Part shown: one piece after another, positions 1-37,520 of the stretch | Layout of the letters: each line of letters begins with the position of its first letter | Numbering within the stretch: the first letter of the stretch is position 1 | IMG/VR virus record: IMGVR_UViG_2541047896_000017 | DNA: 37,520 nt | Origin: a virus | Lineage: Duplodnaviria > Heunggongvirae > Uroviricota > Caudoviricetes | Reading direction: 5' to 3' (one strand) | Made by a program: the position numbers and the translations under genes | The notes under the pieces: model-generated | What the model was told of the DNA's origin: nothing | The model's input: the letters and a program-made list of their open reading frames with translations, nothing else | Databases searched by the model: none

Positions 1-56
1 GGTATCCGTTCTGCTGAAGTGTCATGGCGTTGATTTTACGGTGACTCTTCGACAGT

Positions 57-83
57 GAAAAGAAAAAAGGCCGCAGAGCGGCC
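57..83 (-). terminator. Putative rho-independent terminator for the minus-strand int-distal operon
   Basis: Plus strand shows A-run then GGCCGC-aga-GCGGCC; on the minus strand this reads as hairpin followed by TTTTTTCTTTTC, downstream of the 193..723 gene. Confidence 0.5.
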
Positions 84-192
84 ATAAACACAAGCAAAAA
101 TCAATAAGTTAGATAATTATCAAAGACTTACAGACACACAAAAACACAGCCAACCACAACAAATAACAGGGATGTGGTCAATTTGTGGATCA

Positions 193-723
193 TCAGCCAA
201 CAAATTTAGCAACAAATACAGCAACCGCCGCCGTGAAAATGGTTGTGCATACTGGCACAATAATGCCACTCCAACGCCACTTCGTATTATCATCAACCTT
301 GTCAAACCGCCGATTCATCTCATCCATAATCTTGTCAAAGCGTTTATCCATCGCTTCGGTAAGCTCACCCTTCAGGCTGTTAATGTCTGATTTGAGCTGC
401 TCTTTCAGGTGAGCTGTATCAGATTTAAGCTCACCTTTCAGATTCGCAATATCGCATTTAAGATCACCTTTCAGATGAGCAATGTCTGCTTTGAGCTCAC
501 CTTTCACCTCACCAACATCAGCTTTGGTTGAGAGGTTTGTAGTGCGTTCAGTAAGCGTCGCAAGGTCGTTTCTTGTTAGCGATAAATCACCTTCGAGCCG
601 CTCAATTCGCCTTTCAAGTTTATCTGACATTCCGCCTCCACTATCACCGCCTCCCCCATCGAAAGAGTTGCCAATGTCCTCACGAATAAGGGTTATGCCA
701 TGCTCACTTTTAGCATATGCCAC
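193..723 (-). CDS. Coiled-coil protein with about five 11-residue repeats (LKGELKxDIAH-like), Gly-rich N-terminus and C-terminal hydrophobic anchor; function unknown
   Basis: ORF track 176 aa; repeats visible in the translation; C-terminal IIVPVCTTIFTAAVAVFVAKFV is a likely transmembrane segment; start abuts stop of upstream gene. Confidence 0.6.
   Translation of the reverse strand: MAYAKSEHGITLIREDIGNSFDGGGGDSGGGMSDKLERRIERLEGDLSLTRNDLATLTERTTNLSTKADVGEVKGELKADIAHLKGDLKCDIANLKGELKSDTAHLKEQLKSDINSLKGELTEAMDKRFDKIMDEMNRRFDKVDDNTKWRWSGIIVPVCTTIFTAAVAVFVAKFVG
385..530. repeat. About 33-bp imperfect tandem repeats (4-5 copies) encoding the 11-residue protein repeats
   Basis: Repeated units atttaagctcacctttcag... 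with 33-bp periodicity visible in the sequence. Confidence 0.6.
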
Positions 724-1131
724 TCAGATTCCCTCCCAAACTATATATCCTTTGTCTCTTGCCCAACAAACAACTGTGTGGGCTGTATATGTGGATGTGA
801 AGCCGCAATAAGAACATGACACTTCATACCGAGTATTGTAGATGTTAATGGGCTCGTTCTCCTTGTGTATGGGAGTGACATATTCCCAATCATTTGAATC
901 ATCATAATCATCAAGTTCAGGGTCTGTGCCGTGAACAACCGTATGTGGAATAAACAAATCTGGGCGCCCACACGAGAGACAAGAGGTTCTGGCTCCTCTA
1001 TCTTTGAGGAATTGAATAAATAATTTGGGCGAAATCTGTTGCAGAACCTGCAAATGCCCACGTTCATTATCATTAAGAGACCTGTCTGCATATGGAAAAT
1101 CATCAAATTTAAGAGGCTTCATATAAGGCAT
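724..1131 (-). CDS. Hypothetical protein with two CxxC motifs (putative zinc ribbon); start overlaps the last codons of int
   Basis: ORF track frame; ATG at 1131-1129; CLSCG and CSYCG motifs; overlaps int stop (1111-1109), implying co-transcription with C and int. Confidence 0.55.
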   Translation of the reverse strand: MPYMKPLKFDDFPYADRSLNDNERGHLQVLQQISPKLFIQFLKDRGARTSCLSCGRPDLFIPHTVVHGTDPELDDYDDSNDWEYVTPIHKENEPINIYNTRYEVSCSYCGFTSTYTAHTVVCWARDKGYIVWEGI

Positions 1132-2101
1132 CTCCAAGGGGATTAAATCTCACCGCATCCTGCAGGTAATCCGGCGCAAGATGGGCATAAATCATCGTTG
1201 TCTGAATCTTTGCGTGCCCCAAAATTTTCTGGAGGGTCAGAATATTGCCGCCGTTCATCATGAAATGACTGGCGAAGGTGTGGCGCAGCGCATGAACAGC
1301 CTAGCCGTCAGGAACATCAGGTGCGACCGTTTTGATGACATCGCGAACCAATGGATAATCCAGCGTCGGAAACACCAGTTTCCCGCCCCGTTTTTTGATC
1401 TTTTCAAACAGGCTTTCAGAAATAGGAACGGTACGGTTTTTGCTGTTCTTCGTTTTTGAAAAAGTGATTCGACAATGAAGAACACGGCGCTGCTCCAGTG
1501 CCGCTACCTCGCCCCATCGCGCCCCGGTCGACAGAAGGATTTCGACAGCCAGCCGTTCATCGGGATTTTCAGCCAGTGCATCCAGCAACTGAACACATTC
1601 AGACTTACTCAGATATCCCATTTCGCGCTCGTTAACCTTCATTCCTTTAAGGCCTTGAACGGGGTTATCGTTAAGAAAATGGCCGGATGAGATGAGTGCG
1701 GTAAACATCGCGCTTAACGCCCCAATCTCTCGATTAATGGTGCTGGGCTGTATCCCCTGCTCTATCCTGGACACACGTAGCTCGGTGAGCATCGTTGTAT
1801 TAAGTTTATGCACACACGGGTCATCCATTGCCTCACTCAAGCGCAGCAATTTAAGGCGCGTGTTATGCCCTGACTTCATTAGCTGGCCGTGGTATTTCCA
1901 CCACAAGTCAATAAGCACTGACAGAGGACGGCGATCAATAGAGTTTCCTTTCCACTCATTGTTATGCTGTTGCGCCAGCACCCACCGCTCATATAAAACT
2001 GCATCCGATTTCGTTTTAAATTTTTTGCGAATGCGTTTGCCTTTACGCCCCTCAGGGCGCATGTCAAGAAGATACCCTCCCGGAATTGATTTTATGCTCA
2101 T
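1109..2101 (-). pseudogene. int: Tyrosine integrase (P2 Int-like) interrupted by an in-frame TAG at 1303-1301
   Basis: N-terminal 266 codons (MSIKSIPGGY...APDVPDG) then TAG, then same frame continues AVHALRHTFASHFMMNGGNILTLQKILGHAKIQTTMIYAHLAPDYLQ..., i.e. the catalytic R/H/Y region lies after the stop. Recalled P2 Int has Gln at this position. Confidence 0.8.
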
Positions 2102-2150
2102 TCGTGAAACCCCAGCGTTACAAGACCACCATGCCCCCAGCGTTCCATGA

Positions 2151-2462
2151 TTAGCCGGGCTGTGTACCAGTCTTGCGGGATTTTTGAGAAGACGATGTGT
2201 TTTCTGGCCCATCAGGGGAGAGAGAGGGACTGATCTGCCCAGCAGCCTCATTTGTTTTTCCCGTCATAAGCCATATAGTGTATTTTTCGAAATCCTTAGA
2301 ATTAATTACGCGATCAACAACGCTTAAACCAACCTCTCTTTTACCGCTCTCATAATTCTTTATAGTTCCGAGATTTATCCCAGTAACATCAGCAAACTCA
2401 GCTTGAGTTAACCCTTCACTTTTCCGTATCTCTTTCAGTTTTTTTTCGTACCCACTTGACAT
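2151..2462 (-). CDS. C: Immunity repressor, P2 C-like
   Basis: 103 aa; HTH segment LTQAEFADVTGINLGTIKNYESG and ..KYTIWLMT.. resemble recalled P2 C; located between int and the divergent early operon. Confidence 0.8.
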   Translation of the reverse strand: MSSGYEKKLKEIRKSEGLTQAEFADVTGINLGTIKNYESGKREVGLSVVDRVINSKDFEKYTIWLMTGKTNEAAGQISPSLSPDGPENTSSSQKSRKTGTQPG

Positions 2463-2553
2463 GGTGGTCTCCAGACGACTAAATTAACCCTAAAAGTCGC
2501 CTAGAGACGACTTTTAGCAACAAATAACCACAGACTGAACAGGTTATCACATC
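2463..2553. promoter_or_regulatory. Divergent early/lysogenic promoter-operator region
   Basis: Intergenic between C (minus) and first early gene (plus); direct repeats AGACGACT at 2473-2480 and 2505-2512; inverted repeat CTAAAAGTCG (2490-2499) / CGACTTTTAG (2508-2517). Confidence 0.55.
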
Positions 2554-2832
2554 ATGACAAAGCTCTTGAACACATACGAGCAAGCGGATTTTGAGCGTTT
2601 GGCGGCGTTCTACCCATACCGCGATGAGCATGGATTACCGGTACTCGAAGAAAGCCTGAAAGATTACGCGAAGCGTACCAATCAAACTGTTAATGCAGTG
2701 AAAAGGCAGGCTGACAGAGCAGCCCTTCCCATCAACCAAGAAGAAAAAAACTCAAAACGTACAGTAAATCTCTTCGCAATTTTCCTGAAAACCATCAGAA
2801 ACGCAGAGAAATACGTGCAGATGACAAAATAA
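2554..2832 (+). CDS. First early-operon gene in the Cox/Apl position; putative small DNA-binding regulator/excisionase
   Basis: 92 aa ORF directly after the operator region, positional analogue of P2 cox; sequence not confidently matched. Confidence 0.45.
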   Translation: MTKLLNTYEQADFERLAAFYPYRDEHGLPVLEESLKDYAKRTNQTVNAVKRQADRAALPINQEEKNSKRTVNLFAIFLKTIRNAEKYVQMTK

Positions 2833-2846
2833 CGAGGTGTCATTTT

Positions 2847-3185
2847 ATGCTGAAGCAACGCCGTAATTTTCGTACCGAAACGGAACGCCAAGCTAACCGT
2901 TTCGCTACCAGCGCATCACGCAGCAACATCCGCTACAGCCTGAGCGAGACGCACGCAACGCCAGATGGCCATACAGTAAAACAAATTGGCGAACACACCT
3001 GGCTGATTGAAAAAGCTGGAATCGTGGTTCACAGATGCCAACGCAACCCATTTACCGGAAACCGCATTTTTGCTCTGAGCAACGGTGACAATCAGTTTGG
3101 ACAGGATTTCACATTGTACGAAGCACTTCGCACGGTTGATCGTCTGCTTCGCGGGCAAAGTTTTATTAAACAGACTGATTTATAA
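2847..3185 (+). CDS. Hypothetical early protein
   Basis: 112 aa ORF with GAGG-type RBS upstream; in the early operon. Confidence 0.5.
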   Translation: MLKQRRNFRTETERQANRFATSASRSNIRYSLSETHATPDGHTVKQIGEHTWLIEKAGIVVHRCQRNPFTGNRIFALSNGDNQFGQDFTLYEALRTVDRLLRGQSFIKQTDL

Positions 3186-3195
3186 CAGGTGCGTT

Positions 3196-3474
3196 ATGAC
3201 CAAAGAGCATGCACAAGGTGTATTTATCCGTTTTATTGATTTTCGCGGTGAACTGTTATTGCGCGCATCAGCTATTGATGGAGTTGTCCCATCAGAAAAA
3301 AATGCAGCTACTTACGTTTATCTGAACGGCACGCGCCTGACCGTAGAACTTCCGTACCAGACTGTACACGGAATCATTAGCGAAGCTGAAAAAGCACGTA
3401 AGATTAATGGCGATGAACCCTATATCGAAATTATTTGTATGGATTCAGAAGCTGAAATTCAGAAAGCAGATTAA
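3196..3474 (+). CDS. Hypothetical early protein
   Basis: In-frame ATG at 3196 within ORF 3085..3474; the first 111 nt of that ORF overlap the upstream gene. Confidence 0.5.
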   Translation: MTKEHAQGVFIRFIDFRGELLLRASAIDGVVPSEKNAATYVYLNGTRLTVELPYQTVHGIISEAEKARKINGDEPYIEIICMDSEAEIQKAD

Positions 3475-3485
3475 AGGGCGTTGCG

Positions 3486-3728
3486 ATGGGCAAAGAATAT
3501 AAAACTCTCATTAACAAAGCACTTGAGCGTTTTTATTTTCGCTTAAGTGCATCAGGTGCTCATGCTGAACGTGCAGCCCGTGACTCATTGACCAGGGCAA
3601 TCCGGAGTCTGTATGACGTGGCTTTTTACGCTGATGATCTGGATGCACTTAACGAACTTTCCGAGCTGATCTGTGCCGCAGAATGCGGGGAACATATTGA
3701 ACCGTATAAGCTGGGGAATATTGCATGA
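3486..3728 (+). CDS. Hypothetical early protein
   Basis: 80 aa ORF, tight spacing in operon. Confidence 0.5.
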   Translation: MGKEYKTLINKALERFYFRLSASGAHAERAARDSLTRAIRSLYDVAFYADDLDALNELSELICAAECGEHIEPYKLGNIA

Positions 3729-3838
3729 GTATATTTATCTCATGGCTTGTCCTGATTATTTCGGTGGTCTGCGCCATTGGGATTATGCAAATTATTCATT
3801 CAGTAAAAAAGATTGAACGCATTTTCACTGGCGAATAA
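3725..3838 (+). CDS. Small hydrophobic peptide (37 aa, single predicted TM helix)
   Basis: ATG at 3725 overlapping the upstream stop (ATGA); translation MSIFISWLVLIISVVCAIGIMQIIHSVKKIERIFTGE; below the 60-aa ORF-track cutoff. Confidence 0.4.
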   Translation: MSIFISWLVLIISVVCAIGIMQIIHSVKKIERIFTGE

Positions 3839-3925
3839 CAGCGCAAATAAAAACCCTAGGTTAAATAAGAAAATGTAAAAACAATCCGCATTCGCGGAGG
3901 TATTCGCACACGCCCAGGAGGCGTA

Positions 3926-4129
3926 ATGGCAATTAAGCATTTTCCTGTCGTTCGTTTCACTTCCAGAGGACGTGAATACGAAGTCGACGAACGCCTGATT
4001 ACCACAATCGACAAACACCGCTCAGAAAAGGATGCACACCACATCTATCTCATTGACGGTACTTACTTCTGCGCCACTAATGTGGCGCGGGTGAATCTTA
4101 TCCGACAGGTACAGGATCCACGCAAATGA
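3926..4129 (+). CDS. Hypothetical early protein
   Basis: 67 aa ORF with strong RBS (caggagg) upstream. Confidence 0.55.
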   Translation: MAIKHFPVVRFTSRGREYEVDERLITTIDKHRSEKDAHHIYLIDGTYFCATNVARVNLIRQVQDPRK

Positions 4130-4344
4130 GCAGGAGAAGAATCACTCGCAGACATCACCGCACACACCTGAATTCCTCAGCAACGCTAAAGGCACTTATT
4201 CAAAGCGAGATCGGTGATTTCTTCGCGGGAGTTGGCTCACCAGGTGAACCAGAAACACCAGAAGCGATGCAGCGTGAGCTCATGATACGCATAGATAACA
4301 CTTTTGATTTCTTCTACAGCATGCACGGCATTAAACAGAAATGA
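4126..4344 (+). CDS. Hypothetical early protein
   Basis: 72 aa ORF, start overlaps upstream stop. Confidence 0.5.
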   Translation: MSRRRITRRHHRTHLNSSATLKALIQSEIGDFFAGVGSPGEPETPEAMQRELMIRIDNTFDFFYSMHGIKQK

Positions 4345-4452
4345 ACCTCAAGCCAGCAATAACTACTCGTAGAACGCCAATTTCTGTAACCGACCGCTTC
4401 TGAGTTTTTTGGCAGGAAGCCTTCGCACATCCTTAGTAGAGAGAATTGCAGC

Positions 4453-4842
4453 ATGATTGACGCTCATGACTTCACAAGATGGGTGCGCACACAGGACACC
4501 CGTCTGGCTCCCATTCTTCGGGGATTATTTGATCTCTACATTCGTGGTCGTGACAACAGAGCACGCACCACAAAACCGGAGAATGTGGATACCCTTTATT
4601 TCACAGTAGACGACTGCTACCGCGTGGACTTCACACCACACGGACTGGCGTTGCACTGCCTGACACCGCACGGCGAATCACTGCTGGCGTATTACGACTC
4701 CCCGGCCTCCGTATTTGCGGCAATGCTGGCGCATCGCACTGCTGGCGGGTGTGCCTCGCTGAGTGAATACACCGCTGAGTTTAACCGCCTTTCCGCCCTC
4801 TTCTCGCAGGAGTGGCAGCGCGTGACGGGATACCAGCCATGA
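4453..4842 (+). CDS. Hypothetical early protein, translationally coupled to A
   Basis: 129 aa ORF; its stop overlaps the A start (ATGA). Confidence 0.55.
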   Translation: MIDAHDFTRWVRTQDTRLAPILRGLFDLYIRGRDNRARTTKPENVDTLYFTVDDCYRVDFTPHGLALHCLTPHGESLLAYYDSPASVFAAMLAHRTAGGCASLSEYTAEFNRLSALFSQEWQRVTGYQP

Positions 4843-7679
4843 GTGAGTTTGCATGGAGCTGGAATGAACCACGGCCAGCCATTGATCCGGCCAGATTTAC
4901 GGAGCGCAGGCAGGAAACTGAAACCGACCTGCAACGCGCCATCCGTTACTACCTTGAGGCAGACAAAAAGGCCCAGGAAGAACAGGAAGCGAAAGAGGAA
5001 GCCTTTTTCGCACAATCCGCCATGGGTAAAAAACTCATGGCATCCCTTGAGGAAGCCGGACAGCGTGAAAAGCTGGCACAAAGCATCATCAGTAAGCGTC
5101 GGGCAACAGAACAAGACCCGGTGGCCCGTGCCTTTGCCACACTGAAGGTGCTTCCCGTTTATCTGCGAGAACCCCTGAGCCGCCACCTCTCGTTCCTGCG
5201 CAAGAAGCAGGAAGCCGATCGTCAGAAAGGCAAAAAGAGCTGGCAGGCCGAACGCTACGCGCGCGGAAACCTGCGCAAAATATTCGAACGTCTGGAGCGC
5301 ACCGACAGCCGCTGGCTGACACAGGGGTATCGCTCCCTTGCCGGACGCGAACGCCTGGACGATTTGCTTTACCTGCCGCAGCTCAACAAACACCAGATAC
5401 AGACGCTGGCCACCATGACGGCGGCGATGTTCAGCAGCACCTTCGAAAAACTCTGCGATGGCTTTGGCGCGACCGATGGTGAGCTGACCATGGATGTAAC
5501 GCTGAAGGCGTATCAGATGCTGGCCCGCATGGCGTTACACCTGCACGCCATGCCTCCACATTATGACGCACTGACAACAGATAGAGATCGGAGGAACGAA
5601 CCGGACACGGAGCTGCTGCCAGGCGCAATCCTTCGCCTGACCTGTGCTGAATGGTGGAAACGCAAACTGTGGCTGTTACGTTGCGAGTGGAGAGAAGAAC
5701 AACTCCGCGCCGCCTGTCTGGTTTCCAGAAAAACATCGCCCTATCTGAGCCAGGACGCGTTAAGCGAGTTTCGCGCACAGCGCGAGAAAACACGCGATTT
5801 CCTGAAAAGTTTCATGCTGGAAAACGAAGACGGGTTCACGATTGATCTCGAGACAGTGTATTACGCGGGAGTAAGTAACCCGGTTCACCGTAAGGCAGAA
5901 ATGATGGCCACCATGAAGGGGCTGGAACTTCTGGCCGAGGCCCGTGGCGACAAAGCGGTGTTTCTGACTGTCACCTGCCCATCAAAATACCACGCCACAA
6001 CAGAGAACGGTCATCCGAATCCCAAATGGAACGGGGCCACCATGCGCGACTCCAGCGATTACCTGGTTAACACGTTTTTTGCGGCGGTCCGCAAAAAACT
6101 GAACCGCGACGGTCTGCGCTGGTATGGCATCCGCACGGTGGAGCCTCACCATGACGGCACCGTGCACTGGCATATGATGGTCTTTGCTCATCCGGAAGAA
6201 ATCGACAGCATCGTGGCCATCACCCGCGATATTGCCATTCAGGAAGACCGCCACGAGCTGGGCAATGATATTACTCCGCGCTTTAAGGTGGAGTATGTCG
6301 ACGGCTTAAAAGGCACACCAACCAGCTATATCGCGACCTACATCGGAAAAAACCTGGACAGCCGCGCCGTGGATGGCATCGACCCGAAAACGGGCAAACC
6401 ACGCGTTGACCACGAAACCGGAAAATCAATGGCCGAGAGCGTGGAGCGCGCCATCGGCTGGGCGCGCCTTCACCGGGTCCGCCAGTTCCAGTTCTTTGGC
6501 ATCCCCTCCCGTCAGGTGTGGCGTGAACTGCGCCGCCTTGCCAGCCAGATGGCACGCAACCCGGAAGGCCCGCAACGGCTGAAGGATGACGCAATGGATG
6601 CGGTACTCGCTGCCGCTGATGCCGGGTGTTTTGCCTCCTACATTGAAAAACAGGGTGGCGTACTTGTTCCACGCAAGGACTACCTGATTCGCACCGCCTA
6701 CGACCTCGCAGATGAGCTGAACGATTACGGCGAACAGAGCGTACAGATTTACGGGATCTGGTCACCACTCATCGGGGAATCCTCCCGTGTGTGCACGCAC
6801 CCAGATAACTGGAAGCTGGTAAGACGTAAACCGGAAGCGGAAGACAGCACCCGCGAAAATGGTTTTGACCTTCAGGGCGGCCCTGCCGCCCCTTGGACTC
6901 GTGGCAATAACTGTCCCCGTGTACAGGAAACGGACAACAACGGGACAGAACAGCCGGAAGAACGGCCAGCACCGCGGCCGCAGCTTCCTGACGGCGTTGA
7001 CGTGAATGAATGGATGCGCTCACTGAAACGGCACGAACGCCGGGCGCTGATGCATTCGCTGCGTGACAAACAGGCAAAAAACAGCAGTGATGAAATGCAG
7101 AACTGGACACAGAGCCGCAAACAGCCACGGCCTTTGCCTGATAACCACGAGTTACTCGCTAAAGAATGGCGGGAGTCTGCTGAATCTCTCGGCCTGCATA
7201 TCGGTGAACAGCAGATGCAGCACCTGTTACGGGGCGGCAGTCTGTACGTTGACGGCAGCATCATTGCACCGCAGGGATTTGAAATTGTACGCAAACCAGA
7301 TACCCGCCCGGACAGCCGAATCACGCAACTCTGGCAGCGCCTGAGCCGTAATCACGGCGTAAGCAGCACGGAGATCCGCCATAACCCGGTCGCCAGCTAT
7401 CTGGAACAGCTGGGGGCATCAGACCCCGAAGCCGCCGCACACCTGGCATCCACACTTCAGCAGGACCAGAACACCATGAAAACCCCCGTTACCGTGCTTT
7501 CTGACATGCTGCGCGCCATCCGTGACGCAGAGCACGCACAGAGAATCAGTGAAACCACTGAACGCGCCCACCGCAAAGCAGACCTGCTGCGGGGTAGCCT
7601 GACCAGTGGAAACAAAAAACAGACAGAAACGGGACTCACAAATCCCGTAAATGAGCAAAAAACGTGCCGCGATATATGA
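4839..7679 (+). CDS. A: Rolling-circle replication initiator endonuclease, P2 A-like, with long C-terminal extension
   Basis: Contains TVEPHHDGTVHWHMMVF (HUH-like) and YIATYIGKN (paired tyrosines), matching recalled P2 A motifs; about 946 aa versus about 760 in P2. Confidence 0.85.
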   Translation: MSEFAWSWNEPRPAIDPARFTERRQETETDLQRAIRYYLEADKKAQEEQEAKEEAFFAQSAMGKKLMASLEEAGQREKLAQSIISKRRATEQDPVARAFATLKVLPVYLREPLSRHLSFLRKKQEADRQKGKKSWQAERYARGNLRKIFERLERTDSRWLTQGYRSLAGRERLDDLLYLPQLNKHQIQTLATMTAAMFSSTFEKLCDGFGATDGELTMDVTLKAYQMLARMALHLHAMPPHYDALTTDRDRRNEPDTELLPGAILRLTCAEWWKRKLWLLRCEWREEQLRAACLVSRKTSPYLSQDALSEFRAQREKTRDFLKSFMLENEDGFTIDLETVYYAGVSNPVHRKAEMMATMKGLELLAEARGDKAVFLTVTCPSKYHATTENGHPNPKWNGATMRDSSDYLVNTFFAAVRKKLNRDGLRWYGIRTVEPHHDGTVHWHMMVFAHPEEIDSIVAITRDIAIQEDRHELGNDITPRFKVEYVDGLKGTPTSYIATYIGKNLDSRAVDGIDPKTGKPRVDHETGKSMAESVERAIGWARLHRVRQFQFFGIPSRQVWRELRRLASQMARNPEGPQRLKDDAMDAVLAAADAGCFASYIEKQGGVLVPRKDYLIRTAYDLADELNDYGEQSVQIYGIWSPLIGESSRVCTHPDNWKLVRRKPEAEDSTRENGFDLQGGPAAPWTRGNNCPRVQETDNNGTEQPEERPAPRPQLPDGVDVNEWMRSLKRHERRALMHSLRDKQAKNSSDEMQNWTQSRKQPRPLPDNHELLAKEWRESAESLGLHIGEQQMQHLLRGGSLYVDGSIIAPQGFEIVRKPDTRPDSRITQLWQRLSRNHGVSSTEIRHNPVASYLEQLGASDPEAAAHLASTLQQDQNTMKTPVTVLSDMLRAIRDAEHAQRISETTERAHRKADLLRGSLTSGNKKQTETGLTNPVNEQKTCRDI

Positions 7680-7755
7680 AGCGCGCACAAAACAGGCAAA
7701 AGCGGGATTTAAAAATCCTGTAACCGATTAATTAATCAACATAAGGAAAAGCGAC
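7631..7755. promoter_or_regulatory. Candidate parC-like centromere/promoter region upstream of parM
   Basis: Two copies of AAATCCyGTAA (about 7645 and 7709), each inside a short palindrome (ACGGGA..TCCCGT; GGATTTAAAAATCC). Confidence 0.3.
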
Positions 7756-8715
7756 ATGAAAATTTGTATCGACGACGGCTCCACCAACATCAAGCTGGCA
7801 TGGACTGAGAACGGCGAACGCCGCAACGCCATCAGCCCGAACAGCTTCAAGTCGGAATGGTCTGCGCCGTTCGGTGGCACGCAGCCCGCGAACTACATGC
7901 TTGATGGCGTGCGCTATGGTTTTGATCCGGTCAGCGATCGCTTTGTCCAGACGACCGACACGCAATACCAGTACAGCGATGTGAATATAATTGCCATTCA
8001 TCACGCGCTGGTCAAATCAGGCATCACACCACAGGAAGTGGATGTGGTTGTCACCCTGCCACTAAGCGAGTATTTCGATACAAACGCACAGCCGGACATG
8101 GCCAACATCAACCGCAAAAAAGCGAACGTCATGCGCCCGGTGGAGTACCAGAACGGCGAAGCATTCACTATCCGTAACGTACGGGTTATGCCTGAATCCA
8201 TTCCGGCTGGCTTTAAGGCACTGGCTGACATGAGTCCGTTTGAATCCCTGCTGATTGTGGATTTGGGCGGAACCACGCTGGATGTGGCAAAGGTTCAGGG
8301 GCAACTGGCAGGTATCAGCCAGGTGTTTTGCGATCCACACGTGGGCGTTTCTCTGATGGCCGATGCCGTACTGTCGGTGATGGCCACTAACGGTATGCGC
8401 ACCAGTCACCACATCGCCAATACCATTATCGAACATCGCCATGATGAAGCCTGGCTGCGCCAGCACATCCACAATGACGCGCATTACGCCAGCCTGATGG
8501 CGGTAATTCGTGAAAAGGAAGAAACACTGAAACAACGCGTGATCCGCGCGCTGGCGGGTTTTTCGGGTTACGGGCGGGTGATGGTTGTCGGTGGAGGGGC
8601 GGAGATTGTGGCACCCGCTATCCGCGAAGCCTGCGGAGTTAATGCGACTTTCATCGCGGACGGGGTGCCACAGTTTGCTCTGGTTAATGGGCTGTACGCA
8701 ATGGACAAGGAGTAA
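7756..8715 (+). CDS. parM: Actin-like segregation ATPase, ParM/StbA family
   Basis: 319 aa; N-terminus MKICIDDGSTNIKLAW and motifs VMPESIPAGF, LLIVDLGGTTLD, VMVVGGGAE closely resemble recalled plasmid R1 ParM. Confidence 0.8.
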   Translation: MKICIDDGSTNIKLAWTENGERRNAISPNSFKSEWSAPFGGTQPANYMLDGVRYGFDPVSDRFVQTTDTQYQYSDVNIIAIHHALVKSGITPQEVDVVVTLPLSEYFDTNAQPDMANINRKKANVMRPVEYQNGEAFTIRNVRVMPESIPAGFKALADMSPFESLLIVDLGGTTLDVAKVQGQLAGISQVFCDPHVGVSLMADAVLSVMATNGMRTSHHIANTIIEHRHDEAWLRQHIHNDAHYASLMAVIREKEETLKQRVIRALAGFSGYGRVMVVGGGAEIVAPAIREACGVNATFIADGVPQFALVNGLYAMDKE

Positions 8716-8719
8716 ACCA

Positions 8720-9031
8720 ATGACGACTCCAACCAGACGGATAAGTTTCTATCTGAAGCCCACCGCCGTCAAGAACGAAGGAGAAGCATGCGCCTGGCTG
8801 GACAGCCTTACACCAGAAGCCCGCAAAAGCGGCCAACGCGTGGCTTTTCTGGCCGGGCTGGCACTTCTGAAAATGAATCCGGCAGAGGCTTATCGACTGG
8901 CTGCATGGGCTGGTGATGAAGCGTTATCAGTGACACAAACCAGGACAGAACGCCCCGCATCACAGCCAGTATCAACCGCACAGATAACCAGTCAGATGGC
9001 CGGAAATATCCGGGCGTTATTTCCTGAATAA
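8720..9031 (+). CDS. parR: ParR-like centromere-binding adaptor
   Basis: 103 aa immediately downstream of parM; N-terminal RRISFYLKP...LTPEARKSGQRVAFLAGLALL resembles recalled R1 ParR. Confidence 0.6.
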   Translation: MTTPTRRISFYLKPTAVKNEGEACAWLDSLTPEARKSGQRVAFLAGLALLKMNPAEAYRLAAWAGDEALSVTQTRTERPASQPVSTAQITSQMAGNIRALFPE

Positions 9032-9094
9032 CACAACATCAGGGCGAGTTCGCCCTGCTCTCCACCTCAGAACATAAACAAGGAGAACGACTTA

Positions 9095-9685
9095 ATGAGC
9101 GAAATCAACTATCAGGCATTACGTGAACGTTATTCACCTGTGCCAGTACCGAAATGCCCTATTTGCGGCGAGGAAATGTCAATTCAGCGAATATCTGGAG
9201 CACAGGTTGTTTATGCCTGCTCCGGTTATGGTGATGATGGAGATTTCAAAATTGGCCGAACTCTTGCTGACGAACATTATGAAAAATCACGCGTAACAGT
9301 GTTGGATGTCGGGGATCCTGAAGTATTGGCGCTACTTGATTGGCTGGAAACCAAAGACAACCGAATCGCTGAACTGGAAAAAATCGCCACTGACTATGCA
9401 CTTAAATTCCAGAAAGCACAGGACGCATTAAAGCATGCCGCTTTGCTGCATAGCAGGACGGCGCAACAAACAAATAATTTTGCAGTATCGCTTCCGGACA
9501 TAAGCGAATATTTCATTAATGACGTATTTCAGCCCTTGCGATACGAGCGGGATGTTGAAAGAGCCATCATAAAGGCTGGCGGAAAAGCATTGTGGCAGGA
9601 GAAACACGAGGACAGAACGCATCAGTCATGCGATGTAAATTGTGGATGGTTTAGCCCACTGACGACAGATAAAAATAACACCTGA
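9095..9685 (+). CDS. Hypothetical protein with N-terminal Cys cluster (possible zinc ribbon); accessory gene between A and Q
   Basis: 196 aa ORF with RBS aaggaga; CPICGEEMS...YACSGYG motif. Confidence 0.55.
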   Translation: MSEINYQALRERYSPVPVPKCPICGEEMSIQRISGAQVVYACSGYGDDGDFKIGRTLADEHYEKSRVTVLDVGDPEVLALLDWLETKDNRIAELEKIATDYALKFQKAQDALKHAALLHSRTAQQTNNFAVSLPDISEYFINDVFQPLRYERDVERAIIKAGGKALWQEKHEDRTHQSCDVNCGWFSPLTTDKNNT

Positions 9686-9689
9686 TCCC

Positions 9690-10175
9690 CCTCAAACCAG
9701 GGCGATAATCGCACATCGCCCTGCTGCACAATAGTGCACAAATTTGCACAATTTTTTTGAACGAATTTTTGCCCTTCCAGCCCGCGTGGCGGCTGGATCC
9801 GTCAAGGATCCGTGCGTGCACAAAAAAACGCGCTTTTTCTGCGCGCAGGTGACGGGGGAACAGCCCGCGTTTCAGGGGGTAAATAGCGTTCCCTTAACGA
9901 TGTCGCAGCGACACGACAGAATGGCCGTATTTCTCACGCTGAGCGTGAAAAATACGTGAGGGATTCTGATTTGATGGGGTGAAAGGTAAGGCCGTCAAAA
10001 TCGCACTGAGGCGGCGAGAACATGCAGTCAACGCGGTGGGATTGCGTAAGAGTCTGACCGTCGATGGTGGCGATAAACTGGAAGGCGTCGTGAAATTATC
10101 TGACTGATACAGGAGCTGGAGAGTCGGGGCATAAATTTTTTATGCCCCGGCGAAGCAGCAGACAAGCGAAGCGCG
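9690..10175. other. Non-coding region expected to contain the cos packaging site
   Basis: In P2, cos lies adjacent to the 3' end of Q; region has GTGCACAA repeats, GGATCC palindromes and a 22-nt palindrome at 10126-10147. Exact cos not identified. Confidence 0.4.
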
Positions 10176-11222
10176 TCAGGATGTGGGCTGGATGTCTAAC
10201 AGTGCGTAAGGGTTAAAGCGGATCACCTCTTCGCCAAGCCAGTCATTGATGTGCTTCATGGCCTCCATGACGGGCATCAGCTCGTTAATTGCGTAAACCC
10301 GCGCGGCCTTCTCCACATCACCAAACGCACTTTTTTCACCCGGCATCGCCCCCATCAGTTGCGGCGGAACGCGGTGCGCAGCCAGCACATCATCACGGGA
10401 TGCCGCTTTAACATTCATGAACTCATCCTTTGCGGTGATCTGCTGGAACGGCAAAATTTGCACCCCCTCTTTGCCCCCGTTGGGCGCATGAATGAGCACG
10501 TTTTTAAACGCACCACCACCACGCGCACCCTGTAGCGTTTCTTTCAGGGAGTCCATGCTTTCGCGGTTTACCTGCGCTGCACCGATGTAGATGATGCACC
10601 CGGCGTGGGATCCGTTGTCGTAATACAGTTTTCTGAACATGTCCGCCGAATGAGACAGGCTGGCCGAGAGTAATGCGCCGAGATATTCCGGCATGCCGTA
10701 GATTTCCTGGTTAATGTCAGGATTCATCAGGTGACACACTTTGCCTGGGCGAAACTGAAACGCATCCTTGCCATCCTGCACATACCACCATGATTCAAGA
10801 TCGCTTCCGCGTCGCATGTATTTCGCCAGGGCGTGCCGTAATTTAAGCGGTTCGCCGAGCATATTGCTTCGAAGCTCAAGGAATGCGTTACCGAACACAA
10901 ACCAGTCCAGCGCCAGCGCCGAGAAATCCTGCCGGGAAAGCAGCGGGTGCGGGATGTAGCAACCGAGTAATACATTGCGCTTAAAGTAAAGCGCAGATTG
11001 ATGCCAGGACGTTTGCCGGGCAGCTCTTGCCAGACCGTACCAGTCCACCGGGGTTTCATACCACCGCCCGTTATCAGCACAGTACATATTGTCCAGCAGG
11101 TCATGCCCGGTCAGGCGGTAAGGACCATCAAATGTGAATGCACTGAGCGATGATTCTTTCCTGAGCGCATCAGCGAGATCAATGCGTGAACTCATGCGCA
11201 CTTTTTTATTTTTTCTGCTCAT
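10176..11222 (-). CDS. Q: Portal protein, P2 Q-like
   Basis: 348 aa, downstream of terminase ATPase gene on the same strand; size and position match P2 Q. Confidence 0.8.
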   Translation of the reverse strand: MSRKNKKVRMSSRIDLADALRKESSLSAFTFDGPYRLTGHDLLDNMYCADNGRWYETPVDWYGLARAARQTSWHQSALYFKRNVLLGCYIPHPLLSRQDFSALALDWFVFGNAFLELRSNMLGEPLKLRHALAKYMRRGSDLESWWYVQDGKDAFQFRPGKVCHLMNPDINQEIYGMPEYLGALLSASLSHSADMFRKLYYDNGSHAGCIIYIGAAQVNRESMDSLKETLQGARGGGAFKNVLIHAPNGGKEGVQILPFQQITAKDEFMNVKAASRDDVLAAHRVPPQLMGAMPGEKSAFGDVEKAARVYAINELMPVMEAMKHINDWLGEEVIRFNPYALLDIQPTS

Positions 11223-12973
11223 CAGAACTCCATAACCGTGAAACGCTCGTTTTCTCCTTCGCCGCCAATCGGTTCGTTAATGACAGCAAGCATGGTTGCC
11301 CACGCAAGGTCGCCGTGGCTAATCCCCCTCGCGCGGTCCGTTTCGTAAGTGATAAAGCCGCCCGGTGTTTTCACCTTACGCACGGCGTTAAAGGCCGCGA
11401 CCAGCTCGCGTTCGGCGCGATCGTATTCCCACCGCCCGGCACGCATTATTTGCAGCATTTTCAGTACCAGCGACCGTTTTGATGACAGCGTGAAGGTGTA
11501 CGGAATAGCTGCAGGGAAAAACCGTTTCACTATCTGATAAACAGCCTCCCCGTTCCCGCCCGTCACATCAATGCCGATGTGTTCCACGTTGTAGCGACAC
11601 GTGAACTCTTCAATGACTCTGGCCTGTTCTTCAAACTCCAGCCCCTGAACGCGTCGCGTCTCCACCGTTCGAAAACGGCCACCAGGAACAGACGGAGGAA
11701 CCACCACGGACACAGCGCCGCTGTCGCCGTTGCCACTGCTGCCGTTTGCGTCATACCCAATCCATACCGGACGATTCCCCATCGGGCGGGGAGCAAAAGG
11801 TTTCCAGTCTTTCCAGTCGTCGTATCCGTCAACGCCGCAGCCAATCAGGATATTCAGGTTAAATGCCGATTCCCCTTCGCGGACAAACTCACACATATAG
11901 AGATTGAGGAACTCGTCTTCGGTGTTTTCATCACGAATTTCGTCGATATCGGTGTGTTTCCAGCCGTGATTAACCACATCTTCCAGCGTGACAATTTGCC
12001 GCCACGTCCGGTCAGGGCAGATAAGCCCGTTATGCAGCGTTTTCCAGTCCACAGAAAAACGCTGGCGTTTATGCGAGGCCTTTTTCTCGTTCCAGCGGTC
12101 GCCGTTCCAGTAGGCGTATGCCTCGTGCGTTTCGGTGGATGGCGTGGAGAAGTAGGTGCGCCGCAGTCCGCTGAGGGTTGCCATAGCGCCAGCCACCTTG
12201 CGCAGTTCAGCAAAGCGACTGACCCAGAAAAATTCATCAAAATAAAAATTGCCCGTATAGGACTGTGCCGACGCAGCAGAAGTGCCGAGAAAATGCAGCT
12301 CTGCGCCGTTGGAGAGGATGATTTTATCGCCCCCTTTCAGCTCCACATCAACTTCAGCCGCGGCCTTCTGAATAATGCTTTTAAACTGGAACGCCTGACG
12401 ACGCGACGCAGACAAAAAAATCTGGTTACGCTGGTAAGGTTGCGCCACATCGTCACGCAGCGCCATCAGCAGTGCTTCCTGTGCAAAATACCAGGTCGCC
12501 CCAATCTGTCGGGATTTCAGGATCATCCTGTTACGTATCCCGGCTTCCCTGCAAAGGGTCAGGGAGTCAAACCAGCCCCGCTGATGCCACTCCAGCCTGC
12601 TGATGATTTTTTCCCGCAGTGCGGCAATCTGTTCCGGCGTGAAATGATTTTTGAGTTTTTTCGCCCGGCCTTTCTTTCCTGCGGCCATCACATCCGGCTG
12701 GCCATCATGCAGCTTTTTAAGCTGCCGGGTCAGCAGGTCTATTTCCTTAAAGTCACCGCCTGTTTTATTCTGTTTTTCAGTAAGCTGGATGAGGCGCGCA
12801 TCGATGGACTGCGTGACACGCTGCACGGGTGGCGTTTCATCCCACTGGTCACGTTTTTTCCACGCATAAATCGTGTTCGGGTTTATTCCCATCAGACGTG
12901 ATATTTCTGCGGGCGGATAACCCTGCCAGTAAAGTTGCCGCGCACGCTGGCGCACAAAAGCGTCCTGAATCAT
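11222..12973 (-). CDS. P: Terminase large (ATPase) subunit, P2 P-like
   Basis: 583 aa with N-terminal HTH-like segment; divergent from the O-N-M-L operon as in P2. Confidence 0.8.
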   Translation of the reverse strand: MIQDAFVRQRARQLYWQGYPPAEISRLMGINPNTIYAWKKRDQWDETPPVQRVTQSIDARLIQLTEKQNKTGGDFKEIDLLTRQLKKLHDGQPDVMAAGKKGRAKKLKNHFTPEQIAALREKIISRLEWHQRGWFDSLTLCREAGIRNRMILKSRQIGATWYFAQEALLMALRDDVAQPYQRNQIFLSASRRQAFQFKSIIQKAAAEVDVELKGGDKIILSNGAELHFLGTSAASAQSYTGNFYFDEFFWVSRFAELRKVAGAMATLSGLRRTYFSTPSTETHEAYAYWNGDRWNEKKASHKRQRFSVDWKTLHNGLICPDRTWRQIVTLEDVVNHGWKHTDIDEIRDENTEDEFLNLYMCEFVREGESAFNLNILIGCGVDGYDDWKDWKPFAPRPMGNRPVWIGYDANGSSGNGDSGAVSVVVPPSVPGGRFRTVETRRVQGLEFEEQARVIEEFTCRYNVEHIGIDVTGGNGEAVYQIVKRFFPAAIPYTFTLSSKRSLVLKMLQIMRAGRWEYDRAERELVAAFNAVRKVKTPGGFITYETDRARGISHGDLAWATMLAVINEPIGGEGENERFTVMEF

Positions 12974-13127
12974 TGCTCCCCCTGAGTAATTACAGGAAGA
13001 TTACCCGCGCGCGAAACTGTTCTCCTTAACCCTCTGTTCTGGCCGTTTTCTTACAACAAAAGCCCTTTGTATCAGCCTGTTACGCTTTGCCATCATGACT
13101 GAAGAACCAGTCAGAGGGGCAAAAACT
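12974..13127. promoter_or_regulatory. Divergent late promoter region (P side / O side)
   Basis: Intergenic region between divergently transcribed P and O; motif not confirmed. Confidence 0.4.
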
Positions 13128-13964
13128 ATGGCTAATGAAAAAAAGACATCCCGCAAAAAGTTTCGCGTGGCTGTCTCCGGATCAACTGTTGATGGCCGTG
13201 AAATCAGTCCGGTGCATCTGCGTGAAGCCGCCGAGAACTTCAACCCGGATGTTTACGCTGCCCGCGTGAACGTTGAGCACTATCTCTCGCCATGCCCGTC
13301 AAGCGAATTTTCCGCAATGGGCGATGTCACCGCACTGAGTACGGAAGACATTACGGAAGGTCCGCTGGCCGGACGTACTGCGCTGTATGCAGAAATCGAA
13401 CCGACCGAGCGCATGAAGCAGCTTGTTGCGGACGGCAAGAAAATCTATTCCAGTATCGAACTGCACCCGCAGTTCTCCGTTAACGGGCGCGCCTATCTGG
13501 TCGGGCTGGCGATGACCGACACCCCGGCAAGCCTGGGCACTGAGCGCCTGAAATTCACGGCACAGCAACGTCAGGCGGTGATGACGTTTAACAGTATCCA
13601 GGGTGAAGCGCCGCTTATCTCCGAAGCCATCGAGTCTGAAATCATCGAAATGGCAGAACAACGCCAGGAAGAAGGCACCCAGTGGTTTAACCGCGTAATG
13701 GGGATTATTGGCCGTGGCCGCAAAGCGGATGACGCCAGTTTTTCCCGTATTCAGGAAGCGGTGGAAGGCGTCGCAACGTCACAGGCCGACATTATCGACC
13801 GTTTTAATGTGCTGGAAACCCGCCATCAGCAGGACCGCCAGAAAATTACGTCACTGACCACAGAGCTGGCAGCACTGAAGGAAAAACTGCGCACGCAGGA
13901 CGGCGATCCGCAGAACCGCTTCACCGCAACGGGCGCAGCCTCCGACCAGCTGGCCGACTTCTGA
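13128..13964 (+). CDS. O: Capsid scaffolding protein, P2 O-like
   Basis: Start chosen at ATG 13128 with RBS gagggg; motifs RAYLVGLAMTDTPASLGTERLKF resemble recalled P2 O. Confidence 0.8.
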   Translation: MANEKKTSRKKFRVAVSGSTVDGREISPVHLREAAENFNPDVYAARVNVEHYLSPCPSSEFSAMGDVTALSTEDITEGPLAGRTALYAEIEPTERMKQLVADGKKIYSSIELHPQFSVNGRAYLVGLAMTDTPASLGTERLKFTAQQRQAVMTFNSIQGEAPLISEAIESEIIEMAEQRQEEGTQWFNRVMGIIGRGRKADDASFSRIQEAVEGVATSQADIIDRFNVLETRHQQDRQKITSLTTELAALKEKLRTQDGDPQNRFTATGAASDQLADF

Positions 13965-13987
13965 TTAGACAAAGGAGCAAATTTTTT

Positions 13988-15040
13988 ATGAATCTGGTGA
14001 TGTCAGATATTACCCGCAACAAGCTGGGTTGCTATATGGCGCAGCAGGCGTCGCTTAATAATATCCCGGTATCTGCACTGGTGTCGCGATTTACCGTGGA
14101 ACCCGCGGTGCAGCAGCGTTTTGAAAACGCCTCAAAGGAAAGTACCGAATTTACGAAAAGAATTAACGTGATCGGCGTGACCGACCAGAAAGGCGAAAAA
14201 ATCCTCCTGGATACCACAGGGCCGATTGCGCGCACGAATACCAGTTATGACGGCACAAAACGCCGTAACCCGAATAACGTGGTTGATCTGAAAAACCGCA
14301 AATATCAGTGTGAACAGGTGAACTACGACACGTTTATTTCGTATCCGCAGCTTGATGCCTGGTCGGCACACCCTGATTTTCAGTCCCGCATCAGCGCACA
14401 GATTGCCCGACAGGTGGCGCTTGACCGCATCATGATCGGTTTCAACGGCACGTCTCACGCGGATGAGTCCAACTTCAGCACCAACAAGCTACTTCAGGAC
14501 GTTAACGTGGGCTGGCTGGAGCACATCAGAACCGACGCCAGCGAACGCGTTATGAATGACGTGACGCTGACCTCCCGCAACATGGACAACACCGTGGCGC
14601 ACGCGGGTAAGTATGCGAACGCTGATGCACTGGTACAGGACGCGCGTTCATCCCTGCTGGATGAATGGCACAAGGAAGCTGACGACCTCGTGGTGATTAT
14701 GGGGCGCAACCTGTTTAACTCGCTGCGTCTGCCCGTGCTGAACAGCATCAGCGGCCAGAATCCCAATGCGGAATTACTCGCCGGGCAGCTCATCCTGTCA
14801 TCGCGCACCATTGGCGGGCTGGGCGTGTTCCTTGCGCCGTTCTTCCCGGATGCAACGATGCTGATCACCTCGTTCAACAACCTGTCGATTTACTGGCAGA
14901 AAGGTTCAATGCGTCGCCTGATGAAAGACGAGCCGGAATACAACCGCATCGCCACCTACCAGTCCATCAATGACGCTTATGTCGTTGAAGACTATGGCAA
15001 GTGCGCGATGGTTACTGGCCTGAAGTTCGCCGACAGCTAA
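13988..15040 (+). CDS. N: Major capsid protein, P2 N-like
   Basis: 350 aa; segments KRINVIGVTD, MIGFNGTS, LSIYWQ, YVVEDYG resemble recalled P2 N. Confidence 0.85.
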   Translation: MNLVMSDITRNKLGCYMAQQASLNNIPVSALVSRFTVEPAVQQRFENASKESTEFTKRINVIGVTDQKGEKILLDTTGPIARTNTSYDGTKRRNPNNVVDLKNRKYQCEQVNYDTFISYPQLDAWSAHPDFQSRISAQIARQVALDRIMIGFNGTSHADESNFSTNKLLQDVNVGWLEHIRTDASERVMNDVTLTSRNMDNTVAHAGKYANADALVQDARSSLLDEWHKEADDLVVIMGRNLFNSLRLPVLNSISGQNPNAELLAGQLILSSRTIGGLGVFLAPFFPDATMLITSFNNLSIYWQKGSMRRLMKDEPEYNRIATYQSINDAYVVEDYGKCAMVTGLKFADS

Positions 15041-15085
15041 TCAACTCACGGCGGGCATCATGCCCGCCTGTAACGGAGAGAAAAA

Positions 15086-15886
15086 ATGATTACTCCTGCA
15101 CAACAACACTGGCAGAACGTGATGGCACAGCGCGCAGGCCGGGCGAATGAAGGCGTGGACCACGCCGCGCGTACCGCGCATGAAGAGGTGCTGTATCGTC
15201 TGCGTCTGGCACAGGCCCGGCTTAAGGGCGTACAGGCCAGAAGCGCGAAAGCCGCCATCAAAAAAGAGTTGTTGCCGGATTTTTCCGGCTGGATTGAGGG
15301 AACGCTGGAGGCTGACGGCGGGCAGCAGGATGAAGTGATTGCCACGCTGATGGTGTGGGCGATTGACTGTGGCGATCTTCCGCTTGCGCTGCGTATCGGC
15401 GCGTATGTAGTCCGTCACAACCTCATCATGCCGGATAACTTTGGTCGTACTGCTGCCACGGTACTGGCCGAAGAAATCTGTAATCCGGTACTGACGCAGG
15501 CCGGGACGGATGCCGACGCGGATTTGTCCGCCTTTATCGAACCACTGGACACCCTCCGGGAGATTGTCACCGACCAGGACATGCCGGACGAAGTGCGCGC
15601 CAAATTATGCAAAGCGTGCGCCTTTGCCCGCCGTGGCCTGAGTGATGCGGACAGCATGGCCCTGTCACTGAAGCTGCTGCGCGAAGCAATGCACCTGAAC
15701 CCGAACGCAGGTGTGAAACGCGAGATTGCAACCCTTTCCCGCGCCCTGAAAAAAGCCGATTCCGCAGCCGAACCAGAAGACGCCAGCGCACAGCAGGCGC
15801 AGGACGAAAGCAGCAAAAGTAAAAAGACAACGCGGAAGCCTGCAACACGAAAAACCACCGCGACGCAGAAGGCGAAGCGCGGTTAA
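15086..15886 (+). CDS. M: Terminase small subunit, P2 M-like
   Basis: 266 aa; MPDEVRAKL motif and basic C-terminal tail as in recalled P2 M. Confidence 0.8.
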   Translation: MITPAQQHWQNVMAQRAGRANEGVDHAARTAHEEVLYRLRLAQARLKGVQARSAKAAIKKELLPDFSGWIEGTLEADGGQQDEVIATLMVWAIDCGDLPLALRIGAYVVRHNLIMPDNFGRTAATVLAEEICNPVLTQAGTDADADLSAFIEPLDTLREIVTDQDMPDEVRAKLCKACAFARRGLSDADSMALSLKLLREAMHLNPNAGVKREIATLSRALKKADSAAEPEDASAQQAQDESSKSKKTTRKPATRKTTATQKAKRG

Positions 15887-15989
15887 CGACTGACCCCGTC
15901 AGCGGGCGGCGTGCGCGGTGTTCCGGTTTGACTCCGTGACCGTTTACACCGCGCACCCACCGCCCGATTTTTTTTCAGGAGTGAACCCC

Positions 15990-16484
15990 ATGACTATGGT
16001 TGCCAGAACTGAACCCGGACCCGCAGAGGACGACATCACCGATACCGATGATGGCGATACCCGCATTTCAGCGGGTGCATTCTGGCCGGATATTGTGCTG
16101 CGCGAGCTGCGTCTGGCGGTACGACTGCCGGGGCGCGTGACCACCTCCCGCCTGCTGCATACTGCCACCGGGGCTGTGGCACACGTTACCCGCGAGCTGG
16201 AAGCATGGCAGCAGGAACAGCAGGCAGCTGGCCATCAGACGCTGGCCGATGTTCCGGCACCCGTAATTAACGGAGAAAGCGTCAATCTCTGGCACTGGCG
16301 CAATGCTGTTTATACCGCCACGCGCGCCCTGATTCTGGAGCGTTATCGTGATGCAGACACTACGGACAAGGGCGACCGCCGGGCGGACGCTCTGGATATA
16401 CAGACATCGGATTTGTGGCGTGATGTGAGCTGGGCCATCTCTGACATTCTGTGCCGCCCGCGAATCTTTGCGGAGTTGTGCTGA
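15990..16484 (+). CDS. L: Head completion/stabilisation protein, P2 L-like
   Basis: Start at internal ATG 15990 with RBS aggagtg; position after M. Confidence 0.7.
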   Translation: MTMVARTEPGPAEDDITDTDDGDTRISAGAFWPDIVLRELRLAVRLPGRVTTSRLLHTATGAVAHVTRELEAWQQEQQAAGHQTLADVPAPVINGESVNLWHWRNAVYTATRALILERYRDADTTDKGDRRADALDIQTSDLWRDVSWAISDILCRPRIFAELC

Positions 16485-16684
16485 TGAAAGTGAAGGCACT
16501 GGAAGGCGACACCGTGGATTCGCTCTGTTTCCGGTACTACGGCACGACGCAGGGCGTCACCGAAAAGGTGCTGGATGCCAACCCCGGACTCTGTCAGCAG
16601 GTATTTCTGGACGCCGGGCAGGAAGTGGAGATGCCGGAGCCGGAGAAGAAGAAACGAGAAATGATTCAGTTGTGGGGGGAGTAG
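16484..16684 (+). CDS. X: Tail protein X (LysM-like)
   Basis: MKVKALEGDTVDSLCFRYYG...ANPGL closely resembles recalled P2 X. Confidence 0.8.
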   Translation: MKVKALEGDTVDSLCFRYYGTTQGVTEKVLDANPGLCQQVFLDAGQEVEMPEPEKKKREMIQLWGE

Positions 16685-16686
16685 CA

Positions 16687-17010
16687 GTGAGCACCATTCA
16701 AACAGGGATCACAGAGCAGGTTATTGCGTGGCTCTTTGACCACCTGCCAACGGTGTATGCAGTAGGCGCGGCGGTCAGCATTTCCGCGCTGATGAGCCTT
16801 TATGACGGACGAACACTGGTTCAGACCGTAACGGGATCGCTGGCGTGCGGCGTTCTTGCCATGGCCGTGGCCGGGTCGTTGCGCTTCTTCGGGTTTCCTG
16901 AAGATGCCGTGACGTTTATCGGCGCATCAATCGGTTTTATGGGTGCAGAGAAAGCACGCGACAAGGTTATTGCGGCCTTTAATCGCAGGGTGAAGGAGAA
17001 GGACGAATGA
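16687..17010 (+). CDS. Y: Holin (P2 Y position)
   Basis: GTG start; about 108 aa with hydrophobic segments; precedes the endolysin. Confidence 0.6.
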   Translation: MSTIQTGITEQVIAWLFDHLPTVYAVGAAVSISALMSLYDGRTLVQTVTGSLACGVLAMAVAGSLRFFGFPEDAVTFIGASIGFMGAEKARDKVIAAFNRRVKEKDE

Positions 17011-17399
17011 GCAACACATTTAAATTCAGCAGCCGGAGCGAAAAGAATTTGCAGGGCGTAAATCCTGATCTGGTGAAAGTGACCCGACGGGCACTGGAAA
17101 TCTCGGAAGTGGATTTTGGTATCACCGAAGGGTTGCGCAGCCGTTACCGCCAGAAGCAACTGGTGGCCACGGGTAAGAGCCAGACCATGAACAGCCGCCA
17201 CCTTACGGGGCATGCCGTGGATGTTGTGGCTTATATCGGCAGCCAGGTGTCATGGGAATGGCCGCTGTACGAAAAAATCGCAGCAGCATTCAGACAGGCC
17301 AGCCGGGAACTGAATATTCCGGTGGAATGGGGCGGCGACTGGAAGACCCTGAAAGACGGACCGCATTTTCAGTTACCACACGGAGCCTATCCGGCATGA
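17007..17399 (+). CDS. Endolysin, likely zinc peptidase (M15/VanY-like) rather than lysozyme
   Basis: 130 aa; SRHLTGHAVDV...H motif typical of L-alanyl-D-glutamate peptidases; sits in the lysis cassette. Confidence 0.6.
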   Translation: MSNTFKFSSRSEKNLQGVNPDLVKVTRRALEISEVDFGITEGLRSRYRQKQLVATGKSQTMNSRHLTGHAVDVVAYIGSQVSWEWPLYEKIAAAFRQASRELNIPVEWGGDWKTLKDGPHFQLPHGAYPA

Positions 17400-17803
17400 A
17401 GCTCTGGCCCACGCTTGGCGTCGCTTTCCTTCTGACTGCCGGATGGGGAACATCCATGCGTCTGTCGTGGTCGCTGGGCCGGGAGAACGCCAGAAACGAA
17501 GCGCAGGCCAGCACCCTGAAAAGTACCGCCGACACCCTGAATATCATCAGCGCCGGGGTACAGGATATGCAGCAGGTGCTGGCGCAACTCCGCGTGGAAA
17601 ATCAGCAACGCAATCAGGACGGAGAGGTAAGACGTGAACAGCTACGCAACGATATTGCAAAAGATGAATGCGCCCACGCTTTGCCTGACGCTCGTTTTAC
17701 TGACAGGCTGCGCAGGCACGCAGAACGCGCCACTGCCAGCGCCGTCAGTCCGGCTTATACCGCAGACGCTGACCATACCGGTAACGCCTCCCCCCTTCCC
17801 TGA
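17395..17803 (+). CDS. Inner-membrane spanin (LysB/Rz-like)
   Basis: ATG overlaps the endolysin stop; N-terminal TM LWPTLGVAFLLTAGWG then coiled-coil-like region. Confidence 0.65.
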
Positions 17804-17954
17804 CACTCCCACATGGGGAAATCTCGGTATATGGGGCGACCGCCTTCTGGATGCACTGGAAACCTGTAACGCGGATAAACGGGCCATTGAATTACTGGAA
17901 CAGCGCAGGCTGCAACGACTGAACAACGAAGATAACAACCATGCTGAAAACTGA
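17664..17954 (+). CDS. Outer-membrane lipoprotein spanin (LysC/Rz1-like), overlapping LysB out of frame
   Basis: Lipobox LLTGCAG after a signal-like N-terminus; Pro-rich. Confidence 0.65.
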   Translation: MNAPTLCLTLVLLTGCAGTQNAPLPAPSVRLIPQTLTIPVTPPPFPDTPTWGNLGIWGDRLLDALETCNADKRAIELLEQRRLQRLNNEDNNHAEN

Positions 17955-18408
17955 TTCCCTGCGTGAAGCCATGACCCGTTCATGCCGATGGTGTCAGGCT
18001 AACCCGGAAAAATTCACCATTTTCGTGGAGAGCGGCAACATTGAAACGACCGGAGAAACCCCATCGTTTGTTTACCGCTATCAGATGGTGATGTTTGTCA
18101 TGGATTACGCCGGGGAGCTGGACGACCTCACGCTGCCGCTGCTGGCGTGGTTATCCGAAAATCAGCCACAGTTGTTGCTCAACCCTGAGCGTAATCAGGA
18201 CATCAAATTCTCCGCCGTTATCAATGACGATGACAGCGCCGATCTCCTGTTTACGCTCCCCCTGCGGGAACGCGTTCGCATCACGCGCAGCAGTCAGGGC
18301 ACACCGCAGGCAGAACACCTGCCGGAGCCAAAACCCCGCCTGCCATCTTCCGAAGGCGACTGGTCGCATGTATTCCAGGATGTGACGTGGGGTGAAAGCG
18401 ATGGATAA
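17941..18408 (+). CDS. R: Tail completion protein, P2 R-like
   Basis: 155 aa, same as P2 R; position. Confidence 0.7.
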   Translation: MLKTDSLREAMTRSCRWCQANPEKFTIFVESGNIETTGETPSFVYRYQMVMFVMDYAGELDDLTLPLLAWLSENQPQLLLNPERNQDIKFSAVINDDDSADLLFTLPLRERVRITRSSQGTPQAEHLPEPKPRLPSSEGDWSHVFQDVTWGESDG

Positions 18409-19036
18409 GGCATTCACTCGCGTGGATGAAACCTTTGAGGCCATCCGCGACAGCCTGAATCAGCAGGCCATCAATAACATCGCCAGAAAGCTGGCACAGG
18501 ATTTACGCCGCGCCCAGCAGGCACGTATCCGGTCACAGAAAGCGCCGGACGGGACCGCATGGACACCACGCAGACGCCACGTAACCCGGATACAGGAGCG
18601 CATTCGCTTTATCTGGAATAACGAAGCACGCACGCTGAAAAACTGGCATCACGACACGGGGAAATACGGGCGAACCATCACCGGGTGGGATGAGGATAAA
18701 AACAATATCCGCACGTTTTACCGGGATGACATCGACCGCTTTCTGGAAATACGCACCCGGCGCATCAACCAGGACAGCACAAAGCGCGTCCCCATGTTCG
18801 TAAAACTGCGCACCGCCCGCTACCTGAAAGCCCGTGCAGATGCTTCCGGTGTGACGGTGGGTTACAGCGGCGTGGCCGCACGTATTGCACGCGTTCATCA
18901 GTTCGGTGAGCGCGATCAGGTTGCGCCGGGCATTTTCACCGATTACCCGGTACGTGAGCTGCTGGGTATCAGCCAGGCAGATGAGCGCCTGATTTATAAC
19001 ACGGTGCTGGGCCGGATTGCGGAGGCTGTACGGTGA
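18392..19036 (+). CDS. S: Tail completion/virion morphogenesis protein, P2 S-like
   Basis: Position after R; start may be at 18401. Confidence 0.65.
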   Translation: MKAMDKAFTRVDETFEAIRDSLNQQAINNIARKLAQDLRRAQQARIRSQKAPDGTAWTPRRRHVTRIQERIRFIWNNEARTLKNWHHDTGKYGRTITGWDEDKNNIRTFYRDDIDRFLEIRTRRINQDSTKRVPMFVKLRTARYLKARADASGVTVGYSGVAARIARVHQFGERDQVAPGIFTDYPVRELLGISQADERLIYNTVLGRIAEAVR

Positions 19037-19614
19037 GCGCAGAACTCATGCGGCTACTGAGCAATATCATCCGCACCGGGATCATCTCTGAAGTTGATGA
19101 GAAGTCCTGGCGCGTGCGCGTTCGCAGCGGCGAACTGGAAACAGGTTGGCTGCGCTGGAACACCACTCGCGCGGGAGCCTTCAATGTGTGGCTGCCGCCA
19201 TCACCAGGCGAACAGGTGGTAATTGCCTGCATTGGCGGCAACCCGGAAACCGCCATGATAATTGGCAGCCTGTGGAGTGATGCCATTCCGGCCCCCGGCA
19301 AAAGCCTGAAAGAAATCGTGGTCAGCGCGCCGGATGGCGCGGTGTTCAGCTACGACGCGGACGCAGGCGCACTGAGCGCCAGCGGCATGAAAACAGCCAC
19401 CCTGCAGGCATCCGTCAGCGTGACACTGGATACGCCCGTCGTGGAATGCACAGACCTTCTGAGAACGGCGACGCTTGACGTCACAAAAGGGGGAAAGATG
19501 AGCGGCAATATCACGCACAGCGGCGGCAATTTCACCTCAAACGGCATCACAGTGCATACGCATAAACACGGTGGCGTTAAAGGTGGCAGCGATTCGACAG
19601 GAGGCCCGCAGTGA
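19033..19614 (+). CDS. V: Baseplate spike/assembly protein, P2 V-like
   Basis: 193 aa; position and size. Confidence 0.75.
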   Translation: MSAELMRLLSNIIRTGIISEVDEKSWRVRVRSGELETGWLRWNTTRAGAFNVWLPPSPGEQVVIACIGGNPETAMIIGSLWSDAIPAPGKSLKEIVVSAPDGAVFSYDADAGALSASGMKTATLQASVSVTLDTPVVECTDLLRTATLDVTKGGKMSGNITHSGGNFTSNGITVHTHKHGGVKGGSDSTGGPQ

Positions 19615-19961
19615 CAACCCGCTACACAGGAATGAACCCGGACGGAACGGGAAACCTGAACGATATGGAGCACCTGAAACAGTCAGTCAGGGACATCCTG
19701 ACCACCCCGCTGGCAAGCCGGGTTATGCGACGGGAATATGGCAGCCTTGTGCCTGATTTGATTGACGAACCCATGAATAACACCACGCGTCTGCAATGCA
19801 TGAGTGCTGCCGTGATTGCGCTGACACGATGGGAACCCCGCATTGCCCTGGACGCTATCGACGCTGTCTGGAAGGCAGGAGGCCGCGCCGGGGTGACGCT
19901 GTCGGGCACTGTCATGCAGACCATGCAGAATGTTGAATTAACCATCACGCTGAGGGAGTAA
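19611..19961 (+). CDS. W: Baseplate wedge protein, P2 W-like (gp25 fold)
   Basis: 116 aa (P2 W about 115); position. Confidence 0.75.
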   Translation: MTTRYTGMNPDGTGNLNDMEHLKQSVRDILTTPLASRVMRREYGSLVPDLIDEPMNNTTRLQCMSAAVIALTRWEPRIALDAIDAVWKAGGRAGVTLSGTVMQTMQNVELTITLRE

Positions 19962-19964
19962 ATC

Positions 19965-20861
19965 ATGCCTGCCGTTGACCTTTCACAGTTACCGGAACCC
20001 GCCATCATCGCGGAGCCTGACTTTGAGGCAATTCTGGCTGACACAAAGGCCATGATGATTGCGTCCTATCCCGCCGAACAGCGTGAAGCCGTTTCCGCCG
20101 CGCTGGAGCTGGAATCGGAACCCCTTAACGTTATCGCTCAAACCATGTCGTTTCGTGAAATGCTGTTACGCCAGCGGGTCAATGAGGGTGCACGCGCCTG
20201 CATGCTAAGTCACAGCGCCGGGACAGACCTGGACAACCTCGCGGGCAATATGAACACAAAGCGCCTGGTTATCACTCCGGCAACGGATACCACCGATGCA
20301 GTGATGGAAAGCGACACCTCGCTGAGACTGCGGGCGCAACGGGCGTATGACGGTCTGAGTGTTGCTGGCCCGTCAGGCGCATACGAGTATTTTGCACGCA
20401 GCGCCAGCGGTCTGGTACGCGACGCGCGAGCCATCAGCCCGTCTCCGGCCAACGTGACGGTTTCCATTCTGTCCACTGAAGGCGACGGCACAGCAACGGA
20501 GGCGTTGCTTAATACCGTTCGCGCCGTTCTGAATGCAGAGGATACCCGCCCGGTGGCCGACCGCCTGACGGTACAGAGCGCCAGAATCGTGACATGGCGG
20601 CTGAATGCAAAACTGTTCTTTTACCCCGGCCCGGAATCCGAACCTATTCTGGCTGCGGCGGAATCGTCGTTCAGGAAGTGGCTGGCTGAGCAGGGGCTTA
20701 TCGGTCAGGACGTGGCGCTGTCAGCCATTGCTGCCGCACTGCATGTGCACGGCGTGCAACGCGTGGAGATAATCGAACCCACACAGAATATGGCCATCAG
20801 CGACATACAGGCGGCGCGCTGTGAGTCATTCACCATCAGCGAAGGTGGGCGTAATGAGTAA
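19965..20861 (+). CDS. J: Baseplate protein, P2 J-like
   Basis: 298 aa; position. Confidence 0.75.
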   Translation: MPAVDLSQLPEPAIIAEPDFEAILADTKAMMIASYPAEQREAVSAALELESEPLNVIAQTMSFREMLLRQRVNEGARACMLSHSAGTDLDNLAGNMNTKRLVITPATDTTDAVMESDTSLRLRAQRAYDGLSVAGPSGAYEYFARSASGLVRDARAISPSPANVTVSILSTEGDGTATEALLNTVRAVLNAEDTRPVADRLTVQSARIVTWRLNAKLFFYPGPESEPILAAAESSFRKWLAEQGLIGQDVALSAIAAALHVHGVQRVEIIEPTQNMAISDIQAARCESFTISEGGRNE

Positions 20862-21381
20862 TTCACTGTTACCGCCATCAGCCAGCAGTTTCATGCGTTG
20901 TGCCGAAGCCGTCGGGACACGCATTACAGACATTCCGGTAGACCTCAACACGCTGTGGTCGCCGGATACCTGCCCGGTGCATCTGCTGCCTTATCTCGCC
21001 TGGGCATTTTCCGTTGACCGCTGGGATCGCAACTGGCCGGAAGAGACAAAGCGACAGGTGATTCGTGATGCATGGCTGATACACCGACACAAGGGAACCA
21101 TCAGCGCACTGCGCCGGGCCATTGAGCCGCTGGGATATCTCATTCGTGTGTCTGAGTGGTGGGAGTTCGACGGCGAACCCGGAACATTCAAGGTTGATGT
21201 TGGCACGCTGGACAGTGGTGTGACCGAGGAAATGTATCTGGAAATGGAACGGCTGATTGCCGATGCCAAACCCGCAAGTCGCCACCTTATCGGCCTGAAC
21301 ATTATCCAGGACATTCCTGGCTATCTGTATACAGGCGGTGTGGTCTGTGATGGTGATGTTATTACTGTTTATCCCGGATAA
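20854..21381 (+). CDS. I: Baseplate/tail protein, P2 I-like
   Basis: Start at ATG 20854 overlapping J stop; position. Confidence 0.7.
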   Translation: MSNSLLPPSASSFMRCAEAVGTRITDIPVDLNTLWSPDTCPVHLLPYLAWAFSVDRWDRNWPEETKRQVIRDAWLIHRHKGTISALRRAIEPLGYLIRVSEWWEFDGEPGTFKVDVGTLDSGVTEEMYLEMERLIADAKPASRHLIGLNIIQDIPGYLYTGGVVCDGDVITVYPG

Positions 21382-21391
21382 GTGAGAAACA

Positions 21392-24049
21392 ATGAGCACG
21401 AAATTTAAAACCGTTATCACTACTGCCGGAGCCGCGAAGCTGGCAGCCGCCACTGTCCCCGGCGGGAAAAAAGTAACTCTGTCTGCAATGGCCGTGGGTG
21501 ACGGTAATGGCAAATTGCCGGTGCCGGATGCCGGTCAGACGAAACTGGTGCATGAGGTCTGGCGTCACGCTCTGAATAAAGTCAGCGTGGATAACAAGAA
21601 TAAAAACTATATCGTGGCTGAACTGGTTGTACCGCCAGAAGTGGGCGGCTTCTGGATGCGTGAGCTGGGTCTGTATGACGATGCCGGAACACTGATTGCG
21701 GTCGCTAACATGGCGGAAAGCTATAAACCTGAACTCGCTGAAGGCTCCGGGCGCGCGCAGACCTGCCGCATGGTTATTATTGTCAGCAACGTGGCGTCCG
21801 TTGAGCTGAGTATTGATGCCAGCACAGTGATGGCGACGCAGGATTACGTCGATGACAAAATCGCAGAGCATGAGCAATCCCGCCGCCATCCTGACGCCAC
21901 GCTGACAGAAAAAGGTTTTACTCAGTTAAGTAGCGCAACAAACAGCACCAGTGAAGAGCTGGCGGCAACGCCAAAGGCAGTAAAAGCAGCCTATGACAAT
22001 GCTGAAAAACGTATGCAGAAAGACCAGAACGGTGACGATATTCCAGATAAGGGCGCTTTTCTGGACAATGTTGGCGTTACCAGCCTGACGTTTATGAAAA
22101 ACAATGGCGAAATGCCGCTTGATGCTGACTTGAATACATTTGGTCCCGTTAAGGCTTATCTTGGCATCTGGTCTAAAGCAACATCCACCAACGCAACACT
22201 GGAGAAAAATTTCCCGGAAGATAATGCTGTCGGTGTGCTTGAGGTTTTTGCAGCTGGCAATTTTGCAGGCACGCAACGTTTTATCACGAGAGACGGCAAT
22301 GTATACATGCGTAAACTCGCCAATAAGTGGAATGGCACTGATGGTCCGTGGGGCGTATGGCGTCACACTCAATCAGCTACCCGCCCTTTGAGTACGACTA
22401 TAGACCTGAATACGCTTGGAGCCGCTGAGCATCTTGGTTTATGGCGTAACAGTAGCTCGGCTATAGCTTCATATGAACGCAATTATCCAGAGGAAGGCGG
22501 CTTTGCTCAGGGGACGCTTGAGATCCTCGAAGGCGGGAATTATGGAAGAACGCAACGTTATACCACTCGTCGTGGGAATATGTACGTTCGCTGCCTTGCG
22601 GCAAGCTGGGATGCATCAAATCCGCAGTGGGAACCGTGGTTAAGAGTCGGTCATCAGTCAGAGAGCCGTTATTACGAAGGTGATTTGAATGTTCTAACCG
22701 ACCCCGGTATTTACAGTGTTACAGGAAAGGCGACAAACGGTCCGATGCTGGACGCTGCTGGGGCGACATTGCTTGGGATACTGGAAGTAATCAGGCGTTT
22801 TGATGGTGTATCTGTCTGGCAGCGTTACACAACCACAGGAAAATCAGAAACCACACAGGGGCGCACTTTTGAGCGCGTCTACGCCGGGAGCACATGGACC
22901 GAATGGCGAGAAGTGTATAACTCCTTTTCGTTGCCCCTGAATATGGGGATCGGTGGCGCAGTGGCAAAACTCACCAGCCTGGACTGGCAGACCTACGATT
23001 TTGTGCCGGGCAGTCTGATAACCGTTCGGCTTGATAACATGACCAATATTCCCGACGGTATGGACTGGGGCGTCATTGATGGCAACCTGATAAACATCGC
23101 TGTTGGTCCGAGTGATAATTCCGGTACGGGGCGCTCAATGCATGTATGGCGCAGCACTGTAAGTAAAGCGAATTACCGCTTTTTTATGGTTCGCATTTCA
23201 GGAAATCCGGGAAGCCGCACGATTACGACAAGACGTGTGCCAATTATCGACGAAGCTCAGACATGGGCGGCGAAACAGACATTCAGCGGTGGTCTTTCTG
23301 GCGAACTATCCGGCAATGCTGCTACAGCAACAAAGCTGAAAACGGCAAGGACAATTAACGGCGTAAAATTTGACGGCTCGGCAAATATTGAAGCGTTTCC
23401 GCCAGGTGTTCCGCTGCCGTGGCCATCAGATACTGTGCCGTCTGGTTACGCCCTGATGCAGGGACAGACTTTTGATAAATCTGCATACCCGAAACTTGCA
23501 GTCGCTTATCCGTCAGGCGTGATCCCGGATATGCGTGGCTGGACAATCAAGGGCAAACCCGCCAGTGGTCGGGCCGTATTGTCTCTGGAACAGGACGGCA
23601 TTAAATCGCACACCCACAGTGCCAGCGCATCCAGTACGGATTTGGGTACGAAAACCACATCGTCGTTTGATTACGGTACTAAATCAACGAATAACACAGG
23701 TGCACATACCCACAATGTATCTGGTACTGCAAATAGTGCTGGCGCACATACTCATACCGTTCCATTAAGGAGACCAAACAGTGGCGGTATGAATTTCGAC
23801 TGGCTGGATGGTGCATCAAGTGGCACGGTGGTGGGGAATGGAACTGTGCCTTCTTCTGGCGCACATACCCACTCAGTATCAGGTACCGCTACAAGTGCTG
23901 GGGCACATGCACACACTGTTGGTATTGGCGCTCATACGCACTCTGTTGCGATTGGTTCACATGGACACACCATCACCGTTAACGCTGCTGGTAACGCGGA
24001 AAACACCGTTAAAAACATCGCATTTAATTATATTGTGAGGCTTGCATAA
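21392..24049 (+). CDS. H: Tail fibre protein, P2 H-like, with internally triplicated domain and His-rich C-terminal repeats
   Basis: 885 aa; conserved N-terminus [20 protein letters not shown]...; three DLN(T/V)(F/L)-initiated repeats of about 85-90 aa; C-terminal GAHTH repeats. Confidence 0.85.
23698..23976. repeat. Imperfect direct repeats encoding GAHTH(S/N)VSGTA(T/N)SAGAH motifs
   Basis: Two copies of about 57 bp (near 23698 and 23857) plus shorter GAHTHxV units. Confidence 0.6.
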
Positions 24050-24666
24050 TGGCATTCAGAATGAGTGAACAATCACGTACTGTAAAAATTTATAACCTGC
24101 TGGCCGGAACTAATGAGTTTATTGGTGAAGGTGACGCATATATTCCACCTCATACAGGGCTGCCAGCCAATTCTACAGATATCGCCCCACCGGAAATTCC
24201 TGCTGGCTTTGTGGCAGTTTTTAACAGTGAAAATGAATCGTGGAATATTGTTGAAGACCATCGTGGTAAAACGGTCTATGACGTGGCATCGGGGGACGCG
24301 TTGTTTATTTCTGAACCCGGACCGCTACCAGAGAATGTCACCTGGTTGTCGCCAGCAGGGGAGTATCAGAAGTGGGACGGCGTATCCTGGGTGAAGGATG
24401 AGGAAGCAGAAAAACTGTTTCGGATACGGGAAGCGGAAGAGAAAAAGGCAAGGTTGATCCAGGAAGCAACAGATAACATCGCAATTCTGCAGGATGCAGT
24501 TAATCTTGAAATAGCAACAAACGAGGAAAATTCACAACTGGATTCCTGGAGAAAATACAGAGTATTAGTGAGTAGAATTGACACCAGTACAGCTCCGGAT
24601 ATCGTATGGCCAGAGCTGATGAATCAGGGTTATGTGCGGGAGGACGAGCAGATAACTTCAGACTGA
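24049..24666 (+). CDS. G: Tail fibre assembly chaperone, P2 G-like
   Basis: 205 aa immediately after H, start overlaps H stop. Confidence 0.75.
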
Positions 24667-25193
24667 AATTTAGTGATGAATGTTGAATCATCTGGAATAT
24701 CATGCAATACCAATGCATGAGCACCTATTGTGACATTGTTTCCTATACGCACTTTGCCACCAAGAATGGTGGCATTACAACCAATGGTCACATTATGTCC
24801 TATAACAATATCCATATCATTAAAATCACCACGCAGCCCAATAGTTACCCCTGGTTTTATTGAACAATTTTCACCGATTGTTACTTTGTGACCGATAACA
24901 ACACTGTTGAGATAAGAAACATCAAAGCCTTTCCCTATATTTACAGTTAAAGGGACTGTTACATTATATTTATCAAGAATGAAACGTTCTATTTTCCCCG
25001 CAATCTTCCGACAGTATCCGCCTTTATCAAAAAGGTATTTGGCTATGCGCCACCAAAATAAATAACGAACTCTTCTATGTTTTATTGCGCGAACAATTGC
25101 CTTTCGCCAGGAGAAAGGACGCTCGCTACCGATTACTTCATAGTGAATACAATCTTTAAGTTCATTAATATTCATATCTCTATTATTCAGCAT
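24630..25193 (-). CDS. Hexapeptide-repeat (left-handed beta-helix) acyl/acetyltransferase; moron
   Basis: Hexapeptide repeats [14 protein letters not shown] / [33 protein letters not shown]; region visibly AT-rich; convergent 3' overlap with G. Confidence 0.7.
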
Positions 25194-25363
25194 AAGATAA
25201 TCATGTGACCAATTATTGTAATAATTTTAATGGTATGTTTCTACTGGCTATCCAGCGTGTCTGATGTCCAGTAACAAATCGTTAACACTGGTGCAATCAA
25301 ATGGTGAGTGTTAAGACTGGCCACTTATTACCAGGTATGAGGGTATGAGTGGCCAGCATTAAA

Positions 25364-25858
25364 TCAGAACAGCCCTTTAACTGAACTGGCCGCGCTGTTA
25401 AGGGATGATGTCACTTTATCTTTGAAGCCGGACAGCATATCGCTGAACGATGAGGATTGCAGGCGCTCCCGCAAATCCTCATCACAGCGTTCAAGGGTCA
25501 GTGAAAATTCTATCTTTTTCGCCTTACCGTAGAGATCAAACTCGGAACGGGTCGTATTCGTTTCGGTCAGGACATACATGCCGTAAATCTGCCCGACGCC
25601 ATCAATAAGAGGCCAGGGGCGTCCTGTATACGCCTGCGTGGTCAGCAGCGACAGCGACACTTCGCCACCTGTAATTTCAGGATAAAGCACACCAGAAAGA
25701 ACGATGCGATCATCACCTGCACCGATATACTGCCAGCTTGCTGAACGGTTAACGCGTTCATTTTTCACATGCCGCCAGCTTTTGTTTTGCTGTAACTGCT
25801 GATGCGGCAGCGTGCGCAGCTCAAAAACAAACATGCCGTAGATCATCATCATGGCCAT
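25364..25858 (-). CDS. U: Tail protein, P2 U-like
   Basis: 164 aa; SWRH...DDRIVLSGVLYPEITGG...WPLIDG resembles recalled P2 U. Confidence 0.85.
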   Translation of the reverse strand: MAMMMIYGMFVFELRTLPHQQLQQNKSWRHVKNERVNRSASWQYIGAGDDRIVLSGVLYPEITGGEVSLSLLTTQAYTGRPWPLIDGVGQIYGMYVLTETNTTRSEFDLYGKAKKIEFSLTLERCDEDLRERLQSSSFSDMLSGFKDKVTSSLNSAASSVKGLF

Positions 25859-25864
25859 GACTCC

Positions 25865-28708
25865 TCAATCTTTATCGTAAAAACTGCCACGCCCGGCACG
25901 GGCGCGCCGTTCCATTTCTGCCCTGACCATTTCACCGACCAGTTTCGCCAGTTCGCGGGGATTCTGCGTAACAACGTTATGCAGATGAACATGAATTTCA
26001 CCACCAAATCCGGAGGCAACAGGCTCCCGGTTACGGGAAGTTACAGGAACTGATGCCACTGGAGATCGTATGGCCTCCGCCACCGGGCGGGAGCTGGCCG
26101 CAACAACAGGGACCAGCGCCGGAGGCAGCGGAGCCGGGACCACGGGTGTGATATTAATTGCGGGGGCAGGCTTACTGACCTGCGCAATCTTCCGCTCCTG
26201 CCACTCTCCACGAACAGCAAGTGCGCGGGGCAGGTTCTTAAAGACAATATCGCCGGGGCCAATGCGTTTTTTCGTCTCATCAACCAGCTTACCTGTGTTA
26301 TCAGCAATTTTGCTGAGTCTGCGTAGCGTCCCGGTATTGCTGTCTGTGAGCGGTTTGTTGTCTTTGGGTTTATTACCTCCGGTGCCATTGCCATTTTCCA
26401 CAGGCTTCGGCGGATTGATTTTCGCCAGGTCACCCTGAAGCAAGGCAACCTTGTCCTGAAGAATGGCCGCACGCTGTGCGTCTTCGATTTTCTTGCGCGC
26501 TCTTTCCGCTTCATCCGGAAGGACGCCAAGTTTTTCAAGTATCCACGCCAGCGTATCCAGTAGCATTTTTGCAGGTGTCAGAACAAGCTGTAACGCACCG
26601 CCAAGAACGTTACCGAATATCTCGCCAGCACTGGTACATTTATCCAGCGTTTCCTTGCTGGACTCCATCGGTGACAGCAGCGATTTAAACCAGTTAAACA
26701 CCTGGCTGATCCCGCTTCCGATTGTGTCAAAAACAGGACCAAACCGTTCAAAGGTTTCGCGCAACGGGGTCAGCCTTTCCATAATCCCGCTGAACACCCC
26801 GGCAAAAAATGCCCTGATGGGATCCCAGTATTTCCAGATAAGAACGGCAGCTCCGGCAAGCGCAGCCACGATAAGACCAACCGGACTGAACAGCGCCCCG
26901 ATAGCGCCTCCCAGTAAAGAAACGGAACCCGTCACCATTCCCCACAGCGCAGGCAACACCCTGACGACATTCATTGACCGGGTAAGAATGTCAAAACCAA
27001 GACGCAGGGTGGCCAGCTTCCCGTAAAGCACCCCAATAACCAGCGACAACGAGCCAATCGTTGCAGTCATTGCCAGCAACGCACCGCCTGCTATCAGTAG
27101 CTGGCGCGTCAGTACCGGATGGGCCTGCGCCAGCGAGGTGATTTTTTCAAGCACCCGCGTGAGCCACTGCGTGACAGAACGCAGCGGACCGTCAACCAGA
27201 TCACTGATGCGAATACGAAGACCTTCCCATGCGCTGTCGAGATTTTTCAGGTCCCCATCAAGATTATCGGCCATTACTTTTGCGACGCGATCGGCCTCTC
27301 CCCTTGCCCCCTGCAATTCTCTGGTCAGTTTTTGCAGCTCTCCTGAACCAGCCGCCGCAACAAGCGTCTGCAAACCAACGAACGCCTCTTCTCCGGCGAT
27401 GTCCTTGAAGAAGGAAACCTGGTCCACCTGTCCGTATTTTTGTGTCGCCTTATAGAGATCAAGCAGCACATCCTCCATCGGGCGCATTTTGCCTCTGGCG
27501 TCAGCAACTGACACCCCCAGCTCTTTCAGTGCATCAGCCGCAGCTTTTGGCGGTGATGCAAGGCGGGACAGACTTGCGCGCATGGCCGTACCAGCATCGC
27601 TTCCGCGAAGACCATTATTGGCAAGCATCCCGGCCATGGCTGCCGCTTCTTCAAGACTGATACCAAGTTTTGCGGCAACCGGACCGGTATACTTCATGGT
27701 TTCGCCCAGCGCGCGTAAATCAGTATTGGTCCGGGTGAATGCTGCTGTCAGCGTATCGCCAACACGGTCCATTTGATCGGCTGTCAGGTTGAACTGTGTG
27801 AGGATATTGGAGCCTATATCAGCCGTCTCGCCGAGTTCGACGCCACCTGCCAGCGCCATATTAAGAACACCGGGCAATGCGGCCTGAATGGCCTGCGGAG
27901 TAAAACCAGCCATTGCCAGAAAGCTCTGCCCACTGGCGGCATCACTCGCAGTAAACTGTGTTTCAGAGCCAAGTTTTAACGCCTGCTCACGCAGCGCCTT
28001 AAACTGCGGGCTGTTTTTGTCGATTCGCGTCAGTGCCTGAACGCGGGACATCTCTTTGCCGAACCCGATCGCAGGCTGCAAAAAACGCCCGGCAGCATAG
28101 CCGCCCGCCGTTGCCGCACCAATTGCCAGCGCACCACCTGTTTTCAGTTTTCCCGCCGTTTCCTGCGCGCGCGAATACCGCTCACGCGCCCGTGTTACAC
28201 GCGCAAGCGCCTGCCGTTCGCGTTCAAGCTGGTTGTTGTACTGTTCGGTGCGTCTGATGGCCTGCTGGATGGTGTTATCGCTGCCTGTCAGGGAAATGCC
28301 GTGGCGTTTCAGCTCTCCGCCAAGCTCCCGCATTTTCTGAATTTCCCGTGTGCGCGATTCATTCAGGCGTTCAAGCCGGGTGCTTAACTGCTGCATCAGC
28401 TTTTGTTGTTTTTCGCTGAGCACTGTACCCGTGCGTTGTAACTGATTAAGGGCGTTAAGCTGGCGTCGTGCTTTCAATATGCCAGCATCCGCTTTACTGA
28501 CAGCGTCACGGGCGCGCTCAAATGAACGCGCCTGACGCTCGAGATTTTTGATCGCCCCCTGCGTTCGCTGGATGGAGTCACCAAACTGCCCCATCAGGCG
28601 GCGGGCGTTTTCGGCAGGCCGGGTCAGCCTGTCAACGGCGCTGAAAGCGACCCGGATGTCAAGAGTCTTCATTGTCTGCATTCCCGCTGCGAAGTGCCGC
28701 CCGCTCAC
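25865..28708 (-). CDS. T: Tail tape measure protein, P2 T-like
   Basis: 947 aa, coiled-coil rich N-terminus, hydrophobic/Gly-rich middle; lies between E' and U. Confidence 0.85.
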   Translation of the reverse strand: MSGRHFAAGMQTMKTLDIRVAFSAVDRLTRPAENARRLMGQFGDSIQRTQGAIKNLERQARSFERARDAVSKADAGILKARRQLNALNQLQRTGTVLSEKQQKLMQQLSTRLERLNESRTREIQKMRELGGELKRHGISLTGSDNTIQQAIRRTEQYNNQLERERQALARVTRARERYSRAQETAGKLKTGGALAIGAATAGGYAAGRFLQPAIGFGKEMSRVQALTRIDKNSPQFKALREQALKLGSETQFTASDAASGQSFLAMAGFTPQAIQAALPGVLNMALAGGVELGETADIGSNILTQFNLTADQMDRVGDTLTAAFTRTNTDLRALGETMKYTGPVAAKLGISLEEAAAMAGMLANNGLRGSDAGTAMRASLSRLASPPKAAADALKELGVSVADARGKMRPMEDVLLDLYKATQKYGQVDQVSFFKDIAGEEAFVGLQTLVAAAGSGELQKLTRELQGARGEADRVAKVMADNLDGDLKNLDSAWEGLRIRISDLVDGPLRSVTQWLTRVLEKITSLAQAHPVLTRQLLIAGGALLAMTATIGSLSLVIGVLYGKLATLRLGFDILTRSMNVVRVLPALWGMVTGSVSLLGGAIGALFSPVGLIVAALAGAAVLIWKYWDPIRAFFAGVFSGIMERLTPLRETFERFGPVFDTIGSGISQVFNWFKSLLSPMESSKETLDKCTSAGEIFGNVLGGALQLVLTPAKMLLDTLAWILEKLGVLPDEAERARKKIEDAQRAAILQDKVALLQGDLAKINPPKPVENGNGTGGNKPKDNKPLTDSNTGTLRRLSKIADNTGKLVDETKKRIGPGDIVFKNLPRALAVRGEWQERKIAQVSKPAPAINITPVVPAPLPPALVPVVAASSRPVAEAIRSPVASVPVTSRNREPVASGFGGEIHVHLHNVVTQNPRELAKLVGEMVRAEMERRARAGRGSFYDKD

Positions 28709-29188
28709 GCCAGCTAACCACTTCGCCGGGCGTCATCATGAAGATTTCGGCGGGCGACCAGTTAAAAATGGCGGCAATATCCGCCACCAGATCTTCGATG
28801 TGCTCAAAGCACACCAGGGTGATTACGCTGCCGTCTCCTGCACGCTCTTCGCGCCAGAGTCTGGCTCGCTCATAAAATTTACAGCCACAGCGCACAACTG
28901 AATAAAATCGCGTGACGACATTTTTTTAATCATCACTTCATCCAGTCGTGGCGAGGTCACGCGAGGCAACAGCGTGAACATGGTATCCGCTTTCAGATTC
29001 AGCACATCAGACAGCGACAGACCACGCAGGGATCCAGCCTGCTCAATAGCCCCGGTGATCTCCACATACGTGATTTTTTCGCCACCACGCTCAATTGGTC
29101 GGGTCAGTTTTACGCCACGCTCGCTGGTTTCTTTCACAGTGTCAGCAACGACCGTATTTTCGGTATCGATGTTTTTCGTCACTTTCAT
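28659..29188 (-). CDS. E': Tail assembly chaperone E+E' fusion, predicted product of -1 frameshift
   Basis: The 28659..28895 ORF is in the -1 frame relative to E; that frame opens immediately after an A7 run (plus-strand T7 at 28920-28926) inside E. Confidence 0.6.
28823..29188 (-). CDS. E: Tail assembly chaperone, P2 E-like
   Basis: ..LRGLSLSDVLN...LLPRVTSP.. resembles recalled P2 E; position between FII and T. True start may lie downstream of 29188. Confidence 0.7.
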   Translation of the reverse strand: MKVTKNIDTENTVVADTVKETSERGVKLTRPIERGGEKITYVEITGAIEQAGSLRGLSLSDVLNLKADTMFTLLPRVTSPRLDEVMIKKMSSRDFIQLCAVAVNFMSEPDSGAKSVQETAA

Positions 29189-29242
29189 CAGGAAACTCCT
29201 TTCAGTCAGAGGCGACGCACTGCGCCGCCTGCATATTACTTA

Positions 29243-29755
29243 TCAGCCAAGCCCGAGCGCGGAACGGATGCGATCGGGCACAATGTCCTTGCCGTCCTTC
29301 CGGTAAATGAAGTTCAGCAGGTCAATCTCCCACAACGGGCGATCGTTAACACTCAGCTTGTAGTAGGTGTTTTTAATGGCGTAAGTGTGTGATGTGGCTT
29401 CGCCCTGTTTGGCTTCCCCCATATCAATTTCCGTCACACGTCCGCGCATTTCGACTTCATACAGGTCGCTTTCATCATCGGTGTAGTATTCACCCGCAAA
29501 ACGCAGTAGCGTGCCGTCAATCGTGCCGCCATACTTCAGGAACAGCTCACGAACTGCGCCCCCCATGACAAAGCTCGCATCAAGCGCGGAGTCGTCCAGA
29601 CCGAGATCAATACTTACCGCCCCCATCATGCCACCACCCCGGTAGCTGTCGGTTTTGCGCGTCAGTTTAGGCAGGGTGACGGACGTCACCTTACCCACTT
29701 CGTTTTCACCATCCACAAACAGCGTAAAAAAGCGAAGATGTTTTGGTACAGCCAT
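29243..29755 (-). CDS. FII: Tail tube protein, P2 FII-like
   Basis: 170 aa; MAVPKHLRFFTLFVDGE.. matches recalled P2 FII. Confidence 0.85.
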   Translation of the reverse strand: MAVPKHLRFFTLFVDGENEVGKVTSVTLPKLTRKTDSYRGGGMMGAVSIDLGLDDSALDASFVMGGAVRELFLKYGGTIDGTLLRFAGEYYTDDESDLYEVEMRGRVTEIDMGEAKQGEATSHTYAIKNTYYKLSVNDRPLWEIDLLNFIYRKDGKDIVPDRIRSALGLG

Positions 29756-30939
29756 CAGGCACCTCCCAGCACCGCAAATGCGGGACCAAAGAATTCATCA
29801 GTAAACGACTGGTAAAGCTCCATGTCTTCCAGCGGAGGAACGGGCGTATATTTGTAGCGAATACGCACACGCCCCTGACGTAAATTCGTGGTGCTGTTAT
29901 CCACGATGTCATACCAGCACTCCGCGCCAATCAGTTTCCCGGCAGTAACCAGTGAATCCAGTTTTGCCCTGATGGCACTGATAACATCCTTCACGTTCGC
30001 AGGCGTCAGTGGACTGTCGATGGTTTCAAACTGCGCTTCCGCAATTGAATCAGCCAGCACCTGTGCAGTTCGGGTATACACCTCAAAGATGTAGGCGTTC
30101 GTTTCCGGTGTGCGGTTGCCCCAGAAGCGGAACCCGTTGCGACGAATAATGGTCGTGATTTCTTTGTTGTTGAGGCTGTTGGCATCGCTGTCTTCGGCCT
30201 GCAACGACCAGAACACATGCCTGGACATCCCCAGCACATTTTTAACCGGAACATTGGACAGTGATTTGTGCCATCCCTGCTCATGGTCAATGTACGCACG
30301 AAGGCCGCACGCATAGGCAGGCGCGGGGAACGTTTCGTTTTTGCCACTTTTCGGGTTGTAGGCGATGAAGTCCGGCCATAAGAGCATCACCTCACGTTCA
30401 TTGAATTTCTGGCGGTAGGTAATCGCCTCAGCCATCGTGTTACAGCCGTGACATGAGGCATACACAAACGCGCGCAGTTTACCCGCAATCACGCACAGGG
30501 ATTTTGTTACCGCCTCCGTGTCCAGCTCCGGCGCGGCCAGAATACGCGGACGGTATCCGATGCTTTCATCCTGCTCTGCAACAAGCAGCGCATACATCCC
30601 CGTATAGCTGCCGTCAGATTCAGAACCACCGATAACCAGTTGATCCTGCGTTTTTCCGTCTTCTTCTTTGTGTTCAGCCACGCGAACGACGATCACCTTT
30701 GTGCTCACCTGGTCTGCGATGGCCTTAAGCGCACGATAAAGCGTCCCCGTTGTTCCGCATTTTCCCAGCACGTCATTGACGCGGGTCAGCAGTGTGGGCT
30801 TGTTCAGCGGGAACAGCTCCGCGTCCGCATCATCCGCCATTGCCACGATACCGATAACACTGGAATCAACATCATTAATCGCTGTTACCAGGTCGGTACT
30901 TTCCGTAACACGGGCACCATGAAAACGAGTTTCACTCAT
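29755..30939 (-). CDS. FI: Contractile tail sheath protein, P2 FI-like
   Basis: 394 aa; DADAELFPLNKP, KLRAFVYAS, DHEQGWHKSLSNV, LIRRNGFRFWGNRT, YTRTAQVLAD, YTPVPPLE align with recalled P2 FI. Confidence 0.9.
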   Translation of the reverse strand: MSETRFHGARVTESTDLVTAINDVDSSVIGIVAMADDADAELFPLNKPTLLTRVNDVLGKCGTTGTLYRALKAIADQVSTKVIVVRVAEHKEEDGKTQDQLVIGGSESDGSYTGMYALLVAEQDESIGYRPRILAAPELDTEAVTKSLCVIAGKLRAFVYASCHGCNTMAEAITYRQKFNEREVMLLWPDFIAYNPKSGKNETFPAPAYACGLRAYIDHEQGWHKSLSNVPVKNVLGMSRHVFWSLQAEDSDANSLNNKEITTIIRRNGFRFWGNRTPETNAYIFEVYTRTAQVLADSIAEAQFETIDSPLTPANVKDVISAIRAKLDSLVTAGKLIGAECWYDIVDNSTTNLRQGRVRIRYKYTPVPPLEDMELYQSFTDEFFGPAFAVLGGA

Positions 30940-31096
30940 AGCTTCAGCCCCTTGTATCCGTTAAATGATTCGGCAACAATCATCACCCACCACGCGCGTA
31001 ATCTCACCCCTGCGCCGTTCTCCCGACCCGGCGACAACAAAAAGCAGTAACCCCCTCTGCACGCACATGCGACCATGCCGCACAGGGAGGGAACAG
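30940..31096. promoter_or_regulatory. Divergent intergenic region upstream of FI (minus) and D (plus); presumed late promoter(s)
   Basis: Position only; no motif confirmed. Confidence 0.35.
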
Positions 31097-32206
31097 ATGA
31101 CCGACACCACCATGCAATTGCTCAGTCAGGGCACAGACCCCGTGAAAATGCCAGATTTTGATATTCTCGCGGAGGGGAAAACGCTGTCAGGCGTGGCAGA
31201 GCGCCTGATGAGCCTGTCACTGACCGACAACCGGGGATTTGAGGCGGACCAGCTCACCATCACGCTGGATGATGCGGATGGTCAGTTGCAGCTACCGCCA
31301 CGGGGCGCGCGCCTGACGGTTCTCATTGGCTGGAAAGGAGAACCGCTGACAGAAAAAGGCACTTACATTGTTGATGAAATTGCTCATGAAGGACCGCCCG
31401 ACAGACTGACCATTTCAGCCAGAAGCGCAGATTTTCGGGATGAATTTAACGTCAAGCGCGAAGTATCCTGGCATGATGTGACCGTTGAACGCGTGGTGTC
31501 TGCAATTGCTCACCGATACGGCCTGAAACCGCAAATCAGCGAAATGCTGATGGATATTGAAATCGACCACGCTGACCAGACCGAAGAAAGCGACATGTCC
31601 TTCCTTACACGCATGGCGGAAATGCTGGGCGCAATCACCACGGTAAAAAGCGGTAATCTGTTATTCATTATGCCCGGTGGTGGCGTGAACGCACAGGGCC
31701 AGCCGTTGCCATCGTTCGCCATCACACGCAGCAGCGGCGATCGCCATCAGTTCCGCATTGCTGACCGCGAGGCGTATACGGGGGTACGCGCTTACTGGCT
31801 TGATCTTAATTACGGGAAAAAGAAAAAAGTCAGCGTGAAACGCCGTAAACCGCCAAAACCGAAAAAAGAGAAAAGCAGCAGCCGTGAAGGTGATTATATG
31901 GAAGGCGCGGAAGGCAATGTGTTTGTGTTACGCAAGACTTATCAGAACGAGCAGGCAGCAAGACGCGCAGCGGCGGCAAAGTGGCAACAACTACAACGCG
32001 GAGCCGCATCATTCTCCATCACGCTGGCACGTGGACGAGCAGAACTCTACCCCGAAATGCATGGCACGGTAACAGGCTTTAAAAGCGAGATTGATAATCA
32101 GGACTGGATTATTGCGAAAGCCGAGCACACCATTGATAACAGCGGCTTTACCACGCAGCTTGAGCTTGAGGCAAAAATCCCGGAATGGATAGCGGAAACA
32201 GAGTGA
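31097..32206 (+). CDS. D: Late control/tail protein D
   Basis: ATG 31097 with RBS gggaggg; about 369 aa (P2 D about 387); position before ogr. Confidence 0.8.
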   Translation: MTDTTMQLLSQGTDPVKMPDFDILAEGKTLSGVAERLMSLSLTDNRGFEADQLTITLDDADGQLQLPPRGARLTVLIGWKGEPLTEKGTYIVDEIAHEGPPDRLTISARSADFRDEFNVKREVSWHDVTVERVVSAIAHRYGLKPQISEMLMDIEIDHADQTEESDMSFLTRMAEMLGAITTVKSGNLLFIMPGGGVNAQGQPLPSFAITRSSGDRHQFRIADREAYTGVRAYWLDLNYGKKKKVSVKRRKPPKPKKEKSSSREGDYMEGAEGNVFVLRKTYQNEQAARRAAAAKWQQLQRGAASFSITLARGRAELYPEMHGTVTGFKSEIDNQDWIIAKAEHTIDNSGFTTQLELEAKIPEWIAETE

Positions 32207-32251
32207 GCAACTGGGATGCATTAGTTCAGACACGGGCTAGCATGCTTACGT

Positions 32252-32294
32252 ACGGCACAGAAGCAAACCTAATTGGAGTTTTGCTCTGTGCCTT
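32252..32294 (+). terminator. Putative terminator after D
   Basis: Imperfect hairpin GGCACAGAaGCAAA...TTTTGCTCTGTGCC followed by TTTC. Confidence 0.45.
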
Positions 32295-32416
32295 TCACCG
32301 ATTGGCCAAGTGTAACCCGCCTTACACCAAGACGAATTATAATCGGCAACAATGTCAGTAGTTACTATAAATGTTTATAAACAAAGATTTATTTCTCCGA
32401 AGCTACAAGCACTACA

Positions 32417-33010
32417 CTAAATCTCAGCAATCTTTTTTTTACTGTGCTGTTCTATTATCAACTCTGCTTCCGCTTGGTATTCATGAGCTAACTCTCGAAG
32501 AATTCGGGCAAATCGATGAAAGCCTAGAAGTTCCATTGCATCAGACTTAGTGTGATATTGTTGGGCCAACTCCAATTCCGGTTTACCTTCTGGGTCAACA
32601 ATGTAGACACCACGCGAATTTATTATCGCATTCTTATAACCAGTACGCACTTTATCAAGTTCACGTCTATTCAAAAACTCGGCCAGTTCTGGAAGTATCC
32701 AATGCTCGTCATTTGCAGGGCTAAAAATTAATATGCTTCCAATCCTATGATAAGCAAAATCTAAATGGCCTGACTTTTCGCATTCTGTTTGGACAAAATC
32801 AAACCAGTTATTAAACGCATTGACATCAAACTTGCCTTCAGCATCAACACCCGGAATCTTTTTCCAATCATCAAGTAAATAGAGTGAGTTTTTGGCAATA
32901 TTTATTTCACTTTCAGATAGTTCTTTACTTGCTTTTTGAAATTCTGATCGATACGCATATTGAATGACTTCACAAAAAAAACTGGGTTCACTTGCAAGTT
33001 TTTTCTCTAA
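32417..33010 (-). pseudogene. C-terminal fragment (about 197 codons) of the IS5-disrupted large cargo gene
   Basis: Frame open from the IS5 junction to stop at 32417 with no plausible start codon; in frame with the 34206..36408 part once IS5 and one CTAA copy are removed. Confidence 0.75.
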
Positions 33011-34205
<1,195 letters not shown>

Positions 34206-36408
34206 CTAATACTTGAGGATGCAACGAATCATTAGCCCCCCTGTTAATTACAGGTAGGTATGCCCATTCAATCTTTACTAAGTCGTCATCTGAAACAGTG
34301 TTATCATTTTGAATATAATTCACAAGTTCATTAAATGAGTGAATATCAAACCGCTCAATATTTTCTGTGGTTCTAATTGATTGCAATAGAGCAAGCACAA
34401 CCTTACTGCTATCAACTGAATTATCGATATGCAAAATTTTAGATAAACAATCTATTGCCATCAAGGGACGGTCTACTTTAATCAAGCAGTCTATAGCAAA
34501 ATAAATTTCTTCCGTTGAATCACAGCTGTATGCATTAACAAGAGTATTTTTCCAATACTCGAAAGGAAAATCATCAAATGAAGCGTTTAATGCATCCCAT
34601 GTTTCTTTTTTAAACGGTAACAAAAGAAAAAAAGCAATCTTTTCTTGAGCACTCCAGTCATTAATAACTGTCAACACCCATGATTTTCCTTCTCTGTAGT
34701 TTTTAGCCTGTACATAACCAGAAGCAAGAGAATTTTCCTTTTTAATATCACTAACAATAAGTTTTTTCAGTATATCTAAAGGAATTTCTAGATCTTCTGC
34801 GACCAGGCTACTACCAACAAACTCAGGCCTTTCAATAGATAGAGAGAATTCTAAGACTCCATCAATACCATTAATAGCATATATTTCGCATATTGATTGC
34901 CCTCGTTCTTTTGTCAACCTTTCTTCTTGGTCCCGCCAGTTTCCATTTTCATCAAATAGGAAGTAATTGTTTTGTGCAAAAAGTCGCTTGCTATAAAGCA
35001 TAGGATCTTCGGGCTTCAAGACTGTAGAAACATCTTTGATTTTTTCATTTTGTTCTGGTTGCATTGCCCAATAAGCACCTGAGAATCTTTTGTTTTTGTT
35101 ATAAACTTCTAAACATTTTTCCCACACCGCTAACTTCAATTCAGCACTATCTGTTTTTTTAGAAAAATCATACAATAGTTTAATTGCATCATCGAATTTA
35201 AATGGCGCTAAACTACCAATATTTTCAACTAAATCAACAAGTCTTAATGATGATTTACTTGCCAATTCAATTGTTAATTGAGTGTATATTTCAATCTGAG
35301 TACGGCACTCATCACCCGATGGCCTTTTATTAAAACCGTTAGGAATAAAGTTTCTAAAAGTTGGAATATGTGTGCCAGATGTTACTTGCGTGTTGTTGGG
35401 TAGCAACTGAACTAAAACACGCCATGCTGTATCGGGCCACTCCCTTGCCAATGCGTTGAAAGCAGCAATACGTCTATCTATATCAGCTGTAGTATGAGGA
35501 AGCCATGGTAACAATATGTTGATTATCGAGTTAAGTGGCCTGTTAGCCCAATTGCCACCAGGATCATGGCTATCCAGCTCCCCTAATATTACTAAAGAGC
35601 GAGATAAATAGTTAGGCGCCCAAGCTAATCCTTCAATAGCCCATAGCAGTCCTGTCATATAATTCCGACCTGAAATTCCACCGATACCTTCCTGTGCAAA
35701 AAGTGAATCAAATGGCTTGTCTTGGTGAGATGCAGCATTTTCCACTTCGTCGATAAAACAGTCAGGAGCACTTTCCGCAAGCATAACTTGAATATCTTGC
35801 GTACTAGCCCATAATTGCCAGCTAGAAGCCGAAAAAACCTCTTTAACCACACTTGAGGCGCAATATTGCCCTTTATATTTTGAGCAATTAGTAAGTAACT
35901 CTTGCTTTGTTGCAACTAATGCCAACCCTTCGGATAGTCCTTTCCTTATTAATCGGCTGTGTGGTAAAACCTTCCCATAAATTACTGCTGCATAACGCTC
36001 TTCAGGTGCCAGTTCAAATTGTGGGTCGATAGTTTTAAAAACGGATACAACAGTCGTCCGAAACAAATCCAAATGATCATCGAATAATCTTGACGATACC
36101 GTTTGAAATGTTTGTATTCTATCTTTAAAACTCCAAGAACCTCTCTCATGAATCAAAGGACTATCTTGCATCCCTTCAATTATTCTTAATTTTCGAATCC
36201 AACTGTCATATGACTCACCAATAAGGCTTGTAATTATATCAATATCACCATTATTTTTTTCATCCCAGCAACCGACTAAAACAGCAATCGCTAACTCAGT
36301 CGCATAATCAACATTATCACTATTGTATACAATTAAGTTACCAGCAACATTATGGCCTGGTCCGGTATGATTTTGACTAATTGAACTGCAGCTATGAATG
36401 TTATCCAT
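34206..36408 (-). pseudogene. N-terminal part (about 735 codons) of large AT-rich cargo gene, truncated by IS5
   Basis: ORF-track 743 aa ORF whose last 7 codons plus stop come from IS5; start ATG 36408 (RBS gagg) or GTG 36414. Confidence 0.75.
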
Positions 36409-36413
36409 AGACA

Positions 36414-36776
36414 CTACCTCGTAATTTTATTTCCACCAATATTATCACCAGTGCCACTATGGTTTTGAATAATGACAGTTGCTGCATGAGGTTTTATAGA
36501 CGAGAGTATTTTTTGAATTTCACTACTATCCAATAGTTTTCTTTCAATTGCTATTTCACTCATTTCATCGTTCAAAGACAGTTTTTCAAGCTCTTTAGCT
36601 AAAGCAGGGGCTACAGCCTCATCAACAACCCAATTTTTTAACTTTTCTTTTATTGAAGTTGCAGTAATCGAAACATGATGTTTAAGCATGTCATAAACTA
36701 TGCCAGAAAGTATCGCCGAAGATAAAAAATCCATAACAATTTCCTTTAACGTAAGATATTTACTATCCAGATACAT
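36414..36776 (-). CDS. Small protein (120 aa) tightly coupled upstream of the large cargo gene; unknown function
   Basis: Stop TAG overlaps/abuts the large gene start; AT-rich; C-terminal QNHSGTGDNIGGN motif. Confidence 0.6.
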   Translation of the reverse strand: MYLDSKYLTLKEIVMDFLSSAILSGIVYDMLKHHVSITATSIKEKLKNWVVDEAVAPALAKELEKLSLNDEMSEIAIERKLLDSSEIQKILSSIKPHAATVIIQNHSGTGDNIGGNKITR

Positions 36777-36928
36777 TTTAAATCGAAGAAAGAGCTTTTA
36801 CCACGTATATTTATTGGCTAATAACATGATAACTCGACTATCTGCTATTCGCTTAAAACGAAGTGTTAGTTGGAATTATAGCCAGCACGACCTAGAATAA
36901 CATCAGCACTGCGTTAAGGGAGGTCGCT

Positions 36929-37189
36929 ATGTTCCGTTGCCCGCTTTGTGGCGCATCTGCCCGCATCCGTACCAGTCGTCCGGAAAATGATTCAAATACC
37001 GTGCGGCAAAAGTATTACCAGTGTAACAACCTGGAATGCGGTGTATGCTTCTCAACACTGGAAGCTTTCCATAAATTCACATCGAAACACGCCTCCGGCG
37101 TTCACTCTTCAGAAGGTATCCCGTGGCATGAGCTGCCAGCTTCACACAGGGGAAACAATCAGATGAGTTTGCCTTTACCTCAGGATTAA
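36929..37189 (+). CDS. ogr: Late gene transcriptional activator, Ogr/Delta zinc-finger family
   Basis: MFRCPLCGASARIRTSR...YYQCNNLEC resembles recalled P2 Ogr (CPLC...C..C zinc finger); RBS aagggagg. Confidence 0.85.
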   Translation: MFRCPLCGASARIRTSRPENDSNTVRQKYYQCNNLECGVCFSTLEAFHKFTSKHASGVHSSEGIPWHELPASHRGNNQMSLPLPQD

Positions 37190-37379
37190 CAGGCAGAATT
37201 GCCGGAGCAACAAAAAAGCGATAGATTACGCGCGGGTGCCTTTCGGCTGATGGTCGGAGGGAATACCCGAAGGCCAGATGTGGAAAGGCCCCGGAAAACA
37301 TCTCTGTTTAACCGAGGCCCTAACCGCATTACCTTGACAAGTGAAAGGTTAGCGCCTCTCCGGAAAAGGAGCAAGTGCT

Positions 37380-37520
37380 ATGTCGCAAAAATCGCTTACG
37401 GCCATCACGTTCTGCGTGACGGCAATCCTCATCATCTGGATGCTGCACGGTTCGCTGTGCGAAATACGGATGAGCTTCTGGGGAGCGGAGTTTGCGGCGT
37501 TCTTACAGTGTAAGCAGTAA
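37380..37520 (+). CDS. Hok/Gef-family small membrane toxin (46 aa)
   Basis: Translation MSQKSLTAITFCVTAILIIWMLHGSLCEIRMSFWGAEFAAFLQCKQ; SLCEIR and E(F/V)AAF(L/M) match recalled Hok-family motifs; RBS aaggag; overlapped out of frame by ORF 37199..37513 (Mok-like). Confidence 0.7.
   Translation: MSQKSLTAITFCVTAILIIWMLHGSLCEIRMSFWGAEFAAFLQCKQ

Follow-up and report, generated by a model that had tools for sequence, protein, structure and literature searches.

In phage P2, nothing lies between the stop codon of int and the arm-type repeats of attP, whereas the P2-like prophage considered here carries two small genes, ORF1 and ORF2, in that interval. The question raised by this locus is whether the two belong to the phage at all and, if so, what they might do for the lysogen. 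The window, meaning the whole 37,520-nucleotide stretch of DNA that was analyzed (IMG/VR record IMGVR_UViG_2541047896_000017), derives from a prophage of Escherichia coli that is inserted in the ihfA terminator. A previous interpretation, made from the letters of the window without database searches (the sequence-only reading), had regarded the pair as an appendage of the C-int lysogenic operon with a possible role in lysogenic conversion or exclusion.

A gene pair between int and the attP arm

The whole arrangement lies on the minus strand and runs in the order C repressor, int, ORF1, ORF2, attP arm, and core/terminator; the strand had been left unstated in the sequence-only reading. The C-type helix-turn-helix repressor (positions 2151-2462, minus strand) opens the presumed Pc operon and is followed by int, which codes for a tyrosine recombinase (1109-2101, minus strand). 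As proposed earlier, the gene pair is attached to the 3' end of the C-int operon; it lies between the int stop codon and the attP arm. The int gene of the window is itself broken by an in-frame amber codon at 1301-1303, which had escaped notice. Position 1303 is an A, compared with a G in six relatives, and the resulting change from CAG to TAG costs the C-terminal part of the recombinase domain. This amber codon could also lower downstream expression through polarity.

The left end of the prophage was located by comparison with the empty site. Positions 1-83 of the window, which correspond to the sequence immediately upstream of btuC, were matched in every complete E. coli genome (5426/5426), and host identity stops at 83. 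At the empty site, the sequence that follows the att core runs on into the ihfA stop codon. In the O55:H7 lysogen DEC5B, the other prophage end, beside ihfA, reads ...ttattg, then aaagaaaaaaggccgcagagcggcc, then tttttagttag...; the same 25 nt are thus repeated at attR of DEC5B, which sets the att core, here the attL core, at window positions 59-83. A terminator scan placed the intrinsic terminator hairpin of ihfA (GGCCGCTCTGCGGCC followed by T6) inside this core, at 83-69 on the minus strand with its T-run towards 59, 109 nt downstream from the ORF2 stop codon. The earlier statement that the pair is followed by a terminator therefore holds as far as the hairpin is concerned, but the element is that of the host gene ihfA and doubles as the att core. 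Because this "terminator" is the att core, ORF1 and ORF2 lie inside attL and are prophage cargo. That they are host genes outside the prophage is ruled out by the attL/attB/attR mapping and by empty sites, from which the region is absent. The hairpin in the att core presumably acts as the terminator of the cassette as well.

Between the core and ORF2 lies the attP arm that is kept at attL (109 nt, 84-192), and other prophages at the same att site share window positions 1-191/193. Two direct repeats, TGTGGTCA and TGTGGATCA, at about 172-192 adjoin the ORF2 stop codon; from what is known of P2, we take these to be arm-type Int sites.

ORF1 is a small, probable zinc-ribbon protein

ORF1 (724-1122, minus strand; 132 amino acids [aa]; phrog_4293) is preceded by the Shine-Dalgarno sequence GGAG at 1132-1135. 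The start had been placed at 1131, which is unlikely, as GGAG directly abuts the ATG at 1131 but stands 9 nt before the ATG at 1122. Close homologues of ORF1 are all 130 to 132 aa in length, and those that are at least 63% identical begin with MKP or MKT. The spacing of the Shine-Dalgarno sequence and the homologue N termini together speak against the ATG at 1131 and make that at 1122 the most likely start. The overlap with the end of int was confirmed: it spans 14 nt (ATGAAGCCTCTTAA) and includes the int stop codon TAA at 1109-1111, and PGAP annotates an equal overlap in two relatives.

The zinc-ribbon-like character read earlier from two CxxC motifs is supported by the wider family. The motifs are CLSC (residues 48-51) and CSYC (residues 103-106), whose cysteine codons lie at 979-981, 970-972, 814-816, and 805-807 on the minus strand. 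An exhaustive profile search of 1.84 billion proteins returned an ORF1 family of 79 clusters at 50% identity, with lengths of 71 to 180 aa. Across 64 aligned members, the initiator Met, all four cysteines (C48, C51, C103, and C106), and W120 were invariant, and nothing else was; several zinc-ribbon Pfam families were matched weakly by members of the family. The AlphaFold2 (AF2) model of ORF1 (pLDDT 91) consists of two helices, a body rich in beta structure that resembles a zinc ribbon, and a helix at the C terminus. With a pI of 5.1, ORF1 is a small acidic cytoplasmic protein, probably a Cys4 zinc ribbon.

ORF1 itself had no significant match in Pfam or NCBIfam and 0 hits in PADLOC-DB v2.0 (2023). 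Fold comparison with the PDB gave no match, and a profile search of PDB sequences was likewise without a significant result. Close homologues form a small set in E. coli, Klebsiella, and Salmonella; no ORF1 homologue was found in the plasmid collection searched, and a scan of species-representative genomes revealed no relative. A search for related loci that started from the wide alignment likewise gave no conserved stretch.

ORF2 is a tail-anchored coiled-coil protein with a variable stalk

ORF2 (193-723, minus strand) encodes a protein of 176 aa for which the AF2 model (pLDDT 70) predicts a disordered segment (residues 1-31), a helix (32-64), a break at 65-66, a second helix (67-140), a hinge, and a final helix (145-175). 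The sequence-only reading had described a coiled-coil, membrane-anchored protein built from 11-residue repeats, and this description proved accurate. Five such repeats (hendecads), (V/L)KGELKADIAH and variants, occupy residues 73-127 (343-507, minus strand), and Tandem Repeats Finder (TRF) detected the corresponding 33-nt period in 3.2 to 3.8 copies at 402-525. The hydrophobic C-terminal helix (residues 145-175; 199-291, minus strand) is a transmembrane (TM) helix preceded by the conserved motif MDKRFDKxD..TKW(R/K). Homologues of ORF2 vary in length in steps of 11 aa (112/123/134/145/156), and their alignments show the clean gain or loss of one to three hendecads. ORF2 is a tail-anchored inner-membrane protein with a flexible N-terminal tail, a Gly linker, and a coiled-coil stalk of approximately 109 residues, exposed to the cytoplasm.

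The coiled coil is interrupted at the helix break of the AF2 model by the sequence L-S-T-K-A-D (residues 64-69; 517-534, minus strand). According to Hartmann et al. (PMC4786415), a beta-layer motif, [aliphatic]-A-T-K-[polar]-[DE], starts the stalk of DUF1640 membrane proteins. LSTKAD fits this motif, and NFATKAD/V variants of it occur in the partner homologues. ORF2 also shares with the DUF1640/CCDC90 family (PF07798; MCUR1, CCDC90B, and prokaryotic members) its stalk, the N-proximal position of the beta-layer, and the C-terminal TM anchor. Some ORF2 homologues have precomputed PF07798 hits, and NCBI names relatives DUF1640/CCDC90. ORF2 itself scores 26.7 bits against PF07798, below the cutoff of 33.5, and we therefore leave membership in a DUF1640/CCDC90-like family as likely but unproven. 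The Gly-linked N-tail, the variable number of hendecads, and the obligate zinc-ribbon partner set ORF2 apart, as none of these has been described for the family. By analogy with DUF1640, the stalk is assumed to be trimeric. Matches of ORF2 to ZorA, LmuB, and LeoBC in PADLOC cover only helical or coiled-coil segments, and those to Apolipoprotein, Mer2, and others in Pfam are all below cutoff; both sets were dismissed as the effect of coiled-coil composition.

The N-terminal tail of ORF2 is coding and may be omitted from a second product

The gap of 1 nt reported earlier between the two genes does not exist. The ORF1 stop codon (TGA, 724-726) is followed directly, with 0 nt between, by the GTG start codon of ORF2 (721-723) in the same frame, and a Shine-Dalgarno sequence, GGGAGGG, is found at 731-737. 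The first 31 residues (631-723, minus strand) form the N-tail, which is predicted to be disordered and contains a G(I/V)T(L/P)(I/L) motif and, after it, a Gly-run. RefSeq/PGAP entries for relatives annotate ORF2 from an internal ATG instead, giving 145 aa. Three observations nevertheless indicate that the upstream 31 codons are coding. The tail is conserved at the protein level between E. coli (VAYAKSEHGITLIRED..) and Klebsiella (VPQTKREQGVTPIRKD..), the upstream start codon is ATG in lineage L010, and nearly all distant partners have an equivalent tail that ends in a Gly-run and Met ([RD]FPQH...GGxGGGG(D)M).

The internal ATG (628-630, Met32) is itself preceded by GGAGG at 635-639 (the element spanning 628-639, minus strand), which makes it a candidate second start for the 145-aa product. 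In 9/10 lineages, GGAGG stands 3 to 10 nt before the internal Met or Val codon; under random synonymous codon choice, the expected probability is 0.1 to 0.3 per lineage, and shared ancestry inflates the statistic. The conserved GGAGG-ATG suggests that ORF2 may be made in both a long and a tail-less form. Such an arrangement would resemble lambda S105/S107 and sieB/esc, which are dual-start membrane proteins; there too, an in-frame internal start with its own Shine-Dalgarno sequence yields a full-length and an N-terminally shortened product. The lambda proteins have no homology to ORF2, and the two ORF2 isoforms are predictions from sequence features.

Both genes are under purifying selection

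Neither ORF is disrupted in any of 13 close relatives (10 distinct sequences), and every indel among these is a multiple of 3, including those in the stretch from the ORF1 stop codon to the internal ATG. Pairwise dN/dS was about 0.3 for ORF1 and 0.2 to 0.3 for the stalk and TM helix of ORF2; for the N-tail, it was roughly 0.4 to 0.6 in most pairs, with very few substitutions counted. ORF1 and ORF2 are under purifying selection. The notion that these are chance ORFs draws some support from PGAP, in whose annotation ORF1 is missing from most close RefSeq relatives. It is contradicted by the conserved homologues, the invariant cysteines, the purifying selection, and the confident AF2 model. Together with the att core at 59-83, these findings refute the idea of host genes or chance ORFs, to which we assign next to no probability.

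The pair is a mobile cassette with several genomic settings

All 13 distant ORF1 homologues that were sampled are accompanied by a downstream partner gene (13/13), which begins up to 14 nt inside ORF1, no more than 3 nt beyond it, or with a GTG directly after the stop codon. The partner proteins are tail-anchored, and their cytoplasmic part is a coiled coil or helical. The two genes are adjacent and translationally coupled throughout this sample, an obligate pairing. The layout of tail, coiled coil, and C-terminal TM helix recurs in 12/13 partners, the exception being that of L039, which has neither a Gly-run nor a clear coiled coil. In the E. coli and Klebsiella lineages, ORF1 and ORF2 share a frame and are parted by a single TGA or TAA. 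A read-through fusion of ORF1 and ORF2 was considered and rejected as a general mechanism, since in other lineages the two genes lie in different frames, with overlaps of 1, 4, 8, or 14 nt.

The settings of the cassette are diverse. At several att sites, P2-like prophages carry it after int (the window, L002, L006, L007, and L037), and a further P2-like prophage, L043, has it between C and int; in lambdoid phages (L018/Enterobacter phage ENT1 and L041), it directly follows the CI/S24 repressor. A location at the 3' end of a lysogeny operon has arisen repeatedly and independently. Other copies lie inside tail-gene clusters (L042 and L044) or are free-standing (L015/L016 and L039), either in chromosomes with cdaR and yaeH on the two sides or as part of an island. 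Because tail-operon and free-standing copies exist, coexpression with the repressor is frequent without being a rule.

At the ihfA/btuC att site, other prophages share window positions 1-191/193 and then carry either a 131-aa protein alone or a divergent cassette. In strains of O157, O145, and O103, a stalk and TM helix about 99% identical to those of the window are joined to a 166-aa distant homologue of ORF1 and to a different N-tail, and identity with the window resumes at about position 651. Among complete E. coli genomes, ORF2 is found in 39/5426 (0.7%) and the ORF1 type of the window in 15. Overall, we conclude that window positions 193-1122 (minus strand) are a mobile two-gene cargo cassette placed between the int stop codon and the attP arm, where read-through from the lysogeny promoter could reach it and the att core could end the transcript. 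The features described in the sequence-only reading are confirmed, with the corrections given above, and its interpretation is partly supported: strongly for the genomic context, while the function stays a proposal.

This placement agrees with what is known of P2-like cargo hotspots, in which variable cargo occupies a fixed site between core genes. The int-att interval is a minor defense hotspot of P2-like phages that holds 3% of P2 systems (PMC13586616, NAR 2026), and a cI-int hotspot has been described in K139-like phages (Rousset 2022, PMC9122126). In related prophages, unrelated genes take the place that the cassette occupies between int and att, as expected of such cargo. The systems described or tested for these hotspots do not include the ORF1/ORF2 pair, and PADLOC models did not detect it; literature searches yielded no account of the pair. 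We consider it an uncharacterized variant of familiar prophage cargo.

A tentative model: a lysogen-expressed exclusion module

The most likely function of the cassette, in our view, is that of an exclusion or abortive-infection module expressed in the lysogen with a RexAB-like logic, although even this reading remains doubtful. In lambda, rexAB occupies the slot directly after cI (the cI-rexA-rexB operon). The present pair likewise consists of two accessory genes that close the presumed repressor transcript at its 3' end and specify one cytoplasmic and one inner-membrane protein. In the lambdoid ENT1 and L041, the cassette directly follows cI; in the window, the pair lies downstream of the repressor on the same strand (C-int-pair), as it does in L043 (C-pair-int). 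PADLOC, Pfam, and fold comparisons related neither protein to RexA or RexB. The architectures differ as well: a zinc ribbon is lacking in RexA, and in place of the polytopic RexB there is, in ORF2, a long stalk with one C-terminal TM helix.

In the model that we propose, C, int, and the cassette would be cotranscribed from Pc in the lysogen, with the transcript ending at the att-core hairpin. The zinc ribbon of ORF1 would dock on the N-tail of the ORF2 stalk protein, which we propose because relatives swap the two as a single unit, and the tail-less isoform made from the internal GGAGG-ATG could set the number of docking sites per stalk oligomer. ORF1 might then act as a cytoplasmic sensor or regulator that controls ORF2 as the membrane effector, in the manner of RexAB; this is the least certain step. 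Upon superinfection, ORF2 would perturb the inner membrane, and the incoming phage would be aborted or excluded. Transmembrane proteins are considered the suicide effectors of known anti-phage systems (Rousset et al., PMC9122126). Taken as a whole, the combination of cargo cassette, cotranscription from Pc, docking, and a RexAB-type module is our best explanation, with a chance that falls somewhat short of even. Several points weigh against it. A single TM helix on a stalk would be an unusual effector; the amber codon in int might, through polarity, depress the pair in the window; the copies in tail-gene clusters would not be expected to be expressed in a lysogen unless they have a promoter of their own; and, as for PADLOC, ORF1 has no hit and ORF2 hits coiled-coil stretches of ZorA and LmuB only.

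A more specific version is rather unlikely: an undescribed two-component anti-phage system, interchangeable among P2-like, lambdoid, and Mu-like prophages, in which a zinc-ribbon sensor would be held by the flexible N-tail of an oligomeric, tail-anchored alpha/beta coiled-coil stalk, and in which stalk length, set by the hendecad number, and tail occupancy, set by the dual starts, would tune a response directed at the membrane.

Alternative functions

Three other functions were weighed against the exclusion module. The cassette might be an addiction or toxin-antitoxin-like pair, with ORF2 as a membrane-damaging toxin and ORF1 as its neutralizer, that stabilizes the prophage or island and has no anti-phage role. 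In its favor are the small size, close coupling, and mobility of the genes, which occur in prophages, islands, and chromosomes; the N-tail of ORF2 covaries with ORF1, and the partner proteins bear a weak resemblance to the XhlA hemolysin. A Hok/Gef gene is also present at the other end of the same prophage. Yet ORF1 comes first in the pair, known small membrane toxins do not resemble the long and largely soluble coiled coil of ORF2, and neither protein has a family match to any toxin-antitoxin component, so that we regard this function as improbable, with the proviso that addiction and abortive-infection behavior are not mutually exclusive. Lysogenic conversion appears equally improbable. ORF2 would here be a membrane-tethered scaffold, comparable in layout to the tail-anchored YqjD/ElaB or the mitochondrial MCUR1/CCDC90B, that recruits a zinc protein or host factors and alters stress tolerance, envelope, or virulence with no part in exclusion. 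The DUF1640/CCDC90-like layout and beta-layer motif of ORF2 are consistent with this, as are the location of the cassette in lysogeny operons and its presence in pathogenic lineages (O157, O145, O55, and O103). No link to host pathways was found, however, and the rarity of the cassette (0.7% of E. coli genomes), together with its exchange for unrelated cargo at one and the same site, makes a pattern more typical of conflict genes.

The third function, an accessory role in the phage's own cycle, is slightly less probable again. It could concern the timing of lysis (XhlA/holin-associated), the entry or exit of DNA at the membrane, or integration and excision, and it would account for the copies within tail or late gene clusters (L042 and L044) and for the position of the cassette beside int and attP. 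Weak profile hits to XhlA, holins, and spanins point the same way. XhlA (PBSX hemolysin-like, PF10779) is, like ORF2, prophage encoded, with an N-terminal coiled coil and a C-terminal TM anchor; the best score against PF10779, reached by some partner homologues only, was 20.2 bits against a cutoff of 34.7, and every lysis-related hit is far below its family cutoff. No lysis genes lie beside the cassette in the window. The Bdr proteins of Borrelia are also prophage encoded and combine a coiled coil and C-terminal TM helix with 11-residue repeats of variable number. For both XhlA and Bdr, the likeness to ORF2 is one of layout, and neither is known to have a zinc-ribbon partner. A role intrinsic to the phage is also hard to reconcile with the absence of the cassette from P2 and most P2-like prophages, which have unrelated genes at the same site instead, and with free-standing chromosomal copies that have no phage genes nearby.

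Implications and experimental access

Should the cassette prove to be a defense or exclusion module, it would be a system made of two protein types new to anti-phage immunity, namely, a Cys4 zinc ribbon that lacks structural relatives and a tail-anchored stalk of DUF1640-like type. Bacterial DUF1640-like proteins would also gain a first function. The case further supports the view that a common cargo pool supplies both the int-att interval in P2-like phages and the slot behind cI in lambdoid phages. As a compact unit of 930 bp, the cassette is cheap to test, and natural variants are at hand in the form of two ORF1/N-tail types on one stalk and of stalks that differ by whole 11-residue units. 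Since ORF1 is passed over in the annotation of most close RefSeq relatives, cassettes of this kind are under-counted.

Cargo in the int-att slot and state of the integrase gene

The two-gene cassette, which encodes a zinc-ribbon protein (ORF1) and a tail-anchored coiled-coil membrane protein (ORF2), abuts the phage attachment arm at a sharply defined boundary. Direct repeats TGTGGTCA and TGTGGATCA lie at 172-192, touching the ORF2 stop codon, and their edge is the exact cargo junction in the window. In the DEC5B prophage (L009), a similar pair, TGTGGACA..CGTGGAAC, lies close to attR, at about 6125-6150. Both pairs are presumably arm-type Int sites, by analogy with P2. In another P2-like prophage (L013/L014), a gene for a 278-aa protein with hydrophobic segments at its N-terminus occupies 3111-3947; because this gene sits between int and the cassette, the int-att slot is able to stack several cargo genes.

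For most close relatives, RefSeq/PGAP carries no annotation of ORF1 (e.g., at 1631-2108 of L011 and 4643-5120 of L001, both loci from such relatives) and takes the internal ATG as the start of ORF2; the cassette is therefore under-reported in gene catalogues.

The int gene itself contains an in-frame amber codon at 1301-1303 (minus strand; CAG to TAG), where position 1303 is A in the window versus G in six relatives. The recombinase is cut off ahead of its C-terminal catalytic part, and the window's prophage is probably unable to excise. Polarity of the amber codon on the downstream cassette is a further possible consequence.

Other cargo in the prophage

Three plus-strand genes occupy the A-to-Q cargo hotspot (7756-9685). 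One encodes an actin-like segregation ATPase of the ParM/StbA type (PF06406, 3.7e-82), another a plasmid stability protein of the StbB type, and the third a protein resembling Ead/Ea22. This cargo is a plasmid-partition module within an integrated P2-like prophage.

An AT-rich pair of minus-strand genes adjoins ogr (34183-36776). Its 120-aa product carries a Het-E N-terminal domain (PF20701, 1.7e-38), its 743-aa product had no match in Pfam or PADLOC, and together they look like a second candidate conflict system. Between this pair and gene D (30965-32206) lies an IS5-family transposase gene (DDE_Tnp_1 plus DUF772; 33157-34137, minus strand), with element ends at about 33010-34200. Past ogr, near the attR end, a plus-strand Hok/Gef-family toxin reading frame (37381-37520), so annotated in near-identical relatives, closes the window, which ends short of attR.

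What the first reader, a model, noticed from the sequence alone, without database searches (positions are those of the whole stretch)
1109..2101. Integrase interrupted by an in-frame amber codon upstream of its catalytic residues
The Int frame runs 266 codons, hits TAG at 1303-1301, and continues in the same frame through AVHALRHTFASHF...MIYAHLAPDYLQ to the stop at 1111-1109. Recalled P2 Int has Gln here (..MGQATHALRHSF..), so a single CAG-to-TAG change would explain it. The truncated product lacks the His/Arg/Tyr catalytic region, so integration and excision should be abolished unless the codon is suppressed or it is a sequencing error.
Basis: partly seen in the sequence, partly recalled or inferred. 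Interest (0 to 1): 0.55.

Follow-up and report, generated by a model that had tools for sequence, protein, structure and literature searches.

The report
Amber-stopped integrase in P2-like prophage
A single C-to-T change at a known E. coli mutation hotspot (a Dcm methylation site) has put a stop codon in the integrase gene of an otherwise intact P2-like prophage, so the prophage can probably no longer cut itself out; this is real but ordinary prophage decay.

Summary
The minus-strand integrase frame (2101..1109) has an in-frame TAG at 1303..1301, codon 267. It lies upstream of H270, R273, H296 and Y305.

P2 Int and every relative examined have Gln/CAG at this position. One IMG/VR contig is identical to window 1-3681 except for this one base.

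The change is not a sequencing artefact. Independent short-read re-assemblies (Logan SRR786137, SRR17651263) give identical DNA with TAG.

The ancestral sequence is CCAGG, a Dcm site, and the mutated base is its inner, methylated cytosine. Of 117 possible single-base nonsense changes in this gene, this is the only one of the 5-methylcytosine deamination type. The same TAG also occurs on a second, different prophage background (SRR14053697).

TAG is not recoded: it ends gpX normally, the window holds no tRNA gene, and no other prophage gene matched to a P88 or strain 2D protein carries an in-frame stop.

The element is a 37.7-kb Xuanwuvirus-like prophage between btuC and ihfA. It has one further lesion, an IS5 in a cargo gene.

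Verdict: a recent nonsense pseudogene that probably locks the prophage in place. This is a known kind of event, of low interest.

The parts
1109..2101 (-). int pseudogene: a P2-family tyrosine integrase frame of 330 codons plus stop, interrupted at codon 267
   Evidence: Translation. Pfam Int_N plus Phage_integrase. Best solved-structure matches are P2 integrase 5c6k/5dor and HP1 integrase 1aih. 99.4% identical to the intact Int of strain 2D.
1301..1303 (-). Premature amber codon TAG at codon 267; Gln/CAG in all relatives
   Evidence: CAG in 82/82 aligned relatives and Q in 81/81 translated relatives. None of 292 complete E. coli genomes carrying this 61-mer matches the TAG version exactly.
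1300..1304 (.). Destroyed Dcm site. The plus strand reads CCTAG (coding strand CTAGG). The ancestral sequence is CCTGG/CCAGG, and the mutated base is the inner, Dcm-methylated cytosine.
   Evidence: It is the only one of 117 possible single-base nonsense changes in int that is a Dcm inner-C deamination. Literature on lacI amber hotspots at Dcm sites: PMC12606429.
1304..2101 (-). Truncated ORF of 266 codons. It keeps the arm-binding N-terminus, the Int_N core-binding domain, catalytic R195 (1519..1517) and the beta-hairpin Lys.
   Evidence: Deposited as a 253-aa product from Met14 (EQX82946.1).
1109..1300 (-). Orphaned 3' part of int. It encodes H270 (1294..1292), R273 (1285..1283), H296 (1216..1214) and Y305 (1189..1187). 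It is still identical to intact relatives.
   Evidence: There are no differences from strain 2D or L030 downstream of the stop.
59..83 (.). attL core, 25 nt: AAAGAAAAAAGGCCGCAGAGCGGCC. It is a copy of the ihfA terminator hairpin. Host DNA lies to the left of it.
   Evidence: Every E. coli genome matches window 1-83 or 1-61. The same 25-mer is found at the attR of strain CH427 and on both sides of the strain 2D prophage. A 25-nt duplication is reported for SE11 PP_SE11-4, which sits between btuC and ihfA (PMC2608844). The attR of the source scaffold matches 24/25 and lies about 262 nt beyond the window end.
2151..2462 (-). Intact C-type immunity repressor, directly upstream of int on the same strand
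   Evidence: Pfam HTH_3. phrog_147. This exact protein is widespread, indexed in 11,473 blocks of the collection.
2554..2832 (+). Intact Cox-like gene, the probable excision directionality factor and switch protein
   Evidence: phrog_11533 at E 1e-56 and a weak match to phrog_575 'Cox-like excisionase and repressor'. 87% identical to its counterpart in strain 2D.

Best explanation
The window is a roughly 37.7-kb P2-like (Xuanwuvirus/P88-like) prophage of E. coli, integrated at the ihfA terminator between btuC and ihfA. Its integrase gene has suffered one recent C-to-T transition. The change hit the inner cytosine of a Dcm site (CCAGG to CTAGG), most likely by deamination of 5-methylcytosine that escaped very-short-patch repair. 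It converts Gln267 (CAG) to amber (TAG).

Translation now ends after 266 residues. The product keeps its DNA-binding domains and Arg195. It lacks His270, Arg273, His296 and the nucleophilic Tyr305, so it cannot cleave or rejoin DNA. The prophage can therefore no longer excise or re-integrate by its own means, and it is inherited vertically as a locked ('grounded') prophage.

Shown here: the stop, its ancestral state, its private and recent nature, the Dcm context, read-independent confirmation, and the intactness of the matched phage genes. Inferred: the deamination mechanism, the loss of recombinase activity and the loss of excision.
For: The stop and the frame are in the sequence.

The ancestral state is CAG:
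- 82/82 aligned relatives have it, and 81/81 translated Int relatives have Gln.
- P2 and P88 Int have Gln at the aligned position.
- The 35-mer with CAG occurs in 77 IMG/VR contigs. The TAG version occurs in no viral, genome-representative or metagenome contig.
- None of 292 complete E. coli genomes carries the TAG version.

The mutation is recent:
- L030 differs from window 1-3681 only at base 1303.
- The int haplotype is otherwise identical to three CAG-bearing loci.
- There are no changes downstream of the stop.

The mutation is real:
- The Logan re-assembly of SRR786137 is 100% identical to window 1-12062, with TAG.
- The Logan contig from SRR17651263 is 100% identical to window 1-3214, with TAG.
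- The truncated product is deposited as EQX82946.1.

The site is a hotspot:
- This is the only one of 117 possible nonsense changes in int that is a Dcm inner-C transition.
- Dcm sites were the amber hotspots in lacI (PMC12606429).
- The same TAG sits on a different int haplotype and prophage background in SRR14053697.

There is no systematic artefact. The window keeps 65 CCWGG sites. Every other Dcm-site difference is shared with relatives. There are no private indels.

Catalytic residues were mapped against the P2 Int and HP1 Int structures. The P2-family replication, head, tail and lysis genes matched to P88 or strain 2D proteins are full length without stops.
Against: - Whether the host methylates Dcm sites cannot be checked from the window, so deamination is inferred from context only.
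- SRR786137 may be the same read set that produced the deposited assembly. It would then exclude an assembly error but would not be an independent sequencing of the base. SRR17651263 and SRR14053697 are separate runs.
- The second TAG (L099) could have arrived by a recombination patch of at most 378 bp rather than by a second mutation.
- No excision assay exists. Low-level read-through of UAG by near-cognate tRNAs, which insert Gln among other residues (PMC4333366), could still yield traces of full-length Int.
Confidence: 0.9

Rival explanations
1. Sequencing or assembly artefact: the genome really has CAG. One version of this rival is a Nanopore miscall of 5-methylcytosine at the Dcm motif.
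For: The site is a Dcm motif. Dcm motifs made up about 70% of consensus errors with default ONT models (PMC6591954). No complete E. coli genome carries the TAG.
Against: Logan short-read re-assemblies from SRR786137 and SRR17651263 give byte-identical DNA with TAG, and SRR14053697 has TAG on another background. Only 1 of about 66 Dcm sites in the window is affected. All other Dcm-site differences are shared polymorphisms. There are no private indels or frameshifts in 14.4 kb of well-covered sequence. The source assembly's protein accessions are in the EQX series; from my own knowledge, not checked here, that series dates from about 2013, before ONT-only assemblies.
Confidence: 0.02
2. The amber is functionally silent or only attenuating. 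A host amber suppressor (for example a supE-type tRNA-Gln, which would restore the wild-type residue) or natural UAG read-through supplies enough full-length Int for excision.
For: A Gln-inserting suppressor would recreate exactly the wild-type protein, because the ancestral codon is CAG. Near-cognate decoding of UAG in E. coli inserts Gln, Tyr, Trp, Lys and Glu (PMC4333366). The codon after the stop starts with G, not the termination-enhancing U (PMC5289835). The 3' part of the gene is still pristine.
Against: The window holds no tRNA gene. From my own knowledge, not tested here, suppressor alleles are a feature of laboratory K-12 lines rather than clinical or wild isolates, and basal UAG read-through is typically well below 1%. 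The pristine 3' part is equally expected from a very recent mutation.
Confidence: 0.05
3. Programmed recoding: TAG is read as a sense codon in this phage, or the stop is a conserved regulatory read-through site.
For: None beyond the in-frame continuation.
Against: TAG ends gpX at the same place as in phage P88, and also ends the HetE-N gene. Stop usage in the window is 20 TGA, 17 TAA and 2 TAG. No other gene has an in-frame TAG. The stop is absent from 82/82 relatives, so it is not conserved. No suppressor tRNA is encoded.
Confidence: 0.005
4. The truncation is selected. The catalytically dead but DNA-binding 266-aa Int is kept because it locks a useful prophage in place, or because it interferes with the integration or excision of related incoming phages. 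On this reading the same stop arose twice because selection favoured it.
For: The same TAG sits on two prophage backgrounds. The truncated product retains the arm-binding and core-binding domains. The TAG lineage is seen in more than one sample.
Against: Recurrence is fully expected from the Dcm hotspot alone. The allele is rare: 0 of 292 complete genomes. The defence-like cargo gene that would make locking advantageous is itself broken by IS5. Nothing shows that the truncated protein is stable.
Confidence: 0.04

Closest known systems
Bacteriophage P2 integrase (tyrosine recombinase; PDB 5c6k and 5dor) and HP1 integrase (1aih)
   Same: The domain order is the same: arm-binding N-terminus, Int_N core-binding domain, catalytic domain. 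With Gln restored at codon 267, the protein is 45% identical to P2 Int and matches it at E 9e-81. The R..K..HxxR..H..Y residues and the Gln before HALRH are conserved. The gene lies downstream of the C repressor, as in P2.
   Different: The site specificity differs: a 25-nt core in the ihfA terminator between btuC and ihfA. Two cargo ORFs lie between int and attL. No record in the INPHARED phage collection has an Int more than 57% identical. Here the gene is broken by an amber codon.
Dcm-site (CCWGG) 5-methylcytosine deamination hotspots: the lacI amber hotspots of Coulondre, Miller, Farabaugh and Gilbert, 1978
   Same: The change is the same one: CCAGG to CTAGG at the inner cytosine, turning a CAG Gln codon into amber. 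It recurs on an independent background. Deamination-type polymorphisms at other Dcm sites are common among the relatives, for example at window 2736 and 3856.
   Different: Here it is a natural allele in a prophage gene, not a selected laboratory mutant. The Dcm and Vsr status of the host was not testable.
Grounded or defective prophages with inactivated integrase or excision functions (reviewed in PMC6379469; modelled in PMC7744054)
   Same: A single inactivating lesion in a mobility gene of an otherwise complete prophage, plus an IS insertion in cargo. This is the expected first step of prophage decay or domestication.
   Different: The stage is very early. The matched replication, structural and lysis genes and the att cores are still intact. 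The prophage could probably be rescued by Int supplied in trans.
Xuanwuvirus P88 and related P2-like E. coli prophages at btuC-ihfA (for example SE11 PP_SE11-4)
   Same: Late genes are 94-100% identical in protein to P88. ParM/partition genes sit at the old/tin position. There is a hok/gef gene near attR. The integration site and the 25-nt duplication are as in SE11.
   Different: The Int (43% identical) and the C repressor (35% identical) differ from those of P88. There is no tail-fibre invertase segment. The cargo at the D-ogr hotspot is different.

Membership tests
Tyrosine recombinase / phage integrase (P2 Int type) | Significant match to the Phage_integrase catalytic domain and the Int_N core-binding domain | tested here: met
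   PF00589 at 71.7 bits (cut-off 27.1) and PF24624 at 99.8 bits (cut-off 27), on the frame with the stop read as Gln. P2 Int structure 5c6k matches at E 9e-81.
Tyrosine recombinase / phage integrase (P2 Int type) | Catalytic residues Arg, Lys, His-x-x-Arg, His and Tyr present at the aligned positions | tested here: met
   R195, K218 region, H270, R273, H296 and Y305 all align with P2 and P88 Int. They are encoded in the DNA but are split by the stop.
Tyrosine recombinase / phage integrase (P2 Int type) | One uninterrupted reading frame that places all catalytic residues in one polypeptide (a functional member) | tested here: not met
   TAG at codon 267 separates R195 and the Lys from H270, R273, H296 and Y305. 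By descent this is an integrase gene; in function it is a pseudogene.
P2-like prophage (Peduoviridae, Xuanwuvirus-like) | Full set of P2 hallmark genes in P2 order: A, Q, P, O, N, M, L, X, lysis genes, R, S, V, W, J, I, H, G, FI, FII, E, T, U, D and ogr | tested here: met
   tblastn with all P88 and strain 2D prophage proteins gives full-length matches without stops, mostly 94-100% identical. The megablast search returned P88-like phages among its best hits.
P2-like prophage (Peduoviridae, Xuanwuvirus-like) | Flanking att core repeats at a defined chromosomal site | tested here: met
   The attL core is at 59-83. attR lies outside the window. In the 100%-identical source scaffold L096 it matches 24/25, at window-equivalent 37782-37806.
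Dcm 5-methylcytosine deamination hotspot mutation | The ancestral sequence is CCWGG and the change is C-to-T at the inner cytosine | tested here: met
   Ancestral CCAGG in 82/82 relatives, CTAGG in the window.
Dcm 5-methylcytosine deamination hotspot mutation | The host has an active Dcm methyltransferase, so the cytosine really was methylated | not testable with these tools
   The dcm and vsr genes are not in the window. Most E. coli carry them, according to PMC4924334's abstract (for K-12) and my own knowledge, but the source genome was not examined.
Dcm 5-methylcytosine deamination hotspot mutation | Recurrence of the same change in independent lineages | tested here: inconclusive
   L099 carries the same TAG on an int haplotype 9 sites away and in a different prophage background. 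A short recombination patch of at most 378 bp is not excluded.
Programmed stop-codon read-through or TAG reassignment | The stop is conserved among relatives, or in-frame TAGs occur in many genes, or a suppressor tRNA is encoded | tested here: not met
   0/82 relatives have the stop. No other in-frame TAG is present, and TAG is used as a true terminator. The window has no tRNA gene.

The most novel reading that the evidence does not exclude
The same Gln267 amber arose, or was retained, twice because selection favours it. On this reading the 266-aa product binds att DNA but cannot cut it. It would both lock the resident prophage in place and act as a dominant-negative factor against related phages that use the btuC-ihfA site. 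The Dcm hotspot would then serve as a ready-made 'domestication switch'.
Probability: 0.04. Interest if true: 0.4.

Novelty: already known. Interest (0 to 1): 0.15.

Why it matters
For annotation, this int should be marked as a pseudogene. The prophage should be scored as complete but probably non-excising, which affects predictions of inducibility and gene mobility for this strain. As biology it is a clean natural example of two textbook processes meeting: 5-methylcytosine deamination at a Dcm site, and the first step of prophage grounding. It opens no new question.

Tried and rejected
(1) Sequencing artefact at a Dcm motif. I compared every CCWGG site in the window with up to 82 relatives. 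Only this site has a private deamination-type change, and there are no private indels. I then found independent short-read assemblies carrying TAG. Rejected.

(2) TAG recoding or a suppressor tRNA in the phage. Stop-codon usage, the absence of other in-frame TAGs and the absence of tRNA genes all argue against it. Rejected.

(3) General decay of the prophage. A tblastn search with all P88 and strain 2D proteins found no other stop. The only other lesion is an IS5 in a cargo gene.

(4) Exact look-up of the 266-aa product found nothing. The deposited gene model starts at Met14, and the 253-aa version succeeded.

(5) Three further 'hits' to the 253-aa product (L101-L103) turned out to be genes cut by contig ends. 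Where the base is present, they carry C, the wild-type allele. They are not TAG carriers.

(6) Exact-pattern scans for the TAG 35-mer in viral, genome-representative and metagenome collections were all empty.

(7) A repeat search for attL/attR within the window found nothing. This is because attR lies beyond the window end.

(8) PADLOC gave no credible defence-system match for the cargo genes.

(9) The first literature search for the Dcm amber hotspot gave mostly irrelevant papers. A second search found the review that was used.

Full report
**1. The observation.** The minus strand between 2101 and 1109 encodes a P2-type integrase frame. It has 266 sense codons from ATG (2101..2099), then TAG at 1303..1301, then 63 further in-frame codons (AVHALRHTFASHF...MIYAHLAPDYLQ...) to TAA at 1111..1109.
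- With the stop read as Gln, the protein matches Pfam Int_N (E 1.6e-28) and Phage_integrase (E 8.4e-20).
- Its best solved relatives are the P2 integrase structures 5c6k and 5dor (E 9e-81 and 3e-53) and HP1 integrase 1aih.

**2. What stood there before.**
- An intact 330-aa integrase in E. coli strain 2D differs from the window gene at only six of 993 bases. Four are silent, one gives P250S, and one is the C-to-T change that makes the stop.
At the DNA level, 82 of 82 aligned relatives read CCTGG on the plus strand.
- A 61-base probe centred on the stop finds 292 complete E. coli genomes, and none matches perfectly.
- The exact 35-mer with CAG is present in 77 IMG/VR contigs. The TAG version is absent from the viral, species-representative and metagenome collections.
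- Ten further assemblies that encode the identical C repressor all have CAG.

**3. How recent.**
- IMG/VR locus L030 is identical to window 1-3681 except for base 1303.
- Leaving that base aside, the window's int haplotype is identical to three CAG-bearing loci.
- Nothing has changed downstream of the stop. The lesion is therefore very young.

**4. Real or artefact.**
- Looking up the IS5-truncated neighbour protein identified the source: NCBI assembly GCA_000460675.1, scaffold KE701938.1. It is 100% identical to window 24183-37520.
- The 266-aa product is not on record. The 253-aa model starting at Met14 is on record as EQX82946.1.
- Logan re-assemblies made directly from short reads reproduce the TAG. 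SRR786137 contig 17 is 100% identical to window 1-12062, and a contig from SRR17651263 is 100% identical to window 1-3214.
- The site is a Dcm motif, and such motifs are notorious for Nanopore consensus errors (PMC6591954). I therefore compared all Dcm sites. The window keeps 65 CCWGG sites, and every other Dcm-site difference is shared with relatives. Only this one is private. There are no private indels.
- An artefact is therefore very unlikely.

**5. Mechanism of origin.**
- On the coding strand the ancestral sequence is GGC CAG GCT. It contains CCAGG, and the mutated base is the inner cytosine that Dcm methylates.
- Deamination of 5-methylcytosine gives thymine. This was the basis of the lacI amber hotspots (Coulondre et al. 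1978, as reviewed in PMC12606429).
- The intact gene allows 117 single-base changes to a stop, of which 25 are transitions. Exactly one is a Dcm inner-C deamination, and it is the one observed.
- The same TAG also occurs in SRR14053697 (L099). That prophage has a different repressor/cox region and a different gene downstream of int. Its int haplotype differs from the window's at nine sites on both sides of the stop, and its nearest CAG relatives are only two sites away.
- This points to a second independent hit at the hotspot, although a recombination patch of at most 378 bp cannot be excluded.
- Deamination-type polymorphisms at other Dcm sites are visible among the relatives, for example at window 2736 and 3856.
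- Whether the host is Dcm-positive could not be tested.

**6. Consequence.**
- Alignment to P2 and HP1 Int places Arg195 and the beta-hairpin Lys before the stop, and His270, Arg273, His296 and Tyr305 after it.
- A tyrosine recombinase without its nucleophile and half of its active site cannot cleave DNA. This is established knowledge of the family, applied here by inference.
- The next in-frame ATG (1261) would give only a 50-residue peptide lacking HxxR.
- The prophage should therefore be unable to excise by itself.
- Everything else needed is still there:
  - C repressor and Cox-like gene.
  - All replication, head, tail and lysis genes, full length against the functional phage P88.
  - The attL core at 59-83.
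  - In the source scaffold, an attR core matching 24/25 at window-equivalent 37782-37806.
- The integration site is the ihfA terminator between btuC and ihfA. It has a 25-nt duplication, as reported for SE11 prophage PP_SE11-4 (PMC2608844).

**7. Rivals.**
- *Recoding* is excluded. TAG terminates gpX and the HetE-N gene, no other gene has an in-frame TAG, the stop is not conserved, and the window has no tRNA gene.
- *Suppression or read-through* cannot be excluded without the host genome. A Gln-inserting suppressor or near-cognate tRNA-Gln would even restore the wild-type protein (PMC4333366). The +4 base is G rather than the termination-enhancing U (PMC5289835). Natural isolates rarely carry suppressors, and basal UAG read-through is low (my own knowledge).
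- *A selected, dominant-negative truncated Int* is possible. It is not needed to explain the recurrence, given the hotspot.

**8. Comparison and novelty.** The gene is an integrase of the P2 family by descent, and a pseudogene in function. The event matches two known phenomena: Dcm-site amber hotspots, and the early grounding of prophages by loss of mobility genes (PMC6379469 and PMC7744054). Nothing here lies outside known kinds.

**9. Verdict.** The finding is real, recent and mechanistically well explained, but ordinary. Interest 0.15.

Noticed in passing
window 33011-34205 (transposase ORF 33157-34137, minus strand); interrupted gene 32417-33010 plus 34206-36408: A 1195-bp IS5-type element is inserted into a 930-aa cargo gene. 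The element has DDE_Tnp_1 and DUF772 domains, GGAAGGTGCGAATAAG terminal inverted repeats and a CTAA target duplication. The broken gene lies next to a HetE-N / 'GapS6a family' gene at the D-ogr hotspot. Relatives such as strain CH427 lack the insertion. It is a second private lesion of this prophage.
   Followed up: yes
L099 (Logan SRR14053697) 6163-6924: The same Gln267 amber occurs in a different prophage of the same integrase family. That prophage has a different C/cox region and a different gene downstream of int, and its int haplotype is 9 sites away. This is either a recurrent hotspot mutation or a short recombination patch.
   Followed up: partly
window 724-1122, minus strand: A 132-aa ORF with CxxC...CxxC motifs whose ATG overlaps the end of int by 14 nt. 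It matches phrog_4293 (E 2e-30), a family of unknown function, but is not annotated in the RefSeq record of the near-identical strain 2D prophage. If it is translationally coupled to int, the amber could be polar on it.
   Followed up: partly
window 193-723, minus strand: A coiled-coil protein (CCDC90-like / DUF1640) with a C-terminal hydrophobic tail lies between int and attL. The cargo at this position varies among relatives: most share DNA with the window only from about 1124 onward.
   Followed up: partly
window 59-83, and source scaffold L096 (window-equivalent 37782-37806): The att core is the ihfA terminator hairpin, GGCCGC-AGA-GCGGCC followed by a T run. attL and attR differ at one loop base (AGA versus AAA).
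   Followed up: yes
window 2736, 3856 and 2655 (among others): Several Dcm sites are polymorphic among related prophages in the deamination direction: CCAGG/CCAAG, CCAGG/CTAGG and CCTGG/CCTAG. This suggests that Dcm-driven transitions are a general source of variation in this prophage family.
   Followed up: partly
window 1109-2101 (the Int protein): No record in the INPHARED phage collection encodes an Int more than 57% identical. Yet this Int type is present in about 290 complete E. coli genomes and 77 IMG/VR contigs. The btuC-ihfA integrase class appears to be known only from prophages.
   Followed up: partly
window 7756-9685: ParM-like and plasmid-stability (partition) genes, plus an Ead/Ea22-like gene, occupy the position where P2 carries tin and old.
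   Followed up: no
window 24630-25193, minus strand: A hexapeptide-repeat (LbetaH) acyltransferase-like gene sits after the tail-fibre assembly gene, where P88 carries the invertible tail-fibre segment and a DNA invertase. The window has neither of those.
   Followed up: no
window 23699-23920: Imperfect direct repeats of 33-63 nt inside the tail-fibre gene H. They encode repeated Gly-Ala-His-Thr-His-like motifs.
   Followed up: no
L101, L102, L103: Three unrelated assemblies have contigs that end within two bases of the variant position. Where the base is present they carry the wild-type C. This may be a selection effect of the exact-product look-up, or a graph branch at a polymorphic site.
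   Followed up: partly

Follow-up and report, generated by a model that had tools for sequence, protein, structure and literature searches.

An R1-like ParM/ParR partition module belongs to the fixed gene set of the replication region in P88-like prophages of Escherichia coli

We found that an integrated E. coli prophage of the P88 type (P2-like) carries an intact and conserved type II actin-like ParM/ParR module resembling that of plasmid R1, and that this parMR cassette is a fixed component of the replication region in the P88-like temperate phages (Xuanwuvirus, Peduoviridae). The window, by which we mean the whole stretch of DNA analysed, is 37,520 nucleotides long. A preliminary description, made from the letters of the window alone, had placed a gene of 319 codons and one of 103 codons between replication gene A and the portal gene, and we confirmed both open reading frames at the coordinates it had noted (Table 1). 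Its central proposal, a type II partition cassette at the variable locus that lies between A and Q in a P2-like phage, was supported wherever the sequence could test it, as profile searches for the ParM/StbA and ParR families matched both proteins.

Table 1. Features between replication gene A and the portal gene, with positions in the window
Feature	Position	Strand	Remarks
replication gene A	4812-7679	+	Pfam Phage_GPA (6.7e-130); predicted rolling-circle initiator of P88 type with a long C-terminal extension
candidate parC-like centromere/operator	7613-7723	+	two 38-nt repeat units with palindromes
parM	7756-8715	+	319 aa; predicted actin-fold ATPase that would form the motor filaments of a type II partition system
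parR	8720-9031	+	103 aa; predicted adaptor protein; ATG at 8720
Ead/Ea22-like gene	9095-9685		between parR and the portal gene
probable cos site	9769/9770		between parR and the portal gene
portal gene	10176-11222	-	

The larger protein had been described as similar to R1 ParM throughout its length, and on this point the Pfam ParM/StbA domains and the alignment to the R1 ParM structure agree. The profiles PF06406 (3.7e-82) and PF21523 (1.3e-68) were each covered in full, and in a PDB sequence search residues 2-316 aligned to R1 ParM (1mwk) with an E-value of 1.2e-92. ParM also matched PHROG 691, "partition protein" (7e-90), and had 47% identity to an R1-type StbA (2e-110), while the NCBIfam profiles gave matches to ParM only below threshold and none to ParR. 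The nucleotide-binding motifs DDGSTNIK (residues 6-13), PES (146-148), DLGGTTLD (169-176) and GGGAE were all identical in the alignment with R1 ParM, and the gene is preceded by the Shine-Dalgarno sequence AAGGAA. Comparison of parM with its relatives gave dN/dS values of 0.03-0.16, indicating strong purifying selection, and the protein was 98-100% identical between phages whose DNA was 95-97% identical.

The smaller gene begins 5 nt past the parM stop codon, with its Shine-Dalgarno sequence (AAGGAG) lying within the 3' end of parM. Its product had been called ParR-like, which was borne out by a match to Pfam PF10784, Plasmid_stab_B (3.1e-23), the family of R1-type StbB/ParR; this profile was matched as well by an R1-type StbB (5.9e-30) and by two other plasmid ParR proteins. 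ParR also matched PHROG 2515 (1.7e-57), and its identity to the R1-type StbB was 31% over the N-terminal 67 residues, although a PDB sequence search with ParR returned no match. An alignment of 24 ParR sequences showed a three-part pattern of conservation, consisting of an N-terminal region (residues ~1-66), a hypervariable linker (~67-93), and the C-terminal tail NIRALFPE, which shows little or no variation among the 24 alleles and aligns with the C-termini of plasmid ParR proteins. Judging from the Pfam family, the N-terminal region is probably a DNA-binding and dimerisation domain with a ribbon-helix-helix fold, and the tail is presumed to be the ParM-binding peptide. We also built an AF2 monomer model of ParR from a 24-sequence alignment; this was a low-confidence model (mean pLDDT 55) in which residues 5-11 formed a helix and not a strand, and since a pLDDT of 55 is too poor for a fold search we dropped it and draw no structural claim from it.

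Short repeats upstream of parM had been suggested to serve as a parC-like site. These repeats proved to be real, but the start given for the cassette, position 7631, falls inside the first palindrome, whereas the repeat unit itself starts at 7613. A repeat and inverted-repeat scan found a 38-nt unit occurring twice (7613-7650 and 7686-7723), 73 bp apart, the second copy lying in the 76 nt that separate gene A from parM and the first within the 3' end of gene A, which therefore overlaps the candidate ParR site. Each unit holds a palindrome of the form CGGGAyT-N4-AATCCyG (7630-7647 and 7703-7720). Allowing at most one mismatch, this pattern, which was derived from the same two sites with which it was then counted, occurred only at these two places in the 37.5 kb and in none of 100 shuffles; the lag-73 self-identity of the 166-bp region was reached in none of 2000 shuffles. 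Among relatives the palindrome arms are conserved and the 4-bp spacers are variable. A contig search with ParM returned three near-identical loci only, and hence no deep phylogenetic footprint. A diverged Hafnia-type locus retains the same two palindromes at the same 73-bp spacing although gene A there ends within palindrome 1, so their conservation does not come from coding. We consider the paired palindromes upstream of parM a credible candidate for parC or an operator, to which ParR would be expected to bind. The parC of R1 has ten direct iterons of 11 bp, arranged on both sides of a strong promoter; because the phage has just two units, the palindromes may be an autoregulatory operator only, with the true centromere elsewhere or absent.

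In its placement the cassette is closely tied to gene A. The genes parMR lie directly downstream of gene A on the same strand, and among complete E. coli genomes a P88-type gene A was present in 1323 and parMR in 1277 (each at >=80% coverage, i.e., at least 80%), such that parMR accompanies ~97% of P88-type gene A copies; the variable genes of the A-to-Q locus come downstream of parR. No plus-strand terminator-like site was predicted between gene A and parM, and scanning for consensus promoters gave none on the plus strand near parM. In a lenient scan the best site scored 7 of 12, and its -10 hexamer lies within palindrome 2. The absence of these predicted signals hints that gene A and parMR might be co-transcribed.

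The preliminary description was right that a partition system is present in an integrative P2-like phage, but not in calling this unexpected. The cassette is ordinary for this phage type, already annotated and remarked on in the literature, and not new. The locus is 100% identical in phage P88_4B11, and of 5426 complete E. coli genomes 1362 contain parMR. Annotations as ParM and a partitioning protein exist for ~1360 RefSeq E. coli genomes as well as for phages P88, P88_4B11, and PhiSM. Rousset et al. 2022 (PMC9122126) had already noted a putative plasmid partitioning system in about one quarter of P2-like phages. Our search of the literature on ParM in P2-like or P88 phages found annotation-level mentions only and no experiment. 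In a collection of 50,697 phage records, the only other phage with a ParM homolog was D6 (47.5% identity).

The suggestion that the element might be a separate circular replicon did not hold. At its left flank the window contains core E. coli DNA that was found in all 5426 genomes, placing this prophage copy in an integrated state, and its relatives in complete E. coli genomes are nearly all chromosomal (1526 chromosomal places vs 2 on plasmids). The near-identical phage PhiSM has been shown experimentally to integrate at pdxB, and its lysogens in K-12 are integrated (PMC6456863). An integrase gene is present; in this copy it has an in-frame TAG, owing to which this particular prophage may be wholly incapable of excision. 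A search for att repeats shared by the two window ends gave none, as the window stops within the prophage, at the hok-like gene, short of attR. A Hok/Gef toxin gene lies beside ogr in the P88-like family, hok being the other stability module of plasmid R1; an Rfam search of the whole window at gathering thresholds gave no match, and no hok/sok RNA. With the core-DNA flank, the chromosomal places, the lack of contiguous attP, the integrase, and the integration of PhiSM, we did not class this element with phage-plasmids such as P1, N15, and D6.

Since the family lives integrated, and since parMR follows gene A without a terminator or a good promoter between them, early expression and action on an extrachromosomal form are suggested, and we consider it somewhat probable that parMR is expressed early and that, once the phage has infected a cell or been excised, it segregates or positions the circular phage genome outside the chromosome. 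In such a mechanism ParR dimers would bind the two palindromes, and the C-terminal tail of ParR, by homology with R1, would capture the ends of ATP-ParM filaments, whose growth would drive paired circular phage genomes apart. Expression would presumably occur together with that of the early and replication genes, and the circle acted on would be either that present after infection and before integration, or that present after excision during gpA-driven rolling-circle replication. Genome copies would thereby be distributed or positioned so that daughter cells or replication sites retain them, as opposed to the stable upkeep of a plasmid prophage. The advantage of separating circles in a lytic cycle is not obvious, as the phage kills the cell. 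More tentatively, it is possible that P88-like phages run an R1-type ParMRC machine within their own replication programme, in which the machine and the unusually long gene A protein would together position or segregate rolling-circle-replicating genome circles while lysogeny is being established or during lytic growth. With the hok-like toxin of the family, a plasmid state that is transient or conditional might also be allowed.

Rousset et al. 2022 (PMC9122126) proposed a plasmid-prophage role, in which the cassette would let P88-like phages persist as low-copy circular plasmids besides or instead of integrating, and this we consider unlikely. Consistent with their proposal are the Hok/Gef toxin gene of the family and, in PLSDB, pZ1323PEC0009-2, a 34.5-kb circular replicon that amounts to an entire P88-like genome, in which integrase, parMR, and an intact attP are all present; however, this circle could be induced phage DNA that was assembled as a replicon. 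A contiguous attP was found in none of the 432 genomes having the pdxB-type attachment region of this phage type, which makes a stable plasmid prophage improbable, and the overwhelmingly chromosomal placement given above, which includes this copy and the PhiSM lysogens of K-12, also stands against it. The locus occurred in just 7 of 72,556 plasmid records, and these were mostly very large replicons or mislabelled pieces of chromosome. Moreover, in P2 biology gene A should be off under repression, and so a plasmid form would not replicate.

We regard it as quite unlikely that the cassette is P2-hotspot cargo directed at other elements, whether by using partition incompatibility against incoming IncF-type plasmids or related phages or by acting as a defence or fitness factor that the prophage expresses. 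The A-to-Q locus is where P2-like phages bear tin, old, and many defence systems, and PhiSM ORF35 is listed as a "fitness" cargo gene, but the cassette is not variable, given its ~97% co-occurrence with P88-type gene A, and it had no match among the PADLOC models; this near-constant presence and the absence of a PADLOC match led us to reject known anti-phage defence cargo. Plasmid ParM proteins are only 46-52% identical to phage ParM, tblastn detected ParR in no true plasmid, and the palindromes are unlike R1-type iterons, an R1-type locus showing an A/C-rich iteron region; with such divergence, cross-reaction with plasmid systems is unlikely. A role in the integrated state, either as a segregation aid for the chromosomal locus or as a functionless, decaying relic of a plasmid-phage ancestor, is very unlikely, for although damaged copies occur (parM is broken into four pieces in phage 503458, and the alignment with Salmonella s1 parM has gaps), the purifying selection on parM and the conserved modules of ParR extend across hundreds of independent prophages, and we know of no type II system that acts on a chromosome.

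The puzzle, then, is that an integrating phage lineage present in about one quarter of sequenced E. coli retains a segregation motor of plasmid type and that purifying selection on it is strong. Its answer would tell how temperate phages manage the time for which their genome is extrachromosomal and vulnerable, whether on the way from infection to integration or from excision to packaging, and would show the extent to which the maintenance strategies of plasmids, ICEs, and phages overlap. If parMR is part of the phage replication programme, a small temperate coliphage would make it practicable to study a cytoskeleton encoded by a phage, as well as the continuum from plasmid to prophage. The system is easily tested, as P88 and PhiSM are viable and inducible, and lysogenise E. 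coli K-12 or can be mutated in their host.

Among known systems, D6, which we take to be an extrachromosomal P1-like plasmid prophage, has StbA-type partition genes in a 91-kb phage for which E. coli C600 is the listed host, whereas members of the P88 family encode an integrase and occur in the integrated state. The parMRC system of R1/NR1 (IncFII; parA or stbAB) has the same order of repeats, parM, and parR, with the repeats upstream of parM; its ParM aligns over the full length with all nucleotide-binding motifs shared, and its ParR belongs to the same Pfam family and has a similar C-terminal tail. In contrast to the phage version, which resides on an integrating P2-like phage, the R1/NR1 system sits on a low-copy plasmid, its ParR is longer (117-140 aa vs 103 aa), and its centromere is made up of ten iterons flanking a strong promoter, where the phage has two palindromes 73 bp apart and no evident strong promoter. 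By analogy, the closest functional counterpart of phage parMR is srpMRC of SXT/R391, which is expressed only upon activation of the element and was shown experimentally to stabilise the excised circle (PMC4489591). It is likewise a type II ParM-like system in a normally integrated element that replicates via a rolling-circle initiator once excised; however, R1 ParM and ParR have close relatives in the phage proteins but only distant ones in SrpM and SrpR, and the host of srpMRC is an ICE whereas that of parMR is a phage, for which the function is here proposed by analogy. AlpAC/alpS of prophage CGP3 in Corynebacterium glutamicum is induced early upon prophage activation and is required for efficient replication of the circular phage DNA (PMC4446434, PMC5539076), although its host and actin-like family are unrelated to those of phage parMR. 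On our best reading, the role proposed for parMR would resemble those of srpMRC in SXT/R391 and AlpAC in CGP3.

The parM product matched both Pfam ParM domains, each across the full profile (PF06406, 3.7e-82; PF21523, 1.3e-68), as well as PHROG 691 'partition protein', and its residues 2-316 aligned with the solved R1 ParM structures with an E-value of 1.2e-92. It had 47% identity to R1-type StbA, and in alignments the actin-fold nucleotide-binding motifs DDGSTNIK, PES, DLGGTTLD, and GGGAE were the same in R1 ParM. The product of parR, which is closely packed with parM on the plus strand, matched PHROG 2515 (1.7e-57) and PF10784 (3.1e-23), a family also matched by R1-type StbB and two other plasmid ParRs; its N-terminal 67 residues were 31% identical to R1-type StbB. 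In a ParR, a flexible linker is expected to join a DNA-binding domain to a peptide that binds ParM. When 24 ParR alleles of the phage clade were aligned, the N-terminal domain (1-66) was conserved, the linker (about 67-93) was hypervariable, and the C-terminal NIRALFPE, which can be aligned to plasmid ParR C-terminal tails, was invariant; at the sequence level this three-part conservation is the layout expected of a ParR. An AF2 model of ParR had low confidence and did not confirm a ribbon-helix-helix fold.

Upstream of parM, both copies of a 38-nt unit contain the palindrome CGGGAyT-N4-AATCCyG, and we regard the pair as a candidate centromere and putative ParR site. The palindrome (≤1 mismatch) had only these two sites in the 37.5-kb window and none in 100 shuffles, and the 73-bp periodicity of the repeats exceeded all 2000 shuffles, although these figures are supportive rather than an independent test, as the pattern was derived from the two sites tested. 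Across relatives the palindrome arms are kept and the 4-bp spacers vary. The gene A product (940-955 residues) extends ~430 residues past its Pfam GPA domain (residues 194-518), and palindrome 1, which in the window lies in translated gene A sequence, overlaps the very 3' end of this extension. A more diverged Hafnia-type locus keeps both palindromes with the 73-bp spacing even though its gene A stops inside palindrome 1, which argues that the site is conserved as DNA and not as coding sequence. The two-palindrome site is unlike R1 parC, which has an A/C-rich iteron array and a strong promoter; at parM we found only a weak promoter-like site, its -10 hexamer lying within palindrome 2, and there was no terminator between gene A and parM.

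Features of the prophage in the window
Feature	Position	Strand	Remarks
Integrase gene	1107-2100	-	in-frame TAG at 1301-1303 (GGC TAG GCT; CAG in relatives)
Replication gene A	4812-7679		upstream of parM; Pfam Phage_GPA 6.7e-130
38-nt units	7613-7650, 7686-7723		
parM	7756-8715	+	319 aa; Shine-Dalgarno sequence
parR	8720-9031	+	103 aa; Shine-Dalgarno sequence
Hairpins	9040-9057, 9681-9701	+	GC-rich, without T-runs; after parR and after Ead/Ea22-like gene
Ead/Ea22-like gene	9095-9685		downstream of parR
Probable cos site	9769/9770		ends of packaged P88_4B11 record
Portal gene	10176-11222	-	downstream of parMR
Acetyltransferase gene	24630-25193	-	hexapeptide-repeat; adjoins tail-fibre genes
Low-GC insertion	32213-36889		4.7 kb, vs P88_4B11; between tail gene D and ogr
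IS5-family transposase	33157-34137	-	in insertion
742-aa protein	34183-36414	-	in insertion; no Pfam or PADLOC match
HetE-N domain protein	36414-36776	-	119 aa; in insertion
ogr	36929-37186		
Hok/Gef-family ORF	37380-37520	+	46 aa; window end, after ogr; Pfam 4e-7

The preliminary description had proposed a ParM/ParR-like type II partition cassette at 7631-9031 with parC-like repeats upstream, and the Pfam matches, R1 ParM alignment, ParR family, and repeats bear out both observation and identification; proteins and site almost certainly form a complete ParMRC-like set. The cassette is already known, being annotated in E. coli genomes ('plasmid segregation protein ParM' and 'plasmid partitioning/stability family protein') and remarked on in print: the tables of Rousset et al. 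(PMC9122126) have hundreds of entries for StbA and Plasmid_stab_B in the P2 hotspot, and the PhiSM paper classes the gene as fitness cargo. Our literature search turned up no experiment testing P88-type parMR, and the remaining interest is its biological role, a modest but tractable question.

The 1.7-kb par region was 100% identical to that of phage P88_4B11 (Xuanwuvirus) and 94.6-97% identical to those of P88, PhiSM, and nine other phage records. The locus was present in 1362 of 5426 complete E. coli genomes, with 1526 chromosomal placements versus two on plasmids. That the element might be a separate circular replicon does not apply to the window's copy, which is integrated, since the left 1.1 kb is core E. 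coli DNA; experiments with PhiSM, whose par locus is the same, placed its integration in K-12 at pdxB (PMC6456863). A database entry for a 34,461-bp circular plasmid of an E. coli from a cat (pZ1323PEC0009-2, NZ_CP148288.1) is a full P88-like genome, with a Com/methyltransferase pair and hok alongside parMR, the integrase, and an intact attP. Either this prophage is genuinely episomal or DNA from induced phage was assembled into a replicon. With an attP probe taken from this single circular 34.5-kb copy, contiguous attP was found in 0 of 432 genomes having its attachment type. A ParM 98% identical also occurred in an enterobacterial prophage region on a 226-kb contig labelled Vagococcus sp. 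WN89Y (NZ_JBQPOM010000071.1), most likely assembly contamination or mislabelling.

With P88-type gene A in 1323 genomes against 1277 for parMR, the cassette is an almost constant companion of this gene and not an exchangeable piece of hotspot cargo; the genes that vary in the locus follow parR. ParM protein was 98-100% identical between phages with 3-5% DNA difference, and dN/dS was 0.03-0.16 for parM, 0.15-0.36 for parR, and 0.14-0.17 for gene A. Because the best plasmid ParM reached ≤52% identity and tblastn with the phage ParR matched no genuine plasmid, we conclude that the module is a lineage long separate from these and was not captured recently.

Several other features were noted. The integrase TAG lies upstream of the catalytic HALRHTF...Y region, and this prophage is probably unable to excise with its own integrase, whose allele, like the integration site, differs from pdxB-type relatives. 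Both GC-rich hairpins were flagged solely as minus-strand terminator-like sites. The 4.7-kb insertion may mark a second variable site, with defence-type cargo that is so far uncharacterised. GC content dips to 38-41% around the acetyltransferase gene (24.5-25.5 kb), which has the look of a moron and may serve to modify O-antigen; the equivalent place in M19 is occupied by a glycosyltransferase. The hok-like gene carries the annotation 'MokW-like host killing' in P88_4B11 and is labelled 'Hok/Gef' in pZ1323PEC0009-2, and no sok/hok RNA family was found at the Rfam threshold. As hok/sok is a stability locus of plasmid R1 alongside parMR, the phage family has counterparts of both R1 stability loci.

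Given its position directly behind gene A, the lack of independent expression signals, and the tight linkage to gene A type, we lean towards parMR acting on the extrachromosomal circular phage genome while the phage is derepressed. Maintenance of a stable plasmid prophage, to which the one circular record and the hok-like gene would point, seems unlikely, however, in an integrative family. Interference with other elements is a slightly poorer prospect and falls behind action on the circle, as does, at still longer odds, a relic or chromosomal role. Acting on the derepressed circle, parMR might keep it from loss before integration or after abortive excision, or might organise lytic replication. 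The srpMRC system of SXT/R391 ICEs stabilises the excised, rolling-circle-replicating form (PMC4489591), and in prophage CGP3 the actin-like AlpAC system, which is induced early, is needed for efficient replication (PMC4446434); by analogy, the role proposed for P88-type parMR would be like that shown for these two systems.

Follow-up and report, generated by a model that had tools for sequence, protein, structure and literature searches.

The DNA analyzed here, a 37,520-nucleotide stretch that we call the window, comes from Escherichia virus P88_4B11 (Xuanwuvirus, Peduoviridae), a P2-like phage, and in the region of interest it is 100% identical to NC_049391. The gene under study lies on the plus strand and, just as the preliminary description had read it, spans an open reading frame of 196 amino acids at positions 9095-9685. 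It is identical to HYP18_gp56 of P88_4B11, the final gene before the right end of that record. According to the ORF list, no rival frame longer than 64 amino acids exists in this interval on either strand. A promoter scan ahead of the gene revealed no sigma-70-like site, and an Rfam scan of positions 7500-10300 matched no RNA family. The genes and sequence elements of the locus are as follows.

4812-7679, plus strand: gene A, upstream of the Ead/Ea22-family gene and on the same strand
7756-8715, plus strand: parM (PF06406, E = 1e-82; PF21523, E = 1e-68)
8720-9031, plus strand: parR/StbB (PF10784, E = 8e-23)
9040-9057, plus strand: upstream hairpin CAGGGCGAgttCGCCCTG in the spacer between parR and the gene; left edge of the variable cargo
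9080-9085, plus strand: ribosome-binding site AAGGAG, read from the sequence, 9 nt upstream of the ATG
9095-9685, plus strand: Ead/Ea22-family gene, 196 amino acids, ATG start and TGA stop (from the ORF list)
9698-9723, plus strand: downstream hairpin CAGGGCGAU..AUCGCCCUG (RNA fold z = -3.7); right edge of the variable cargo
9734-9759, plus strand: terminator-like hairpin GTGCACAAATTTGCAC followed by a T7 run, found by consensus scan and conserved in related loci

A variable cargo slot near cos

The genes are arranged in the order A, parM, parR and the Ead/Ea22-family gene, after which ∼490 nt of intergenic DNA lead to Q and P on the opposite strand. In P2, the interval between A and cos holds orf91, tin and old. 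The position in P88_4B11 matches that of the gpA-gpQ cos-proximal variable hotspot known from the literature on P2-like phages (PMC9122126). The earlier proposal that the gene sits, together with parMR, in the A-Q locus where P2 carries tin and old is therefore correct.

The gene has a GC content of 45.2%, compared with 54-57% in A, parM, parR, Q and P, a difference of about 9-12 points. This low value is a signature of recently acquired, horizontally gained cargo. DNA matches to the gene are present in 339 of 5426 complete E. coli genomes, and in 134 of these the match is full length. The parMR DNA is near-identical in ∼1360 of the 5426 genomes, almost all of these copies being chromosomal, and only 234 of the parMR matches run on through the Ead/Ea22-family gene. 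The parMR count is in keeping with published work in which a partition system is attributed to about a quarter of P2-like phages, with the suggestion that these might persist as plasmids (PMC9122126).

In other prophages, the same slot is filled either by an IS element or by genes for a ClpX-type zinc-finger protein and a hypothetical protein, and in prophage L002 the Ead/Ea22-family gene is a pseudogene (L002:6001-6372). The low GC content, the presence of other cargo in the slot and the pseudogenization in some prophages establish that this is an accessory, replaceable cargo gene and not a core gene. A protein subfamily that shares the coiled coil and C-terminal module of the P88_4B11 protein (the CC+CTD subfamily, described below) supplies the final gene of the early strand ahead of cos/Q, whether or not the P2-like locus has parMR. 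In L016 and L017, it occurs in loci with parMR plus two extra genes, and in L014 and L015 it occurs in a P2-like lineage without any parMR. Because the subfamily is also found in P2-like phages that have no parMR, the gene is cargo of the hotspot and not a component of parMR.

In the prophage of E. coli 2014EL-1345-2 (L011:5340-6076), the slot after parR encodes a 110-aa protein and a hypothetical 135-aa protein. The former combines a coiled coil in its N-terminal part with a C4 zinc finger of the ClpX type. It is a second small zinc-finger cargo in this position, unrelated to the Ead/Ea22-family protein.

The two hairpins that flank the gene have the stem CAGGGCG...CGCCCTG in common. The RNA fold of positions 9028-9100, which include the upstream hairpin, has a predicted energy of -18.1 kcal/mol (z = -3.2). 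Loci with different cargo are alike through the hairpin at 9040-9057 and the ribosome-binding site, which is kept in related P2-like loci as far as the start codon, and they diverge around that codon. Similarity resumes from CCAGGGCG onward, at the hairpin at 9698-9723. Since the hairpins coincide with the points where P2-like loci diverge and reconverge, these same-stem structures are suggested to be cassette borders or recombination hot spots. The rightward transcript probably ends at the terminator-like hairpin at 9734-9759.

Family membership and modular architecture

The protein was initially described as unknown, with an otherwise unrecognisable sequence behind its N-terminal cysteines, and a remote homology search was proposed. 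That search contradicts the description, as it yields a clear assignment to the Ead/Ea22 family. Pfam PF13935 (Ead/Ea22-like) matches with 113 bits against a cut-off of 27 (E = 2.1e-32), with amino acids 2-140 aligned to model positions 1-134, and the N-terminal domain by itself scores 69.7 bits on model positions 1-74. A match to PHROG phrog_368 was obtained at 1e-29, and the RefSeq label for the same gene, in 134 complete E. coli genomes, is "ead/Ea22-like family protein." A search of 5.8 billion proteins returned 515 matches, and the names among the 120 listed are ead/Ea22-like, EA22-like or hypothetical/phage-like protein, with no other function. Judged by these profile and sequence matches, the P88_4B11 protein is a clear member of the Ead/Ea22 family and its identity is secure. 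The protein, the family and the genomic arrangement are all already catalogued. A false lead has thus been cleared: the protein is not dark matter but the product of a catalogued Ead/Ea22-family gene, real but ordinary.

Searches for other functions gave little. NCBIfam produced no usable match to the full protein, no PADLOC model matched, and no enzymatic, membrane or defense domain was detected with Pfam, NCBIfam or PADLOC. A Pfam match to Lar (restriction alleviation) was rejected, as it has an E value of 0.11 and is confined to the CxxC knuckle. A PDB sequence search with the full-length protein found nothing below E = 1. The AF2 model of the full-length protein (22 sequences) has a mean pLDDT of only 59; Foldseek comparison of this model with the PDB found nothing at E < 1, and the structure of the lambda Ea22 C-terminal domain was not matched.

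The domains and segments of the protein correspond to the following positions.

9095-9316, plus strand: N1 domain (aa 1-74), which opens with the family-wide helix MSEINYQALRE, followed by a zinc-knuckle with a beta-hairpin and then by one short helix and one strand
9155-9277, plus strand: putative CCCH metal site, formed by C21 (9155-9157), C24 (9164-9166), C42 (9218-9220) and H61 (9275-9277)
9317-9463, plus strand: coiled-coil segment (aa 75-123), a single helix in AF2 with a heptad pattern
9476-9595, plus strand: C-terminal module (aa 128-167), FAVSLPD..YFINDVFQPLRYERDVERAIIKAGGKALW, delimited by phmmer and AF2
9596-9682, plus strand: tail (aa 168-196), disordered (pLDDT ∼30) and poorly conserved

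Several family motifs can be located on this map. The conserved helix MS-x-I-[DN]-x-QALRE is present at the N terminus, where residues 1-11 agree with lambda Ea22 at 10 of 11 positions. The junction DPEVLALLDWLE ahead of the coiled coil aligns with the junctions of all module types (family motif DP-x-V-[IL]-ALLD-x-LE). The terminal basic-Gly-Glu (+GE) motif reported for four compared lambdoid Ea22 proteins (PMC7093339) is absent; the protein ends instead in ...AGGKALWQEK plus the tail of 26-29 residues. Its sole motif related to +GE is ERAIIKAGGK. A hybrid protein that matches the C-terminal module (P0134) ends in ...ERAVIRAGLKIKGD, an end that ties ERAIIKAGGK to the +GE motif at the terminus of the lambdoid proteins. 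The gene lies between parR and cos/Q and not in the exo-xis (early left) region typical of lambdoid phages, although lambdoid and P22-like phages do have relatives of its modules in their early regions.

The arrangement of these parts varies among relatives. Module combinations were counted over the matches listed, which are the best 120 of 515. The N1 domain is joined to unrelated downstream parts in 52 of the 120, to the coiled coil in 23, and to both the coiled coil and the C-terminal module in 10, four of which also have the tail. Conversely, the coiled coil, C-terminal module and tail stand behind three other types of N-terminal module in 34 of these matches, and one further match has the coiled coil and C-terminal module behind another N-terminal module and is without the tail. 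From these sequence comparisons, the P88_4B11 protein is a mosaic of N1, coiled coil and C-terminal module plus tail, each part of which recombines independently.

The coiled coil has hydrophobic residues at 11 of the 14 a/d positions in the best heptad register. The C-terminal module is predicted by AF2 (pLDDT ∼72) to be a small alpha/beta unit of short helix, strand and helix. It is rare, with only 22 phmmer matches among 1.84 billion representative proteins. In 20 of the 22, the module ends four or fewer residues from the C terminus; the proteins that carry it are 68-322 aa long and have unrelated N-terminal parts. It is internal in one weak match, a protein of 874 aa. The carriers include a nin-region protein of the P22-like phage SE1 and, in phage PhiR46_1, an "Ea22" whose gene adjoins that of exonuclease VIII.

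The tail is missing in P0007, P0010 and P0026, and its C183 is replaced by arginine in the largest cluster; the E. albertii sequence also differs. A second zinc site formed by C179 and C183 was considered and rejected, given the disorder of the tail and the lack of conservation of both cysteines.

Not all copies of the gene are intact. Truncated, frameshifted and read-through alleles occur (P0008, P0062 and P0019/P0024/P0032), and their presence in some prophages shows that the gene decays or drifts in part of the population. The alleles with stop-codon read-through run on into ...CSPSNQGDNRASPFCTIVHKFAQFF.

The N-terminal domain and its putative metal site

The fold of the N1 domain is predicted with a pLDDT of 88.3 and a pTM of 0.67 (AF2, aa 1-86, 25 sequences). 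The model includes a helix at residues 6-13 and a hairpin at residues 29-41 (pLDDT ∼90). The N-terminal cysteine cluster noted at the outset is real, although it consists of three cysteines (C21-x2-C24 and C42) rather than four. Together with H61, these residues provide four conserved candidate ligands in a knuckle-plus-hairpin arrangement, as expected for a zinc finger.

All 59 distinct copies of N1 retain C21, C24, C42 and H61 without exception. These four residues are also invariant in 12 distant standalone homologs from environmental phages, which are 35-46% identical to N1. In alignments with these homologs, the full set of invariant residues is Y13, P19, C21, C24, G25, C42, R55, H61, Y62, S65 and D74. 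The invariance of the four candidate ligands in close as well as distant homologs is far beyond chance, and it likely reflects a CCCH metal site in an autonomous domain.

The standalone homologs were reached through a tblastn search with N1, which gave a 40%-identical match in LR745208, a 485-kb uncultured phage genome (L007:2908-3375). This match led to a small family of standalone N1-like proteins of 100-157 aa from environmental phages (P0142-P0153), none of which matched a Pfam family. With its invariant CCCH site and its existence as a standalone protein in distant phages, N1 is an independent functional unit. The genes for the standalone homologs lie within runs of small unannotated co-directional genes, and one of them is situated a few genes downstream of an ERF recombinase.

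Among known systems, small zinc fingers of the zinc-ribbon and Zf-GRF type are counted among the closest to N1, although the likeness to Zf-GRF is weak. No match of N1 to a curated zinc-ribbon family was obtained, and no known fold relative of N1 was found. The best hit of a PDB sequence search with the N1 profile had E = 0.05 and involved the zinc knuckle only.

The tblastn matches to N1 include phages of the ES18, D6 and ST64B types, whereas 933W and Phi24B are not among them. The match in the P1-like phage D6 suggests, at the sequence level, that the module also circulates in phage-plasmids. An Ea22-like gene with the same type of N-terminal domain was also seen on the 100-kb plasmid p504211_100 (L004:6000-6566), where its neighbors are small hypothetical genes, a DUF551 fragment and an S24 peptidase gene.

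Comparison with lambda Ea22 and possible functions

Lambda Ea22 and the P88_4B11 protein share PF13935 and the same general layout, in which a long coiled coil connects a short N-terminal region to a small C-terminal domain. Both proteins are acidic (the P88_4B11 protein has a pI of 5.15) and are encoded by non-essential early genes. Direct identity to lambda Ea22 (NP_040612) in BLASTP is limited to residues 1-11, and there is no detectable sequence similarity past residue 11. Beyond this point, homology is supported by the Pfam profile and by mosaic intermediates. For example, the natural chimera P0065 joins an 87%-identical N1 to an authentic lambda coiled coil and C-terminal domain, including the HRYYG(V/I)GG loop named in the NMR study of the lambda protein (PMC10834534). 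The differences are considerable: lambda Ea22 has no CCCH domain and its N-terminal portion is described as truncated (PMC7093339), its C-terminal domain is of a different kind and ends in a KGE motif that the P88_4B11 protein lacks, and its gene lies in the lambdoid exo-xis region, whereas the P88_4B11 gene is in the P2 gpA-gpQ hotspot.

[quoted passage not shown] The prediction for their N-terminal domain is an autonomously folding unit of one helix and three strands (PMC7093339, PMC10834534). These N-terminal domains are other module types than N1, as indicated for 933W and Phi24B by their absence from the N1 tblastn matches, and the C-terminal domains differ as well and end in +GE.

Functional data on the family come from only two studies, both of lambdoid proteins. 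Full-length lambda Ea22 is a tetramer, as are a few purified Stx-phage homologs, whereas the C-terminal domain alone is a dimer and is inactive; yeast two-hybrid screens with lambda Ea22 recovered no partners (PMC10834534). Deletion of ea22 from lambda or Phi24B leads to a shorter latent period, a larger burst and lower host survival (PMC7093339). The lambda deletion lowers the lysogen yield at all multiplicities of infection (m.o.i.), whereas the Phi24B deletion lowers it only at m.o.i. 5 and 10 and raises it at m.o.i. 1 (PMC7093339). Of the three functions offered in the preliminary description (exclusion, anti-defense or regulatory), only the regulatory one has experimental support within the family, through these deletions.

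Judging from the family, the P88_4B11 protein is most likely an oligomeric binding scaffold without enzymatic activity that would tune the choice between lytic and lysogenic development, an interpretation to which we would give about an even chance. The gene would be co-transcribed with A and parMR, given their shared strand and the lack of a promoter-like site. The coiled coil might then assemble the protein into an oligomer, as in the tetramers of lambda Ea22 and a few Stx-phage homologs. Such an oligomer would display several copies of the zinc-stabilized N-terminal domain and of the small C-terminal module, and these may bind a host or phage partner, either protein or nucleic acid. The net effect would be to slow lytic development and to favor host survival and lysogeny, as with lambda Ea22 and partly with Phi24B Ea22. 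The transfer of phenotype is weak, since what the studied lambda and Phi24B proteins have in common with the P88_4B11 protein is limited to residues 1-11 and the general architecture; its N1, coiled-coil sequence and C-terminal domain are not theirs. P2-like phages decide between lysis and lysogeny with a C/Cox switch, which is different from that of lambda.

A clearly less probable alternative is that the protein acts against defense systems. An oligomeric Ea22 scaffold with swappable N- and C-terminal modules could neutralize immune proteins of the host or of rival prophages, with an arms race driving the shuffling. The extensive module shuffling is consistent with this explanation, as are the acidic character of the protein, the residence of the gene in a hotspot rich in defense and counter-defense genes (PMC9122126) and the relatives of N1 and of the C-terminal domain in recombination-associated early regions. 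According to a 2026 preprint, Oad2 (HK446 gp27), an anti-OLD protein, is a relative of P22 EaE, and Oad2 is reported to be fused to an EaD/Ea22 protein in some phages. Like the P88_4B11 protein, Oad2/EaE is a small early protein whose gene lies in a variable region associated with recombination. However, there is no convincing similarity to Oad2, no protein with N1 or a C-terminal domain of the P88_4B11 type is known for such activity, and the lysogen is just as likely as the infecting phage to benefit from a prophage gene in the P2 hotspot.

Homology to Oad2/EaE was not accepted, as the best pairwise alignment is a gappy one of 23.5 bits that covers only amino acids 8-81 (N1 and junction). 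The weakly aligning region was seen again in P0061 and P0104. Oad2 and the P88_4B11 protein have no Pfam family in common, and no link of the latter to OLD was found.

In its specific form, this alternative holds that the CC+CTD subfamily of the P2 hotspot, with at least four alternative N-terminal domains, is an immune-evasion or immune-modulating scaffold, which we judge unlikely. It is similarly doubtful that the CCCH N-terminal domain and the C-terminal module bind and neutralize defense proteins of the host or of rival phages, or nucleic-acid triggers. An immune scaffold would explain the module shuffling and the residence in a defense/counter-defense hotspot. If it were real, the N-terminal domain would be a new zinc-binding fold, shared with small environmental-phage proteins including one from a 485-kb genome. 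Moreover, if Ea22 scaffolds do carry anti-defense modules, as the Oad2 preprint hints, the P2-hotspot subfamily would lend itself well to a test of this idea in a phage whose lysogeny switch is not that of lambda.

For Ea22 proteins generally, the analysis makes three modest additions that could help to attack the molecular mechanism: the CCCH definition of the N-terminal domain with its standalone relatives, the recurrence of the subfamily by cos in P2-like phages, and the hairpin-bounded cargo slot.

There is only a slim chance that the gene encodes a lysogenic-conversion protein that blocks superinfecting phages, a functional analog of Tin and Old. It does occupy the same cos-proximal gpA-gpQ hotspot, as equally non-essential cargo, and many cargos of this hotspot are anti-phage systems (PMC9122126). 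The tin and old genes of P2, however, lie on the opposite strand with their own promoter, whereas the P88_4B11 gene follows the early genes on their strand without a promoter-like site. Old is an ATPase-TOPRIM nuclease, and the P88_4B11 protein, unlike Old, has no enzymatic domain; nor does it have a membrane domain or a PADLOC match. A likeness to Tin or Old was rejected, with BLASTP E values > 2 against each.

We consider it very improbable that the protein is an accessory of ParMR, serving as an adaptor or regulator at the centromere of the partition cassette. The gene is directly downstream from parM/parR and co-directional with them in P88_4B11, L002, L003 and L016, but only ∼234 of the ∼1360 parMR-bearing genomes extend through it, the slot can hold unrelated genes, and the CC+CTD subfamily occurs in P2-like phages without parMR. 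ParMRC systems such as that of plasmid R1 are not known to require a third protein, which counts further against this role. Equally hard to credit is a decaying or neutral mosaic remnant without selected function in P88_4B11, as might be read from the truncated, frameshifted and read-through variants (P0008, P0062, P0019 and L002) and the non-conserved, disordered tail, because the ORF is intact with a strong ribosome-binding site, full-length copies exist in 134 complete genomes, the putative functional residues are invariant down to 35% identity and the N1 fold is predicted with confidence.

Two sets of repeats were also noted in the surrounding DNA. An inverted repeat of 15 nt, near-perfect and interrupted by a single nucleotide (CGTATTTCTCACGCT A AGCGTGAAAAATACG), is located at 9926-9956, between the Ead/Ea22-family gene and Q and near the expected position of cos. 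Two copies of a 38-nt element, 79% identical and each with a hairpin (ACGGGAnnnnnnnATCCCGT-like), are present at 7613-7650, in the 3′ end of gene A, and at 7686-7723, in the 76-nt spacer just upstream of parM. These elements could be a parC-like centromere or the promoter of the ParMR cassette.

Follow-up and report, generated by a model that had tools for sequence, protein, structure and literature searches.

Needles with HxH-bound iron in fibres of the gp37/Stf type are described as structurally characterised since 2010, the year to which the crystal structure of the T4 gp37 tip (2XGF) is credited (Bartual et al. 2010). In gp37, seven Fe ions are held by HxH motifs (PMC6957217; PMC11705849), and the replacement of either H929 or H931 by alanine abolishes plaque formation by T4 (Islam et al. 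2019, PMC6957217, where the role of the structural glycines of gp37 is also treated). The same chemistry, an octahedral His6 site built on a three-fold axis from three HxH motifs, occurs with one site each in the R-type pyocin fibre (PA0620), the P2 gpV spike and T4 gp12; the first two contain Fe in this geometry, and the gp12 site holds Zn, possibly as an artefact of purification or because a zinc salt was used for refolding (PMC6116203). A 'T4- and lambda-based RBP family' has been described from more than 200 phages, comprising temperate myophages, lambda and T-evens, in which a modular tip of ~215 aa is followed by a downstream chaperone and divergence is limited to the equivalent of gp37 932-965 (Magaziner & Salmond 2022, PMC9659904). 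Chimeras of the P2 fibre have been engineered for retargeting (for example, PMC9594776).

The window analysed here, i.e. the whole stretch of 37,520 nt of a viral record (IMGVR_UViG_2541047896_000017), derives from a P2-like E. coli prophage that keeps the full P2-type structural gene set. Its tail-fibre gene (21392-24049; this gene, its parts, the DNA repeat and tfa described below all lie on the plus strand) encodes a gpH-type protein of 885 aa, delimited from the ORF list, Pfam and RefSeq, which we regard as a natural chimera. The same CDS is present in the RefSeq record of strain E5 as WP_000104716.1, a 'phage tail-collar fiber domain-containing protein' with a complete CDS, and the near-identical E5 prophage shows the baseplate genes V-W-J-I followed by the fibre and then by a fibre-assembly gene (RefSeq; ORF map). 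Pfam places Phage_tail_fib on residues 1-151 (PF12571, E = 1e-57), Phage_fiber_2 on 170-210, Collar on 672-719 and Phage_fiber on 767-780; NCBIfam gave no match for either the 885-aa fibre or its Tfa, and a 743-aa ORF among the neighbouring cargo genes returned nothing from searches of PADLOC, Pfam and the PDB. The assignment to a P2-type H protein, made by the first-pass annotation from the letters of the sequence, is borne out for the N-terminal 651 aa (21392-23344), a P2/Peduovirus-type part with a baseplate-attachment domain, a shaft and knob-like repeats: besides the Phage_tail_fib domain, Peduovirus H genes share 92-95% nucleotide identity with the fibre gene from query nt 1 to nt 1952/1967, and residues 167-233 match the fibre protein S of phage Mu (5YVQ/8JU3).

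Downstream of this part, the kinship with Peduovirus is lost within a short recombination joint (aa 652-675; 23345-23416), recognised by the divergence from Peduovirus H and by the onset of lambdoid Stf matches after a shared linker motif. This motif, containing (T/K)IN(G/N)V.FDG, starts at about residue 641 and extends into the joint interval. E. coli matches confined to the P2-type part stop at window nt 23343 and lambdoid Stf matches start at nt 23417, with one of the latter crossing the linker, and the swap point lies, as judged from these alignments, in or directly after the motif. The linker is common to our fibre and to the H proteins of vB_YpM_22 and of NC_070906, an assembly labelled 'Peduovirus P2'; past it, those two proteins diverge and contain no HxH, and the receptor-binding domain at the C-terminus of the Peduovirus H proteins examined (ending in ...YINGTWYNVAQV, with no HxH) is absent from the 885-aa protein. 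Since the C-terminus differs from those of the other Peduovirus H proteins examined, the fibre should be regarded as a gpH chimera rather than as a canonical gpH; and since those proteins have their own C-terminal domain of ~260 aa past the same junction, the event was a swap and not an addition. A dual-receptor fibre, combining the receptor-binding domain of P2 with a gp37 tip, was considered and rejected, as the shared Peduovirus part stops at about residue 651.

The C-terminal module that replaces the P2 domain contains, within its last 150 codons, seven HxH units, with first histidines at residues 740, 772, 786, 825, 839, 848 and 857, which read, from N- to C-terminus, KSHTH, GAHTH, GAHTH, GAHTH, GAHAH, GAHTH and GSHGH. 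All 14 histidines of the last 170 residues fall within these motifs, and none of 20,000 shuffles reached seven HxH, either of the whole protein (mean 0.52, maximum 5) or of its last 150 aa (mean 1.2, maximum 6). The His-rich repeats reported in the first-pass annotation are therefore real, and six of them do lie in the interval given there (23698-23976), which starts one base ahead of the Gly codon at 23699; the total, however, is seven, as a unit further upstream (SHTHS, 23606-23620) had been missed. The regular spacing claimed for the units holds only in part: there is no uniform period but a pattern shared with T4 gp37, with successive steps of 32, 14, 39, 14, 9 and 9 residues in our fibre versus 32, 14, 37, 14, 9 and 9 in gp37, i.e. 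the same save for two more residues across the tip. When seven fibre sequences of P2-like, lambdoid and T-even phages are aligned, the seven HxH are moreover invariant.

The resemblance to the tip of T4 gp37 that had been noticed turns out to be homology. A phmmer search against the PDB gave 2xgf_A with E = 1e-85, query residues 18-249 aligning with residues 17-242 of the chain (T4 gp37 785-1026) up to the last residue of both sequences, and the C-terminal module of ~232 aa shows 63% identity to gp37, including identical last 16 residues. All 14 histidines pair one-to-one with those of gp37. The module opens with a Collar domain (aa 667-717; 23390-23542; PF07484, E = 1.3e-10) that corresponds to gp37 811-861 with 78% identity. 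Next comes the descending needle half (aa 718-788; 23543-23755; 76% identity to gp37 862-931), which carries HxH 1 (H740-T-H742; 23609-23617, the unit outside the earlier coordinates), HxH 2 (H772/H774; 23705-23713) and HxH 3 (H786/H788; 23747-23755), the equivalents of H883/885, H915/917 and H929/931 of gp37. After the tip, the ascending half (aa 825-885; 23864-24046; 77% identity to gp37 966-1026) bears HxH 4 (H825/H827; 23864-23872), HxH 5 (H839/H841; 23906-23914), HxH 6 (H848/H850; 23933-23941) and HxH 7 (H857/H859; 23960-23968), aligned with H966/968, H980/982, H989/991 and H998/1000, and ends in an invariant C-terminus. Two glycines with a structural role in gp37, G921 and G964, are retained as G778 and G823. 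Each HxH thus occupies the position of an Fe-coordinating HxH of gp37, which supports, by way of homology, the metal-stabilised tip that had been suggested for this protein. In T4, the module sits at the distal half-fibre, whereas here it is mounted on a P2-type gpH. With short tail fibres the protein also has a Collar domain in common (9CUY, E = 2.8e-6, query 32-161), but membership of the T4 gp12 type was discarded, because the 9cuy match is limited to the collar region and the fibre has seven HxH, not one. No sequence homology was detected between the needle and the R-type pyocin fibre, P2 gpV or T4 gp12, each with its single site.

Between HxH 3 and HxH 4 lies the only part of the module in which this conservation breaks down, a hypervariable tip or head (aa 789-824; 23756-23863) presumed to be the receptor-contact surface. 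Its 36 residues show just 12% identity to gp37 932-965, with two residues more, and most of the residues on which T4 depends for binding to OmpC/LPS are replaced (G938S, G942N, G943F, S947D and Y949A). Among the aligned fibres, the same tip occurs only in phage vB_EcoM-613R2, and its specific stretch of 141 nt is present in 173 of 5426 E. coli genomes. As the tip is unrelated to those of T4 or lambda, the receptor is probably different from theirs, and by homology with gp37 this exposed segment would set which host surface molecule is bound. A diverged tip between conserved halves of the needle is a pattern seen across phages and also described in PMC9659904.

At the DNA level, the tip-coding segment is bracketed exactly by a 63-nt direct repeat encoding 21 residues (left copy, 23699-23761; right copy, 23858-23920), found in a repeat search, whose copies show 78% identity and lie 159 nt apart. 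Such an arrangement raises the question of whether the GxHxH units are mainly 'His boxes', that is, recombination sites for the swap or duplication of tips, with metal binding as a secondary feature. In the T4 fibre adhesin, such boxes border a small domain that undergoes duplication. An older literature on His boxes exists, by Tetart, Krisch, Sandmeier and Haggard-Ljungquist. Neither 'GXHXH' nor 'His boxes' appears as a term in the papers that our literature search listed. Small-domain duplications in the T4 fibre adhesin, the subject of work by Tetart and co-workers in 1996, reportedly expand host range. In P2-like, lambdoid and T-even fibres alike, divergence is restricted to the tip and the flanks are nearly identical, which would also fit a role in exchange. 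However, the histidines are invariant in the protein, yet the DNA copies of the repeat differ at 22% of positions, and in the homologue the same histidines coordinate Fe in the crystal, and T4 loses plaque formation when H929 or H931 is changed to alanine (PMC6957217). A primarily recombinational purpose is therefore possible but doubtful and, being compatible with a metal role, would be an additional consequence of the units rather than an alternative to it.

With the metal-bound needle as the preferred reading, the architecture known from gp37 can be transferred to our fibre in some detail. Three fibre chains would trimerise from their C-termini with the assistance of the Tfa encoded downstream; each chain would run down from the collar as a beta-strand, form the small tip and return upwards, and the three together would build a six-stranded antiparallel needle. 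Both histidines of every HxH would face the three-fold axis, six of them per site forming an octahedral site around one buried metal ion, which is Fe(II) in gp37, and seven such ions in line would rivet the thin needle together. The trimeric six-stranded beta-needle is predicted from the 63% identity to the gp37 crystal structure, which carries more weight than a model of the monomer would. A single-sequence AlphaFold2 model of the monomer (aa 650-885) was uninformative, with a mean pLDDT of 39.8, a pTM of 0.16 and almost no secondary structure, an outcome that is to be expected because the needle would be an obligate interdigitated, metal-bound trimer. Metal occupancy is likewise suggested by homology, and the identity of the metal is carried over from gp37. 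It could be argued that the sites hold another metal (such as Zn or Ni) or are only partially occupied, which would make the needle metal-stabilised but not an iron protein: a metal cannot be read from sequence, and the HxH site of T4 gp12 contains Zn in crystals, although possibly from refolding in zinc salt (PMC6116203). Nevertheless, the needle is 76-77% identical to that of gp37, whose seven sites all hold Fe, and the HxH sites known from R-pyocin and from P2 gpV likewise contain Fe (PMC6116203), which makes a different metal or partial filling quite unlikely.

Neither does the gene look like a relic. The prophage window also contains an IS element (33157-34137), and many stf genes of E. 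coli reside in cryptic prophages, like stfR of Rac, so that the repeats might be contemplated as an accident of composition, or as what is left of a functionless fibre gene decaying in a defective prophage. This is very improbable, however, considering that no shuffle matched the motif count, that the ORF is intact, annotated as a complete CDS and with a stop codon overlapping the start of tfa (ATAATG, 24047-24052), that a 9-kb region is at least 98.5% identical among the genomes listed, and that the set of P2-type structural genes is complete. The 'Ferrojan horse', put forward for fibres with HxH motifs (Bonnain et al. 2016, as cited in PMC11705849), in which the tip iron would itself be the ligand and, mimicking an iron-siderophore complex, dock on a TonB-dependent siderophore receptor, is extremely improbable here, since the ions of the homologue are buried, unexposed, along the needle's three-fold axis, T4 binds OmpC/LPS through residues of the tip surface (PMC6957217) and specificity tracks the variable tip rather than the invariant HxH.

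The cassette does not end with the fibre. The next gene (24049-24666; Pfam Caudo_TAP, E = 1.6e-39) codes for Tfa, a chaperone of tail-fibre assembly that is the HxH module's cognate partner. It shares 81% identity with lambda Tfa (orf-194) and 36% with T4 gp38 over 121 aa, and its C-terminus matches Tfa U of phage Mu (5YVQ_B). The chaperone is of the lambda-Tfa type, in contrast to the gp38 of T4, and gp57A would be expected to be absent from a P2-like prophage. Lambda Stf (orf-314 of lambda PaPa / Ur-lambda Stf) is the closest classical relative, with a C-terminal module 75% identical to ours and the same order of fibre and tfa with overlapping stop and start codons; it differs in its eight HxH units, in an additional duplication of FDYGTK and in a longer tip, and in being a siphovirus side fibre attached by another N-terminal part. 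Among phage records, identity of 95% or more over the C-terminal 234 aa is reached solely by Escherichia phage vB_EcoM-613R2, whose 'side tail fiber protein Stf' (URC09213.1) shows 96.6% over this stretch and carries the same tip; the tfa and the convergent acetyltransferase gene that follow it are the same as well. That fibre has 948 aa with a different N-terminal part of ~177 aa (the megablast match begins at query nt 531), and the backbone of the phage is similar to RepA phage-plasmids of ~47 kb. The family of T4- and lambda-based tips, with a gp38/Tfa-like chaperone directly downstream, includes ORF6/ORF5 of Citrobacter phage PhiNP and Salmonella phage SEN5 (PMC9659904); the PhiNP fibre has 282 aa versus 885 here, and common membership is argued via the shared relatives T4 and lambda. 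Modules of the gp37/Stf type are found in 3,906 of 5,426 complete E. coli genomes; stfR/tfaR of K-12 is one of these modules. About 213 genomes of the set bear the P2::Stf chimera.

Directly beyond tfa, a convergent, low-GC gene for a hexapeptide (LbH) acetyltransferase (24630-25193, minus strand) nearly always accompanies this tip, the one part of the module that goes beyond the textbooks. It was detected at a fixed distance in 160 of the 173 tip-bearing E. coli genomes, and in 184 genomes overall, versus the 3,906 with any gp37/Stf-type module, and the tip-acetyltransferase cassette occurs on three backbones, namely the chromosomal P2-like prophage, the ~47-kb RepA phage-plasmids and ~96-kb plasmids with phage genes. 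A comparable case is neuO, which adjoins the tailspike of CUS-3. Another is the neaT moron, located at the same P2 position (PMC3573123). It is tempting to consider tip and enzyme as a functional pair, in which the acetyltransferase would modify the very surface glycan recognised by the tip, but this is unlikely, and their joint travel is equally well explained by plain physical linkage over 1.4 kb. If the pairing were true, lysogens would be shielded from superinfection and the progeny kept from re-adsorbing, and this linkage is the sole lead of the locus that might merit an experiment.

In any case, the P2-type fibre very probably carries a recombined lambda-Stf/T4-gp37 cassette of collar, needle and tip together with its own Tfa gene, a conclusion for which the direct evidence consists of the motifs, the end-to-end homology, the one-to-one histidines, the junction of the chimera, the chaperone gene linked to the fibre and the broad occurrence of the module. 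This module is a common, already described cassette, and the finding is correct but ordinary: the exact protein is already in RefSeq, a near-identical fibre exists in a deposited phage, and the modular spread together with Tfa has been published. A sharper annotation would nonetheless be possible, such as 'gpH::Stf-type chimeric fibre with a gp37-like seven-site metal needle', the metal being assigned by homology. Finally, the fibre may be seen as a natural counterpart of the engineered P2-fibre chimeras, in which a joint at aa 652-675, after the linker, would be one that works in nature.

The histidine repeats that the first-pass annotation had placed at 23698-23976 lie within the last 150 codons of an 885-residue fibre ORF (21392..24049, +), and GAHTH-type units are indeed present at the C-terminus of this protein (sequence not shown). 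The protein has seven HxH units, with first histidines at residues 740, 772, 786, 825, 839, 848 and 857, a number reached in 0 of 20,000 shuffles of either the whole protein or its last 150 residues. The last 170 residues contain 14 histidines, every one of them within such a motif. The earlier count of at least six units holds for the interval, which contains six of the seven, but has to be corrected to seven, since one more (SHTHS, nt 23606-23620) maps upstream. As for their regular spacing, the intervals (32, 14, 39, 14, 9 and 9 residues) are patterned, but show no uniform period.

Pfam searches place Phage_tail_fib at residues 1-151 of the fibre (E = 1e-57), Phage_fiber_2 at 170-210, a tail Collar domain (PF07484) at 672-719 and the 14-residue "Phage tail fibre repeat" (PF03335) on one GAHTH unit. 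The alignment of the C-terminal fragment with 2XGF (E = 1e-85), the crystal structure of the T4 gp37 receptor-binding tip, runs from residue 18 of that fragment to the final residue of both sequences. The aligned C-terminal module is 63% identical to T4 gp37 and, in the same alignment, 75% identical to lambda Stf (orf-314), 62% to Salmonella phage RE2010 and 97% to phage vB_EcoM-613R2. In line with the likeness to the T4 tip proposed earlier, the 14 histidines correspond one-to-one with gp37 H883/885, H915/917, H929/931, H966/968, H980/982, H989/991 and H998/1000. Identity to gp37 reaches 78% in the collar (gp37 811-861), 76% in the descending needle (862-931) and 77% in the ascending needle (966-1026), and only 12% in the tip (932-965), where most function-critical residues of gp37 differ in the window's fibre. 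The structural glycines G921 and G964 are retained as G778 and G823. A second alignment, which includes lambdoid 2H10, Salmonella SPF_0923 and Mosigvirus G2285, shows seven invariant HxH pairs and variation in the tip alone. The relation to the gp37 tip is one of homology and goes beyond resemblance.

In gp37, three chains form a six-stranded antiparallel beta-needle ending in a small head, as summarised in PMC9659904. Seven iron atoms lie in line along the needle, each bound by HxH histidines from the three chains, and H929 and H931 are essential for T4 plaque formation (PMC6957217; PMC11705849). R-type pyocin fibres and the P2 gpV spike likewise have octahedral His6-Fe sites built from HxH motifs, and T4 gp12 holds Zn at an HxH-type site (PMC6116203). 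By homology with gp37, a trimer of the window's fibre would bury seven metal ions riveting the needle, and the 36-residue tip between the third and fourth HxH units (residues 789-824, nt 23756-23863) would be the receptor-contact surface. T4 and lambda have tips unrelated to this one, so their receptors are not transferable to the window's fibre. Structure prediction from the single sequence as a monomer was uninformative. The comparison with gp37 supports the proposed metal-stabilised fibre tip on a P2-type H protein, its metal content and trimeric fold being predicted.

The rest of the fibre justifies the name of P2-type H protein. The window is a P2-like E. coli prophage with portal, terminase, capsid, lysis, V-W-J-I-H-G, FI-FII-E-T-U and D genes, and over its first 1952-1967 nt, which include the Phage_tail_fib region, the fibre gene shows 92-95% identity to Peduovirus H genes. 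In the two Peduovirus H proteins translated for comparison ("Peduovirus P2" assembly NC_070906 and vB_YpM_22), a common linker, 13 residues followed by (T/K)IN(G/N)V.FDG, leads into another C-terminal domain without HxH. Among E. coli genomes, matches to the P2 part only stop at nt 23343, lambdoid-Stf matches start at nt 23417 and one lambdoid Stf match crosses the linker; the two boundaries place the recombination joint at residues 652-675. Within the P2-type part (21392-23344, +), residues ~230-540 comprise three tandem stretches of ~90 residues that look related by eye, each opening with D.DLN.., and recall the knob domains found in R-type pyocin fibres. The annotation of some E. coli relatives reads "pyocin knob domain-containing protein", and no PDB sequence match covers these stretches.

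Directly downstream, the tail-fibre assembly chaperone Tfa (Pfam Caudo_TAP, 24049-24666) starts in overlap with the fibre stop codon. Its identity is 81% to lambda Tfa and 36% to T4 gp38, and the C-terminal part also matches the Tfa of phage Mu (5YVQ_B). Trimerisation of gp37 needs gp38 (PMC3004832), which the Ur-lambda tail fibre assembly protein can functionally replace (cited in PMC9659904). It follows that tip and chaperone were imported together.

The gp37/Stf-type tip module is already known and very common. DNA matches to the C-terminal 705 nt occur in 3,906 of 5,426 complete E. coli genomes, including stfR/tfaR of K-12, and a tblastn search detects it in 638 phage records, which include T-evens, lambdoids, Felixounaviruses and P2-like phages. 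The segment spanning the P2::Stf junction is present in 213 of the 5,426 genomes, and the 9-kb neighbourhood, at >=80% coverage, in at least 52. PMC9659904 describes module plus chaperone as a family with more than 200 phage members.

The FI-FII-E-T-U block (tail sheath, tube, E, E', tape-measure and U; 25364-30939, -) runs opposite to H-G and D and is inverted relative to the canonical P2 order. The acetyltransferase gene that overlaps tfa follows U, with the same orientation; at least 52 E. coli genomes share this arrangement at >=80% coverage. An IS5-type DDE transposase (DDE_Tnp_1 and DUF772; 33157-34137, -) separates gpD from a two-gene block of low GC content (34-42%; 34183-36776, -). 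One product, of 120 residues, carries the Pfam HetE-N domain (E = 1.7e-38); the other, of 743 residues, has no match in Pfam, NCBIfam or PADLOC, and only a chance-level one in the PDB (E = 0.24). Because the site downstream of gpD is a variable spot of P2-like prophages, the pair is a candidate anti-phage or abortive-infection system, carried as defence cargo. The near-identical prophage of E. coli strain E5 holds other cargo there (YecA family protein, Ogr and Hok). In the early region (7756-8715, +, and 8585-9031, +; L001, 7306-8581), the E5 annotation lists a segregation ATPase of the ParM type together with a partitioning protein, which an integrated P2-like phage does not usually carry.

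Returning to the fibre, two direct-repeat copies of 63 nt (23699-23761 and 23858-23920, 78% identity) bracket the tip-coding segment. They encode two GAHTH-x9-GAH(T/A)H arms, one on each side of the tip in sequence, which by homology to gp37 should lie next to each other in the needle. Recombination between flanks conserved in this way could plausibly exchange or duplicate tips. T4 host range is known to widen through duplications of a small fibre-adhesin domain (Tetart et al. 1996). The segment so duplicated is reportedly flanked by "His boxes". This recombination role would follow from the repeats as well and does not compete with metal binding.

A last question concerns the 187-residue hexapeptide/LbH acetyltransferase (24630-25193, -; GC 38-42%) that faces tfa in convergent orientation, with a 37-nt overlap at the 3' end of tfa. 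The enzyme is similar to CysE, EpsC and WcaB, scoring under every NCBIfam cut-off. Of the E. coli genomes, 173 carry the tip-specific 141 nt and 184 the acetyltransferase; a concatenated probe requiring both for >=80% coverage finds them together in 160 of the 173 tip-bearing genomes, with a span of 1411 nt in nearly all joined matches listed. This cassette resides in three backbones: a chromosomal P2-like prophage, ~47-kb RepA phage-plasmids and ~96-kb plasmids with phage genes, the latter possibly P1-like. In strain CFT073 this P2 moron position, between G and FI, holds a different acyltransferase gene, neaT, which affects virulence (PMC3573123). The acetyltransferase may be a receptor-modifying moron, and one could speculate that it modifies the receptor of the very tip to which it is linked.

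Follow-up and report, generated by a model that had tools for sequence, protein, structure and literature searches.

The window, that is, the whole stretch of 37,520 nucleotides of Caudoviricetes DNA analysed here, comes from a P2-like E. coli prophage and harbors a small gene lodged between the tail fibre genes and a late tail operon (Table 1). This gene and tfa, the tail fibre assembly gene (G), are convergent, with 3' ends overlapping by 37 bp, in line with the initial annotation, which had put it on the other strand, immediately behind G. The open reading frame delimited there (24630..25193, minus strand) is present in the window and, to judge from its homologues and dN/dS, it is a genuine gene under selection. 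Its 5' end had to be moved to 25175, however, because, among copies that are otherwise conserved, one group has lost the ATG at 25193, and because PGAP chooses the second ATG as the start. The protein matches the phage family phrog_2154 over its full length (1e-78). The position had also been likened to that of the Z/fun moron of phage P2. This holds relative to G, but the other neighbour is gpU instead of FI, owing to an inversion of the FI-FII-E-T-U module that the window has in common with P88/Xuanwuvirus; gpU is the upstream neighbour and lies on the same strand.

Table 1. Features of the moron locus, with positions in the window.
Feature	Position	Strand	Remarks
Tail fibre gene H	21392..24049	(+)	Tail-collar fibre N-terminus, fibre repeats, collar domain; profile matches
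Tail fibre assembly gene G/Tfa	24049..24666	(+)	Caudo_TAP profile match, 1.6e-39
LbH (hexapeptide-repeat) acyltransferase-like moron CDS	24630..25175	(-)	181 aa; profile matches, homologues, dN/dS
Pro114, codon CCA	24852..24854	(-)	Pro108 in 181-aa numbering; Gln in relatives
Tyr94, codon TAT	24912..24914	(-)	Tyr88 in 181-aa numbering; column of CysE catalytic His158
Thr79, codon ACA	24957..24959	(-)	Thr73 in 181-aa numbering; column of CysE Asp143
Sigma-70-like predicted promoter TAGAAA-N17-TACAAT	25215..25243	(-)	Conserved between copies
Two stable hairpins at/after the gpU stop codon	25311..25397	(-)	25365-25397 and 25311-25362; z = -3.66
gpU tail gene	25364..25858	(-)	Closes the inverted FI-FII-E-T-U late operon; profile match

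The composition of the gene sets it apart from its surroundings, with a GC content of 37.5% (GC3 29%) against 46% in tfa, 50% in gpU, and 51.5% in the window, confirming the AT-richness reported at first. The slot after G/tfa is variable among phages. It houses fun(Z) in P2, an invertible fibre segment with its invertase in P88, the acyltransferase conversion gene neaT in phi-b0847 (PMC3573123), and the LbH gene in the window. Copies of the gene occur in three unrelated upstream contexts and become homologous just upstream of a TAGAAA-N17-TAYAAT element, whose -10-like hexamer (25215-25220) is TACAAT in the window and TATAAT in most other copies. The gene would therefore carry its own predicted promoter, separate from the phage operons. 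Of the two hairpins, the first, at the end of gpU, is terminator-like and followed by a T-run, and the pair probably keeps the late FI..U operon separate from the gene. With its variable slot, its own predicted promoter, and its deviating composition, the gene behaves as a moron, as proposed initially. No tandem repeats were found within its coding sequence.

The moron is exchanged as part of a larger cassette. A block spanning 21906..25454 is common (93.6%) to the window, to 47-kb RepA phage-plasmids, and to phage vB_EcoM-613R2. It takes in H from 21906 onward, and comprises the fibre shaft and tip, tfa, the moron with its promoter and hairpins, and ~90 bp of the 3' end of gpU. A sub-block (23417-25263, 94.8%) is common to the window and ~100-kb phage-plasmids. 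Fibre tip, tfa, and moron have been transferred together into three phage backbones, and the carriers of the moron are P2-like prophages as well as the 47-kb and ~100-kb phage-plasmids. A related fibre tip also occurs in lambdoid Stf/Tfa relatives. Among 5426 complete E. coli genomes, 184 (about 3%) carry the gene, including ETEC, O121:H19, and O80 strains, some with two or three copies. The tail fibre link, first suspected from adjacency, extends to the homologues: they are convergent on tfa in nine lineages (clusters at 60% identity), of 152 copies, 72 have a convergent tfa at a distance of -36 to +50 bp, and some further copies are directly convergent on a tail-fibre-like gene. Other homologues are chromosomal or border the integrase at one end of the prophage, a classic site of conversion genes. 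In phage JL22, the acetyltransferase gene resides inside the invertible fibre segment. JL22 and phiNP possess a similar fibre tip and tfa, but an acetyltransferase only 36-38% identical; the fibre type thus does not strictly dictate which acetyltransferase allele accompanies it. The adjacency to tfa could reflect no more than a permissive insertion site together with hitch-hiking on the most recombinogenic phage module. In the literature, no experimental study of any family member was found, and the JL22 paper calls the role of the gene "still unknown".

By its sequence, the moron product is a hexapeptide-repeat (LbH) protein, as initially annotated. The LbH superfamily is marked by tandem repeats of the form [LIV]-[GAED]-X2-[STAV]-X, which build a left-handed β-helix, and by homotrimers that hold acyl-CoA between subunits; the protein matches Pfam Hexapep in two stretches with 48.6 bits for a cutoff of 27. 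Its closest relatives belong to the CysE/EpsC/WcaB-like branch, similar to serine acetyltransferases (SATs), all of them far under the curated cutoffs: EpsC (NF041874) scores 79.1 bits vs. 150, and WcaB (TIGR04016) 58.5-61 vs. 195-196. The families suggested at first, WcaF, maltose or galactoside acetyltransferase, and Vat, do not fit, with 25.5 bits vs. a cutoff of 192 for WcaF, 30.5 vs. 314 for maltose O-acetyltransferase (Maa), 32 vs. 347 for galactoside O-acetyltransferase (LacA), and 25.4 vs. 300 for the Vat xenobiotic acetyltransferase. WbbJ (39.9 vs. 243) and the xenobiotic acetyltransferase CatB (25.3 vs. 350) are rejected likewise. The LacA, Maa, Vat, and CatB matches are confined to a repeat stretch of 40-90 residues. 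In the Pfam profile search, the protein does not match the multi-pass membrane domain Acyl_transf_3 (PF01757); the enzymes that it does match are soluble LbH proteins. An AlphaFold2 monomer computed from a 27-sequence alignment (pLDDT 76, β-helix 61-79) exhibits short β-strands across residues 98-150 and is too weak to place Thr79, Tyr94, and Pro114. Submitted to Foldseek against the PDB, this weak model returned nothing significant, the best hits being again SATs (E = 0.2).

In CysE (E. coli numbering), Asp143 and His158 form the catalytic dyad, and Asp157, Arg192, and His193 bind serine. In the moron protein, Asp143, Asp157, His158, Arg192, and His193 are replaced by Thr79, Ser93, Tyr94, Met127, and Asp128, respectively, and the column pairing Tyr94 with His158 is aligned without gaps. 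The protein thus has a tyrosine in place of the catalytic histidine of the LbH superfamily, which is carried on a loop projecting from the β-helix. This column is a histidine in 93 of the 113 distinct sequences of the clade and in 119 of 124 family representatives, and a tyrosine in three of the latter; ESSI2_ev015 gp40 is an example of a His-bearing homologue. Among the 93 clade sequences with this histidine, position 79 is always D or E, whereas the Tyr lineage has T, K, or V there. Beyond the dyad, the sole conserved position lost by this lineage is Q114, a glutamine in 91% of the His-bearing relatives and now a proline, located approximately one β-helix turn past Tyr94. Of the 33 positions conserved in the scaffold, 30 are retained, including the Gly/Ile/Val pattern of the CoA-binding β-helix and the N-terminal F/W/R motif. 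An invariant N-terminal motif (C15, E19, F27, W29, and FWWR46-49) is proper to the clade. The dN/dS ratio (omega) of the gene is 0.06-0.10, a sign of purifying selection, and omega is about 0.06-0.16 across the Tyr lineage. Deeper in the Tyr lineage, pN is 0.16-0.34 while pS is saturated, and the tyrosine is nevertheless invariant throughout. Together with the low omega, this invariance despite the saturated synonymous sites of the lineage rules out that the gene recently became a pseudogene through AT-biased drift (CAT to TAT), and points to an old, selectively maintained lineage. Three metagenomic relatives of the Tyr lineage (P0008, P0009, and P0013) lie on uninformative contigs of 1-2 kb, where one neighbour is an IS3-type transposase fragment. 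To judge from these comparisons, the canonical Asp/Glu-His dyad has been replaced in the lineage of the window and the gene is still strongly conserved. Acetyltransferase activity is in doubt because both dyad residues are replaced, and acyl transfer is not assured since the missing histidine, lost with its acidic partner, was stated in 2011 to be shared by all crystallised LbH members (PMC3046976).

We tentatively prefer, as one possible reading, that the gene is a self-promoted conversion moron, the SAT-like LbH product of which modifies an envelope glycan through non-canonical chemistry, resulting in exclusion or receptor masking. The protein would be a soluble, probably trimeric, left-handed β-helix of the CysE/EpsC/WcaB branch, acyltransferase-like, and expressed in the lysogen from its own sigma-70 promoter, the hairpins after gpU shutting out the late tail operon. 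The moron is inherited and exchanged between phages with the fibre tip and tfa as a single cassette. Being a small soluble LbH protein, it would have to act on cytoplasmic precursors; the most likely substrate is an intermediate, linked to a nucleotide (as a nucleotide-sugar) or to a lipid, from which a conserved envelope glycan is made. A sugar specific to one O-antigen is an unlikely target, because near-identical copies of the moron occur in at least five O-serogroups (read from strain names) and because, in Proteus, all 60 O-serotypes have the chromosomal homologue, as a separate transcript (PMC5560731). The modified surface would then confront incoming phages, by way of superinfection exclusion or by masking the receptor for the co-transferred fibre type. 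As Thr and Tyr stand in place of the Asp/Glu-His dyad, with a Gln to Pro change nearby on an otherwise intact scaffold, the chemistry must differ from canonical O-acetyl transfer; the acceptor may need no general base (e.g., an amine), or catalysis may be assisted by the tyrosine. This reading draws on the family branch, the predicted promoter, the hairpins, the low GC, the variable slot, the cassette transfer, the tfa linkage, the homologues beside integrases, the purifying selection, and the retained scaffold. Analogy lends it further support, through neaT in the same slot and through NeuO, a soluble prophage LbH enzyme modifying a phage receptor.

A non-catalytic role is a serious rival, if an unlikely one. 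Members of the Tyr lineage may be binding proteins devoid of acyl transfer, acting by sequestering a precursor or acetyl-CoA, or by inhibiting a host enzyme or transporter, for instance via mixed trimers with a host LbH enzyme. The joint loss of the dyad residues and of Q114 from a scaffold otherwise kept fits such a pseudoenzyme, as do the rarity of tyrosine at the catalytic column and its invariance in a lineage old enough for synonymous sites to be saturated, with a low pN. The retained CoA-binding β-helix pattern and N-terminal F/W/R motif, however, suit catalysis equally well, and the E. coli chromosome encodes no close paralogue that could be poisoned, since CysE is only about 30% identical. 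Furthermore, the LbH sugar N-acetyltransferases QdtC and WlbB work without a catalytic histidine or base. A more inclusive proposal, which we consider rather unlikely, is that of an old, maintained LbH protein that has left the canonical mechanism, either as a binding pseudoenzyme or with an undescribed Tyr-based or base-independent catalysis, and has been co-opted by temperate phages as a fibre-linked exclusion or conversion factor.

The moron might also act inside the cell, in anti-phage defence or another role unrelated to the surface, by acylating a small molecule, a nucleotide signal, a xenobiotic, or a phage component. The P2 slot is a known site of exclusion genes (fun(Z) blocks T5), the homologues of ev040 and phiNP adjoin an abortive-infection gene and HicAB, respectively, weak partial matches to the xenobiotic acetyltransferases Vat and CatB exist in the LbH fold, and the Proteus and Rahnella chromosomal homologues are located outside polysaccharide operons. 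Such a role is decidedly unlikely, given that the protein matches none of the defence families of PADLOC-DB v2 at E <= 1, that no partner gene is conserved alongside the moron, and that its best relatives are polysaccharide and serine acetyltransferases rather than Vat or CatB. If the product targeted the tail fibre of its own phage or the assembly of that fibre, e.g., by modifying the fibre or Tfa, this would account for the persistent proximity of tfa and fibre genes in many lineages, for the location downstream of gpU on the late-operon strand in the window, and for the JL22 copy within the invertible fibre segment. We hold it highly improbable: relative to the fibre and tfa genes, the moron is always convergent and never co-oriented, it is preceded by a sigma-70-type promoter of its own, hairpins stand between it and gpU, many homologues lie beside integrases or on chromosomes with no fibre genes nearby, and closely related P88-type phages do without the moron. 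As for an auxiliary cysteine-biosynthesis gene encoding a genuine serine O-acetyltransferase, its probability is practically nil. Many database records label the gene "serine acetyltransferase", and its best PDB and NCBIfam matches are indeed SATs. In contrast, its scores are far under the SAT cutoffs (69.1 bits vs. 210.65 for TIGR01172, 43.9 vs. 397 for PRK11132), and the helical SATase_N domain (PF06426), which scores 128.5 bits in the genuine CysE of Proteus, has no match in the moron protein. CysE ends with an Ile-terminated tail that binds CysK, whereas the moron protein ends in ...SSSRT, and the dyad and serine-binding residues are replaced. In Proteus, moreover, the homologue coexists in tandem with a genuine cysE. 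Cutoffs, domain content, and active-site residues thus rule out this function, and the label is a routine mislabel.

Should the target of the moron be a conserved envelope glycan, an unrecognised determinant of lysogenic conversion and phage resistance would be spreading together with receptor-binding modules, with a bearing on the prediction of phage host range and on phage therapy. In addition, as an LbH protein that has stayed conserved with neither dyad residue in place, it offers a clean natural test of the essentiality of the catalytic histidine in the superfamily.

Among known systems, CysE and the short SAT-like polysaccharide acetyltransferases EpsC and WcaB are closest in sequence and have the same core, in which the LbH domain comes after a helical segment bearing a "(Y/W)R(I/L)A" motif; CysE is 30% identical to the moron protein over 128 residues. 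CysE differs by its SATase_N domain, its Asp-His dyad, and its serine-binding residues, absent or replaced in the moron protein, and all three differ in that the moron clade has its own invariant N-terminal motif. QdtC and WlbB belong to a different LbH branch, and show how, with an amine as acceptor, a protein that has lost the dyad could still be active; neither is known to have a tyrosine at the equivalent position. Fun(Z) of P2 shares the slot and orientation directly after G, and is a non-essential conversion or exclusion gene. It is larger (1587 bp) and blocks T5, according to the annotation of the P2 record, and comparison of the two proteins revealed no sequence similarity (E = 5). Sf6 Oac, the GtrC family, and D3 Oac are phage-borne conversion genes for glycan acetylation, often adjacent to the integrase like some moron homologues. 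Acetylation of envelope glycans by phage O-acetylases leads to serotype conversion and superinfection exclusion (PMC3630932, PMC7067206, PMC11436027). These membrane acyltransferases, however, work on the periplasmic side, in contrast with the small, predicted soluble moron protein.

NeuO of prophage CUS-3 is likewise a prophage-borne, soluble, trimeric LbH acetyltransferase, and modifies a receptor polysaccharide, polysialic acid (PMC3046976, PMC13001214). It is reported to enhance resistance to phage and to killing by neutrophils (PMC13001214). It differs in belonging to the MAT/GAT/OatWY-like LbH branch, in having a catalytic His and Trp, and in being carried by a P22-like phage. It is also phase-variable through a 5' heptanucleotide VNTR (the poly-psi domain), whereas the moron of the window has neither such a repeat nor the catalytic histidine. 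A parallel in gene position is neaT, from prophage phi-b0847 of E. coli CFT073. Its product is an Acyl_transf_3 protein (PF01757) integral to the membrane and of unrelated fold, in contrast to the predicted soluble LbH protein of the window, and has phenotypes in virulence and aggregation, whereas none is reported for the moron. Like the moron, neaT is AT-rich (30% GC), encodes a predicted acyltransferase, occupies the "moron position 2" of P2-like phages, after G and in opposite orientation to the flanking tail genes, and is found at moron sites of unrelated phages (PMC3573123). A promoter of its own drives expression in the lysogen, where neaT alters aggregation and the interaction of the host with phagocytes (PMC3573123).

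The gene for the hexapeptide-repeat (LbH) protein is not a chance open reading frame, since its product scores 48.6 bits with Pfam Hexapep (cutoff 27), matches phrog_2154 ("unknown function") end to end (1e-78) and has hundreds of homologues in homology searches, and since omega among E. coli copies is 0.06-0.10, a sign of strong purifying selection. The initial annotation was thus right to call a gene of the hexapeptide-repeat kind here, but its start has to be moved. The upstream ATG at 25193 is lost in one group of otherwise conserved copies (TTA-TAC versus TTATGC), while the second ATG and the purine-rich stretch ahead of it are retained there, and RefSeq/PGAP also places the start at this second ATG; the coding sequence is therefore the shorter one. 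Alignments and residue positions are nonetheless given in the 187-residue numbering. The AT-richness noted relative to the neighbours is real: the gene has 37.5% GC (GC3 29%), whereas the window has 51.5%, the tail fibre assembly gene G (tfa) 46% and gpU 50%. In a few E. coli genomes (NZ_LR883050.1, NZ_CM180508.1, NZ_CM180511.1; hits H141, H142, H175) an IS1 insertion splits the gene, the pieces being annotated as "DapH/DapD/GlmU-related" and "WcaB domain" proteins; it is therefore dispensable in some hosts.

Coordinates of the LbH gene, its neighbours and related features (window positions unless a locus is named)
Feature	Coordinates	Strand	Remarks
LbH gene CDS	24630..25175	-	181 aa; second ATG as start
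ORF of the initial annotation	24630..25193	-	present; upstream ATG at 25193
tfa (G)	24049..24666		converges on LbH gene; Caudo_TAP 1.6e-39
gpU	25364..25858	-	LbH gene 188 bp downstream, same strand
Promoter-like element TAGAAA-N17-TA(C/T)AAT	25243..25215	-	conserved across three contexts
Stranded gpU fragment in L003 (CP088577.1)	~9727-9817		aligned to window 25364-25454
Proteus cysE-homologue tandem	around 4150-5560		loci L015-L018, L022, L027, L031, L032, L066

The window is a prophage of the P2 family, P88/Xuanwuvirus type, and contains an integrase, replication protein A, portal, terminase, capsid genes, baseplate genes V-W-J-I, fibre H and tfa. Its minus strand carries the FI-FII-E-T-U tail module, like that of P88, and it is because of this inversion that the LbH gene is opposite to H-G yet co-stranded with gpU. 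Its 3' end overlaps that of tfa by 37 bp, convergently. The equivalence with the P2 Z/fun position holds relative to G, since in P2 fun(Z) likewise follows G immediately and is encoded on the opposite strand. This slot is one for variable cargo. In P88 (L171, 3822-5970) the place of the LbH gene is taken by a DNA invertase and an alternative, invertible pair of fibre tip and tfa, whereas the window phage, of which P88 is the closest backbone, has no invertase within 24630-25363; in the CFT073 prophage phi-b0847, the slot is filled by neaT. As an acyltransferase moron in the P2 cargo slot, the gene represents a type of element that was already known. The other P2 moron position, between replication gene A and the portal gene, holds a full-length ParM actin-like segregation protein (7756-8715, plus strand), followed by an ORF that the RefSeq twin L001 names a partition or stability protein; an integrated P2-like prophage does not usually carry such plasmid-partition cargo. 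Downstream of gpD, a 743-residue ORF (34183-36776, minus strand) without Pfam or PADLOC matches abuts a 120-residue HetE-N domain protein (1.7e-38), and an IS5-type transposase (33157-34137) adjoins them. Lying at the prophage end, the two may be a cargo or defence pair not characterised so far.

The gene is already present in databases, under inconsistent and partly wrong names. The families first proposed for its product (WcaF, Maa, LacA, Vat) fail, with 25-32 bits against cutoffs of 192-347 and over the repeat region only, and the best family scores, those of EpsC (79 against 150), CysE (69 against 210.65) and WcaB (~60 against 195), are all far below cutoff. The protein sits in a tight Enterobacterales clade with an invariant N-terminal motif (C15, E19, F27, W29, F46-W47-W48-R49), outside which scores fall steeply to generic ~185-residue proteins resembling serine acetyltransferases (SATs). 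An exhaustive search of 1.84 billion representatives gave only 4 matches at E <= 1e-30. A Buttiauxella MAG (L047) carries two clade paralogues in tandem (4387-4935 and 5001-5564), on the same strand and 66 bp apart.

The catalytic region aligns without gaps over 12 residues in the window, against KGLNIAHLNGIV in phage ev015 and GIMLDHATGIVV in CysE. In the column of the catalytic His, 93 of 113 distinct clade sequences have His, and the other 20, all from the window's sub-lineage (the Tyr lineage), have Tyr. At the CysE Asp143 column, D or E occurs in 93/93 His-bearing sequences, T in the 20 Tyr sequences, and K or V in metagenomic relatives of the latter. An independent exhaustive sample likewise has His in 119/124 representatives and Tyr in 3. 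One representative outside the window's lineage combines Tyr with Gln at the acidic position, and another has Asn; in these two the catalytic His may have been lost independently. Of 33 positions conserved at >=85% in 92 non-redundant His-bearing relatives, the Tyr lineage, sampled by 10 non-redundant sequences, retains 30, shows one conservative I/V change and has given up only two, through H94Y and, about one beta-helix turn further on, Q114P. Decay is rejected by the omega of 0.06-0.10 and by the deeper Tyr-lineage pairs, in which synonymous sites are saturated (pS 0.76-0.92) while pN stays at 0.16-0.34 and the Tyr is invariant. The dyad change is a local rebuilding of the presumed active site, the scaffold being left intact. 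The coupled loss of the Asp/Glu-His dyad and of Q114 in an old, selectively maintained lineage is new here.

The gene appears to travel with its own promoter. Three unrelated sequences precede its copies (the gpU end, P1-like plasmid sequence and a third context), and in all three homology begins ~75 nt ahead of the start codon, at the promoter-like element, whose -10 matches TATAAT exactly in most other copies. This travelling promoter-like element is new here. Between gpU and this element, two stable hairpins are found on the minus strand (-33 kcal/mol, z = -3.7), of which the first, at the gpU stop, resembles a terminator, its stem running into a series of T. The second has in its loop an 8-bp tandem duplication (GGTATGAG twice, 25334-25349), which L003 and L127 lack. 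In the window sequence no terminator could be detected after the LbH gene, so its transcript would run antisense into tfa. The moron reading thus stands, on a putative promoter of its own, low GC and a variable cargo slot.

Among 5426 complete E. coli genomes, 184 carry the gene, in up to 3 copies each, at ~158 chromosomal and 59 plasmid places. It occurs on 58 PLSDB plasmids, 55 of them non-mobilizable; the carriers fall into two kinds, RepA phage-plasmids of 47 kb and phage-plasmids of ~95-115 kb that have tail genes. BLAST of the window region against the fetched loci delimits the exchanged unit: 21906-25454 is common to the 47-kb elements and phage vB_EcoM-613R2 (93.6% identity) and comprises the fibre shaft and tip, tfa, the LbH gene, promoter, hairpins and ~90 bp of the gpU 3' end, while 23417-25263 is common to the ~100-kb elements (94.8%). 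In the 47-kb elements and vB_EcoM-613R2, the gpU remnant and hairpins are stranded between the LbH gene and repA, which suggests capture of the cassette from a P88-like prophage. That the LbH gene stays linked to the fibre tip and tfa in several phage backbones, as these alignments document, is new here.

The link to tail-fibre genes, proposed initially from adjacency, extends well beyond the window. After 160 further loci were fetched and scored mechanically, 72 of the 152 copies assessed had a convergent Caudo_TAP gene at -36 to +50 bp (40 distinct proteins, 9 clusters at 60% identity), including those of Hafnia phage yong2 (52% identity), Citrobacter phiNP (38%) and P1-like JL22 (36%), and five more converge directly on a tail-fibre-like repeat protein. 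In the phage-plasmid JL22, a cin-invertible fibre segment (L008 1773-9140, ON018986.2) holds the homologue between its two convergent tfa genes, so inversion would reverse the gene with respect to the late fibre operon. Not every homologue shows this linkage: others adjoin the integrase at the prophage end, as in Quadragintavirus ev015 and ev040 among others, or are chromosomal, between a POT permease and a GGDEF protein in Rahnella and, in nine Proteus species, in the order gpsA, cysE, homologue, SpoU-methylase, ugd. The Proteus homologue (~39% identity, dyad intact) directly follows the genuine cysE at 0-3 bp, and "two serine acetyltransferase genes" have been reported in all 60 Proteus O-serotypes (PMC5560731). 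Coupling between allele and fibre type is loose, because the acetyltransferases of JL22 and phiNP are only 36-38% identical to that of the window, although in the fibre tip and the N-terminal two-thirds of tfa both phages match the window at 74-92% nucleotide identity. Similarity of tfa to lambdoid-phage and JL22 tfa (83-88% at the nucleotide level) ends at ~24446, so that the C-terminal third of Tfa co-varies with the LbH allele, unlike the rest. Between the window and a ~100-kb plasmid copy (L004), dS is 0.31 for the LbH gene and 0.06 for tfa, a fivefold contrast between these overlapping genes, which implies different histories or a recombination breakpoint near the overlap.

The LbH gene would be a conversion gene, expressed in the lysogen, whose product modifies an envelope glycan and which moves together with the receptor-binding module. 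An enzyme modifying a glycan is tentatively preferred, because of the moron anatomy and the precedents (neaT, NeuO, Klebsiella prophage acetyltransferases). Being small and soluble, the protein would need to find its substrates among cytoplasmic precursors. A target specific to one O type is unlikely, since near-identical copies occur in O139, O6, O166, O121 and O80 strains and the Proteus homologue is found in all 60 O-serotypes, on a separate transcript (PMC5560731); a conserved structure is more plausible. The dyad loss would make both acyl transfer and a surface-modification role less straightforward, and implies either a different chemistry (an amine acceptor or Tyr-assisted catalysis) or binding without acyl transfer. 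The LbH N-acetyltransferases QdtC and WlbB work without a base. That the Tyr-lineage protein no longer transfers acyl groups and acts by binding is a minority possibility, and a defence role or another intracellular target for this soluble protein is somewhat less probable again. A role on the tail fibre itself, beside whose genes it so often lies, is quite improbable. That it is a true SAT, as its best PDB matches are (1e-11 to 1e-8), is scarcely credible: the SATase_N domain, present in the genuine Proteus CysE next door, is absent, CysE Asp143, Asp157, His158, Arg192 and His193 are replaced by Thr, Ser, Tyr, Met and Asp, and the CysE score falls far short.

No study of any family member was found in the literature, and the sole paper on a homologue, that of JL22, calls its presence unexplained. 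In Klebsiella prophages, putative acetyltransferases are reportedly common. According to the 2011 NeuO structure paper (PMC3046976), every LbH member that has been crystallised has a catalytic histidine. NeuO acetylates a capsule that serves as phage receptor (PMC3046976) and is, like the LbH protein, a soluble, prophage-encoded LbH protein. The acyltransferase NeaT of phi-b0847, expressed in the lysogen from its own promoter, alters surface behaviour (PMC3573123), and its gene resembles the LbH gene in slot, orientation and composition and, if the putative promoter of the latter is real, in having a promoter of its own.

What the first reader, a model, noticed from the sequence alone, without database searches (positions are those of the whole stretch)
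25194..31096. Tail sheath-tube-tape measure block is inverted relative to canonical P2
In P2, FI-FII-E-T-U-D are co-directional with H-G. Here FI, FII, E/E', T and U are on the minus strand while H-G upstream and D-ogr downstream are on the plus strand, so D is divergent from FI instead of following U. Inverting 25364-30939 would restore the P2 order. This could be a real inversion (which separates D from the FI promoter) or a misassembly; I found no obvious inverted repeats at the boundaries by eye.
Basis: partly seen in the sequence, partly recalled or inferred. Interest (0 to 1): 0.45.

Follow-up and report, generated by a model that had tools for sequence, protein, structure and literature searches.

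The report
Lineage-typical inverted tail block, P88-like prophage
The tail sheath-to-tape-measure genes do run backwards compared with phage P2, but this is the normal, ancient gene order of a very common group of P2 relatives (P88-like phages), and gene D appears to stay under late control by sharing a two-way promoter with the sheath gene.

Summary
U, T, E/E', FII and FI (25364-30939) lie on the minus strand, between H-G (+) and D (+).

The arrangement is neither a misassembly nor a recent rearrangement. The window is a P88-like (Xuanwuvirus) prophage, and every close or moderately distant relative examined has the same order:
- P88, phiSM, 500465-2 and SEN4/SEN5.
- 48 loci from at least 22 enterobacterial genera.
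- The intact FI/D junction in about 1109 of 5426 complete E. coli genomes.

In trees of D and FI, the inverted genomes form one clade. P2-type genomes and two outgroups (Burkholderia AP3, Mannheimia 587AP1) keep the P2 order. This points to one old inversion that was then inherited. No inverted repeats flank the block.

D has not lost late control. The 157-bp FI/D spacer carries a central T(G/C)T-N12-ACA dyad, the P2 Ogr-type activator site. A -10-like hexamer lies exactly 34 nt away on each side. This spacing holds in 42 of 44 (FI side) and 39 of 44 (D side) distinct relatives. The geometry matches P2's divergent pP/pO promoter. The promoter reading is inferred and has not been tested experimentally.

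The gene order is ordinary and already present in public genomes, so interest is low.

The parts
21392..24049 (+). H tail fibre gene, the last long gene of the rightward late operon upstream of the block
   Evidence: Pfam Phage_tail_fib, Phage_fiber_2 and Collar. The N-terminal 204 aa are 86% identical to P2 H.
24049..24666 (+). G tail-fibre assembly gene, the end of the rightward operon; it converges on the inverted block
   Evidence: Pfam Caudo_TAP, E 1.6e-39.
24630..25193 (-). Hexapeptide-repeat O-acetyltransferase cargo gene in the variable G/U gap. It is not part of the conserved block.
   Evidence: Pfam Hexapep. NCBIfam serine/sugar O-acetyltransferase-like hits, all below their cutoffs. 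GC about 40%. P88 carries an invertase and an alternative fibre segment here, and SEN5 carries nothing.
25311..25362 (-). Stem-loop immediately after the U stop codon. It may act as a transcript-end or stabilising hairpin and has no U-run. It lies in the non-conserved spacer 25194-25363.
   Evidence: Inverted repeat I17. The fold of 25194-25370 (-) has z = -2.7. Homology to P88 starts at 25359.
25364..25858 (-). U tail gene, the last gene of the inverted operon
   Evidence: Pfam Phage_P2_GpU, E 3.5e-38. 99% aa identity to P88 and 46% to P2.
25865..28708 (-). T tape measure gene
   Evidence: Pfam PhageMin_Tail, E 1.6e-56. 94.5% aa identity to P88.
28659..28880 (-). E' extension in the -1 frame. 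The putative slippery heptamer A_AAT_TTT lies at 28880-28874.
   Evidence: Read from the minus-strand sequence. P88 annotates the equivalent 51-aa piece. The frameshift site is inferred.
28823..29188 (-). E tail assembly chaperone gene
   Evidence: Pfam Phage_TAC_7, weak and below its cutoff. 83% aa identity to P88 E and 35% to P2 E.
29243..29755 (-). FII tail tube gene
   Evidence: Pfam Phage_tube, E 1.3e-47.
29755..30939 (-). FI tail sheath gene, the first gene of the inverted operon
   Evidence: Pfam Phage_sheath_1, Gp18_domIII_N and Phage_sheath_1C. 97% aa identity to P88 and 45% to P2.
30940..31096 (.). 157-bp FI/D spacer, the proposed bidirectional late promoter region
   Evidence: Alignment of 46 distinct relatives shows a conserved dyad, two -10 boxes and a CGCGCG block. 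The spacer is also 157 bp in P88 and SEN5.
30979..30984 (-). Predicted -10 hexamer GATGAT of the leftward FI promoter. The inferred transcription start is near 30972.
   Evidence: It lies 34 nt from the dyad. 42 of 44 distinct relatives have an A2/T6 hexamer at this spacing, against at most 8 at any other spacing.
31019..31036 (.). Dyad TCT-N12-ACA (TCTCCCGACCCGGCGACA), centre 31027.5. This is the proposed Ogr-family activator site serving both directions.
   Evidence: It aligns with perfect TGT-N12-ACA sites in more distant relatives. The P2 late-promoter consensus TGT-N12-ACA is stated in PMC3931495.
31071..31076 (+). Predicted -10 hexamer GACCAT of the rightward D promoter. The inferred transcription start is near 31083, and a Shine-Dalgarno GGGAGGG lies at 31085-31091.
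   Evidence: It lies 34 nt from the dyad. 39 of 44 relatives have an A2/T6 hexamer at this spacing.
31097..32206 (+). D tail/baseplate hub gene, divergent from FI
   Evidence: Pfam Phage_GPD. 97% aa identity to P88 D, which is annotated from the equivalent ATG.
36929..37189 (+). ogr-family zinc-finger late activator, the presumed ligand of the dyad sites
   Evidence: Cys pattern found by regex. Pfam Ogr_Delta, E 5e-14. 98% aa identity to the unannotated P88 ORF directly after D.
13038..13055 (.). Second dyad of the same type (TCT-N12-ACA, followed by ACAAAAGC) in the divergent P/O spacer. It is the internal comparator for the FI/D site.
   Evidence: -10-like TAATCT lies 34 nt to the left and CATCAT 35 nt to the right.

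Best explanation
The window holds a P88-like (Xuanwuvirus-type) P2-family prophage. In this whole lineage the FI-FII-E/E'-T-U operon points the opposite way from P2. The cause is a single ancient inversion in the common ancestor of a large enterobacterial clade of Peduoviridae (Xuanwuvirus, Senquatrovirus and unnamed relatives). It is not an event in this genome and not an assembly error.

The inversion placed D back-to-back with FI, 157 bp apart. Late expression of D appears to be maintained because that spacer works as a bidirectional, activator-dependent late promoter. One dyad-symmetric Ogr-type site (T[G/C]T-N12-ACA, centre 31027.5) lies about 55 bp upstream of two divergent start sites. 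A -10 box sits 34 nt from the dyad on each side. This is the same design as P2's divergent pP/pO pair.

Shown: the gene order, its distribution across relatives, the monophyly of the inverted genomes, and the conserved sequence architecture. Inferred: the transcription start sites, Ogr binding and activator dependence.
For: **Gene order in known relatives**
- Layout of the window.
- One uninterrupted megablast alignment covers U through D in P88, 500465-2, 520873, PhiR44_2, P884B11 and Citrobacter phiSM.
- The P88 and SEN5 annotations show the same order.
- P88 and phiSM are active phages (PMC6456863).

**E. coli genomes**
- 194 complete genomes are collinear across both junctions.
- 1109 of 5426 carry the FI/D junction at 80% coverage or more.

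**Other genera and phylogeny**
- In a scan of one genome per species, all 48 loci with D at least 61% identical are inverted. All loci with D at 54% or less have the P2 order.
- The outgroups AP3 and Mannheimia 587AP1 have the P2 order.
- In NJ trees of D and FI, the 49 inverted tips are monophyletic with no intruders.

**Promoter architecture**
- The dyad and flanking boxes are conserved.
- An A2/T6 hexamer lies at exactly 34 nt in 42 of 44 (FI side) and 39 of 44 (D side) relatives, against at most 8 at any other spacing from 20 to 49.
- SEN5 has perfect TGT-N12-ACA sites at P/O, S/V and FI/D, and its D-side promoter is 43/71 identical to its pV.
- The P2 record places one activator site (3057-3087) between transcription starts at 3016 and 3127. 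By my reading of the TGT-N12-CCA dyad at 3063-3080, each start lies 55.5 nt from the site centre.
- In this window only the P/O and FI/D spacers have a dyad with -10 boxes on both sides.
- An Ogr_Delta zinc-finger gene is present.
Against: - There are no transcript or binding data, so the promoter model rests on sequence conservation among related, non-independent genomes.
- The window's own dyad is TCT-N12-ACA, not the canonical TGT-N12-ACA.
- The bare pattern TST-N12-ACAAC occurs about as often in the window as chance predicts (3 observed against 2.3 expected). Only its position and flanking boxes are informative.
- The predicted D leader is short, about 14 nt.
- No separate V-type late promoter was found in the window, so the late-promoter inventory is incomplete.
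- I found no paper that describes this inversion or this promoter.
Confidence: 0.8

Rival explanations
1. The inversion is an assembly artefact in this sequence.
For: None found.
Against: The same two junctions occur in 194 independently finished E. coli genomes. The FI/D junction occurs in about 1109 genomes. It is also present in several isolated phage genomes and in 48 loci from other genera.
Confidence: 0.01
2. The block is a recent or programmed invertible segment. It would flip either by a serine invertase, like the tail-fibre segments of Mu, P1 and P88, or by recombination between inverted repeats.
For: P88 carries a DNA invertase and an alternative fibre segment directly next to U, so invertases do occur at this position in the lineage.
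Against: - The window has no invertase. The ORF at 24630-25193 is an acetyltransferase.
- There is no significant inverted repeat between the two boundaries.
- Every relative examined has the same orientation, and none of 30 evenly sampled E. coli hits breaks at the spacer.
- The inverted state maps to one deep clade.
Confidence: 0.01
3. The gene order is ancestral to the clade as described, but D is not driven by a shared Ogr-dependent bidirectional promoter. It would instead use an unrelated promoter (constitutive or early), and the symmetry of the spacer would reflect only the FI promoter plus chance or other constraints.
For: - No experimental data exist.
- The D-side -10 (GACCAT) is weak.
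- The sigma-70 consensus scan finds nothing in the spacer.
- The window's dyad half-site is TCT, not TGT.
Against: - The D-side hexamer keeps A2/T6 at exactly 34 nt from the dyad in 39 of 44 diverged relatives, mirroring the FI side.
- The SEN5 D-side sequence closely resembles its own pV late promoter.
- Activator-dependent P2 late promoters are expected to fail a -35/-10 consensus scan.
- P2 pP/pO provides a characterised precedent with the same geometry.
Confidence: 0.15
4. The order arose not by in-situ inversion but by modular replacement. A foreign FI-U cassette would have been inserted in reverse orientation into an ancestral genome.
For: P2-family genomes are mosaic. Here the H C-terminus and G are lambda-like, and cargo differs at both ends of the block.
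Against: The FI and D trees give the same bipartition with similar stem lengths (0.17 and 0.20). FI is as far from P2 FI (45%) as D is from P2 D (49%). Nothing therefore suggests that the block has a separate history from its neighbours.
Confidence: 0.05

Closest known systems
Escherichia phage P88 and other Xuanwuvirus (Peduoviridae), including Citrobacter phiSM, 500465-2, 520873 and PhiR44_2
   Same: The gene order is identical: H-G (+), variable gap, U-T-E'-E-FII-FI (-), a 157-bp spacer, D (+), ogr (+). Structural proteins are 94-100% identical in amino acids. blastn finds five collinear same-strand blocks covering 24.9 kb at 95% identity.
   Different: - The G/U gap holds an acetyltransferase here, where P88 has a DNA invertase and an alternative fibre segment.
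- 4.7 kb of cargo (an IS5-family element and a GapS6a-containing pair) is inserted between D and ogr.
- The integrase is only 37% identical.
- The H C-terminus and G differ.
Salmonella phages SEN4/SEN5 (Senquatrovirus)
   Same: They share the inverted FI-U block, a 157-bp FI/D spacer and a central dyad with -10 boxes 34 nt away on each side.
   Different: D is about 63% and FI about 55% identical in amino acids. The dyad is a perfect TGT-N12-ACA, and a separate S/V late promoter is present.
Bacteriophage P2 (Peduovirus) F operon and the pP/pO divergent late promoters
   Same: The gene set and within-block order are the same (FI, FII, E/E', T, U). An Ogr-family activator is present, and the late-promoter dyad lies about 55 bp upstream of the starts. 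In P2 pP/pO, one site serves two divergent promoters.
   Different: In P2 the F operon is co-directional with V-G and includes D, with the U stop overlapping the D start. P2 pF shows no -10 on its far side by my reading of the sequence. Here the block is reversed and D has its own promoter arm. Proteins are only 33-49% identical.
Stenotrophomonas phage Smp131, a P2-like phage with rearranged late operons
   Same: It shows that late-operon membership can be reshuffled in P2 relatives while TGT-N12-ACA promoters are retained. Its PP' and PO' share one dyad (PMC3931495).
   Different: It is a different rearrangement in a distant host group, not the FI-U inversion.

Membership tests
Xuanwuvirus / P88-like Peduoviridae | High nucleotide similarity to P88 across the genome (the ICTV genus convention is about 70%; this threshold is from my own knowledge) | tested here: inconclusive
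   24,933 bp of the window align to P88 at 94.9% identity in five collinear blocks. That is roughly 66% of P88's length times identity, which is borderline because of cargo and fibre swaps. Structural proteins are 94-100% identical.
Xuanwuvirus / P88-like Peduoviridae | Gene order H-G | U-T-E-FII-FI (reverse) | D-ogr | tested here: met
P2-family (Peduoviridae) tail module | Presence of FI sheath, FII tube, E/E' chaperone pair, T tape measure, U and D | tested here: met
   Pfam hits for all of them, with E weak. tblastn to P2 gives 33-49% identity. The E' frame and slippery site were read and are inferred.
P2-family (Peduoviridae) tail module | Canonical P2 operon structure, with FI-FII-E-T-U-D co-transcribed and co-directional with V-G | tested here: not met
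   The block is reversed and D is divergent. This departure is shared by a whole clade.
Ogr/Delta/B-dependent late promoters | TGT-N12-ACA dyad centred about 55 bp upstream of the transcription start | tested here: inconclusive
   The window has TCT-N12-ACA at 31019-31036, and relatives have perfect TGT-N12-ACA in the aligned position. The distance to the start is inferred from the -10 boxes, not measured.
Ogr/Delta/B-dependent late promoters | A -10 element without a consensus -35 | tested here: met
   A2/T6 hexamers lie 34 nt from the dyad on both sides. The sigma-70 -35/-10 scan finds no promoter in the spacer.
Ogr/Delta/B-dependent late promoters | Cognate C4 zinc-finger activator encoded by the phage | tested here: met
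   36929-37189 matches Pfam Ogr_Delta at E 5e-14 and is 36% identical to P2 Ogr.
Ogr/Delta/B-dependent late promoters | Transcription requires the activator and the RNA polymerase alpha subunit contact | not testable with these tools
   This needs reporter or in vitro transcription assays.
Site-specific invertible segments (Gin/Cin/Hin type) | Inverted crossover sites at both ends | tested here: not met
   The best boundary match is at chance level.
Site-specific invertible segments (Gin/Cin/Hin type) | Adjacent serine invertase gene | tested here: not met
   There is no recombinase between G and D in the window. P88 has one, but it is associated with its fibre segment.
Site-specific invertible segments (Gin/Cin/Hin type) | Both orientations found among close relatives | tested here: not met
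   Only one orientation appears in 49 inverted-clade genomes and in the sampled E. coli hits.

The most novel reading that the evidence does not exclude
The FI/D spacer may be a second Ogr-dependent bidirectional late promoter. It would have been created or co-opted when an ancestral inversion detached D from the F operon. Because the activator site is dyad-symmetric, a single site could at once serve a new divergent promoter arm, which would have made the inversion tolerable and then fixed it. If so, the spacer's strictly conserved geometry (-10, 34 nt, 18-nt dyad, 34 nt, -10) marks a deep clade of Peduoviridae spanning at least 22 host genera. As far as I could find, this has not been described.
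Probability: 0.7. Interest if true: 0.3.

Novelty: already known. Interest (0 to 1): 0.15.

Why it matters
- **Annotation and prophage quality control.** This gene order should not be flagged as a rearrangement or misassembly. It is the normal layout of a prophage family found in about one in five complete E. coli genomes.
- **A cheap clade marker.** The orientation of FI relative to D is a single synteny character that splits enterobacterial P2-like phages into two deep groups.
- **Regulatory evolution.** If confirmed, the symmetric FI/D spacer would be a clear example of a dyad-symmetric activator site allowing an operon to be split by inversion without loss of co-regulation. This is a modest point, but one 5'-end mapping experiment could test it.

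Tried and rejected
- **Invertase in the G/U gap.** From its size and position I first suspected that the 187-aa ORF at 24630-25193 was a DNA invertase that could explain the inversion. Pfam and NCBIfam show it is a hexapeptide acetyltransferase.
- **Boundary inverted repeats.** The general repeat finder and a dedicated boundary-against-boundary comparison with shuffles found nothing above chance.
- **Perfect TGT-N12-ACA in the window.** Four hits were found, none in a late spacer. The relevant sites appeared only after aligning relatives, because this lineage uses TCT in one half-site.
- **Pattern count.** The count of TST-N12-ACAAC across the window is not above chance. I therefore rely on position, flanking boxes and conservation rather than on the count.
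- **Sigma-70 and terminator scan.** It gave nothing useful in the FI/D spacer and no convincing intrinsic terminator after U. The hairpin after U lacks a U-run.
- **Literature.** Searches for a description of the inversion (P88 paper, Peduoviridae diversity paper, Myoviridae classification, Xuanwuvirus mentions) found none. One search failed on a term that was too short.
- **Separate V- or R-type late promoter.** No dyad with a -10 at the right spacing was found outside P/O and FI/D, so how R-S-V...G is transcribed remains open. Read-through from pO is possible.
- **First tree script.** It timed out and was rerun with a faster distance calculation.
Full report
**1. The observation**

| Gene | Coordinates | Strand | Evidence |
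|---|---|---|---|
| H | 21392-24049 | + | tail-collar fibre domains |
| G | 24049-24666 | + | Caudo_TAP |
| U | 25364-25858 | - | Phage_P2_GpU |
| T | 25865-28708 | - | tape measure |
| E | 28823-29188 | - | tail assembly chaperone |
| FII | 29243-29755 | - | Phage_tube |
| FI | 29755-30939 | - | sheath domains |
| D | 31097-32206 | + | Phage_GPD |

- The D reading frame is open from 30965. P88's annotated start and a GGGAGGG Shine-Dalgarno sequence favour 31097.
- The reference P2 record has FI-FII-E-E'-T-U-D-ogr co-directional with V-W-J-I-H-G.
- blastn of the window against P2 aligns I/H and D forward but FI in reverse.
- The E' extension and a plausible slippery heptamer A_AAT_TTT (28880-28874, minus strand) can be read from the sequence.
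- ogr is not adjacent to D. An Ogr_Delta zinc-finger gene lies at 36929-37189, after a 4.7-kb insertion.

**2. What the prophage is**

- Structural proteins are 94-100% identical to Escherichia phage P88 (genus Xuanwuvirus, Peduoviridae). They are only 26-54% identical to P2, apart from I and the H N-terminus.
- The window aligns to P88 in five collinear, same-strand blocks covering 24.9 kb at 95% identity.
- P88's annotation shows the same layout: H, G, a variable segment, then U, T, E', E, FII and FI on the reverse strand, a 157-bp gap, then D forward.
- An unannotated ogr directly follows D in P88.

**3. How widespread the arrangement is**

- *Phage records.* Megablast against phage records gives one uninterrupted alignment from the U stop through D. 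The hits are P88, 500465-2, 520873, PhiR44_2, P884B11 and Citrobacter phiSM.
- *Functional phages.* P88 and phiSM are functional temperate phages (PMC6456863).
- *Both junctions in E. coli.* Of 5426 complete E. coli genomes, 194 are collinear with 23500-32700 in one piece, covering both junctions and the acetyltransferase.
- *FI/D junction in E. coli.* 1109 genomes carry the FI/D junction (30440-31600) at 80% coverage or more and 95-99% identity. None of 30 evenly sampled hits breaks at the spacer.
- *Other genera.* A scan of one genome per bacterial species with a D-protein profile returned 80 loci. tblastn with the window and P2 proteins classified them.
  - All 48 loci with D at least 61% identical to the window have J+ I+ ... 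U- T- E- FII- FI- | D+ ogr+.
  - They come from Salmonella, Edwardsiella, Serratia, Erwinia, Pantoea, Enterobacter, Kosakonia, Klebsiella, Citrobacter, Pectobacterium, Brenneria, Symbiopectobacterium, Xenorhabdus, Photorhabdus, Providencia, Morganella, Hafnia, Yersinia, Rouxiella, Dryocola, Izhakiella and Trabulsiella.
  - All loci with D at 54% or less have the P2 order.
- *A second genus.* Salmonella phage SEN5 (Senquatrovirus) is inverted too, again with a 157-bp FI/D gap.
- *Share of phage records.* About 49 of 530 D-containing records fall in the identity range that corresponds to the inverted type.

**4. Polarity and number of events**

- Two outgroup Peduoviridae, Burkholderia AP3 (Aptresvirus) and Mannheimia 587AP1 (Baylorvirus), have the P2 order. 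The P2 order is therefore ancestral.
- In neighbour-joining trees of D and of FI rooted on the Mannheimia phage, the 49 inverted genomes form a single clade with no P2-type intruders. The stem branches are 0.20 and 0.17.
- The simplest reading is one ancient inversion that was then inherited vertically.
- Nothing marks the breakpoints today. The best inverted match between the two boundary zones is 13 nt with a mismatch, equalled or beaten in 8 of 100 shuffles.
- Homology among Xuanwuvirus genomes stops five bases past the U stop codon. The G/U gap is therefore a variable cargo site:
  - an acetyltransferase in the window;
  - an invertase plus alternative fibre segment in P88;
  - nothing in SEN5.

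**5. How D is expressed (inferred)**

*The P2 precedent.*
- P2 late promoters carry a TGT-N12-ACA activator site and depend on Ogr (PMC3931495).
- The P2 record places a single activator site between the divergent P and O transcription starts at 3016 and 3127. Each start lies 55.5 nt from the dyad centre by my reading.

*Conserved elements in the FI/D spacer.* Aligning the spacer from 46 distinct relatives shows four conserved elements in otherwise diverged sequence:
- a central T(G/C)T-N12-ACA dyad;
- one -10-like box on each side of it;
- a CGCGCG block on the D side.

*The window's own spacer.*
- The dyad is TCTCCCGACCCGGCGACA (31019-31036).
- GATGAT, read on the minus strand, lies at 30984-30979.
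- GACCAT lies at 31071-31076.
- Each box is exactly 34 nt from the dyad.
- This geometry predicts starts near 30972 (-) and 31083 (+), each about 55.5 nt from the dyad centre.

*Conservation of the spacing.* Across 44 distinct loci, a hexamer with A at position 2 and T at position 6 lies at spacing 34 in 42 loci on the FI side and 39 on the D side. At every other spacing from 20 to 49 the count is 8 or fewer.

*Supporting comparisons.*
- SEN5 has perfect TGT-N12-ACA sites in its P/O, S/V and FI/D spacers.
- The SEN5 D-side arm is 43/71 identical to its own pV promoter, against 23-28/71 for comparisons with the FI-side arm.
- In the window, the only other dyad with -10 boxes on both sides is in the P/O spacer, TCT-N12-ACA followed by ACAAAAGC at 13038.

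The late genes therefore appear to be organised as two divergent pairs, Q-P | O...G and U...FI | D, each around one activator site.

*Caveats.*
- The genomes compared are related, not independent.
- The window's half-site is TCT rather than TGT.
- The bare pattern count is at chance level.
- No transcript data were available.

**6. Rivals**

- *Misassembly* is excluded by the number of independent finished genomes that share both junctions.
- *A programmed or recent inversion* is excluded on three grounds: there are no boundary repeats, there is no invertase in the window, and a single orientation is seen throughout the clade.
- *An Ogr-independent D promoter* remains possible (about 0.15), because the promoter model is untested.
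- *Cassette replacement* instead of in-situ inversion cannot be fully excluded. However, the FI and D trees agree, and their distances to P2 are similar.

**7. Comparison with what is known, and novelty**

- The gene order matches that of P88 and other Xuanwuvirus and Senquatrovirus genomes already in public databases. As a genomic feature it is already known, even though I found no paper that comments on it.
- The promoter architecture is a variant of the characterised P2 pP/pO arrangement, applied to FI/D.
- The most novel reading not excluded is that this bidirectional promoter is what made the ancestral inversion viable, and that its fixed geometry marks a deep clade.

**8. Verdict**

It is a lineage-typical gene order in a very common prophage family. 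It is neither a rearrangement specific to this genome nor an artefact. The main practical value is for annotation and as a synteny marker. The promoter inference is a small hypothesis that is easy to test.

Noticed in passing
window 32213-36889: This is a 4.7-kb insertion between D and ogr relative to P88. P88 positions 34439 and 34437 abut the two ends of the insertion.
- An IS5-family transposase lies at 33157-34137 (-).
- A low-GC (35-39%) gene pair follows.
- The first gene of the pair is a 120-aa protein at 36414-36776 (-). It matches NCBIfam antiphage GapS6a (135.5 bits against a cutoff of 90) and Pfam HetE-N.
- The second is a 743-aa protein at 34183-36414 (-) with no Pfam, NCBIfam, PADLOC or PDB sequence hit.

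The pair is probably a GAPS6-type defence cargo in a P2-family hotspot.
   Followed up: partly
window 24630-25193 (-): A hexapeptide-repeat O-acetyltransferase cargo gene (GC about 40%) lies in the G/U gap and overlaps the 3' end of G by 37 nt. It could be a lysogenic-conversion (surface polysaccharide acetylation) gene. The same slot holds a DNA invertase and an alternative tail-fibre segment in P88, and is empty in SEN5.
   Followed up: partly
window 23500-24450: The C-terminal part of H and most of G match lambda-type side tail fibre (stf) and tfa genes of lambdoid phages at 87-90% nucleotide identity. The H N-terminus is P2-like (86% aa). The tail fibre is therefore a mosaic. Histidine-rich GAHTH repeats lie at 23699-23920.
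   Followed up: no
window 7756-8715 (+): A ParM-type actin-like segregation protein (Pfam StbA_N and ParM_N) is encoded in the early region, as in P88. This is unusual for an integrating P2-family phage.
   Followed up: no
L004 (NZ_JBQPOM010000071.1, 'Vagococcus sp. WN89Y'): A contig labelled as a Gram-positive Vagococcus carries a prophage 93-99% identical in its tail proteins to this E. coli prophage. Contamination or mislabelling of that assembly is likely.
   Followed up: no
L083 (SEN5) 9263-9333 and 20790-20860: In SEN5 the D-side arm of the FI/D promoter is 61% identical (43/71) to the pV late promoter, including a GCGTTGT motif and a GCGCGCGCG run. This hints that the D promoter arm may derive from, or be constrained like, pV.
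   Followed up: partly
window 17804-19040: S and V overlap (19033-19036), and neither the lysis/R gap nor any other site has a dyad with a -10 at the right spacing. Unlike P2 and SEN5, this phage may lack a separate V promoter, and R through G may be transcribed from pO.
   Followed up: partly
E. coli O157:H7 genomes (e.g. NC_011353.1 2517340-2518264): O157:H7 strains carry a copy of the FI/D junction that ends at query base 925, within D. This suggests a truncated remnant of this prophage type.
   Followed up: no

What the first reader, a model, noticed from the sequence alone, without database searches (positions are those of the whole stretch)
37190..37520. Hok/Mok-like toxin locus immediately downstream of ogr
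A 46-aa ORF with a good RBS encodes a Hok-family-like peptide (SLCEIR...EFAAFL), overlapped out of frame by a longer upstream-starting ORF as mok overlaps hok. It may be host flank beyond attR or phage cargo; the window ends exactly at its stop so the context is cut off.
Basis: partly seen in the sequence, partly recalled or inferred. Interest (0 to 1): 0.5.

Follow-up and report, generated by a model that had tools for sequence, protein, structure and literature searches.

The report
Known hok/sok toxin module in prophage
The last 320 bases of the window hold a real hok/sok-type toxin-antitoxin cassette carried as cargo by a P2-like (P88-type) E. coli prophage; it is already annotated in public databases, so it is an ordinary, correctly spotted feature.

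Summary
ORF 37380-37520 encodes a 46-aa peptide that passes Pfam's Hok/Gef threshold. It is identical to RefSeq WP_000078916.1 ("Hok/Gef family protein"). Phage P88 records label the same gene "MokW-like host killing".

The upstream leader (37234-37393) matches Rfam's sok/hok-leader model (48.4 bits, E 6e-10), below the curated cut-off of 59.

The R1-type RNA elements are present:
- a weak hok promoter;
- a 5' element whose complement lies about 65 nt past the window end (seen in sister loci);
- a minus-strand Sok-like RNA with a promoter in the homologous position, a variable 5' tail and a hairpin that is about 10 kcal/mol more stable on the minus strand in 39 of 39 variants.

The cassette is phage cargo, not host flank. 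The same gene follows ogr at four or more different chromosomal sites, and the attR core lies 261 nt beyond the hok stop. The abrupt window end is a provirus-clipping artefact.

The mok-like ORF is real in this allele but is not conserved among sister alleles, so it is probably not a functional mok.

Novelty: already known. Interest: low.

The parts
36929..37189 (+). ogr (late-gene activator of the P2-like prophage); context gene. The hok promoter starts 10 nt after its stop.
   Evidence: Pfam Ogr_Delta 52.4 bits; RefSeq annotation in sister loci.
37199..37227 (+). Predicted hok promoter: -35 TTGCCG (37199-37204), 17-nt spacer, -10 TAGATT (37222-37227).
   Evidence: Read from the sequence. The same hexamers and spacing occur in Stx-phage copies (TTGCCC-17-TAGATT), and the -10 (TAGAAT) also in IncI1-plasmid copies, although the DNA further upstream is unrelated. 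It matches 8 of 12 consensus positions, below the scan threshold, so it was not reported. Inferred, not mapped.
37234..37520 (+). Visible part of the hok mRNA. The predicted +1 is 37234. The full mRNA would run about 65 nt past the window end, to ...GAUAAGGCACCC.
   Evidence: Rfam RF01794 hit at 37234-37393, 48.4 bits, E 6e-10, full model length. The same model hits the R1-type locus from its mRNA start to the hok ATG, on the hok strand. The 3' part was seen in sister loci.
37234..37248 (+). tac-like 5' element GGGUGCCUUUCGGCU. It pairs with the 3' fbi-like element (GGUCGAUAAGGCACCC) that lies beyond the window.
   Evidence: A composite mRNA (window plus the consensus 3' tail of sister loci) folds with nt 1-15 paired to nt 337-352, pair probabilities 0.83-1.0. 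All 3'-end variants keep a duplex of -20.8 to -28.9 kcal/mol.
37282..37292 (+). ucb-like box GGAAAGGCCCC. It is predicted to pair with the GAGG region in the full-length form and with tac in the 3'-shortened form.
   Evidence: Folds of the 352-nt and 321-nt forms. The logic is as described for R1 in PMC9841398.
37314..37317 (+). Conserved GAGG, positionally equivalent to the mok Shine-Dalgarno of R1.
   Evidence: Invariant in the 10-sequence alignment; aligned to the GaGG of the Rfam consensus.
37325..37337 (+). Variable segment of 12-15 nt (here CGCATTACCTTGA): the predicted Sok 5' tail on the minus strand and its target in the hok mRNA.
   Evidence: 46 distinct versions of the surrounding stretch among 77 unique loci, with indels that are not multiples of three. 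Mean nucleotide diversity is 0.27, against 0.16 at hok third-codon positions.
37282..37342 (-). Predicted Sok-like antisense RNA of about 60 nt: 5' tail, then a long G+C-rich hairpin (37320 to 37287), then UUUCC.
   Evidence: The minus-strand fold is -23.9 kcal/mol against -15.5 for the plus strand. The minus strand is more stable in 39 of 39 variants (mean difference 10.4 kcal/mol), because G-U pairs on the minus strand correspond to C-A mismatches on the plus strand. The outer stem is paired in 38-40 of 40 variants. The ends are inferred.
37346..37374 (-). Predicted Sok promoter: -35 TTGCTC (37374 to 37369), 17-nt spacer, -10 TAACCT (37351 to 37346).
   Evidence: Same position as TTGCGC-17-TATCCT in the R1-type locus. 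PMC9841398 states that the Sok promoter mutation lies in dcb. The hexamers are near-invariant across variants. Only 6 of 12 consensus matches, so it was not found by the scan.
37352..37358 (+). dcb-like box GCGCCUC, predicted to pair with the GAGGC region in the 3'-shortened mRNA.
   Evidence: Fold of the 321-nt form; same stem in the Rfam consensus structure.
37380..37520 (+). hok toxin gene, 46 aa, with its SD AAGGAG at 37366-37371.
   Evidence: Pfam HOK_GEF 29.9 bits, above the cut-off of 22. Identical to WP_000078916.1 'Hok/Gef family protein'. 39% identity over 31 aa to R1 Hok. The ORF is 45-47 aa in 71 of 72 variants. Diversity is 0.164 at third positions against 0.07 at first and second positions.
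37334..37513 (+). mok-frame ORF, taken from the only canonical start inside the transcript's Sok-target region (TTG, 16 nt after GAGG). Allele-specific and probably not a functional mok.
   Evidence: a start at this position occurs in 17 of 72 variants, and there is no conserved leader ORF in any frame.
58..83 (.). attL core AAAAGAAAAAAGGCCGCAGAGCGGCC (the ihfA/btuC terminator). Its attR copy lies 261 nt beyond the hok stop in the sister genome DLI.5a.
   Evidence: Exact 26-nt repeat between window 58-83 and L015 6783-6808; flanks are btuC and ihfA.

Best explanation
This is a hok/sok-type type I toxin-antitoxin cassette of about 390 bp, running from its own -35 box to the 3' fold-back element. 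A P88-like (Xuanwuvirus, P2-like) prophage carries it as cargo between ogr and the attP arm. The prophage sits in the ihfA terminator of E. coli.

Proposed mechanism, by homology with plasmid R1:
1. A weak promoter makes a stable hok mRNA of about 350 nt. Its 5' end (37234-37248) pairs with its 3' end, which lies just beyond the window. This keeps the mRNA closed and untranslated.
2. Slow 3' trimming back to the stable hairpin just after the stop codon frees the 5' element. That element then pairs with the ucb-like box, and the leader refolds.
3. A short-lived antisense RNA of about 60 nt, made from the minus strand (about 37342 to 37282), pairs through its 5' tail with the refolded leader. 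This blocks expression and presumably triggers RNase III cleavage.
4. If Sok synthesis stops, the 46-aa membrane peptide is made and the cell is killed or arrested. Sok synthesis could stop on loss of the prophage, on host transcription shut-off by an infecting phage, or on induction.

Shown here: family membership of the peptide, leader homology, complementarity of the mRNA ends, minus-strand-specific hairpin stability, and phage linkage.

Inferred: transcript ends, promoter activity, toxicity and RNase involvement.

The biological role I think most likely is prophage retention (addiction), with abortive infection as a by-product of the same circuit. That step is inference only.
For: Peptide:
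- Pfam HOK_GEF is above threshold. The best NCBIfam model is HokA. RefSeq and phage records name the gene Hok/Gef or MokW-like.

Leader:
- Rfam RF01794 gives E 6e-10 over the full model length. The same model, on the same strand, covers the R1-type leader at 87 bits.

mRNA structure:
- 5'/3' end pairing has probability of about 1 in the composite mRNA. There is a predicted switch to tac/ucb and GAGGC/GCCUC pairing in the shortened form, and a metastable 5' hairpin in the nascent 40 nt.
- The 3' partner varies but always pairs. R1 uses a different complementary pair, GGCGCUU/AAGCGCC.

Sok:
- The promoter is in the homologous position.
- The hairpin is more stable on the minus strand in 39 of 39 variants.
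- The most variable segment coincides with the predicted Sok 5' tail.

Coding selection on hok.

Phage cargo:
- An identical peptide follows ogr next to ihfA, serS, flk/VasI and RES-gene flanks.
- Homology continues about 75 nt past the stop and then diverges by integration site.
- attL and attR cores were found.
- P2 itself has only a terminator and attP after ogr.

Experimental precedent for a prophage hok/sok: hokW-sokW of Sp5 (PMC8621323).
Against: - The Rfam hit is below the curated cut-off (48.4 against 59) and nothing is reported in gathering mode.
- The consensus promoter scan found no minus-strand promoter and no terminator in this stretch. The Sok promoter matches only 6 of 12 consensus positions and its U-tract is short (UUUCC).
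- The fold-back partner and the mRNA 3' end lie outside the window. They are taken from sister loci, two of which carry a mismatch or a wobble there (SE11 GGCCCCC, DLI.5a GGTACCC).
- No conserved mok ORF exists. In R1, hok translation requires mok translation, so how Hok translation is started and repressed here is not explained. Predicted accessibility of the hok SD did not differ between the full-length, shortened and Sok-blocked states (0.33, 0.30, 0.33).
- No expression, toxicity or phenotype data exist for this allele.
Confidence: 0.88

Rival explanations
1. The hok locus belongs to the host chromosome beyond attR (host flank) and is next to ogr only by accident of integration.
For: E. 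coli chromosomes do carry their own hok loci, and the window is cut at the gene end so the flank is invisible.
Against: - The identical peptide follows ogr at four different chromosomal contexts.
- Sequence downstream is shared for about 75 nt and only then diverges by site.
- The attR copy of the 26-nt attL core lies 261 nt after the hok stop.
- The gene is present in phage genome records of the P88 group (Xuanwuvirus), including P88 and 500465-2.
Confidence: 0.01
2. The cassette is a decaying, non-functional remnant. Because the mok leader ORF is lost, Hok is never translated, and the locus persists only by hitch-hiking with the prophage.
For: - There is no conserved mok ORF, and mok translation is required in R1.
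- A few variants are frameshifted or disrupted, for example the 44-aa form and L101.
- From my own knowledge, several K-12 chromosomal hok loci are inactive.
Against: - The 45-47-aa ORF is intact in 71 of 72 variants, with more third-position than first/second-position diversity.
- Promoters, tac, ucb, GAGG, dcb, the 3' hairpin and fbi are all retained across P2-like phages, Stx phages and plasmids.
- The minus-strand hairpin is maintained through changes in its inner stem.
Confidence: 0.08
3. The cassette is functional, but its main role is to help lysis and phage release after induction, as shown for hokW-sokW of the Stx2 prophage Sp5, rather than prophage retention or defence.
For: - PMC8621323: sokW disappears and HokW is made after mitomycin C, and phage yield halves without the locus.
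- A sister allele of this very subfamily sits in Stx2a phages.
Against: - HokW is a different, 51-aa Hok.
- From my own knowledge, P2-type phages are generally not SOS-inducible and have their own holin/endolysin and lysis-timing genes.
- Nothing here tests this.
Confidence: 0.15
4. The cassette is functional and serves mainly as an abortive-infection defence of the lysogen against other phages.
For: - R1 hok/sok reduces T4 plating (cited in PMC8621323).
- The neighbouring D-ogr gap carries defence genes: GapS6a here, and SIR2+DUF87 or GmrSD in sisters.
Against: - The Hok catalogue preprint found no enrichment of hok near defence systems (10.1101/2025.08.07.668861).
- There is no PADLOC match.
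- Untested.
Confidence: 0.25

Closest known systems
hok/sok (parB) of plasmid R1, the paradigm type I toxin-antitoxin system
   Same: - Small Hok/Gef membrane peptide with the SLCEIR...AAF motif.
- mRNA 5' end complementary to its 3' end.
- ucb, GAGG and dcb boxes in the same order.
- Stable hairpin right after the stop codon.
- Antisense promoter inside the dcb/hok-SD region.
- Antisense RNA made of a 5' tail plus a hairpin.
   Different: - Only 39% identity over 31 aa; 46 aa rather than 52.
- Leader scores 48 bits against 87 bits on the Rfam model.
- The end-pairing sequence differs (GGGUGCC/GGCACCC against GGCGCUU/AAGCGCC).
- No conserved mok ORF.
- Carried by a prophage, not a plasmid.
Gene SF19_gp52 of Escherichia phage P88 (Xuanwuvirus) and RefSeq protein WP_000078916.1
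   Same: This is the same gene: 95.6% nucleotide identity over ogr plus hok to P88, and 100% to E. coli SE11, M10 and DLI.5a, in the same position after ogr.
   Different: The public records annotate only the peptide ('MokW-like host killing', 'Hok/Gef family protein'). No Sok RNA, promoter or fold-back elements are annotated.
hokW-sokW of Stx2 prophage Sp5 (E. coli O157 Sakai)
   Same: A prophage-borne hok/sok locus shown experimentally to be a type I toxin-antitoxin pair (PMC8621323).
   Different: - HokW is a 51-aa peptide of another Hok subgroup, in a lambdoid phage.
- Stx2a phages additionally carry a 46-aa sister allele of the present subfamily, 82.7% nucleotide identity, beside a gene annotated 'membrane protein', or Ail/Lom family protein in the EDL933 record. 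That copy has not been studied.
Chromosomal hokA of E. coli K-12
   Same: Best-scoring NCBIfam model. From my own recollection, HokA has a similar C-terminal AAFLxC motif.
   Different: 34 bits against a cut-off of 89, so it is not a HokA equivalog.

Membership tests
Hok/Gef toxin family (Pfam PF01848) | Profile match above the curated gathering score | tested here: met
   29.9 bits against a cut-off of 22, E 4e-7, profile positions 5-42 of 42.
Hok/Gef toxin family (Pfam PF01848) | Short peptide with an N-terminal hydrophobic helix and a conserved SLCE...AAF C-terminal part | tested here: met
   Sequence LTAITFCVTAILIIWML followed by SLCEIR...EFAAFL; aligned to R1 Hok at 39% identity over 31 aa.
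Hok/Gef toxin family (Pfam PF01848) | Toxicity and inner-membrane damage on expression | not testable with these tools
   Needs an induction experiment.
NCBIfam HokA equivalog / Hok subfamily models | Score above the curated cut-off | tested here: not met
   HokA 34 bits against 89; Hok subfamily 21.6 bits against 73. It is a distinct Hok subgroup, not HokA.
[quoted passage not shown] | Leader RNA homologous to the Rfam RF01794 model | tested here: inconclusive
   48.4 bits, E 6e-10, full model length, but below the gathering score of 59. All four tested members of this subfamily (window, L012, L019, L013) score 42-48 bits; R1 scores 87.
[quoted passage not shown] | 5' tac element complementary to a 3' fbi element (fold-back inhibition) | tested here: met
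   A 15-bp end-to-end helix with probability of about 1 in the composite mRNA, kept in all 3'-end variants. The 3' partner is outside the window and is taken from sister loci.
[quoted passage not shown] | Stable 3' hairpin that would stop 3' trimming, and alternative tac/ucb and SD/dcb pairing in the shortened mRNA | tested here: met
   Predicted folds of the 352-nt and 321-nt forms. The hairpin GACGGGGGAGCAATCCCCCGTC shows paired changes in sisters. These are predictions only.
[quoted passage not shown] | Antisense Sok RNA with its own promoter, a 5' recognition tail and a terminator hairpin | tested here: met
   Promoter in the homologous position. Minus-strand hairpin more stable in 39 of 39 variants. 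The promoter is a weak consensus match and was not found by the scan. Transcription was not shown.
[quoted passage not shown] | mok leader ORF overlapping hok, whose translation is needed for hok translation | tested here: not met
   An ORF is present in this allele (TTG at 37334, -1 frame). Among sister variants, 40 of 72 have no start, 44 of 72 stop in mid-hok, and 0 of 72 have a canonical start within 14 nt of GAGG.
Cargo (moron) of a P2-like prophage | Lies inside the att-bounded element and travels with it between integration sites | tested here: met
   Four different host flanks; attL/attR core repeat with attR 261 nt beyond hok; present in P88-group phage genome records; absent from P2 itself.

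The most novel reading that the evidence does not exclude
This Hok subfamily may work without a mok leader ORF. It may keep only the GAGG ribosome-loading site, with the 12-15-nt variable Sok tail and target under diversifying selection. Co-resident copies (P2-like prophages, Stx phages, plasmids) would then be mutually non-cross-reacting addiction modules.
Probability: 0.25. Interest if true: 0.4.

Novelty: already known. Interest (0 to 1): 0.15.

Why it matters
It matters little beyond correct annotation.

- The peptide is already named in RefSeq and in phage records. Hok enrichment in prophages has been reported (10.1101/2025.08.07.668861). A prophage hok/sok has been characterised (PMC8621323).
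- The RNA half of the module (hok leader, Sok-like RNA) is not annotated in any of the records inspected here. The window and three sister loci all fall below Rfam's cut-off.
- Provirus callers routinely clip the element at the hok stop. This removes the 3' fold-back element and about 260 nt of the prophage end.
- The missing mok and the variable Sok tail are modest leads for people who study type I toxin-antitoxin regulation.

Tried and rejected
- **Rfam in gathering mode on the whole window:** no hit. The sok model appeared only in E-value mode.
- **Consensus promoter/terminator scan of 36780-37520:** it found only a promoter-like site upstream of ogr and nothing for hok or Sok. The promoters proposed here rest on positional homology, not on the scan.
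- **tRNA scan:** none, so there is no tRNA att site.
- **PADLOC:** no match for Hok or for the two neighbouring minus-strand proteins.
- **A mok-free switch model:** I tested whether the GAGGC/GCCUC stem competes with an anti-SD of the hok SD. Predicted SD accessibility was the same in all three states, so I dropped it as a claim.
- **Covariation in the tac/fbi helix within the subfamily:** not testable on the 5' side, because my search pattern fixed that sequence. Only one-sided changes and the comparison with R1 are available.
- **Do copies in one genome carry different Sok tails?** Only one same-genome pair was in hand (L063 and L103, which do differ). That is too few to conclude anything.
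- **Literature search for hok with P2-like and ogr:** it gave no paper on this locus.

Full report
**What is in the sequence**

The ORF at 37380-37520 (+) encodes 46 aa, MSQKSLTAITFCVTAILIIWMLHGSLCEIRMSFWGAEFAAFLQCKQ. Its stop codon is the last three bases of the window. AAGGAG lies 8 nt upstream of the ATG. ogr is 36929-37189 (Pfam Ogr_Delta, 52.4 bits). A 104-codon ORF (37199-37513) overlaps hok in the -1 frame and ends 7 nt before the hok stop.

**Identity of the peptide**

- Pfam HOK_GEF scores 29.9 bits against a gathering score of 22 (E 4e-7).
- The NCBIfam HokA and Hok-subfamily models hit well below their cut-offs (34 against 89, and 21.6 against 73). This is a Hok/Gef peptide of a subgroup distinct from HokA and from R1 Hok.
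- Identity to R1 Hok is 39% over 31 aa.
- The same 331 nt occur at 100% identity in E. coli SE11, M10 and DLI.5a. Related copies occur in 1,548 of 5,426 complete E. coli genomes. There the gene is annotated 'Hok/Gef family protein', WP_000078916.1.
- Phage records of the P88 group (Xuanwuvirus, Peduoviridae) carry ogr plus this gene at 93-97.5% identity. Several of them label it 'MokW-like host killing'.

**The RNA side**

Rfam in gathering mode reports nothing. With an E-value threshold, RF01794 ('sok') matches 37234-37393 on the plus strand over the whole model, at 48.4 bits and E 6e-10, against a cut-off of 59. The plus-strand orientation is expected. In a canonical R1-type locus the same model hits the hok-sense strand, from the mRNA start to the hok ATG, at 87 bits. 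Three other members of the present subfamily score 42-48 bits. The subfamily's leader is therefore homologous to the hok leader but sits systematically under Rfam's threshold. This is consistent with no RNA feature being annotated in the public records inspected here.

**Anatomy**

- *hok promoter.* Upstream of the leader lies TTGCCG-17 nt-TAGATT (37199-37227), ending 7 nt before GGGTGCC at 37234. The same hexamers and spacing are kept in the Stx-phage copies, and the -10 (as TAGAAT) in the IncI1-plasmid copy, whose upstream DNA is otherwise unrelated. The TTG 'start' of the 104-codon ORF is this -35 box.
- *3' end.* Sister loci show what the window lacks. After the stop comes the hairpin GACGGGGGAGCAATCCCCCGTC, then about 26 nt, then GAUAAGGCACCC, after which homology ends.
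- *Fold-back.* In a composite mRNA (window plus consensus tail), nt 1-15 pair with nt 337-352 with probability 0.83-1.0. When the RNA is cut back to the hairpin, the 5' element instead pairs with GGAAAGGCCCC (37282-37292), and GAGGC (37314-) pairs with GCCUC (37354-). The first 40 nt alone form a local hairpin.
- *Comparison with R1.* This is the tac/fbi, tac/ucb, SD/dcb and metastable-hairpin scheme described for R1 (PMC9841398). All 3'-end variants keep a duplex of -20.8 to -28.9 kcal/mol with the 5' end. R1 uses a different complementary pair.

**Sok-like RNA**

On the minus strand, TTGCTC-17 nt-TAACCT (37374 to 37346) occupies the position of R1's TTGCGC-17-TATCCT. PMC9841398 states that the Sok promoter mutation lies in dcb, which fits this position. 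The predicted transcript (about 37342 to 37282) has a 5' tail, a long hairpin and then UUUCC.

The same segment folds on average 10.4 kcal/mol better as minus-strand RNA than as plus-strand RNA, in 39 of 39 distinct variants. The cause is that G-U pairs on the minus strand are C-A mismatches on the plus strand. This is a strand-specific sign of selection for an antisense RNA. The outer stem is paired in 38-40 of 40 variants, and the inner stem exists in different self-complementary versions, for example AAACA/UGUUU and GUUAAC/GUUGAC.

Weak points are the poor consensus match of the promoter (6 of 12, not reported), the short U-tract, and the absence of any transcript data.

**The mok question**

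In R1, mok translation up to the hok SD is required. Here the GAGG is invariant, but the 12-15 nt after it are the most variable part of the transcript. Their mean diversity is 0.27, against 0.16 at hok third-codon positions, and they carry indels that are not multiples of three.

Among 72 variants:
- 40 have no ATG, GTG or TTG in the mok frame after the last in-frame stop.
- 44 stop 58 nt before the hok stop.
- Only the window's allele group and a few others (17 in all) have a start in this region, a TTG about 16 nt after GAGG.
- None has a canonical start within 14 nt of GAGG whose ORF reaches the hok SD, in any frame.

I do not regard it as a conserved mok. How Hok translation is coupled to the GAGG site in this subfamily is unresolved. 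A simple anti-SD competition model was not supported by predicted accessibilities. The variable segment coincides with the predicted Sok 5' tail, which is the recognition element in R1. This fits allele-specific Sok/hok pairing, but I could not test that.

**Host flank or cargo**

The exact peptide is indexed in 38,461 blocks of the assembly collection. In all ten places shown it follows ogr of a P2-like prophage, with ihfA-pheT, serS-rarA, flk/VasI or a RES-domain gene downstream. The DNA is shared for about 75 nt after the stop and then diverges according to the site.

The window starts just after btuC and has the 26-nt core AAAAGAAAAAAGGCCGCAGAGCGGCC at 58-83. In strain DLI.5a the window's last 5.2 kb matches at 99.9% apart from an IS, and the second copy of the core lies 261 nt after the hok stop, in the ihfA terminator. 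P2 itself has only a terminator and attP after ogr. The cassette is therefore phage cargo placed between ogr and the attP arm.

The cut at the stop codon is a provirus-boundary artefact: 34 of 48 truncated viral-contig loci end at the same base.

Sister alleles at 82-89% identity sit in Stx2a phages and on IncI1 and IncF plasmids. In the copies read, homology starts at the hok promoter (the -35 box in the Stx-phage copies) and ends at the fold-back element. The mobile unit is thus about 390 bp.

**Function**

The circuit is the R1-type one with high confidence. The role is not tested. Published precedents are:
- plasmid post-segregational killing;
- partial T4 exclusion by R1 hok/sok;
- help with lysis and release for hokW-sokW of Sp5 (PMC8621323).

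A survey preprint reports hok enrichment in prophages and no enrichment next to defence systems (10.1101/2025.08.07.668861). I favour prophage retention, with abortive infection as a by-product of the same instability of Sok, and I hold this loosely.

**Verdict**

The finding is real and correctly interpreted apart from the mok analogy. It is already known at the level of gene and family, and it is ordinary for E. coli prophages. The un-annotated RNA elements, the lack of a conserved mok and the variable Sok tail are the only points of modest interest.

Noticed in passing
window 33157-36776 (minus strand): The gap between gene D and ogr holds a GAPS6-type anti-phage pair. The gapS6a homologue is at 36414-36776 (NCBIfam, 135 bits). 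Its large partner appears to be cut by an IS5-family element (transposase at 33157-34137): only a 743-aa ORF remains, against a 930-aa gene in strain DLI.5a. Sister prophages carry SIR2+DUF87, GmrSD or other genes in the same gap, so it is a variable cargo slot.
   Followed up: partly
window 58-83, and L015 6783-6808: The prophage is integrated in the bidirectional terminator between btuC and ihfA. A 26-nt core repeat marks attL and attR. Related prophages with the same ogr-hok end sit next to serS, flk/VasI or a RES-domain gene instead, with a different attP arm.
   Followed up: partly
window end (37520); loci L025-L144: 34 of 48 truncated viral-contig copies end exactly at the hok stop. Provirus boundaries in that collection are evidently set at the last called gene, which removes the hok 3' UTR and about 260 nt of prophage.
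   Followed up: yes
window 193-723 (minus strand): A small gene annotated as a DUF1640/CCDC90-family or hypothetical protein lies between attL and the integrase. This is possibly further cargo at the left prophage end.
   Followed up: no
L013 2501-2880; L018; L019; L017: Sister alleles of this 46-aa hok module (74-89% identity) occur in Stx2a phages beside a gene annotated 'membrane protein' or Ail/Lom family protein, on IncI1 and IncF plasmids, and in E. albertii (there apparently degraded). In the intact copies (L013, L018, L019) homology begins at the hok promoter and ends at the fold-back element.
   Followed up: partly
L011 3390-3400; L015 about 6580: Two otherwise identical E. coli copies carry a change in the 3' fold-back element: GGCCCCC in SE11 (a mismatch) and GGTACCC in DLI.5a (a G-U wobble). 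These might loosen the closed mRNA form.
   Followed up: no
L021 (Xanthomonas pisi, 857-nt contig); L023 (Vagococcus sp.): Exact matches to the hok leader occur in assemblies of unrelated genera. Contamination with enterobacterial DNA is the likely cause.
   Followed up: no
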